Shown here in pieces: positions 1 to 32,000 of a DNA stretch of 32,000 bases. This stretch comes from Candidatus Nitrospira inopinata (GTDB lineage Bacteria > Nitrospirota > Nitrospiria > Nitrospirales > Nitrospiraceae): assembly GCF_001458695.1 (NCBI RefSeq), contig NZ_LN885086.1:1110001-1142000 (forward strand), written 5' to 3'. Position numbers and translations under genes: made by a program. How positions within the stretch are numbered: the first letter of the stretch is position 1; the number at the start of each line of letters is the position of its first letter. The notes under the pieces are model-generated. The model was not told the DNA's origin, did no database searches, and saw only the letters and a list, made by a program, of their open reading frames with translations.

Positions 1-1
1 C

Positions 2-1870
2 GATCCGATCCACTCGACGCCGACGATCGTCGGGCCGCCGAAAGAACGATACGACTTAATCTATGGGGATGCGACCTACAACACGTTTTATCAACAGTAT
101 AGAAATCGTCGCCAAGTGGCCTACGTCGGAGCCAACGACGGCATGCTCCATGCCTTCAACGCCGGTTTCTATCACCGAGGAGACAACCCCGTCACGACGA
201 ACGTGGTCGAGCGGGGCTGGTTTACCAAAACGCCAACCGATAATTCAGGGGGGCCCAATTTGGGGGCCGAACTCTGGTCCTTCATCCCCTATCAGCTTCT
301 GCCGCAGCTTCAGTGGCTCGCGAGAGCTGACTATAGCCACGTATATTACGTCGATCTGAAACCCAAGGTGTCGGATGTGCGGATCTTTACGCCCGATGCC
401 GATCATCCGGACGGTTGGGGCACGATCCTGATCGGCGGCTTCCGCATGGGAGGCAGTTGCGGCAACTGCACGGCCTCGACCGGGGCGCCGGCGATGACGG
501 TCAATATCGGCGGCACGAACCGGACGTTTTATAGCGCCTATTTCGTGCTGGACATTACGAATCCGGAAGTTGATCCGAAGCTCCTGTGGGTTTTCACCGA
601 CAGTGGATTGGGACTCACGACCGCCTATCCGGCCATTACGCGGGTGAACCCAATGAGCGATACGCCGACCAGCAAGACCAACGAAAAGTGGTACGCGATT
701 TTCGGCTCCGGTCCCAATGGATACCAGGCCGATTTACCTTCCACGCCGAGCCAAACGGCCAAACTCTATGCGATTGATCTGGCCCAAGGTCCCGGAACAA
801 GTAATAGCAATGTCACGACCATGCCGGTCGGGACCTGGCGCTCGTTCATGGGGCACATCATCTCGGTGGACAAAGACCTCGATTATCGAGGAGACGTCGT
901 GTACTCAGGGAGAACCATCCACGATGGATCGCTGCCTTGGCGGGGCAAGTTGTACCGGCTGACGACCAAAGGCTGCGCCAGCGCCCCCTGCTCTCCGACG
1001 ACCTGGGGGATTTCAAGCGGAGCCAACAGGGTCCCGACGGAAGTGATCGATACCTTCTCCGATCCTATCTTGGGGACTGTGGAGGTCGGACCCCTGACGG
1101 CTGCGCCGACGGTCACGATCGACGATGCGAACAAACTCTGGGTCTTTTTCGGCACGGGGCGGTATTTCGGCAATTCCGACAAGGTCGATAACAACGTGCA
1201 GCGCCTCTTCGGCATCAAGGATTCCGTGCTCAGCGGAACCTGCACGGAAATCGGCACGACCAGTTGCCTCGACAATGATCTCGTGGACGTGACCAATGCG
1301 ACCGTCTGTTTGGTCTGTAGCGGTGGGACCAACCAAGTCACGGATCCGACGAATCCGACCGTCACCACGTTCCATGGGACCGGGACGACCTCGATGGTGG
1401 GTTTGGTGGACCAGAGAGACGGTTGGCGCGTCACCTTGCCAACCGGCTCCGGCACCAATGCGGCGGAACGGTCGGTGGTCAGTCCTACCTTGATCGGCGG
1501 CACGGTGTTCTTCCCCACGTTCGTGCCCACGAACGACTTCTGCGCTTCGACCGGCGTGAGTTACCTCTATGCCCTTTATTACAAGACCGGCACCGCCGCG
1601 ACGACGCCGGTGGTCGGCACGACGACGGCTGGCGCCAACGTCAACGTCACGACCAAAGTCTCGCTGGGCGTGGGGTTGGCCTCGTCGATGTCCGTCCAGA
1701 TCGGATCGCAAGGGGCCGGTAATCTCGGAACCGGCGGCACGGGCGGAGGCGGGTGCGCCGGCGGCATGACCGGGGCGATTCAAATGAGTACCGGCGCGGC
1801 GACCCAACCCTGCGCGAGCGCGGGGGACTATTTCAGCCGCTACGTCAGTTGGGTCCATCAGCGGGATTGA
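2..1870 (+). CDS. pilY1: Type IV pilus tip-associated adhesin, PilY1/PilC family, C-terminal beta-propeller part (5' end lies outside the window)
   Basis: The reading frame is open from nt 2 with no stop and runs into track ORF 116..1870. It carries the VAYVGANDGMLHAF motif typical of PilY1 propellers, a long Gly/Thr/Ser-rich beta-strand-like sequence, and a DKDLDYRGD Ca-loop-like motif at 869-895. Confidence 0.75.
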   Translation, partial: DPIHSTPTIVGPPKERYDLIYGDATYNTFYQQYRNRRQVAYVGANDGMLHAFNAGFYHRGDNPVTTNVVERGWFTKTPTDNSGGPNLGAELWSFIPYQLLPQLQWLARADYSHVYYVDLKPKVSDVRIFTPDADHPDGWGTILIGGFRMGGSCGNCTASTGAPAMTVNIGGTNRTFYSAYFVLDITNPEVDPKLLWVFTDSGLGLTTAYPAITRVNPMSDTPTSKTNEKWYAIFGSGPNGYQADLPSTPSQTAKLYAIDLAQGPGTSNSNVTTMPVGTWRSFMGHIISVDKDLDYRGDVVYSGRTIHDGSLPWRGKLYRLTTKGCASAPCSPTTWGISSGANRVPTEVIDTFSDPILGTVEVGPLTAAPTVTIDDANKLWVFFGTGRYFGNSDKVDNNVQRLFGIKDSVLSGTCTEIGTTSCLDNDLVDVTNATVCLVCSGGTNQVTDPTNPTVTTFHGTGTTSMVGLVDQRDGWRVTLPTGSGTNAAERSVVSPTLIGGTVFFPTFVPTNDFCASTGVSYLYALYYKTGTAATTPVVGTTTAGANVNVTTKVSLGVGLASSMSVQIGSQGAGNLGTGGTGGGGCAGGMTGAIQMSTGAATQPCASAGDYFSRYVSWVHQRD

Positions 1871-1886
1871 GGGGCGACGTCGTCGT

Positions 1887-2864
1887 TTGCCCGGCGAGAA
1901 AAGGAAGGGCCTGGTGCTTCGCATAGCCGTCATCGTGGCGGTCACCGCGCTCTGGACGATGGTGTCCTGCACGGATCGTCCGTCATCACCTTCTCTCGCC
2001 TCTCCGGCGGAGGGAAACCGACCTCCGACCGTTCTGTCGGCTCGGTTGCTCAATGATCCCTTGTCGGCGGCGGAATCGGCGGCCGTCCAGGTCATTACCG
2101 AAGATCCGGAACACGAAGCCGTGACCTTGTCGTATCAATGGTATGTGGATGATGTCCCGCTCTTCGGTGAAACGAACCCCACATTGTCCCCCGCCAAATT
2201 CCGTCGAGGCCAACGGGTGAGCGTGGAGATTACGCCGGCCGACGCCAAACAAAAGGGGCCTTCCTATCGAGTCCCTCCCCTGTCGGTGAGCAACGCGCCT
2301 CCGGTCGTTCGCTCGGCCATGATCCTCCAACGCGATGAGTCATCCGGAAACGTGATTGAGGCGTTGGCCGATGCGAGCGACCCCGATCTTGACCCCGTGA
2401 GCATGACCTATCGCTGGTACAAGAACCACGTGTTGGTGAAAGAAGGCGAAGAAGCGTTTCTCGATGCCGGCGGAGTCGCCGCGGGCGAGACGGTCGTCGT
2501 CGAAGTCACGGCTCGCGATCCCAGCGGGACAAGCGCCACGGTACGATCCGCTCCCTGGTCGATGGGCAATAGGCCGCCCCGGATCGTCTCCACGCCTCCG
2601 GTTCCCAAAAACTCCGAATCGTACACGTACAAGGTCCAGGCGATCGACGATGATGGAGATGATTTGGTCTATGCGTTGGAAGCCGCCCCGACCGGTATGA
2701 CGATCGGCGAGCGGACCGGCCGAATCGACTGGCGTGTTCCTCAAGATCAAGCGGGAGTTCAACGCGTGAAAATAGTCGTGAAAGACGGGCGCGGCGGAGC
2801 CGCGCTGCAAGAGTTCGATCTTCACGTGACCCCGCTGCCTCCCGTTGCCCGCCCGGGAATGTAA
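1887..2864 (+). CDS. Secreted protein or lipoprotein with three tandem Ig/cadherin-like modules
   Basis: TTG start 17 nt after the pilY1 stop. The N-terminal hydrophobic signal ends in MVSC, a possible lipobox. There are three modules of about 90 aa, each opened by N-x-P-P-x-V/I (GNRPPTV, SNAPPVV, GNRPPRI). Two share the Y(Q/R)WY...G..V.VEVT core. The last resembles the putative-Ig/dystroglycan-cadherin-like type (YTYKVQAIDDDGDDLVYAL). Confidence 0.65.
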   Translation: MPGEKRKGLVLRIAVIVAVTALWTMVSCTDRPSSPSLASPAEGNRPPTVLSARLLNDPLSAAESAAVQVITEDPEHEAVTLSYQWYVDDVPLFGETNPTLSPAKFRRGQRVSVEITPADAKQKGPSYRVPPLSVSNAPPVVRSAMILQRDESSGNVIEALADASDPDLDPVSMTYRWYKNHVLVKEGEEAFLDAGGVAAGETVVVEVTARDPSGTSATVRSAPWSMGNRPPRIVSTPPVPKNSESYTYKVQAIDDDGDDLVYALEAAPTGMTIGERTGRIDWRVPQDQAGVQRVKIVVKDGRGGAALQEFDLHVTPLPPVARPGM

Positions 2865-2938
2865 CCGGTGCGTTTCCCGATCCTACCCTTCCGCTTGTCG
2901 GGTATTTTCTCGGTCTGGTAAGATGAATTCACGAATTC

Positions 2939-4033
2939 ATGTCGGACGAAGGAGTCCACACCTCGCTTGTGCGTAAGCTGAAATTACGAGAGGGCACCAA
3001 TACCGCCGTCTTGTTCGGTCATCATGATCGGCATCTCAAGCTGATCGAACATGAATTGGGGGTGCGGTTGTCGGCTCGGGGCGAAGAATTGACCATGGAC
3101 GGTCAACCCGAAGCCGTCCGTCAAGCGGAACGGGTGGTGCTCGAGCTGGCCGCGTTGGCGAACGAAGGCATCATCCTGCAAACGGAAGACGTCACCCACG
3201 CGTTGAGCGCCTTGCGACAGGAGCCGGACGCCGCGATCAGAGACGTCCTCTGCGGGCAGGCGACCATCGTCACCAAAAAACGGCTCATCGGTCCCAAGTC
3301 TCCGACCCAGAAAACGTACATCGAGGCGATCAACAAACACGACGTCGTCATCGCCATCGGCCCGGCCGGAACGGGCAAGACCTATTTGGCCATGGCCATG
3401 GCGGTGAGCGCGTTGATGAAAAAAGAAGTCAGCCGGATCATTCTGGCGAGACCCGCCGTCGAGGCCGGAGAAAAACTCGGGTTTCTGCCGGGCGACCTCT
3501 ATCAGAAAGTCAACCCCTACCTTCGCCCCCTGTACGACGCGCTGTTCGACATGATGGACGTGGAGCGAGCCAACCGTCTGATCGAGCGGGGAGACATCGA
3601 AATCGCGCCGCTGGCGTTCATGCGCGGGCGCACGCTGAACGACTCGTTCGTCATTCTCGACGAAGCGCAAAACGCCACCGCCGAGCAGATGAAAATGTTT
3701 CTCACGCGGTTGGGATTCCACTCGAAGATGGTCGTGACGGGAGACATCACCCAGGTGGACTTGCCGAATGACCGGGTGTCGGGATTGATCGAAGTCAAGG
3801 ACGTGCTCCGCGACGTGGACGGCATCGCGTTCGTGCATTTCGACGACAAGGACGTCGTGCGACACCGCCTGGTCCAGAACATCATCAAGGCCTACGATCG
3901 CTATCAAGCAACCGGCGCCGAGGGGTCGGGTCAAGGCCGACGGCGCGCGCCTTTCCACTCGTCTTCGTCCAGGCATCGCAAACCGTCTCCGGCCTCGGTG
4001 CCACCGGATGATGTTTTCGGCCAACCCCACTGA
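2939..4033 (+). CDS. phoH: PhoH-like ATPase (PhoH/YbeZ family)
   Basis: Walker A GPAGTGKTYLAMAMAV and Walker B-like FVILDEAQN, with typical PhoH C-terminal blocks (VVTGDITQVDLP). It is followed by ybeY with a TGATG stop/start overlap. Confidence 0.9.
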   Translation: MSDEGVHTSLVRKLKLREGTNTAVLFGHHDRHLKLIEHELGVRLSARGEELTMDGQPEAVRQAERVVLELAALANEGIILQTEDVTHALSALRQEPDAAIRDVLCGQATIVTKKRLIGPKSPTQKTYIEAINKHDVVIAIGPAGTGKTYLAMAMAVSALMKKEVSRIILARPAVEAGEKLGFLPGDLYQKVNPYLRPLYDALFDMMDVERANRLIERGDIEIAPLAFMRGRTLNDSFVILDEAQNATAEQMKMFLTRLGFHSKMVVTGDITQVDLPNDRVSGLIEVKDVLRDVDGIAFVHFDDKDVVRHRLVQNIIKAYDRYQATGAEGSGQGRRRAPFHSSSSRHRKPSPASVPPDDVFGQPH

Positions 4034-4512
4034 TGGCCGTCTTTCTGCGCGTCCGCCTCAAGCGGTTGTCGAAACGACAAGACTCGCTCGTGCGCGCGGC
4101 GCGAACGATTCTCGACATGGTCGGAGAGCCGAAGTCGGAATTGAGCGTGGAGTTGGTCGGCGACGGGCGGATGCGCCGTTTGAACAGAGTCTATCGGGGG
4201 AAAGATCGGACCACCGACGTGTTGGCGTTTGCGATGCGGGAGACGAAGTCTCCCTGCCGGAGGCTCCTGGGCGACGTGGTCATCTCCGTTCCCACGGCGA
4301 TGCGTCAAGCGAAAGAAGCGGGGCGGTCGCTGAACGAGGAAATCGCCGCGCTGTTGGTGCACGGGGTGTTGCATTTGTGCGGGTATGACCATGAGAGGAA
4401 TGAACGGGAGGCCGCCCGGATGAGGCGGCGCGAACGAGCCGTGTTGCGGGCGATGGAAGCCGTTCCTTGCTTGCTGAAACGACGGGCCCGACAAGCAAAA
4501 GGGAGACTCTGA
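4033..4512 (+). CDS. ybeY: rRNA maturation endoribonuclease YbeY
   Basis: Signature metal-binding motif HGVLHLCGYDHE. Size is about 159 aa. It sits in the conserved position after phoH. Confidence 0.9.
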   Translation: MAVFLRVRLKRLSKRQDSLVRAARTILDMVGEPKSELSVELVGDGRMRRLNRVYRGKDRTTDVLAFAMRETKSPCRRLLGDVVISVPTAMRQAKEAGRSLNEEIAALLVHGVLHLCGYDHERNEREAARMRRRERAVLRAMEAVPCLLKRRARQAKGRL

Positions 4513-4514
4513 TC

Positions 4515-5450
4515 GTGGGGTGGTTTCAGCGGTTGCAAGAGGGATTGGGGAAGACGCGGCAAGCCGTGCGGCAATCGCTCGACCACATGCTGGGGCGGAC
4601 GCCGACACCGGCGCTGCTGGAAGAGCTTGAAGCGTCGCTGCTCGGCGCCGACCTCGGCGCCCGCGTCGTCGATCGATTGATCCGCCGAGTCAACGAAGAG
4701 GCGCGCGGCGAAGCAGCCTCGTCGTCCCAGGGCGTTCAAAACGTGTTGAGCCGAGCCCTGTACGACGTCCTCAAGCAGGTCGCCGGCCCTTCGCTCCTTG
4801 AGTTGATCGACCGAGGCCCCCGACCCTTCGTCGTGCTCGCGGTCGGCGTGAACGGGGTGGGAAAAACCACGACGATCGCGAAAATGGCGCGACGGCTGGT
4901 GCAGGCCGGACGGCGGCCGTTGTTGGTCGCGGGCGACACGTTTCGCGCCGCGGCGATCGAGCAGTTGCAGGTATGGGCGGATCGGTTGGAAGTGCCGATC
5001 GTCCGCCAGCGCCATGGGGCCGATCCCGCGTCCGTGGCCTTCGACGGCATCGCCGCGGCCAAGGCCCGCGGGACGGACGTGGTGCTCATCGATACGGCGG
5101 GCCGGTTGCACACCAAGTCCAACCTGATGGAAGAGTTGCGCAAGGTCAAGCGCGTCGTCGGTCGCGAGTTGCCCGGCGCGCCCCACGAGGTGCTGCTGGT
5201 GTTGGACGCCACGGTCGGCCAAAACGCCCTGGCGCAGGCCAGACAATTTCACGAGGCGGTGGGCGTCACCGGCTTGGTGTTGACGAAATTGGATGGCACG
5301 GCTCGAGGCGGCATCGTCGTGGCCATTGCCGAGGAATTAAAGATACCGGTTCGCCTGGTGGGTGTCGGAGAAGGAGTTGAAGACCTACAGGACTTCAATC
5401 CCGAGGCCTTCGTTGCGGCGCTGTTTGGAGAACCGGCCGCCGGCTCGTAG
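4515..5450 (+). CDS. ftsY: Signal recognition particle receptor FtsY (short, NG-domain form)
   Basis: GTPase motifs GVNGVGKTTTIAKMA, DTAGR and TKLDGTARGG. I prefer the in-frame GTG at 4515, which is preceded by GGGAG at 4501-4505, over the track start 4467, which overlaps ybeY by 46 nt. Confidence 0.9.
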   Translation: MGWFQRLQEGLGKTRQAVRQSLDHMLGRTPTPALLEELEASLLGADLGARVVDRLIRRVNEEARGEAASSSQGVQNVLSRALYDVLKQVAGPSLLELIDRGPRPFVVLAVGVNGVGKTTTIAKMARRLVQAGRRPLLVAGDTFRAAAIEQLQVWADRLEVPIVRQRHGADPASVAFDGIAAAKARGTDVVLIDTAGRLHTKSNLMEELRKVKRVVGRELPGAPHEVLLVLDATVGQNALAQARQFHEAVGVTGLVLTKLDGTARGGIVVAIAEELKIPVRLVGVGEGVEDLQDFNPEAFVAALFGEPAAGS

Positions 5451-5483
5451 CCCCTCTTCTTCTCGTTTCGCCCTCTCCATGCT

Positions 5484-7805
5484 ATGCTGCCTTCCCGGTT
5501 GGTCGCCCGCTTTGCCAGAACGGCGCGCTTGACGACGTGTGTGCGGCGATGCGGCTGTCACTTGTTGAACGGCATGGCTCATCCTGTTTCCATGGTGCTC
5601 GGAACACGGCTTACTTGCTTCGTCATCATGCTGCTCGTTTCCGGCGCAGGCTGCTCTCATGCCGTGGCCGGCGCGGTCGGCTCGGTTCATCCGTCCATTG
5701 TGAGCCATGACCTCGAGGTTACGATCAATCCCGTGACCCATGAATTGATCGGGCGTGATCGAATGGTCGTGGCGAGATCCCTCGAGGCCGGGACCGTTTC
5801 GTTCTCGCTCGCGCCAACCTTGCGCGTGGAATCGCTCGCGATGGTCAGCGAGGACGAATCTCAGAATGGTCGAGAGCGGACCCATCCGTTGGCCTTCTCC
5901 ATTGATCGAACCAACCATCCGGTGGGGCGGCGAGTGGTCGTCACCCTGCCTCCCGGCCATGCCGGACAGGTCACGCTGATGTGGAGCTATCGCGGAACCA
6001 TCAACGATCCGCCCAAGGAACCGCGCCACCTACGGTTCGTGACCCCGAACGAAACCGCCGGCTACATCGGCGAAGAAGGAGTCTACTTAAGCGGCGAGAG
6101 CCAATGGTATCCGGAGATCGAGGGGGCCTACAGCGCCTACCGTCTTCATGTTCATGTTCCGGATGGATGGACGGTCGTGACGCAGGGACGTCGACAAGCC
6201 GAGACGGTCCGTGACGGATGGGTTTCTTCGACATGGGTGGCCGCGGAGCCATCGGAAGCCTTGACCCTGGTCGCCAATCGATTTGTCGTCAAAAGCCGAG
6301 ATTGGACGAGCCGAACCGGGCAACGGATCGAATTGGCGACGTACTTTTTCCCCGACAACGCCGGGCTGGCGGATGAGTACCTCGATGCCACGGCCGCCTA
6401 TCTCGATGCCTATATCGGGATCTTGGGAGAATACCCCTTTCATCGATTCGCGGTCGTGGAAAACTTCTTCCCCAGCGGGCTCGGCATGCCGTCGTTTACC
6501 CTGCTGGGCAGCGGGAGCATCAAGCGGCACTACGTCCAGCCCTACGCCCTGGGACATGAAATCGTCCATTCCTGGATCGGCAATTCCGTTTTTCATCGCC
6601 AGGGTGCCGGCAACTGGGTCGAGGGATTGACGACCTACCTGGCCAATTACTATTGGCATGAGCTGACCGGCGACGATCGGCAGGCGGCCGAACAGCGACG
6701 TATGATGGTGGAGGGCTACAGCCTCTACGTGGAGCAAGACCGCGACTATCCGGTTTCCCGCTTTTTCGCCAAGCATGACGAGAGAGACAACGCCATTGGC
6801 TATCACAAGGCCGCCTTCGTGTTTCAGCACCTACGTCATGAAATCGGCGACGAAGCGTTCTGGCGCGGCGTCAAGACGTTCGCCCAAGGGTACCGCAATC
6901 GACCGGCCGATTGGGGGGATATCGAGAGGGTCTTTGCCCGGGAGAGCAAGAGGGATCTCCGTTGGTTTTTTGAGCAATGGGTTGAACGGGGCGGCGCGCC
7001 GCAACTCTCCTTGGACGAGGTTCATGCCCGTTCGGTTCGCAATCAAGACGGAGGGGAGACATGGCGAACGGCCGTTCGGGTTCGTCAGTCCGGACGGCCG
7101 TTTCAAATGGCCGTCCCTCTCCGAATCATTTTGGATGAGGGAGCGGAAACGAGATGGATCAGGCTTGGTCCCGCCGCCGCGACGACCGAAGAGCTTGTGG
7201 TCGCGGCTCGCCCGCTTCAAGTGCAACTGGATCCCGATTGGATGGTGTTCCGCCGGGTCCCACGCAGCCGGTTGACGCCGATGTTGAACGGATACGTGAC
7301 CGACGGCAAGAGGACGGTGGCGCGAGCCGCCACGGGAGCGGCCGGCCCCTTTCAACCTGTCCTCGACCGAATTGTCGAGAGAGAATCTGAGTGGCCTGAA
7401 TCGAGAAAGACCGCGATCGTATCGTTGGGAGAAACGGCCTTGCCGCCGGCCGGGTCGGTTCTGATCTTGGGAGGCGCCGATCAACGGAACAGGATAGAGC
7501 CGCTCGTCAAGGAGTCCTGTGGCGACCTGGTTCGATTCCGCGAGGAAGGCTTTGATGTGAAGGGTCGGACCTATGAAGGTCCCGAGATGGCCGTGCTCTT
7601 CACCTGTCGCCGCGCCGCCGTACCAGAGAGCGTGGCGACGGTCCTCTACGGCCTGAGTCCGGGAGCGGTTGAGAGGGTCGCACACTATCTGTTTTATTAT
7701 GGCTGGCATAGCTACGTGGTCTTTAAAAACGGAACCGTGGTGGAGCGCGGGTTGTGGCAGGATGAGCCGGAGGCGAAGGAGGTAGAAGTCAATGGGGCTC
7801 GGTAG
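5484..7805 (+). CDS. M1-family (gluzincin) metallopeptidase, exported; non-canonical exopeptidase motif
   Basis: HEIVH at 6555-6569, followed by WVEG (Glu at 6621-6623). A hydrophobic signal-like segment (FVIMLLVSGAGC) suggests the true start may be 5574 or 5592. GLGMPS sits where M1 aminopeptidases carry GAMEN. Confidence 0.8.
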   Translation: MLPSRLVARFARTARLTTCVRRCGCHLLNGMAHPVSMVLGTRLTCFVIMLLVSGAGCSHAVAGAVGSVHPSIVSHDLEVTINPVTHELIGRDRMVVARSLEAGTVSFSLAPTLRVESLAMVSEDESQNGRERTHPLAFSIDRTNHPVGRRVVVTLPPGHAGQVTLMWSYRGTINDPPKEPRHLRFVTPNETAGYIGEEGVYLSGESQWYPEIEGAYSAYRLHVHVPDGWTVVTQGRRQAETVRDGWVSSTWVAAEPSEALTLVANRFVVKSRDWTSRTGQRIELATYFFPDNAGLADEYLDATAAYLDAYIGILGEYPFHRFAVVENFFPSGLGMPSFTLLGSGSIKRHYVQPYALGHEIVHSWIGNSVFHRQGAGNWVEGLTTYLANYYWHELTGDDRQAAEQRRMMVEGYSLYVEQDRDYPVSRFFAKHDERDNAIGYHKAAFVFQHLRHEIGDEAFWRGVKTFAQGYRNRPADWGDIERVFARESKRDLRWFFEQWVERGGAPQLSLDEVHARSVRNQDGGETWRTAVRVRQSGRPFQMAVPLRIILDEGAETRWIRLGPAAATTEELVVAARPLQVQLDPDWMVFRRVPRSRLTPMLNGYVTDGKRTVARAATGAAGPFQPVLDRIVERESEWPESRKTAIVSLGETALPPAGSVLILGGADQRNRIEPLVKESCGDLVRFREEGFDVKGRTYEGPEMAVLFTCRRAAVPESVATVLYGLSPGAVERVAHYLFYYGWHSYVVFKNGTVVERGLWQDEPEAKEVEVNGAR

Positions 7806-8931
7806 ATCTTGGAGACGTCTCGCGTGGGGGTTGGTGGGGGCGTTGTGCCTGTCCCTCGGATGTGCGGCCAACGAGGCTCGGAAAGACTCCGCAAGGTCCG
7901 TCACAGGTCACTCCGTCGCCGGCTCGACGGAGCGCCACCTTGCCAATATCCGGCAACTGACCTTCGGCCGCCAGAATGCGGAGGCCTATTTTTCATTCGA
8001 CGGCGCGAAGCTGATTTTTCAATCCACCAACGATTGGACGAAGGGGGCGTCGGTTGCCGATAAACCGGCCGAGGCCGGGCTCGGCTGTTATCAGATGTAC
8101 GTGATGGACATCGAGACCGGTCACGTTCAGATGGTGAGCACCGGCAAGGGAGCCACGACCTGCGGGTACTTTTATCCGGGCGATCGCCGCGTCATCTACG
8201 CCTCGACGCACGAGGCCGGTCCGGCCTGTCCTCCCAAACCGAAGCGGGGCGGAACCTATCGGTGGGCGCTTGACGACTATGATCTGTACGCGGTGGATCT
8301 TGACGGGAACAATTTCAAACGGCTGACGACGACGCCGGGCTATGACGCGGAGGCGACCCTCTCGCCGGACGGCAAGACCATCGTCTGGACGTCGGTGCGG
8401 GACGGCGATCTTGATCTCTACGCGATGGATCTCGACGGGACGAGGGTCAGGCGGTTGACCGACGACGTCGGCTATGACGGCGGCGCGTTTTTTTCGCCGG
8501 ACAGCACACGAATCGTGTATCGCGCGTCACACCCGACTGAACCGGAAGAGGCGGCTCATTATCGAGATTTGCTGGCGCAGGGGTTGGTCGAGCCGAACCA
8601 GCTCGAGATCTTCGTGATGAACGCCGATGGGTCCGGAAAAAAGCAGGTGACGTCGAACAGAGCGTCGAACTTCGCGCCGTTTTTTCATCCGGACGGGCGG
8701 CGCATCATTTTTTCCTCCAACGTGGAAACAAGAAATGAAAAGGGCCGACCCAGTTTCCACCTGTATCTCGTCAATGACGATGGCACGGGGCTGGAGCGGG
8801 TCACCACGGAAGGCCGCTTCAACAGTTTCCCGATGTTTTCACCGGATGGGAAACGGTTGGTGTGGGTGTCGGATCGCCATGCCAAGGAGCCGGGGGAATT
8901 CAACGTCTTTCTGGCCGATTGGATCCCCTAG
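7792..8931 (+). CDS. PD40/TolB-like beta-propeller repeat protein, exported
   Basis: Repeated SPDG-type blades: SPDGKTIVWTS, SPDSTRIVYRA, HPDGRRIIFSS, SPDGKRLVWVS. N-terminal signal with Cys (LSLGCAAN). Overlaps the peptidase stop by 14 nt. Confidence 0.75.
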   Translation: MGLGRSWRRLAWGLVGALCLSLGCAANEARKDSARSVTGHSVAGSTERHLANIRQLTFGRQNAEAYFSFDGAKLIFQSTNDWTKGASVADKPAEAGLGCYQMYVMDIETGHVQMVSTGKGATTCGYFYPGDRRVIYASTHEAGPACPPKPKRGGTYRWALDDYDLYAVDLDGNNFKRLTTTPGYDAEATLSPDGKTIVWTSVRDGDLDLYAMDLDGTRVRRLTDDVGYDGGAFFSPDSTRIVYRASHPTEPEEAAHYRDLLAQGLVEPNQLEIFVMNADGSGKKQVTSNRASNFAPFFHPDGRRIIFSSNVETRNEKGRPSFHLYLVNDDGTGLERVTTEGRFNSFPMFSPDGKRLVWVSDRHAKEPGEFNVFLADWIP

Positions 8932-8934
8932 CCC

Positions 8935-10074
8935 GTGCCGGTGACCGCCGATCAGGAGGCAGAACCCTTCTCGGCCGATCGAGACTCCATCGGCCCTTGC
9001 GACGACCGGCCTCGGTCGGGAATCGGCGGGCTCCTCGCCTCCGGCTGTTGTTCCGTCGCCGCGCTGATCATCACCTTCCTCGGGTTTTCTCAATTTGATC
9101 TTCCTATCGCTCGATACGTGCGGTCCGTCACGACGTACCGCCCCTGGGAGCAGCTCACCATCCCCTGGATGGCCTTTACCAGCAACGCCGGGGACTGGAT
9201 CGGCGAAGGAACGCACCTGGTCGCCTTCAGCCTGGCCTTGGCGGCGGTCGGATGGTTTTGGTCGAAGGAGACGGTCAAAAAAGCGGGCATCGAAACCCTG
9301 CTCGCGCACGGCCTCGCGGCCGTGATGGTGAACGGGCTCAAGCACCTGATCGGCAGACCCCGTCCCAAATTTACCCACTCCGGCGACTGGTCGCTCGCGC
9401 CGTCGATGACGTCCGGGTTCGATTCGTTTCCCTCCGGTCATTCGTCGATCGGTTTTGCCGTCGCGACCGTCCTGGCCAAGCGGTTTCCCGCAATCGGTCC
9501 GCTCGCGATCGGCATCGCCTGTTTCGTGGTGCTCAGTCGTGTTCTTCGCGGGTCTCATTTTCCGACCGACGTGATCGGGGGAGCCGTAATCGGGGTTGTA
9601 AGCGGGACGATAGCCGCCGCTCCCTTGAAACAGTGGCGGACGTCGATTGCAGAGGGGTTGTTGTATTCCGCATGGGGAACCTGCGCCACGTTGGCGCTGC
9701 TGTGGGCCTTGGCTCGCCCCGCGGAAGGAGGAATCGCCGGTGCGGTCCTGATCGTATTGGGCCTGGCCGCCACGGCTGGTGGGTTATGGCTTCGGCGACT
9801 CATGTGGAAGGGCAACGGCGCATCCGGCTTCTCGACGAAGGCCTCGCCGCTTCTCATCGCCTATGGCCTTGCCGCGATGACGACGTCGCTCTACGTGGTG
9901 GCGGCCACCGGGTTGACCTGCCTTGCACATTGGCTTGGCGGCGAACCGGTCGTTCAAGAAAAGAGGCCGATTCGCTTGTCATGGTCGGCGGCGAGAGAGG
10001 TCGCTCTCTTGCTCGGTGTGCTGTCGGCTCTGTTGCTCCTGTTCGGCGTTCGCGGAGTGCTTCCCTTTCGGTGA
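8935..10074 (+). CDS. PAP2-superfamily membrane phosphatase (lipid phosphate or undecaprenyl-PP / lipid A phosphatase-like) with extra C-terminal transmembrane region
   Basis: All three acid-phosphatase motifs are present: KHLIGRPRP (K-x6-RP), PSGHS, and SRVLRGSHFPTD (SR-x5-H-x3-D). Hydrophobic segments occur throughout. The GTG start is 4 nt after the upstream stop. Confidence 0.8.
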   Translation: MPVTADQEAEPFSADRDSIGPCDDRPRSGIGGLLASGCCSVAALIITFLGFSQFDLPIARYVRSVTTYRPWEQLTIPWMAFTSNAGDWIGEGTHLVAFSLALAAVGWFWSKETVKKAGIETLLAHGLAAVMVNGLKHLIGRPRPKFTHSGDWSLAPSMTSGFDSFPSGHSSIGFAVATVLAKRFPAIGPLAIGIACFVVLSRVLRGSHFPTDVIGGAVIGVVSGTIAAAPLKQWRTSIAEGLLYSAWGTCATLALLWALARPAEGGIAGAVLIVLGLAATAGGLWLRRLMWKGNGASGFSTKASPLLIAYGLAAMTTSLYVVAATGLTCLAHWLGGEPVVQEKRPIRLSWSAAREVALLLGVLSALLLLFGVRGVLPFR

Positions 10075-10160
10075 TCGTTGATCCGCAAGGGACCGGTGTC
10101 GTCCGTCATGAAATCAGGTTTTGACGGGTGCCGACGCAAAGACACCCACGGTGAAAACAG

Positions 10161-11936
10161 TCAGTGAGCGGGGAGCATGGGCGACGTCGGTTGCCGGGAC
10201 GGCTCCGGTATCGTCACCATCGGTTGATTGGCCAGGAGCACGTAGCCGTGCTGCTTGAGGACCGGTTGAAACGAGGCGGCTTCCTCCGGCAAGGATCCGC
10301 GCAGGTCGTCCCGCAAGAGGATCATGGTGCGGCCCGGATGACGCAGGGCCGTCTTGAGCCGATCCCATTCCCCCGTTGAAACAAACAGGACCCGGCGCTG
10401 CGCGTAAAATGCGATGGAGGGTCTGGTCGTTCCGTAGGCGATCAATTGATCGGCCGGATCGAGACTCACGCCGGCCGCATAGGCCAGTTCCTGGGGCGGA
10501 GCGATGGCATAGCGGTTGATGCCAGGGACGACGGTATAGAGCGCGAGGAGGAAGACGGCGGCGACCGTTCCTCCCGCGACCCCGAGTGTCATCCAACGTT
10601 TTTCACGGTACAACCCGAAATAACCGATCAGCCCCATGCCGATCAACACCGACGCCGCGGCCAGATAGGGGCCGATTCCCAGGTCGAATTCTGTGGCGAG
10701 GGGAAACTCATTGAGCAGTTTGCCGGAGAACTTTTCGTACAGGATGGGCAAGCAGGCCAATCCGATCGCCAAGAGATAGCCGACGATCGTCGTGGCGTGG
10801 AGAGACAAGCGAATCCCTTTCGCGAGCGGTTCCTCGCCCGCGCGGAACCAGTAGGATGCCGCCAGTAACGAGGCGGCGGGAAAAAGCGGGCCGATATAAT
10901 GCGGCAAGCGCGTCGAAGACAGGGTGAAAAAGACAAAGGTTCCGATGAGCCACAGGGCGGCGAACCATTCCAGCTCTCTTCCCTCCGATGCTCCGTCGTC
11001 GGTCGCCGATCGGGCCGTGTCCGGCAACGAGGGCTCGGCGGGACCTGTTTGCGGTCGGCTCCGCCAGTCGAGATAGGTCTGATACAGCGCGGCGGGCAAC
11101 AAGGGACTCCAGGGGAAAAAGCCGAAGAACAGCACGGGGATGTAGAACCACAGCCCTGCCCCATGTCCTTCCATCGGGCTGAGAAAGCGGCCGACGGTGT
11201 GAAGCTTGGCCTGCGAGCTGTAGGAGTCGCCGTGGATGATGACCATGGCGGCATACCAGGGGATCGTCAGTGCCGCGAACAGGAGGGCGCCGGCAAGGGG
11301 GAAGCCGCGCCGCCAGAACTGCATCCATCGCCGTGCCGCCGTCAGGTAGAGTCCCACCGTCATCAATGGAACCAGGAATCCGACCGGTCCTTTCGTGAGG
11401 GTCGCAACGGCCATGCCGACGTAGAAGCTCCATATCCAATGGCGCTCCGTCCCCGTCCCGTGCAGCCCCAGCCAAAACCCATAGAGCGAGAGGGTGGTAA
11501 AGAAGATGAGGACGCTGTCGGTAATGGCCATGCGCCCAAGCGCCAGCATTTCGACGTTCAGCAGCAACATGAACGCGCCGGCGAACCCGACGGCGGTTCC
11601 CCGCCATCGGGAGAGAAAGACGAATTGCATGAGGACCAGCGCCACACCGAAGACGGCCGAAGGAGCCCGTGCCGCGAACTCACTGACACCGAAGGCCTGA
11701 TAGGACAGCGTCATCAGCCAATAGATGAACACCGGTTTGGCCACGCGCAGCTCTCCGTTGAACGTGGGAGTGACCAAATCGCCGGAGGCGAACATCTCGC
11801 GGCCGGCCTCCGCGTTCCGCCCTTCGTCGCGATCGGTGAGACCCATGTCTCCGAGTCCGACAAAAAGGAGGAGGGCTGAGAGAGCCAAGAGAACGGCCGC
11901 CATGACCAGCCTTGGGGGTTGGCGATCAGAGATCAT
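10161..11936 (-). CDS. GT39/GT83-type (ArnT/PMT-like) polyprenyl-phosphate-sugar-dependent glycosyltransferase
   Basis: 591 aa, with a polytopic N-terminal part and a soluble C-terminal domain. The first periplasmic loop carries the acidic motif DRDEGRNAEAGREM, typical of the ArnT/PMT family. It is last in an operon with a GT2 and a LAB_N gene. Confidence 0.8.
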   Translation of the reverse strand: MISDRQPPRLVMAAVLLALSALLLFVGLGDMGLTDRDEGRNAEAGREMFASGDLVTPTFNGELRVAKPVFIYWLMTLSYQAFGVSEFAARAPSAVFGVALVLMQFVFLSRWRGTAVGFAGAFMLLLNVEMLALGRMAITDSVLIFFTTLSLYGFWLGLHGTGTERHWIWSFYVGMAVATLTKGPVGFLVPLMTVGLYLTAARRWMQFWRRGFPLAGALLFAALTIPWYAAMVIIHGDSYSSQAKLHTVGRFLSPMEGHGAGLWFYIPVLFFGFFPWSPLLPAALYQTYLDWRSRPQTGPAEPSLPDTARSATDDGASEGRELEWFAALWLIGTFVFFTLSSTRLPHYIGPLFPAASLLAASYWFRAGEEPLAKGIRLSLHATTIVGYLLAIGLACLPILYEKFSGKLLNEFPLATEFDLGIGPYLAAASVLIGMGLIGYFGLYREKRWMTLGVAGGTVAAVFLLALYTVVPGINRYAIAPPQELAYAAGVSLDPADQLIAYGTTRPSIAFYAQRRVLFVSTGEWDRLKTALRHPGRTMILLRDDLRGSLPEEAASFQPVLKQHGYVLLANQPMVTIPEPSRQPTSPMLPAH

Positions 11937-11996
11937 GCAGCGATCCTTTCAAAGGCGTGGCCCTGTGAGCGGCGGAACCACTGAGCCTGCGGGCCG

Positions 11997-12311
11997 TCAT
12001 GGTTGGCGAGAGGAATCGTCGGCGGAACGTTGGGCCTCGCCGGCGCGGCGGTTGGCTCGGTGAATGAGCATGAGATTGCGAACATAGACCACCGATCCGA
12101 GACCTTGTCCAGCGATAAAGACCGGGTCCTCTCGGTAAAGCGCATAGGCCAGCGTGATGAGTCCGCCGAATAGGCTCATATACCAGAATGAAATGGGAAC
12201 CTCGCTTCTGGCGCGTTTCTCCGACAGGATCCATTGGACCACCCAGCGACCGAAAAACAGACCTTGGCCCAAAAATCCGATGCCGATCCAAATGGTTTCC
12301 GTCGTCAGCAT
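11997..12311 (-). CDS. Small membrane protein with lipid-A-biosynthesis N-terminal (LAB_N) domain
   Basis: 104 aa. The pattern GFLGQGLFFGRWVVQWILSEKRARSEVPISFWYMSLFGGLITLAYALY matches the LAB_N (PF07578-type) pattern as I recall it. Confidence 0.7.
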   Translation of the reverse strand: MLTTETIWIGIGFLGQGLFFGRWVVQWILSEKRARSEVPISFWYMSLFGGLITLAYALYREDPVFIAGQGLGSVVYVRNLMLIHRANRRAGEAQRSADDSSRQP

Positions 12312-12408
12312 CGGGGGAAGAGGGCAATCGGTGAGGGAAACGATCCGCCGTTTTCCCGAAGGGGTTCGCAGAAGGAGCCGTCACTCATCGGACGCGGCAG
12401 CGGGTACG

Positions 12409-13146
12409 TCACGCCGGCTCTCTGAATTTGTACCGTAAGACGCGATGCTGCATCCATCGCACCGCGATCAGGTCGTAGAGGGACTTGAACAGTCGATTGC
12501 CCATGCCGTATTTCGAGCGCCCGTGGATGCGGGGGTAATGCCGGACCGGCACTTCGGTGACCGTGAAGCCGTGCATCAACGCCAGGGCGGGGAAAAATCG
12601 ATGCATGCCTTCGTAGAGACAAATCCGCTCCAAGACGGGACGCCGGAAGACCTTGAGCGGACAGCCCGTATCGTGGACGCCGTCGTGCGTGACCATGTTG
12701 CGTATCCGATTGGCGATCCGAGACGACAGTTTCTTGACCAAGCCGTCCTGCCGCTGTTGCCGCCATCCGCAAACGAGGTCATAGGAGGACGTGAGGGGGA
12801 GGAGTTTCAAAATATCCTCGCTGTCCTGCTGGAGGTCCCCGTCGATCTGAACGATGAGATCGCCGGACGACCGGCGGAACCCCGCGTCGAGCGCGCAGGT
12901 CTTGCCGTAGTTGCGGTCGAAGTGAACCACTTGCATTTGAGGGTGAAGTGCCGCCAACCGATCGAGTTCCTCGGCGCTGCCGTCGGTGCTGCCGTCGTCG
13001 ACGAAGATCAGTTCAAACGGTCGCGACCGCGAAAGTTCATGCGAGTCCATCACCTTCAAAAGCCCGGCGATGAGGGGCGAGAGGTTGTCCCGTTCGTCTT
13101 TGATGGGGATGATGACGGAGGCCCAGGGGGTGAGGGGCGGTTTCAT
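12409..13146 (-). CDS. GT2-family polyprenyl-phosphate glycosyltransferase (ArnC / DPM1 / GtrB-like)
   Basis: Motifs SVIIPIKDE, FVDDGSTDGS and IDGDLQQD (a DxD-type motif). Size 245 aa. First gene of the operon with LAB_N and the ArnT-like gene. Confidence 0.85.
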   Translation of the reverse strand: MKPPLTPWASVIIPIKDERDNLSPLIAGLLKVMDSHELSRSRPFELIFVDDGSTDGSAEELDRLAALHPQMQVVHFDRNYGKTCALDAGFRRSSGDLIVQIDGDLQQDSEDILKLLPLTSSYDLVCGWRQQRQDGLVKKLSSRIANRIRNMVTHDGVHDTGCPLKVFRRPVLERICLYEGMHRFFPALALMHGFTVTEVPVRHYPRIHGRSKYGMGNRLFKSLYDLIAVRWMQHRVLRYKFREPA

Positions 13147-13196
13147 GACGCGCGAACGCTCCGACGGCGGATTCCGAGCAGCCTTTTCACAGGCGC

Positions 13197-13225
13197 ATTC
13201 TAACGAAAGGTCGAGGGAGCGTCAA
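13197..13225 (-). promoter_or_regulatory. Candidate sigma70-type promoter for the GT2 / LAB_N / GT39 operon
   Basis: The minus strand reads TTGACG-N17-TAGAAT (-35 at 13225-13220, -10 at 13202-13197), about 50 nt upstream of the GT2 start codon at 13146. Confidence 0.35.
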
Positions 13226-13324
13226 ACGGCGGAGGGATCAAGCGGGAGAACGTCCGCTGTTTCCGCCCCGATGCTCCCGCCTCCTCATTAGCCGGGCGCT
13301 CGTTTCGATTCAAATGGAGACCGC

Positions 13325-13711
13325 TCACGAGGGGACGATGTCCGTCCCCCACGGATTATCGACAAGAAACAGCCACGTGCCATCGGATCTGCGCCGCAGG
13401 ATGCTGGAGGATCGACCACCCAATTGAATCGGGACGTTCGTTGAATCTACTCCCCGGAGATTCCATCGGGCGCAATACTGCGCGATATCCCCGCACTGAA
13501 CCAGTTGCTGCGCCTCGATGGTCAGCGAAGGCTTGAGCGCCATGAAGCTTTCGAGCGCGCGGCGTATTTCGGGAGTTCCCTTGACAACGGTATCGGGGCG
13601 AATAACGAAGGCGGCTTCCGGATCGAACAGAGCCAGCGCCGCGTCGAGATCACAGGCATTCATAGCCGCGACCAGCCGGGCAATGGTATGGAGAGGGTCA
13701 GATCGTTCCAT
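13325..13711 (-). CDS. NTF2-like / SnoaL-like (DUF4440-type) small protein
   Basis: 128 aa. The pattern (LVAAMNACDLDAALALFDPEAAFV ... DGTWLFLVDNPWG) is typical of ketosteroid-isomerase-fold proteins. Confidence 0.6.
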   Translation of the reverse strand: MERSDPLHTIARLVAAMNACDLDAALALFDPEAAFVIRPDTVVKGTPEIRRALESFMALKPSLTIEAQQLVQCGDIAQYCARWNLRGVDSTNVPIQLGGRSSSILRRRSDGTWLFLVDNPWGTDIVPS

Positions 13712-13992
13712 GGCGTATCCTTTCTCGTAGCGACGGCTACGCTCCGTGCAGACTTCTGTGCAAAAACATCGTGTGGGTTCGATGAACGGCGTTGAGAGGT
13801 CCGGTCTTTTTTATCGCCGCCATTTCATTGAACTGATGGATGAACCGATGACTCGACTCAAGAGGGCGTTCCGGCCGTGTCCAACCGTCCGAGTCGGATT
13901 CGCCCTTCTCCGCTCCACAACAACGGGGATAGCCTCCTCCATCAAGAGGCGGGATTTTGACGTCGTGAAATGAGGGCGCATAGATCCGCGGT

Positions 13993-14580
13993 TTATTTGC
14001 CGATCTTCGAGGCGATCACGGTGAACCGCATGGTTCCCATCAAGCTCAATTCGTTGACTTGTTCGCCGACGTGGATCTCGACCTTGTAGCGACCGGGCCG
14101 CCACCCTCCAGGAGGGCGACGGAACGAGAGGTATCCGCTGTTGTCTTCCAGCGCCACATGGACCACGTCCTCGCTGACGAGCGTGTCCGCTGCGAGGCCG
14201 GGCACGGACTCCGGAAAACAGCGGCCGAAGATGTTGAACCCCTGATAGTGTTGATGGAGAGAAAATACGATAAAGACCATGGGAGCGTCCATGGAAAACC
14301 GATCCGTCGGCCGGACCGGTACGATCTCATGGGTTCGCAGGTGGCCGATCTCTTCTTCGAAGTTTTCCGCCGTCGTGATGGAGCGGAACAGCCCCTCCGG
14401 CGGCGCGTCAAAATCGTACCCCTTGACGTCCTCGGCGCGGTTTTGAAACTCCGACATAGGAACGTTCTCGGTAAGAGGCAATTCTTCGGCCAGGCTTGCA
14501 GACGGCATCGGCAGGAGCGCTCCGGCCAACGCCGCGGCGAGGGCGACGCCCAGAATGCCGTTTGTCCGGAGTGCCGTCAT
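13993..14580 (-). CDS. Secreted hypothetical protein
   Basis: 195 aa with a clear N-terminal signal peptide (ILGVALAAALAGALLPMPSASLA/EE). I recognise no motif. Coding looks plausible from length and codon style. Confidence 0.55.
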   Translation of the reverse strand: MTALRTNGILGVALAAALAGALLPMPSASLAEELPLTENVPMSEFQNRAEDVKGYDFDAPPEGLFRSITTAENFEEEIGHLRTHEIVPVRPTDRFSMDAPMVFIVFSLHQHYQGFNIFGRCFPESVPGLAADTLVSEDVVHVALEDNSGYLSFRRPPGGWRPGRYKVEIHVGEQVNELSLMGTMRFTVIASKIGK

Positions 14581-14804
14581 ACCATGCTACCTATCGCGGC
14601 CAGCGGAGGCCTGTCAAGAACAGGGTGGGAGTTTCATGGCGGGATGGCGACGTCGGGCCTTGCGACGCGCTCTTTCATCGAAACAGACTCCTCAAACCGG
14701 CGGTCGCCCAACGAGCGGGCTGACCTTCCCGTTGCGACTGGTTTGATCCGTTTGTTACGATTTCGCCGCTTCAGGACGATCATCTCTCACGTGGACGGGG
14801 GCGA

Positions 14805-16244
14805 ATGTTACAGACCATCGACGACCTTCCGCAGCCGATCGGAGAATTCAAACCGCTCGATCAATGGCAGGCCCATCTGAACCGGATTTTCTACGGGCTT
14901 CGAGGGGACACGCTCCGATCGTATTATCAAACGTTCGCTTCCGCCGATTATCGACTCGCCCACGCGCTCGCCGCCGACTACTATGAAAAAGTCGTGGAGC
15001 GAGAGAAGGCCGACACTCGTCAATCGTCAGGCAGCAGTCGTATGGCGAACGGCGAATCACGGTTGATGGTGATGGAGTGGGGGCCCGGCAACGGCAATCT
15101 GGCCGCCTGTTTTCTCTGCCATCTCAAAACGGTCGATCAAGAGGGCGCGGTCTATCCCCGTGTGCGATACCTCATGGTCGATTGGGACCGGGCGGTGTTG
15201 GAAGGAGCGTTGGCCCATCCGGACTTGGCGGCGCATCGGGATCGCGTGGAGGTTCATTGCGGCTCGATTGAACAGGTGACGGGGGTGGGCGATGGAACGG
15301 TCGATCGGATCATCTGCAACGAGTTGTGGAACGATTTGCCGACCAAGCTGATGGCCAAGAACGCGGGGGGCCTTGAAGAGGAGTACGTCCGGCCGAACGT
15401 GAGCGGGGCGCTGCATGCCGGGATCCACGACTGGTCCGCCTTCCTACGGGCCTTTGACGCGAAGGATATCGACCATCTGAAAAGTTGCCCTCCCTTTCTT
15501 GATGACTTGGTCTGGGAAAAAGAGCATCGCGCCGTCGAATGGAAGCAGGTTCCCTATCGGAAAACCATCGTAGAGTTCTTCAAAGAAATCGATCAACGCG
15601 TGTTGGTGCCGGTGAACCTTGGCGCCTTCGCCGCTTTGAAAGAAGCCAAGCGGCTGCTGGCGCCCGATGCCATCGGCTTCAGCGCCTTCGACGCCGGCAC
15701 GGCGGATCTGAAGGTCTTGAACGATCCGGACAAACCCTGTTACGGCCTGTTCGGCGGACAATACAGTTTCATGATCAATTTTGCGTTGGTCGAAGCGGTG
15801 GCCCGGCATCTGGGGTTCACGCGCGTGGCGCTCGAGCCGCAGCGCGAATTCGTCGGTCGATCGTTGAACACCAACGTCATCACGCTTATGGACCTGTTGG
15901 CCGTGCATCCGTCCGCCGGGCCGAAGCTTCGATCGTGGGAGCAGGATCGGCTCGCGCTGAAGACGATCAAGGCGTTGAACGAGACGTACGAGAGCCCCTA
16001 CCGGCGGCGGATTGATTTTCCGCTGCCCACGGACGCCCCGCCGGACGAGCGTGAAACGTTGAGCGCCCTTGCGCGTTCCTTGAAAGACGACGGAATTCCC
16101 GATACCGTCGCCTACGTCACGGAAGAAGAACTCGCCCGCGCACGGAAAGATCTGGAGGAGATCGGGTACGATCCGGATGCCATCGGCATGGTGTTGCATG
16201 CTCCTCCAAGCCCCGTCGAGTATTGCCACTTCACCTGCCGGTGA
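14805..16244 (+). CDS. Putative class I SAM-dependent methyltransferase, MidA/NDUFAF7-like (Methyltransf_28-type) with a long C-terminal extension
   Basis: Motif I-like VMEWGPGNGNLA, an acidic post-I residue in YLMVDWD, and IICNELWNDLP, which resembles the ANE(L/F)xDALP block of the MidA family. ATG preceded by GGGGG. The function call is tentative. Confidence 0.55.
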   Translation: MLQTIDDLPQPIGEFKPLDQWQAHLNRIFYGLRGDTLRSYYQTFASADYRLAHALAADYYEKVVEREKADTRQSSGSSRMANGESRLMVMEWGPGNGNLAACFLCHLKTVDQEGAVYPRVRYLMVDWDRAVLEGALAHPDLAAHRDRVEVHCGSIEQVTGVGDGTVDRIICNELWNDLPTKLMAKNAGGLEEEYVRPNVSGALHAGIHDWSAFLRAFDAKDIDHLKSCPPFLDDLVWEKEHRAVEWKQVPYRKTIVEFFKEIDQRVLVPVNLGAFAALKEAKRLLAPDAIGFSAFDAGTADLKVLNDPDKPCYGLFGGQYSFMINFALVEAVARHLGFTRVALEPQREFVGRSLNTNVITLMDLLAVHPSAGPKLRSWEQDRLALKTIKALNETYESPYRRRIDFPLPTDAPPDERETLSALARSLKDDGIPDTVAYVTEEELARARKDLEEIGYDPDAIGMVLHAPPSPVEYCHFTCR

Positions 16245-16318
16245 CGTGACCGGCCGTGAACCGAGGTCCATCCTGCGCGTCTTGTCGCCGGTGATGAGCC
16301 GGACGCTCCGCGTCGGTT

Positions 16319-17347
16319 TTACCCGGAGGGGGCAAGGGGAGCGAGCAGAAGAGAGCTCAAGGGACTTGCCAACAGAGGAGCCAACATCAGGCCGAATTGA
16401 GGAACGTGATCGTGCAACGACAGAAACAGACCGTGCTGTTTGAGCCACGCTTCCTGAGCCGAGGGAGACCGGGTGTCGGGGTCGGCTTGTAAGAGAGCTT
16501 GTGCTCGTTTCGCCAGGATGAAGGCGGCGGGAAGGTAGGTGGATACCAACATCAAGGTGAAGGTGACGCCCCAAAAAAGCGTGACGGCCATAGCCGCTCC
16601 AAGTACCGCTTCGTGCGCGGCCTTGTCGGAGATCAACGCCGCCGGCCATCGAAGCCAGGCCCCCATATGGAGGACTCCAGCCACGAGGACAGCCGAGGAC
16701 GCGCCCAGGACTTCCTTCAGTCGTTTCATCTGCGTCGCACAAAAATCAGGGTCGGCTTGATCGCCCGTGAGCGGAGGAGCGAGCGTGCTGCAAGCGGCCA
16801 GAATCGCCACCACCGGCACCACGACGGCCTCCACATTGATGAGGGAAACCACGGTCTTGGCATAGCGCAAGAGTTCCGGGCTGATTCGCTCGGGGCCGGC
16901 TTGGCGCAGGTTCTCGTAACTGAAGGCGAACACCGCCCGATAAAGCGTATGGGTTTCATCCAGCGCCAACAGAGAGAAGAGTCCCATTGCGGCGAGGATG
17001 GTGCCGACCCCCGCGACCACGGCCATCCGTGGTCGCGGATGAGATTGATACACAATCATCCCGCAGAGAATCGAGGCATAGAGTCCGGCGACCAGCATGA
17101 TGACGACGGTGGTGAGCCAGAGGTACCGTGATTTGACCTCCACCAGAAAGTGGGAGGGATTGAAAGAATGAGTGGAGCGTTCTGAGTCAGGGTGCATCAG
17201 CCGGTTCGTCAGATAGTGAAAATTGTCCACCGTGATGTTGGAGCTGAATTCAAACAAACCGATCGCAAGCGATAGGATGAACAGTGACGGGATCATGAGG
17301 AACAGAAACCGATAGTCGGAAGCGGAGGCGGAAGAGGGCGAAGTCAT
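16319..17347 (-). CDS. Polytopic inner-membrane protein of unknown function
   Basis: At least six or seven hydrophobic helices (for example FLMIPSLFILSLAIGLF, WLTTVVIMLVAGLYASILCGMIVY, AMAVTLFWGVTFTLMLVSTYLPAAFIL). The start is set at the ATG at 17347 (alternative 17404). The track start 17515 would run through the promoter of the divergent riboswitch operon. Confidence 0.55.
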   Translation of the reverse strand: MTSPSSASASDYRFLFLMIPSLFILSLAIGLFEFSSNITVDNFHYLTNRLMHPDSERSTHSFNPSHFLVEVKSRYLWLTTVVIMLVAGLYASILCGMIVYQSHPRPRMAVVAGVGTILAAMGLFSLLALDETHTLYRAVFAFSYENLRQAGPERISPELLRYAKTVVSLINVEAVVVPVVAILAACSTLAPPLTGDQADPDFCATQMKRLKEVLGASSAVLVAGVLHMGAWLRWPAALISDKAAHEAVLGAAMAVTLFWGVTFTLMLVSTYLPAAFILAKRAQALLQADPDTRSPSAQEAWLKQHGLFLSLHDHVPQFGLMLAPLLASPLSSLLLAPLAPSG

Positions 17348-17492
17348 GATCGTCGGCCTTGACGCAACGGTCTTCACGCGCGAGACATGAGAGGGAGGGG
17401 GCATGCTAGCACAATCGCTTGATGCGGGCGAGTCGGCACGTCGGGAAAAAGTCGTTCTTGCAAATCTTCGGAAACGTCGAGGGAGGGAAGGC

Positions 17493-17521
17493 TTGACTTC
17501 GATAAGGAAGACCAATAGGAT
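17493..17521 (+). promoter_or_regulatory. Candidate sigma70-type promoter of the riboswitch-permease-hydrolase unit
   Basis: TTGACT (17493-17498), a 17-nt spacer, then TAGGAT (17516-17521). The predicted transcription start falls in the A-run about 10-15 nt before the aptamer. Confidence 0.4.
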
Positions 17522-17539
17522 GCTATAAAAAATCCAAAA

Positions 17540-17637
17540 GGAAAACTAGGGTTCCGGCTTTCGCCAAGAAAGTGTCTGGGCCAAGAGTTTTCGGTCTCGC
17601 ATAACGAGGCTCCACGGAGGGATAAAAGCCCGGGAGA
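17540..17637 (+). promoter_or_regulatory. ykkC: Guanidine-I riboswitch aptamer (ykkC-yxkD leader type)
   Basis: Three conserved blocks are present: CTAGGGTTCCGG (17546-17557), TGGGCCAAGAG (17577-17587) and ACGGAGGGATAAAAGCCCGGGAGA (17614-17637). They correspond to the near-invariant blocks of the guanidine-I family as I recall them. Local hairpins CTTTC/GAAAG (17558-17572) and CTCG/CGAG (17596-17608) lie between the blocks. The element is immediately 5' of a transporter/hydrolase pair. Confidence 0.85.
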
Positions 17638-17663
17638 TCATGTACGACGGTACATGGCCTTTT
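17638..17663 (+). terminator. Hairpin plus U-run abutting the aptamer (candidate riboswitch expression platform / attenuator)
   Basis: TCATGTAC-GACG-GTACATGG forms an 8-bp stem (one G-U pair), followed by CC-TTTT. The A-run of the aptamer (AAAAGCC, 17624-17630) is nearly complementary to GGCCTTTT (17656-17663). Confidence 0.35.
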
Positions 17664-17696
17664 GGGAGTGAGTCCTTCGAGCGGGAGGCCCTCGTT

Positions 17697-19247
17697 ATGG
17701 AAATCCACCCCACAGATCCTCCACAGGACAGTCCCTCGACGATCGAGCCGGGAAAAGCGGTCGTATTCCCCGAAGAAAACGCAGGTCACGTTCATTCTGC
17801 GCACGCGGCGAGCGCCTCCCCGACGCTCCATCGCAGTCTCAGTCTCTGGAACAGCTTGACCATCGGGTTTGCGACGGTCTCCCCGGTTGCGGGGCTCTAC
17901 GCCATTATCGGCGTTCAGACGGTCGTCGCCGGAGGCGGATGGTTTCCCGCCCTGGCTCTGTGTTTGGTGATGCAGTTGCTGGTCGCGACGGTCTACGCGG
18001 AACTGTCCTCGCAGATCCCGATCGCGGGGGGCGCGTACAAATGGGCGAGGCAACTCGGCGGAGAAATCACGGGCACGTACGCCGGCGCCATTTACATCAG
18101 CTCCACGATCGCGATGCTGACCACCACCGCCTATACCGGCGGCATCTGGCTGGCGATTTTTTTTGGATCCAACAGTGAAACGGGTTTGAACCTGGTCCTC
18201 TGGGGAGCGGCGTTCATGCTGGTCTGCACCGTGCTGAACCTCGTCCACGTCTCGGTCTTTAAGCTGCTCATCTCTCTCGGCGTCTACGCGGAAATCGTCG
18301 GTTCATTTGGCGTCGCGCTTCTGCTGTTCCTCTTTTTCCGGCAGCATGAATTCTCGGAACTGTTCGCGCATCTTGGGACCGGGACCGCGCCCAGTAAAAC
18401 CGCTGCGTTTTTGGCGGCGCTCGCCGTATCGGGGTGGGCCTTCATCGGCTTCGACGCCTGCTCGACCATCGCCGAAGAAACGCACGACCCCAAACGGATG
18501 GTGCCGCGCGCGATCTTTTTCTCACTCTGCATGGTCGGAAGCGTGGTGCTCTTCAATTCCGCCGCCCTGACCCTGAGCTTTCACCGCGATACCCTGCAAC
18601 AGACCAGCGCCGCGTCCGACCCCGTCACGCCCGTGATCGTCGACAATTTCGGCGCCTGGGCGGAAACCCCGTTCCTGGCCATCGTCTTGGTGGCGTTCTT
18701 GGCTTGCGGCTCGTCGATGGTCCGGTACACCTCCCGCATCGTGTTTTCCATGGCCCGCGAAGGAAGTCTGCCGGACGCTCTCAGTCGGGTCACCGCCGCG
18801 GGCGCGCCGCGCCGCGCCGTCCTGTTCACGGTCGCCCTGGCCACGCTGGGATTGTTGTTCGGACTCAATGATGAAGCGGTCGCCACGGTGCTGGCGTTCG
18901 GCACGGGTGGGTTGTACGCCATGTTCGCGATGACCACGGGAGTCGGGCTCTATACCCGTCTTACCGGCCGGTGGGATCCCTCGTTGGGTCACCTGAAGTT
19001 GGGCTCGTGGGGACTTCTGATCAATACGGTGGCGTTTCTCTGGTCGGTGTTTGAATTCGTCAATATCGCGTGGCCGCGTCCCTACGCCGTTGCCCCCGAT
19101 GCGCCCTGGTGGCAACTCTGGGCCGTCCCGCTGGTGCTCGGCGGCATTCTCGCCTCGACGACGCTGTCCGTCATCGTCGGCAGAAACGGCCCGCCGGTTT
19201 ATCTGGGAAAGGTCAAATCGGGAAAGGCCGAGCCCGGTCAAGAATGA
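17697..19247 (+). CDS. APC-superfamily amino acid/polyamine-type permease (candidate guanidine importer)
   Basis: Polytopic sequence typical of APC permeases (LSLWNSLTIGFATVSPVAGLY, GWAFIGFDACSTIAEETHDPKRMVPRAI). I prefer the ATG at 17697, which has GGGAGG 8 nt upstream, over the track start 17640, which lies 2 nt after the aptamer. Confidence 0.85.
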   Translation: MEIHPTDPPQDSPSTIEPGKAVVFPEENAGHVHSAHAASASPTLHRSLSLWNSLTIGFATVSPVAGLYAIIGVQTVVAGGGWFPALALCLVMQLLVATVYAELSSQIPIAGGAYKWARQLGGEITGTYAGAIYISSTIAMLTTTAYTGGIWLAIFFGSNSETGLNLVLWGAAFMLVCTVLNLVHVSVFKLLISLGVYAEIVGSFGVALLLFLFFRQHEFSELFAHLGTGTAPSKTAAFLAALAVSGWAFIGFDACSTIAEETHDPKRMVPRAIFFSLCMVGSVVLFNSAALTLSFHRDTLQQTSAASDPVTPVIVDNFGAWAETPFLAIVLVAFLACGSSMVRYTSRIVFSMAREGSLPDALSRVTAAGAPRRAVLFTVALATLGLLFGLNDEAVATVLAFGTGGLYAMFAMTTGVGLYTRLTGRWDPSLGHLKLGSWGLLINTVAFLWSVFEFVNIAWPRPYAVAPDAPWWQLWAVPLVLGGILASTTLSVIVGRNGPPVYLGKVKSGKAEPGQE

Positions 19248-19332
19248 AGGCCGTCATTCGCCAAGTCTTGTACCGTCAGAGGGTTCGAACAAGGGAGGGA
19301 GTCCATTCATCATCTTGTAGAAAGGAGCGATC

Positions 19333-20481
19333 ATGGCGAAAAAGAGAACGTACCAAGGCAAGGTTCCATTGCATGACAACTATGGGCCGGAGGCGAAATA
19401 CGCTGTTGAGGCGGAGGCCTTGCTGCCGACGACGAAATTTGAAGAAGAAATCGCCCGCGGCCTTGAATTGGGTCTGCCCGGCGCCGATTCCATCAAGGAT
19501 CGCCGGATTCCCACCTTCAGCCGTGGAGAACTCCCCCACTTCGCCGGCATCAATACGTTTATCAAAGCTCCGTATGTGGAAGATGTGCGCAAATGCGGCC
19601 AGTACGACGTGGCGATTCTCGGCGCGCCGTTCGACGGCGGGACGACGTATCGTGCCGGCACCAGGTTCGGGCCCCAGGGCATTCGCAAGATTTCGGCGTT
19701 ATACGGGACGTACAGTTTCGAACTCGGCGTGGACCTGCGGGAATCCGTCTCGATCTGCGACGTCGGCGATATCTTTACGATTCCCGGCAACATCGAGAAA
19801 ACCTTCGATCAAGTCAGCAAGGGAGTCGGGCACGTCTTTGCCAGCGGTGCCTTTCCCGTGGTGCTCGGCGGAGACCATTCGCTCGGCTTCGCCACGGTAC
19901 GCGGCGTGGCGCAGCACTTAAACGGCAAGAAGCTCGGCATCCTTCACTTCGACAGGCACGTGGACACGCAGGACACCGATCTCGACGAGCGCATGCACAC
20001 CACGCCGTGGTTTCACGCGACGAACATTCCCAACGTACCGGCCAAGAATCTGGTGCAGATCGGCATCGGCGGGTGGCAAGCGCCCAGGCCCGGCGTGAAA
20101 GCGGGGCGGGAGCGTCAAACGACCATCATGACCGTGACCGATTGCGTGGAAATGGGCATTGAAAACGCCGCCAAGCAGGCGCTGGAAGTGGCGTTCGACG
20201 GCGTGGACGCCGTGTGGTTGAGTTTCGACGTCGATTGCTTGGACGCTGCGTTCGTGCCGGGCACCGGCTGGCCGGAGCCGGGCGGGTTTCTCCCGCGCGA
20301 GGTGCTCAAGTTTCTCCAGATCATCGCCGACACCAAGCCGCTGGCCGGCATGGAAATCGTCGAATGTGCGCCGCCCTACGATGCTGCCGAGATCACCAGC
20401 CTCATGGCCACGCGGGTCATCTGCGACGTGCTGGCCTGTCAGGTGCGATCCGGACACTTGGGCAATCGAAAGAAACGCTGA
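19333..20481 (+). CDS. Arginase/agmatinase-family ureohydrolase, guanidinase-like
   Basis: Binuclear-metal ligand motifs GGDHSLGF, FDRHVDT and SFDVDCLDAAFVPGTGWPEPGG. AAGGAG ribosome-binding site before the ATG. An N-terminal extension of about 70 aa relative to SpeB-size enzymes. Lies in the riboswitch-controlled unit. Confidence 0.9.
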   Translation: MAKKRTYQGKVPLHDNYGPEAKYAVEAEALLPTTKFEEEIARGLELGLPGADSIKDRRIPTFSRGELPHFAGINTFIKAPYVEDVRKCGQYDVAILGAPFDGGTTYRAGTRFGPQGIRKISALYGTYSFELGVDLRESVSICDVGDIFTIPGNIEKTFDQVSKGVGHVFASGAFPVVLGGDHSLGFATVRGVAQHLNGKKLGILHFDRHVDTQDTDLDERMHTTPWFHATNIPNVPAKNLVQIGIGGWQAPRPGVKAGRERQTTIMTVTDCVEMGIENAAKQALEVAFDGVDAVWLSFDVDCLDAAFVPGTGWPEPGGFLPREVLKFLQIIADTKPLAGMEIVECAPPYDAAEITSLMATRVICDVLACQVRSGHLGNRKKR

Positions 20482-20516
20482 GATGCATTGATCGTCGAGC
20501 GACGGCGCGGCGCATC

Positions 20517-20544
20517 GAGGGGCTTGCCTCCGAGCGGGCCCCTC
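20517..20544 (+). other. GC-rich hairpin downstream of the hydrolase gene (possible 3'-end or stability element; no U-run)
   Basis: GAGGGGC (20517-20523) and GCCCCTC (20538-20544) form a perfect 7-bp stem with a 14-nt loop, 36 nt after the stop codon. Confidence 0.2.
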
Positions 20545-20630
20545 AACCTCACGAGGCTTTCCTGACTTTCCGATTCATCGGACCCCCGTTCTAGTATAGA
20601 GTGATCCATACCACTGAGGAGGTGCACGCG

Positions 20631-22286
20631 ATGAAAGTCGCGATGGGCGTGTTGACTCTGGTCGCAGCGGTCGTCGGGCTTGTGTTGGCCTTGCCCTTTC
20701 TGATCGACCTCAATCGGTATCAAGACCAATACAAGCCGCTCATCGAAGATGCTCTCAACCGAACGATTGAGATTCAGGACGTCCGCCTGACCCTGTGGCC
20801 CACCATCGGCGCGCGGGTAACGGGTCTGTCCATTCTGGATGATCCGGCGTTCGGCGCGGGGCCCTTCGCCTCGGCGGCTTCGTTGGACGTGGGCGTGAAA
20901 CTGCTGCCGTTGCTGAGCGGAAAGATCGAAGTGAGGGAGATCACGCTGCGCGAACCCGTGGTGACGGTCGTCAAAAATCATCGCGGCGTCTTGAATGTGG
21001 CTACGCTTGGGCGAGCGGGGAGGGAGGCGCCGAGAGTCCCATCCCGCGCGCCGATTCCCTCGATGGAGGGGCCGCTCAAGATTTTAGGCATGTTGCCGGC
21101 CGATCGGGTGTCGATCGCGGGGGGTACGCTGACGTATCGAGATTTCTCGGCAGCGAAGCCCACCGAGTATGTCTTGCAGGATCTTAATCTGCTACTTCGG
21201 GCGATCAGGATCGGCCACACACCCAGTCTTCGCCTCGATGCCGTGGTCCAGCCCTTCAACCTGCCGTTGAAACTTGACGGGACGTTCGGTCCGCTGAAGG
21301 AAACGGCCGACATCGAAGCGATCAATGTTCGACTGAATCTGGGGAGCGCGCATTTCACCGTGACGGGGAGCGTCGTCGGCCACGATGCCGCGATGACCAT
21401 CAGTGCCCCGGCCGTCAATATGGCAGAGCTTCCCCTCGTCCCGCCGTTCATGAAGCCGGTTGCGATGAACGATTTCAAGATGGCGGTGGCGGTCAGGGGG
21501 CAGGAGGCCGAACTCACGGCTCTCTCTTTTCGGGTGTTCGGCGGACTGGCGAAGGGGCGGGGCAAAGTGGTCGCCGGCTCGGACGCACCGCCTTTCGACG
21601 GAACGGTCAGCATCGAGGGGCTCCATCTCGGCACGGCGTTCCGGACTTTCACGGATGCTCAAGTGTCAGTCAGTGGATCGGCGGACGCCACCCTTACATT
21701 CAAAGGTCGCGGCTTTGCCATCCAGGATCTGACCAGGTCGTTGGAGGGGACGGGGCGGATGGTCGTGAAGGACGGGACGATCGAAGGGGTGAATCTTCCT
21801 CGTGAGACGGTCGCGCTCCTGAACGCCGCCGGCATCCCCCTTGACGACACTCGCGCCATGACGTTTCGGACGATCGAAACAGATTACGTTGTGGGGCAAG
21901 GCATGGTCGCCGTGCAGCGGCTGTTGATGGAGGGGCGCGACGTTCAAGCGACGGGCGGCGGGACGATCGGCTTTGACCGCCGTCTGAGCCTGGCGGTGAC
22001 GGTGAGCCTCTCCCGGGACCTCAGTGAAAAAATTGCGGGGGTTTCGCCGGTCGCCAAACTCGCCATGCGAGACGGCAGAATGGTGCTCCCGCTCGTCATC
22101 GGCGGCACGGTTCAAGCGCCATCCTACAGGCTGGATCTCAAAGGCGTGACGGGGAACCTGCATGAGCTGATTCAACGGAAGGCGGCGCAAGTCGTCGATG
22201 GATTGCTCGGCGGTACGGTGCCGGACGTTCTCAAGCGTCGAGGACGGCCGTTGTTGAGCGAAATCCTTGGGGGATCGAGACCGTGA
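20631..22286 (+). CDS. AsmA-family outer-membrane biogenesis / lipid-transport-like protein
   Basis: N-terminal anchor followed by the typical AsmA opening: MKVAMGVLTLVAAVVGLVLALPFLIDLNRYQDQYKPLIEDAL. C-terminal AsmA_2-like region (GTIEGVNL..., LPLVIGGTVQAPSYRLD). ATG at 20631 with GAGGAGG 8 nt upstream. Confidence 0.8.
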   Translation: MKVAMGVLTLVAAVVGLVLALPFLIDLNRYQDQYKPLIEDALNRTIEIQDVRLTLWPTIGARVTGLSILDDPAFGAGPFASAASLDVGVKLLPLLSGKIEVREITLREPVVTVVKNHRGVLNVATLGRAGREAPRVPSRAPIPSMEGPLKILGMLPADRVSIAGGTLTYRDFSAAKPTEYVLQDLNLLLRAIRIGHTPSLRLDAVVQPFNLPLKLDGTFGPLKETADIEAINVRLNLGSAHFTVTGSVVGHDAAMTISAPAVNMAELPLVPPFMKPVAMNDFKMAVAVRGQEAELTALSFRVFGGLAKGRGKVVAGSDAPPFDGTVSIEGLHLGTAFRTFTDAQVSVSGSADATLTFKGRGFAIQDLTRSLEGTGRMVVKDGTIEGVNLPRETVALLNAAGIPLDDTRAMTFRTIETDYVVGQGMVAVQRLLMEGRDVQATGGGTIGFDRRLSLAVTVSLSRDLSEKIAGVSPVAKLAMRDGRMVLPLVIGGTVQAPSYRLDLKGVTGNLHELIQRKAAQVVDGLLGGTVPDVLKRRGRPLLSEILGGSRP

Positions 22287-22373
22287 GAACGGACGGGATC
22301 GACGAGATATACGCATATTTATGTAGCTAGTCAAACTCTTCCGAGTTGAGGTAAGATCGCACCTCCGAAGAAC

Positions 22374-24845
22374 GTGTCCTGGTATCGCCCGATCCCATTC
22401 TCGTGCTCCATGACCGAACGCATCTCCCCACAGTCCTCCGAAACGGGCAGCCGATTTCCGCGCGTGCCGCCCCCCGATCAACAGATGGAGCTGATGCTGG
22501 ACATCGATCGGGAGGATTATCGGTTTGCGCTCGAACAGGCCTCCGACATCATCTGCCGCACCAACCTTTCCGGCCGCATCACCTTCGCCAATCCCGCCGT
22601 GACCAGAATCCTGGGCTACGCGATGGTGGAAGTGCTCGGCCATCACATCACGGAATTCATTCGTGAGGATTATCGCGCGAAAGTGTGGTGGTTCCACGTG
22701 CGGCAGTTCCTGCGCGGCCGCCCGTCGAGCTATCTGGAACTCCCCCTGGTCGCCCGAACGGGCAAAGAAATTTGGGTCGGGCAAAACGTGCAACTGCTGC
22801 AACGGGACGAGGAAGTGATCGGCTTTCAAGCCGTGGTCCGCGATATTTCCGTCATCAAGCAAGCCGAGCAGGCGCGTCGCGCCAGTGAAGAGAAGCTCCA
22901 AAGTTTTTTTCATGACGCCCCGATCATGTATTTCACTCTGAACAGCGAGGGGACGATTCTGTCCGTGAATCGGTCCGGAGCCGAGCAACTCGGCTACACC
23001 ATGTCCGAGTTGGTGGGGCGGTCCATCTTGGACATGTTCCTGGTCGAGGATCGAGACAGCGTAAAGGTCCAAATGGAGACGTGTCTGGAGCGTCCCGGCG
23101 TCGTGTGCGAGTGGGAGCTGCGGAAAGTTCGGAGAGACGGCGCCACCATCCAGGTTCATGAGCGCGCGCGCGTCGTCCCCGGCAGCGACGGGCGGCCCGT
23201 CGTGCTCGTGGTCTGTCAGGATATTACCGAACGGGTTCGGCATGAGCGGGCGCTCAAGGAGATTTATCAACAGCTCGAACAACGGGTGATGGAACGGACG
23301 AGCGAGTTGCTGGCGGCCAACGAGGCGCTTCGCCAGACGACGTCGCAGCTCCAAACCCTGATCGAAGAATCGCCCTTTGCCATCATCGAACTGGATGAAA
23401 GCGCCAAGGTCGTCAGTTGGAATACCGCCGCCGCAAGCATCTTCGGGTGGACGGAGCAAGAAGTGGTGGGGGGCGAACTGCCGTATGTGCCGTGCAACGA
23501 AAAAGAGGAGGAACAATCGCTCCAACTTTGGCAATCGATCATGCAAGGCGTTCCGGTCAGAAACGTGGAGCTGCGTCGGCACCGGAAGGACGGCTCGACG
23601 GCCGAGATCAGTTTTTGGGGCGTGGCGCGCCGCAACGCCGAAGGGCGGGTGACGGGGGCGTTGGCGTTTTGCATCGACATTACTCAACAAAAACGACTGG
23701 AGCAACAGTTCCGGCAGGCTCAAAAGATGGAGGCGGTGGGGCGTCTGGGAGGAGGCATCGCGCACGATTTCAACAATCTCCTGACCGTCATCAACGGCTG
23801 CAGCGCCTTGCTGCTGGATCGGGTGCGGCGAGAGGACCCGATCCATCATCTGCTCGACGAAATATCCAAGGCGGGAGCTCGAGCCGCCGACCTGACGAGA
23901 CAACTTCTGGCGTTCAGCCGGCAACAAGTGCTCAAGCCGCAGCGCGTCGATCTGAATGAGTCTCTCAAGGGGATCACCTCCATGATCGAGAGGCTGATGG
24001 GCGAGGATATCGAAGTGGTGCTCGATCTTGACCCCGGTCTCTGGCCCATCCAGGTGGACAAGGGGCAAATCGACCAAGTGGTGATGAATCTGGCGGTCAA
24101 CGCGAGAGACGCGATGCCGGACGGCGGCAAGCTGACGCTTTCCACGGCCAATTTCGTCCTGCATCCGTGGACGCCGGTGTCCAATCCGCTGTTCACGCCC
24201 GGCGACTATGTGCAGTTGACCGTCCGCGACACCGGTTTGGGCATGGATCAGGACGTGCGCGCGCATCTCTTCGAGCCGTTCTTTACGACCAAAGAAGAGG
24301 GCAAGGGCACGGGGCTCGGACTCGCGACGGTGTATGGAATCGTCAAGCAAAGCCGCGGCGTCATCTTCGTCGACAGCGCGCCGGGCGAGGGCACGACGTT
24401 TGATCTCTATTTCCCGCGCTTCGTCGAGCAGGACGACGAGGTGGCGATCCCCCGGTCGTCGCGCCCCGTGCGGGGAGGCGAGCGGGTCATGCTCGTCGAA
24501 GACCAGGAGTCGGTGAGGGATCTCGTCTGTCTCGCCCTTGAGGAGTACGGCTATCAGGTGTTTAAAGCGGCGAACGGGGACGAGGCGTTTCGTCTGGCCG
24601 CCGTGATATCAGAGCCGATCGATGTCCTGGTGACGGACGTGGTGATGCCGCGCTTCACGGGACCGGTGGTCGCGGAACGGCTCAGGCAGCGGTGGCCGGG
24701 CCTCAGGGTGCTCTTCATGTCGGGTTACACGGAGCGAGTCAAACCGATGTTTCTCAATTCGCCGGGCACCCTGTTCATCCAAAAACCGTTTTTGCCGACC
24801 GAGTTGGCCGCGCAGTTGCGTCGGCTGCTTGACGATACCTTCTGA
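22374..24845 (+). CDS. Hybrid sensor histidine kinase: multiple PAS domains, HisKA, HATPase_c and C-terminal receiver
   Basis: Repeated PAS-like segments. H-box GGIAHDFNNLLTVI, N-box NLAVNARDAMPDGG, G-boxes DTGLGMD and GKGTGLGLATVYG. Receiver domain VMLVEDQ ... VLVTDVVMP ... KPF. The start is uncertain (ATG at 22410 is an alternative). Confidence 0.85.
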   Translation: MSWYRPIPFSCSMTERISPQSSETGSRFPRVPPPDQQMELMLDIDREDYRFALEQASDIICRTNLSGRITFANPAVTRILGYAMVEVLGHHITEFIREDYRAKVWWFHVRQFLRGRPSSYLELPLVARTGKEIWVGQNVQLLQRDEEVIGFQAVVRDISVIKQAEQARRASEEKLQSFFHDAPIMYFTLNSEGTILSVNRSGAEQLGYTMSELVGRSILDMFLVEDRDSVKVQMETCLERPGVVCEWELRKVRRDGATIQVHERARVVPGSDGRPVVLVVCQDITERVRHERALKEIYQQLEQRVMERTSELLAANEALRQTTSQLQTLIEESPFAIIELDESAKVVSWNTAAASIFGWTEQEVVGGELPYVPCNEKEEEQSLQLWQSIMQGVPVRNVELRRHRKDGSTAEISFWGVARRNAEGRVTGALAFCIDITQQKRLEQQFRQAQKMEAVGRLGGGIAHDFNNLLTVINGCSALLLDRVRREDPIHHLLDEISKAGARAADLTRQLLAFSRQQVLKPQRVDLNESLKGITSMIERLMGEDIEVVLDLDPGLWPIQVDKGQIDQVVMNLAVNARDAMPDGGKLTLSTANFVLHPWTPVSNPLFTPGDYVQLTVRDTGLGMDQDVRAHLFEPFFTTKEEGKGTGLGLATVYGIVKQSRGVIFVDSAPGEGTTFDLYFPRFVEQDDEVAIPRSSRPVRGGERVMLVEDQESVRDLVCLALEEYGYQVFKAANGDEAFRLAAVISEPIDVLVTDVVMPRFTGPVVAERLRQRWPGLRVLFMSGYTERVKPMFLNSPGTLFIQKPFLPTELAAQLRRLLDDTF

Positions 24846-24924
24846 TCGGCACAGACGCGTTTCGTCTTTCCTCCTCTGCAAGGTGTCTTCGCCCTTCGCA
24901 CCGGCCGGACGTTGGCCCGCGGCG

Positions 24925-26013
24925 TTAACTGTATTGATCCCACGTGTCGCACTGCTTGATCGCCCAAAACACGGCTTCTTTCAGTTTTTTCAATACGACG
25001 TTGTCCGGGTCGCGGATGGCTTGGAGTTTTTTGTCAAGATCGTAGAGCGGTTGGATCGACCGTTTGTCGGGAACTTTTCCCAGGGCCCACGCGACCTCCG
25101 TCAGGACGGTCCAGTCCGTGCCGGGGTCTTGAAGTTTGGCCAGCAGCGGAGGAACGACGGAGGCGTCGCCGGCAATGCCTCCGATTTGTCCGAGCCCCTT
25201 GGCCGCCGCAGCTTGAAGGTCCACCTGGGAGGAAGAGTTCAAGATGTTAATGAGCAAGGGGATGCTTTCTCTGCCCAGATTCCCCATGGCGACGATCGCC
25301 TGTGTGGCCAAGTCGCGGTCTTTCAGGATTTCTTTGAGTTTAGGCAAGGCTTCGTCGGCTTGCATCTCTCCCAAGAGCGAGATGATGTGGATTTTTCGGG
25401 CCTGACTTGTATTGGGTGAATCAAGCAGGGCAAGGAGGCGTTCCGGATGCCCCCACTCTGCCGCCAAAAACAGGGGGAACTCATGCCGTTCGAGTTCCTC
25501 CGTCAGCTTGGCGATCGCGTAGGCGCCGGGGTCGGCGGCTTGCGCGGCCTGCGCGGCGGCCGTGGCGTCGTCAAACTCCGTCCGCACTTCCTTTTGCCAC
25601 TTGATCTTCATGCCGCTCAACAGATAGGTCAATTGACAGGCCGGGCCCTTCCACAATCGGGATGGCGCGTCAGGAAGATCGGCATCGCCGCCGGCCGCGG
25701 TCGTGCCTTCCCAGGTTTTGCGTTGCTCGCACTTGACGCGAAAGACGACATCATGGGGCTCTTCTCGATTCAAGACGATGGTATACCCGACTTCGCGAAG
25801 CCGGCGCGACACGGTTTGTGCGATGGGGCCGGCGTCCGCTTCGCCCTTGTCCGTCAGGGCGAGGGCTTCCACCAGGACGACGCGAATCTTTTCCAACTGA
25901 GATTTTTGTTCGGGCGTGAAATAATCGCGATAAGCCCGTAAGGGATCGGTGATGAGTGAGAGAACCAGCAAAAGCAAAAAAACCTTCGCCGTAGAGGGTG
26001 ATATCATGCGCAT
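24925..26013 (-). CDS. Exported HEAT-repeat protein with an N-terminal domain of unknown function
   Basis: Signal peptide (VFLLLLVLSLITDPLRA). The C-terminal half has PBS-lyase/HEAT-like repeats (ALPKLKEILKDRD..., IPLLINILNSS..., VPPLLAKLQDPG..., IQPLYDL). Confidence 0.7.
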   Translation of the reverse strand: MRMISPSTAKVFLLLLVLSLITDPLRAYRDYFTPEQKSQLEKIRVVLVEALALTDKGEADAGPIAQTVSRRLREVGYTIVLNREEPHDVVFRVKCEQRKTWEGTTAAGGDADLPDAPSRLWKGPACQLTYLLSGMKIKWQKEVRTEFDDATAAAQAAQAADPGAYAIAKLTEELERHEFPLFLAAEWGHPERLLALLDSPNTSQARKIHIISLLGEMQADEALPKLKEILKDRDLATQAIVAMGNLGRESIPLLINILNSSSQVDLQAAAAKGLGQIGGIAGDASVVPPLLAKLQDPGTDWTVLTEVAWALGKVPDKRSIQPLYDLDKKLQAIRDPDNVVLKKLKEAVFWAIKQCDTWDQYS

Positions 26014-26209
26014 CTGATCCCCCTTTCATCGATGGAGTCGAGACGGCGGCGTATGGCACAAGTTCGGGGCTGTCTCGGGAAACGGCGACGATAGAGCCCG
26101 CGCTCACAAATGTAGTTCATTATAATATACCGGTTGCATTCCGGGTCTCATGGGCGTGTCAGGAGCAAAAGTCGAGCAGGTGGTCGGCTTCGTCGGCCGC
26201 TTCATCGGA

Positions 26210-26239
26210 TTGACAGCCGACATTCTTCAATGGTAGTGT
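26210..26239 (+). promoter_or_regulatory. Candidate sigma70-type promoter of the atpHAGDC operon
   Basis: TTGACA (26210-26215), an 18-nt spacer, then TAGTGT (26234-26239) with TG at the extended -10 position. It lies about 75 nt upstream of the atpH start. Confidence 0.35.
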
Positions 26240-26312
26240 GCCGGGTCAATTGTCGTGCGTTTCGCGCGAACGATTTTGTTTGTCCCACGATTCGGCAAGT
26301 GGATCACCGACA

Positions 26313-26852
26313 GTGATTAAAACGGCAGTTGCGCGGCGTTACGCACGGGCGCTCTTCGAGCTTCTCGACCCAGCCGATATCGAAGCCACTCGAGAGACCC
26401 TGAACGGCCTTGGACAAGCCATCAAGGAGTCCGGGGATCTCCGCTACGTTACCGCGTCACCGGCGTTCAGCGCCGAGGAGAAGATCTCCGTGTTGACGGA
26501 ATTGAGCGGTCGCTTTCGCTGTCCTTCGGAAGGGAAGGCCTTTCTCGGACAATTGGTCAGGAAAAATCGCATCGGGTTTTTGCCGGAAATTGCCGAGGCG
26601 TTCGGGAAGTTGGTCGATCAATCGAAAGGCGTGCAGCAAGTCTCAGTATCGTCGGCTACGGAGTTCTCCCAGGCCGAACGGGATCGGACTCAAGCGCGAC
26701 TGCGCGACGTCCTGAAGCGAGAAGTCGCGGTCACGTTTCATACCGATGCGAACCTCTTGGCCGGAGTCCGGATCCAAGTCGGGAACATGGTGGTCGACGG
26801 TACGGTCCGGGGCCGCTTGAACGATATCCAGTCATTGCTGACGAGAGAGTAG
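26313..26852 (+). CDS. atpH: F1Fo ATP synthase subunit delta (OSCP)
   Basis: Canonical N-terminus [16 protein letters not shown]. About 180 aa from the in-frame GTG at 26313 (the track start 26238 adds an implausible extension). Immediately precedes atpA. Confidence 0.85.
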
Positions 26853-26910
26853 GTCGCGGAGGTGGGATGGCCGTCCGGCGTCTCCCCGTCCTGCGGATGA
26901 AGGAGTGGTC

Positions 26911-28431
<1,521 letters not shown>

Positions 28432-28446
28432 ACGAAAGGCTCGGGA

Positions 28447-28480
28447 GAGAGGCTCCTCCTGAACGGATCTTGAGCCTCTC
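28447..28480 (+). other. Intercistronic hairpin between atpA and atpG
   Basis: GAGAGGCTC (28447-28455) and GAGCCTCTC (28472-28480) form a perfect 9-bp inverted repeat with a 16-nt loop, inside the 74-nt atpA-atpG spacer. Confidence 0.5.
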
Positions 28481-28505
28481 GATCGATACTTCGAAGTAAA
28501 ATACC

Positions 28506-29384
28506 ATGCCAAGTCTCCAATCGCTCCGCCGCAAGATCGCGGCGTTCAAGAACACCCAGAAGATCACGAAGGCCATGAAAATGGTGGCCGCCGCGAAGCT
28601 GAAACGCTCCCAGGACCGCATCCTGGCGGCCCGCCCCTACGCTCATAAAATGCGGGGTGTTTTGAGTAATTTAAGTCAACGGGTGAATCGCTCCGCCCAT
28701 CCGCTCCTGCAGAAGCGCGAGGGTAAAAAAGTCGAAGTGCTGGTGGTGACGAGCGACCGCGGTTTGTGCGGGGGGTTCAACGGCAACATCGTGCGACGGA
28801 GTGCGGAGTTCGTGAGGCAGTGCGAGGCGAGGGGAGTGGCGGTCCATCTGAGCATCGTCGGGCGAAAGGGTCGGGATTATTTTCGCCGCCGCGCGTGGCC
28901 GATTCGCCAAGAATGGACGGGGATTTTTGATAAGTTGAGTTTCGAGCACGCCATCGATATCGGCGGCGATCTCACGGATCATTTCATCCAAGGCACGTTC
29001 GATGAGCTCTACGTCGTGTACAATGAGTTCAAGTCGGCGATCCAGCAACGTGTGATCGTCGAGAAACTCTTTCCCGTCGATGCGGCCTCCGAATTCGGTG
29101 CGGCGCCGGTCGAAGGCGCGGCGGGCGGCGGCTATCTCTACGAGCCGGGTGAAGCGGAACTGTTGGACGTTCTGGTACCCAAGCATTTTCAAGTTCAAAC
29201 CTATAGAATTCTCCTGGAATCAGCCGCGGCCGAGCATGGGGCTCGCATGGCCGCCATGGACGGCGCGACGCGCAACGCCGGGCAGCTCATCAAAAAAGTC
29301 ACGCTGTACTACAACAAGACTCGGCAAGCGGCGATTACCAAGGAATTGATGGATATCGTAGGAGGCGCGGAAGCCCTGAAGTAG
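28506..29384 (+). CDS. atpG: F1 ATP synthase subunit gamma
   Basis: Canonical N-terminus MPSLQSLRRKIAAFKNTQKITKAMKMVAAAKL and C-terminus NKTRQAAITKELMDIVGGAEAL. Confidence 0.95.
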   Translation: MPSLQSLRRKIAAFKNTQKITKAMKMVAAAKLKRSQDRILAARPYAHKMRGVLSNLSQRVNRSAHPLLQKREGKKVEVLVVTSDRGLCGGFNGNIVRRSAEFVRQCEARGVAVHLSIVGRKGRDYFRRRAWPIRQEWTGIFDKLSFEHAIDIGGDLTDHFIQGTFDELYVVYNEFKSAIQQRVIVEKLFPVDAASEFGAAPVEGAAGGGYLYEPGEAELLDVLVPKHFQVQTYRILLESAAAEHGARMAAMDGATRNAGQLIKKVTLYYNKTRQAAITKELMDIVGGAEALK

Positions 29385-29496
29385 GGACTGTCGCAAGCGC
29401 ATTTCGCGACGCGCGATCAGAGAAGCGGGTGAGCCCCCCGTGGATCGATTCGTCGGTCAAGGGGCATGGAAACCAGACATCGATTTGGAAAGGTGA

Positions 29497-30942
<1,446 letters not shown>

Positions 30943-30987
30943 AAGTCGAAGACGCTATTACGGGTGCATGGCGAGAGAGAAGAAAAA

Positions 30988-31410
30988 ATGGCTGGGAAAT
31001 TCCTCTTGGAAGTCGTCACGCCGGAGAAGCTGTTGCTGAGCCAGCAGGTGGACGAGGTCATCGCGCCGGGTCTGGAAGGCGACTTCGGGGTCCTGCCGGG
31101 TCATTGTCATTTCCTCTCGATGTTGCGGATCGGGGAACTGCGGTATCGCGTCGGTGAGCAAATCAACCATATGGCCGTGCTTTGGGGGTATGCCGAGGTG
31201 ACGCCGACCAGGGTGACCGTCATGGCCGAGATCGCCGAGAAGGCCGAAGACATCGACGTGGAACGCGCCACGGCCAAAGTGGAAGAAGCGGAACGTCGGC
31301 TCAAGCAAGGAGGCCTGCCGTCCGACGTCAAGGAAGCTCAAATCAGCCTCGAAAAAGCCCGTCTGCGAAAAAAAATCGCGGAGCGGGCACGGAAGGTCGC
31401 CCACGCCTAA
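30988..31410 (+). CDS. atpC: F1 ATP synthase subunit epsilon
   Basis: Typical opening (FLLEVVTPEKLLLSQQVDEVIAPGLEGDFGVLPGH) and a C-terminal helical hairpin. I prefer the ATG at 30988 over the track start 30964. Confidence 0.9.
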   Translation: MAGKFLLEVVTPEKLLLSQQVDEVIAPGLEGDFGVLPGHCHFLSMLRIGELRYRVGEQINHMAVLWGYAEVTPTRVTVMAEIAEKAEDIDVERATAKVEEAERRLKQGGLPSDVKEAQISLEKARLRKKIAERARKVAHA

Positions 31411-31433
31411 CTGCTCCGCGTTTAAGCCTTGGC

Positions 31434-31460
31434 CCGCGCGGTTTCGCCGTCGCGGTTGTT
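31434..31460 (+). terminator. Possible intrinsic terminator after atpC
   Basis: GC-rich hairpin: CCGCG (31434-31438) pairs with CGCGG (31451-31455), with three further inner pairs. It is followed by TTGTT, 24 nt after the atpC stop. The U-tract is weak. Confidence 0.3.
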
Positions 31461-31596
31461 CAGGCCGTCATTCTCGCTGCTCATCCAATAATCCGGCAAG
31501 CGTTTCCGGCTTCGCGGTGATGCTTCGTGCGATTCAGACCGATGACGACTCGTATCGGCACGGGGAGCGGCCGTTAATGACGGGAGGAAGACCTCC

Positions 31597-32000
31597 GTGA
31601 TCACGGAGTTTGTTATCACGCCCGGCGAGCAACCCAAACGGCTCGACGTCTTTCTTGTCAACCGCGAGCGAGCCATCTCCCGGTCCGCCTTGCAGCGACT
31701 GATCGAACTCGGTCGCATCCGAGTCAACAACGCCGCGGTGAAGCCGAGCCACAAAATCAAACCGGGCGATACCATTACCATGGATATCCCCAAACCGGAA
31801 CCGCTGGAGCTCAAAGGAGAAGCCATCCCGCTCGAGGTGCTGTATGAGGATGAAGCCGTTCTGGTCCTCAATAAACCAGCGGGGATTGTCGTGCATCCGG
31901 CCCCTGGGAACTGGACGGGAACGTTGGTCAACGCGCTGTTACACCATTTCGACGCTTCGGGCGGCACCCTCTCCACCGTTGGGGGGAAGGAGCGGCCCGG
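31597..32000 (+). CDS. rluD: 23S rRNA pseudouridine synthase, RluA/RluD family (3' end outside the window)
   Basis: My own translation from the GTG at 31597 (GGGAGGAAG 7 nt upstream) gives VITEFVITPGEQPKRLDVFL...(S4-like)...LYEDEAVLVLNKPAGIVVHPAPGNWTGTLVNALLHH. The frame is open to the window end. It is absent from the ORF track because it has no stop codon. Confidence 0.85.
   Translation, partial: MITEFVITPGEQPKRLDVFLVNRERAISRSALQRLIELGRIRVNNAAVKPSHKIKPGDTITMDIPKPEPLELKGEAIPLEVLYEDEAVLVLNKPAGIVVHPAPGNWTGTLVNALLHHFDASGGTLSTVGGKERP

Follow-up and report, generated by a model that had tools for sequence, protein, structure and literature searches.

The guanidine utilisation operon of Candidatus Nitrospira inopinata and a probable translational expression platform for its guanidine-I riboswitch

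The riboswitch, permease, and hydrolase genes within positions 17493–20481 (+) of the window (the whole 32-kb stretch of DNA analysed here: Candidatus Nitrospira inopinata, GCF_001458695.1, NZ_LN885086.1 1,110,001–1,142,000) can be regarded with considerable confidence as the guanidine-induced guanidine utilisation operon of this organism. The triad at exactly these coordinates is already known, with Palatinszky et al. (Nature 2024, PMC11410670) describing a guanidine-I riboswitch directly 5′ of an APC permease and a guanidinase in N. inopinata, and positions 16333–23481 of the window matching NCBI contig CZJZ01000007.1 with 0 mismatches over 7149 nt. The locus is the type example of the comammox guanidine work cited in the initial annotation, and not a new candidate. 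The only addition made here to the published picture is probably a translational expression platform, in which the leader would sequester the ribosome-binding site of the permease gene.

Guanidine use allows complete ammonia oxidizers to grow on a widespread nitrogen compound, and is relevant to the nitrification that takes place in soils and in wastewater plants. Growth of N. inopinata on guanidine was established in 2024 on this same locus, with a proteome response in which both gene products increase with guanidine, and metatranscriptomes in which the transcripts of both genes are higher (log2FC about 2.6); the permease adjoins the riboswitch in 56/56 comammox genomes carrying the riboswitch (PMC11410670). 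The guanidine-induced import and hydrolysis module proposed in the initial annotation is supported by this published induction, by the guanidine hydrolysis published for the same locus (PMC11410670), and by the complete identity of the encoded hydrolase to PDB entry 9FEK. In the proposed operon, a sigma-70-type promoter would drive a leader carrying the aptamer, guanidinium binding would lead to expression of the permease and guanidinase genes, the permease would bring guanidine into the cell, and the Ni/Mn guanidinase converts guanidine to urea and ammonium, feeding urease and nitrification.

Promoter and guanidine-I aptamer

17493–17521 (+): sigma-70-like promoter; TTGACT (17493–17498), 17-nt spacer, TAGGAT (17516–17521)
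17535–17638 (+): guanidine-I (ykkC subtype 1) aptamer; RF00442, 94.5 bits
17541–17546/17587–17592 (+): aptamer helix P1
17593–17599/17605–17611 (+): aptamer helix P2
17619–17621/17629–17631 (+): core of aptamer helix P3

The TTGACT-N17-TAGGAT promoter reported in the initial annotation just 5′ of the aptamer is present, and is the sole sigma-70-like site within 17300–20800. Its -35 hexamer (TTGACT/GTGACT) lies at a constant distance from the aptamer across Nitrospira loci, and transcription probably starts near 17528.

The initial annotation recognised the aptamer from its conserved blocks and proposed a search with RF00442, which bears the assignment out, the match spanning model positions 1–107/107 (E 3.7e-16) at a score well above the gathering score of 63 bits, with covarying helices. 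The outer blocks match exactly as quoted there, and the middle block carries the two substitutions described (GGGCCAAGAG compared with the consensus GGUCCGAGAG), both at unpaired columns where the relatives differ from one another as well. Across 64 related leaders, 97.5% of cells in the aptamer helices (P1, P1a/b, P2, and P3) are paired, compared with at most 58.9% for slid control helices, and nine pairs are changed on both sides, a number reached by 0/500 shuffles, although the close relationship of the 64 leaders inflates this and the other shuffle-based covariation measures given below. No second Rfam family matches within 17450–17760 even at E ≤ 10, the subtype-2 (PRPP/ppGpp-type) relatives being absent. 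With RF00442 alone matching and the genes on the 3′ side being guanidine-related, the aptamer is, judged by sequence, subtype 1 and not subtype 2. Guanidinium sensing by this aptamer is predicted, on the indirect evidence of the published guanidine-dependent induction of the permease and guanidinase genes (PMC11410670).

Expression platform

17534–17540 (CCAAAAG) with 17659–17665 (CUUUUGG) (+): proposed closing helix P0, seen in aptamer-enforced folds
17600–17613 (+): anti-ribosome-binding-site segment CAUAACGAGGCUCC, comprising the P2 loop, the P2 3′ strand, and the next CC; complementary to 17684–17699
17629–17666 (+): stem-loop H3 of the minimum-free-energy fold; CCCGGGAG (17629–17636) with CUUUUGGG (17659–17666)
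17684–17699 (+): permease ribosome-binding site; Shine-Dalgarno GGGAGG (17684–17689), spacer, ATG (17697–17699)

Predicted folds and leader comparison moderately favour a switch acting mainly on translation initiation, through sequestration of the ribosome-binding site. Without ligand, the leader would fold into a long nested rod, in which the P2 loop and 3′ strand (17600–17613) pair with the Shine-Dalgarno and AUG (17684–17699), and the P3 3′ strand (17629–17636) pairs with 17659–17666. With ligand, P2 and P3 would be held in the aptamer and the ribosome-binding site freed, with 17659–17665 switching partner to the 5′ leader (17534–17540) to form P0.

The helix that would cover the ribosome-binding site comprises 10 perfect base pairs between 17600–17609 and 17690–17699, including the AUG, together with pairing of CUCC to GGAG. 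Across the 64 leaders, 93.3% of cells in this 14-pair helix are paired, with compensatory AU to GC changes at two columns (12 cells; L014, L032, the L060/62/69/70 group, and the Nitrosospira loci); both-sided changes occur in just 3/14 pairs, and five leaders (L027, L033, L044, L052, and L054) carry an uncompensated mismatch. The duplex is predicted in 64/64 leaders at -12.7 to -20.9 kcal/mol, with cognate partners pairing better than non-cognate partners in 2000/2000 permutations. In the window it reaches -24.4 kcal/mol, compared with -15.2 ± 3.0 kcal/mol for shuffled sequences (7/2000). The Shine-Dalgarno and CGTTATG are conserved 54–66 nt past the aptamer in all leaders.

The minimum-free-energy fold is the nested rod in 10/12 representative leaders. 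In the window, the ribosome-binding site becomes more accessible once the aptamer is enforced, its mean unpaired probability going from 0.15 (free ensemble) to 0.44, and a comparable rise, from 0.12–0.26 to 0.39–0.56, is found in 10/12 representatives, with L078 and L052 hardly changing; the Shine-Dalgarno remains partly paired even in the aptamer-enforced folds. By prediction, the rod lies 11–23 kcal/mol below the aptamer fold in free energy, a gap that far exceeds what ligand binding pays, so the decision would have to be kinetic, taken during transcription.

The translational model would depart from the literature, in which the guanidine-I class is treated as a transcriptional ON switch; on balance, we lean towards the departure. 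Under the canonical mechanism, the stem at 17629–17666 would act without ligand as a terminator, either intrinsic or Rho-assisted, with P3 holding its 5′ strand in the presence of ligand to permit readthrough, and the complementarity to the ribosome-binding site being secondary. This mechanism is assumed for the N. inopinata locus (PMC11410670) as for the class, and agrees with the rise of both genes' transcripts with guanidine (PMC11410670). H3 is indeed the counterpart of the terminator stem found in other guanidine-I switches, its 5′ strand consisting of the P3 3′ strand and tail, with the last eight residues of the aptamer pairing into the downstream stem as in the Dickeya dadantii ykkC terminator (PMC5340920). 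H3 encloses a conserved hairpin (17638–17645/17650–17657), which shows compensatory changes in the leaders of betaproteobacterial ammonia oxidizers (AOB), and the H3 pairing itself is maintained via one-sided changes. Against termination, no U-tract lies 3′ of the H3 stem, where the window has AGUGAGUCC and most relatives have AAUUUAA, the lone U run lying inside the stem, and no terminator-like site was found between the aptamer end (17638) and the permease start (17697). The typical, but not defining, guanidine-I platform, an intrinsic terminator overlapping the aptamer 3′ end, is thereby missing from the leader. A terminator would also leave the pairing with the Shine-Dalgarno and AUG, which is conserved and covaries, without a role, and we consider the transcriptional mechanism unlikely here, whilst still a serious competitor. 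A purely translational switch, for its part, explains the guanidine-raised transcripts just indirectly, by mRNA protection or Rho polarity.

For P0, 85.5% of cells are paired and three pairs are changed on both sides, with cognate duplexes averaging -9.10 kcal/mol compared with -7.33 ± 0.20 kcal/mol for permuted partners (0/2000), and the pairing is absent from AOB leaders. These values are suggestive of a closing helix in the modelled aptamer-folded state. Translational action, if true, corrects an assumption of termination that runs through the literature, and matters for users of such leaders as guanidine sensors.

APC permease

17697–19247 (+): APC-superfamily permease, putative guanidine importer, 516 aa; AA_permease_2

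The polytopic APC permease described in the initial annotation follows the aptamer as reported there, its start at 17697 being preferred over an in-frame ATG at 17640 on the basis of the GGGAGG Shine-Dalgarno, the conserved CGTTATG, and the public call of 516 aa. The protein matches PF13520 (AA_permease_2; E 3.5e-35, 122.2 bits against a gathering score of 27) and PF00324 (AA_permease; E 3.5e-27, 95.6 bits against 24.6). Its top NCBIfam match, TIGR03428 (“permease, urea carboxylase system”), scores 163 bits, far under the cutoff of 740.45, and this sequence comparison places the permease in a related but distinct clade.

The permease probably imports guanidine, as its closest curated family, that of the urea carboxylase system, also suggests. 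The aptamer lies directly 5′ of the permease in 64/80 relatives (72–97% identity), and in 47 loci the riboswitch-permease module is followed by a guanidinase, in line with the recurrent association that the initial annotation had suggested looking for. In Nitrosospira, Nitrosomonas, and some Nitrospiraceae, the module is instead followed by CgdAB (carboxyguanidine deiminase, annotated as UAAP1/UAAP2) and a urea/guanidine carboxylase. The two unrelated pathways behind this module have only guanidine in common.

To our knowledge, no APC-family guanidine importer has been demonstrated biochemically. This caveat, raised in the initial annotation, still holds, with the permease described in the literature as a “putative”, “predicted”, or “most likely” guanidine importer (PMC11410670; 2025 review). 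Alternatively, the permease might carry some other solute, for example an amino acid, urea, or a substituted guanidine, or might export one, with guanidine entering the cell otherwise, a reading to which the cautious wording of the literature, the fit to generic APC models only, the score far under the cutoff of the best curated family, and the lack of a close solved structure all lend some weight. However, in 64/80 relatives a guanidine-specific aptamer has the permease as its first downstream gene, the module is joined to two guanidine-degradation pathways that share no homology and of which one alone yields urea directly, and whole cells take up guanidine with micromolar affinity, with no ABC guanidine transporter reported close to the switch of comammox genomes (PMC11410670). 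Together, these observations make a permease that does not import guanidine improbable.

The whole-cell half-saturation for guanidine (Km(app) 1.34 μM) lies far below the Km of the guanidinase (13.6 mM; PMC11410670), and the permease would therefore probably have to concentrate guanidine. A concentrative permease would bridge this ~10,000-fold gap, provided that internal guanidine rises far enough for an enzyme with a millimolar Km and a riboswitch with a micromolar Kd. The full combination of a kinetic translational switch with three competing helices (the P2-built anti-ribosome-binding-site helix, the anti-P3 stem, and P0) and a concentrative, high-affinity APC guanidine importer is advanced tentatively, with slightly more doubt than confidence.

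Guanidinase

19323–19327 (+): guanidinase Shine-Dalgarno AGGAG, read from the sequence, inside the 85-nt spacer 19248–19332
19333–20481 (+): GdmH-type guanidinase, arginase fold, Ni/Mn, 382 aa; 100% identical to 9FEK
20517–20544 (+): GC-rich hairpin of 11 bp, lacking a U-tract, after the guanidinase stop codon

The 382-aa ureohydrolase noted in the initial annotation 85 nt after the permease is a member of the Arginase family (PF00491, E 8e-77, residues 92–367), with residues 1–382 identical to chain A of 9FEK, the crystallised N. inopinata guanidinase (PMC11410670), and Synechocystis 7ESR/7OI1 as the runner-up PDB match (E 1e-171). The purified enzyme hydrolyses guanidine, and its kinetics and structure have been determined (PMC11410670). 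Thr105, His222, and Trp313, which define guanidine specificity in N. inopinata numbering (PMC11410670), are all present.

An ordinary agmatinase paired with a permease, the RNA match being coincidental or reflecting another ligand, might be read from the best NCBIfam matches of the hydrolase, which are agmatinase models whose cutoffs are not reached (203 against 302, and 168 against 174.3), and from the name of the PDB entry, “Putative agmatinase 2”. The protein is nevertheless identical to a proven guanidine hydrolase and retains the specificity residues, the aptamer scores 31 bits over its gathering score where the subtype-2 families do not match, and guanidine induces expression (PMC11410670), leaving this reading extremely improbable. 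What has been published on the enzyme's activity and on induction rules out an ordinary pair of agmatinase and amino-acid/polyamine permease.

The hairpin at 20517–20544 may perhaps mark the operon end; the predicted fold of the spacer there is no more stable than shuffled sequences (z -0.55).

Comparison with known systems

The gdmH operon of Synechocystis sp. PCC 6803 (sll1077; 7ESR/7OI1) likewise combines a guanidine-I riboswitch with a homologous Ni-dependent guanidinase bearing the same specificity residues, but relies on an ABC importer and on accessory proteins dedicated to Ni loading, whereas N. inopinata has an APC permease. No Ni chaperone was found among the Pfam-scanned ORFs of the 32-kb window, in agreement with PMC11410670; such adjacent genes accompany the Synechocystis enzyme but do not define a GdmH-type guanidinase. 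The N. inopinata guanidinase differs from Synechocystis GdmH in being extended at the N terminus and in lacking the C-terminal extension (PMC11410670).

In the guanidine carboxylase operons of AOB and some Nitrospiraceae, the same riboswitch and a first gene of the same permease clade (72–78% identity) precede a carboxyguanidine deiminase (UAAP1/UAAP2) and an ATP-dependent urea/guanidine carboxylase in place of the guanidinase, the AOB leaders lacking P0. The proposed P0 is reminiscent of the PRPP/ppGpp relatives. The PRPP/ppGpp riboswitches (ykkC subtype 2a) share their overall fold with the guanidine-I aptamer (PMC6031431), whereas no Rfam subtype-2 family matches here, and the P0 of this leader, known from prediction and limited covariation only, differs from theirs in that its 3′ strand lies ~20 nt past the aptamer, beyond an inserted hairpin.

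The terminator-type guanidine-I riboswitch of D. dadantii ykkC (PMC5340920) has the same aptamer, whose last eight residues likewise have a downstream partner; the N. inopinata stem, in contrast, lacks a U-tract and is nested in a longer helix covering the Shine-Dalgarno and AUG. The locus of Palatinszky et al. (PMC11410670, PDB 9FEK) is the same DNA, with the same guanidinase, gene order, and riboswitch position, and no part differs. The mechanism is where the accounts diverge, PMC11410670 giving a transcriptional mechanism by citation only, with the expression platform not analysed, whilst the comparison presented here favours sequestration of the ribosome-binding site.

A published guanidine operon

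The riboswitch, permease and hydrolase in the window belong to an operon that is already known, with its parts, their order, guanidine regulation and physiological role all reported for the same organism by Palatinszky et al. (PMC11410670). The operon comprises the following features:

17493–17521, + strand: sigma-70-like promoter, TTGACT-N17-TAGGAT, the sole such site in 17300–20800
17535–17638, + strand: guanidine-I aptamer (RF00442; 94.5 bits against a gathering score of 63; E = 3.7e-16; model positions 1–107 of 107)
17697–19247, + strand: APC permease, 516 aa (PF13520, E = 3.5e-35)
19333–20481, + strand: arginase-fold hydrolase, 382 aa (PF00491, E = 8e-77), 85 nt after the permease and with its own AGGAG Shine-Dalgarno sequence

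These features agree with the initial annotation, which had quoted the riboswitch sequence exactly as it reads in the window, had placed the same promoter just 5' of the aptamer, and had described an APC permease followed after 85 nt by a 382-aa hydrolase. The guanidine-I assignment, for which it had proposed a covariance-model check, is borne out over the full length of RF00442, this being the sole match above the gathering score in the whole window (Rfam 15 scan). A permissive scan of 17450–17760 returned no other Rfam family even at E ≤ 10, leaving no competing PRPP/ppGpp-type relative of the ykkC fold. The two substitutions noted in the middle block, GGGCCAAGAG, are both present, and both fall at unpaired positions where relatives vary too. 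The window RNA displays each testable guanidine-I hallmark but one, the terminator platform, which is typical of the class and not defining. The distance from the -35 hexamer to the aptamer is unchanged across related Nitrospira loci; the -35 region CTTGACTTTG, single in the window, is tandemly duplicated ~50–75 nt 5' of the aptamer in its closest relatives, L001–L003, L005, and L034.

The hydrolase is the published guanidinase itself, with residues 1–382 showing 100% identity to chain A of PDB entry 9FEK, which PMC11410670 gives as the crystallised guanidinase of Nitrospira inopinata. The second-best PDB match is to guanidine hydrolase from Synechocystis (7ESR/7OI1, E = 1e-171). Thr105, His222, and Trp313, the residues demanded for a guanidinase call in PMC11410670, are all present. 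Window positions 16333–23481 show 0 mismatches over 7149 nt to NCBI contig CZJZ01000007.1 (GCA_001458755.1), with concordant gene calls.

The permease belongs to the APC superfamily but falls outside TIGR03428: its best NCBIfam match, the urea-carboxylase-system permease, scores 163 bits, with the cutoff lying at 740. Its PDB matches are remote APC transporters only (best E = 3e-12). Among the at least 120 homologues listed, all were at least 77% identical, from Nitrospira, and generically named, making this search uninformative on distant or characterised relatives. An alternative start at ATG 17640 (535-aa ORF) was rejected, as it lies inside a conserved hairpin, with TAC-TGA next in most relatives, and the public call is 516 aa.

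In the published work, the riboswitch adjoins the permease in 56 of 56 riboswitch-bearing genomes, with the guanidinase following the permease in 46 of the 56, and guanidine as sole substrate supports growth of N. inopinata. Growth on guanidine raises the amount of guanidinase protein (log10FC 1.2), permease protein was found in 4 of the 5 replicates on guanidine and in 1 on ammonium, and both transcripts increase in guanidine-spiked activated sludge (log2FC ~2.6–2.7). The purified guanidinase, a Ni/Mn homohexamer, shows a Km of 13.6 mM, and whole N. inopinata cells have a Km(app) of 1.34 μM (all PMC11410670). The initial reading of a guanidine-induced module of putative import plus hydrolysis matches this description. 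So does its caveat that the APC permease is biochemically unestablished as a guanidine importer: the permease is "putative" and "predicted" in PMC11410670 and "most likely" an importer in a 2025 review, and our literature search found no guanidine transport measurement for it. Since PMC11410670 reports the locus and calls the permease putative, both the interpretation and the caveat are right, yet the finding is a rediscovery.

The module across related loci

Scanning for the permease in one genome per GTDB species yielded 80 loci (72–97% identity) from comammox and other Nitrospira, Nitrosospira, and Nitrosomonas. The initial annotation had asked whether the aptamer and hydrolase recur around this permease clade; aptamer blocks lie directly 5' of the permease in 64/80 loci. 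The guanidinase gene comes after the permease, on its strand, in 47 loci, is convergently oriented in 14, and was missing from the fetched DNA in the other 19. The remaining 16 of the 80 leaders gave no RF00442 match, the contig ending at the leader in 4 of these.

Three loci, Nitrosospira L058, Nitrosomonas L078, and Nitrospiraceae L062, instead carry UAAP1/UAAP2 (carboxyguanidine deiminase) and urea/guanidine carboxylase behind the riboswitch-permease pair. With either this set or the guanidinase downstream, one permease clade is joined to two unrelated guanidine-degrading pathways, and this coupling is the best available argument for guanidine as the putative permease substrate. It agrees with the urea-carboxylase-system permease being the best NCBIfam match, though below the membership cutoff.

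The convergent guanidinases (~90% identical) occur in L048, L050, L052, L053, L057, L059, L061, L063, L064, L067, L068, L074, L076, and L080. A second riboswitch preceding these genes was considered and rejected, with an aptamer on the minus strand in none of the 14 loci within the DNA fetched; the permease itself lacks an aptamer in front in 8 of them. The guanidinase of these loci apparently lies outside riboswitch control.

Within the close comammox clade (L001–L047), the same-strand guanidinase is 94–99% identical to the window enzyme at the amino acid level, far above the co-transcribed permease (81–97%). The translation start is damaged in two relatives. L025 has lost its start region together with the Shine-Dalgarno sequence through a deletion (near 3929–4020), and in L044 (near 2841–2910) AAG replaces the ATG, while a GTG lies in frame three bases further 5'. 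The CGTGATG leaders L027, L033, L052, and L054 may use the same GTG start.

Genomic neighbourhood

The operon is surrounded by the following features:

2939–5450: PhoH, YbeY, and SRP54-type GTPase (FtsY/Ffh family) genes
14805–16244, + strand: conserved upstream ORF, 479 aa, weak Methyltransf_28 match (E = 5e-7), 74–91% identical in 21 related loci
16319–17347, - strand: divergent gene for a conserved multi-pass membrane protein, ~342 aa, directly 5' of the riboswitch promoter
20517–20544, + strand: GC-rich 11-bp hairpin without a U-tract, after the guanidinase stop, within the spacer 20482–20631
From 20632, + strand: AsmA-family gene with a GAGGAGG Shine-Dalgarno sequence
22374–24845, + strand: PAS/histidine-kinase/receiver hybrid gene
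26238–31410, + strand: F1 ATP synthase genes delta, alpha, gamma, beta, and epsilon, ~6 kb downstream

The divergent membrane protein matched nothing in Pfam, NCBIfam, or the PDB and lies 5' of the riboswitch in 22 related loci (68–97% identity); a longer ORF to 17515 and an opposite-strand ORF at 16499–17131 look spurious. Synteny of the AsmA-family and hybrid kinase genes is restricted to the closest relatives. The rest of the window carries housekeeping genes, an ArnT-like transferase among them, and no urease, ABC transporter, or Ni chaperone was found among its scanned ORFs. With the F1 ATP synthase, PhoH, YbeY, and SRP54-type GTPase genes around it, the operon sits in the core chromosome, in no obvious island.

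Level of riboswitch control

Guanidine-I riboswitches usually act through a terminator (PMC12186494, PMC5340920, PMC12704784), a mechanism adopted by citation in PMC11410670. However, a scan from the aptamer to the start codon found no intrinsic terminator, the sole U run lying inside a stem. A stem at 17629–17636/17659–17666, around a hairpin at 17638–17657, engages the last eight aptamer residues; 3' of it comes AGUGAGUCC in the window and, in most relatives, AAUUUAA. Control by a terminator or by Rho seems rather unlikely here.

We consider a switch at translation initiation, modelled from RNA folding, the reasonably probable mechanism. The minimum free energy fold of 17530–17715 is a long nested rod (-75.6 kcal/mol, z = -4.15), proposed for the ligand-free leader, in which CAUAACGAGG (17600–17609, the loop and 3' strand of aptamer helix P2) pairs perfectly with CCUCGUUAUG (17690–17699, containing the start codon), and CUCC (17610–17613) pairs with the Shine-Dalgarno sequence. 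This 14-pair helix over the ribosome-binding site is paired in 93.3% of cells in the alignment of the 64 aptamer-bearing leaders, with compensatory changes in two columns (AU 42/GU 10/GC 7 and AU 57/GC 5), and its variants include CAUAGCG:CGCUAUG in L014, CAUGGCG:UGCCAUG in L060, L062, L069, and L070, and CGUGAC:GUCAUG in Nitrosospira; the leaders are closely related sequences with few covarying pairs, and five hold an uncompensated mismatch. The predicted duplex is kept in every leader (-12.7 to -20.9 kcal/mol), with cognate partners beating permuted ones in 2000/2000 permutations. Of 2000 shuffles, 7 attain the stability of the window duplex (-24.4 kcal/mol). Conservation of the leader is striking: the aptamer-to-start-codon distance is 54–66 nt in 64/64 leaders, with a nearly invariant Shine-Dalgarno-AUG spacer.

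With the aptamer enforced, the ribosome-binding site opens up in 10 of 12 representatives, its mean unpaired probability climbing from 0.12–0.26 to 0.39–0.56; there is almost no change in L052 or in L078, which lacks the rod. In our model the leader would act as an ON switch at translation initiation, with the 3' strand of P2 toggling between P2 and the ribosome-binding site. Because the rod is favoured over the aptamer fold by 11–23 kcal/mol, we infer that control would have to be kinetic. The published rise in transcripts would need an indirect cause, for instance Rho polarity or protection by ribosomes. The question of regulatory level is a refinement and not a discovery.

A candidate closing helix

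When the aptamer is enforced, the 5' leader (17534–17540) pairs with 17659–17665, lengthening helix P1 in what we term P0, a possible helix of the modelled aptamer-folded state. The strand 17659–17665 would itself toggle, forming P0 when ligand is bound and pairing with the 3' strand of helix P3 in the ligand-free state. P0 covaries among Nitrospira clades (CCAAAAG:CUUUUGG, CGAAAG:CUUUCG, and GAAGGC:GCCUUC) and is absent from leaders of the betaproteobacterial ammonia oxidizers. Pairing of P0 holds in 85.5% of cells and, since register shifts between clades blur column counts, alignment-free duplex energies were added, giving -9.10 kcal/mol for cognate against -7.33 ± 0.20 kcal/mol for non-cognate duplexes. 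Whilst an end-closing helix is known for the PRPP aptamer, guanidine aptamers have been reported without one.
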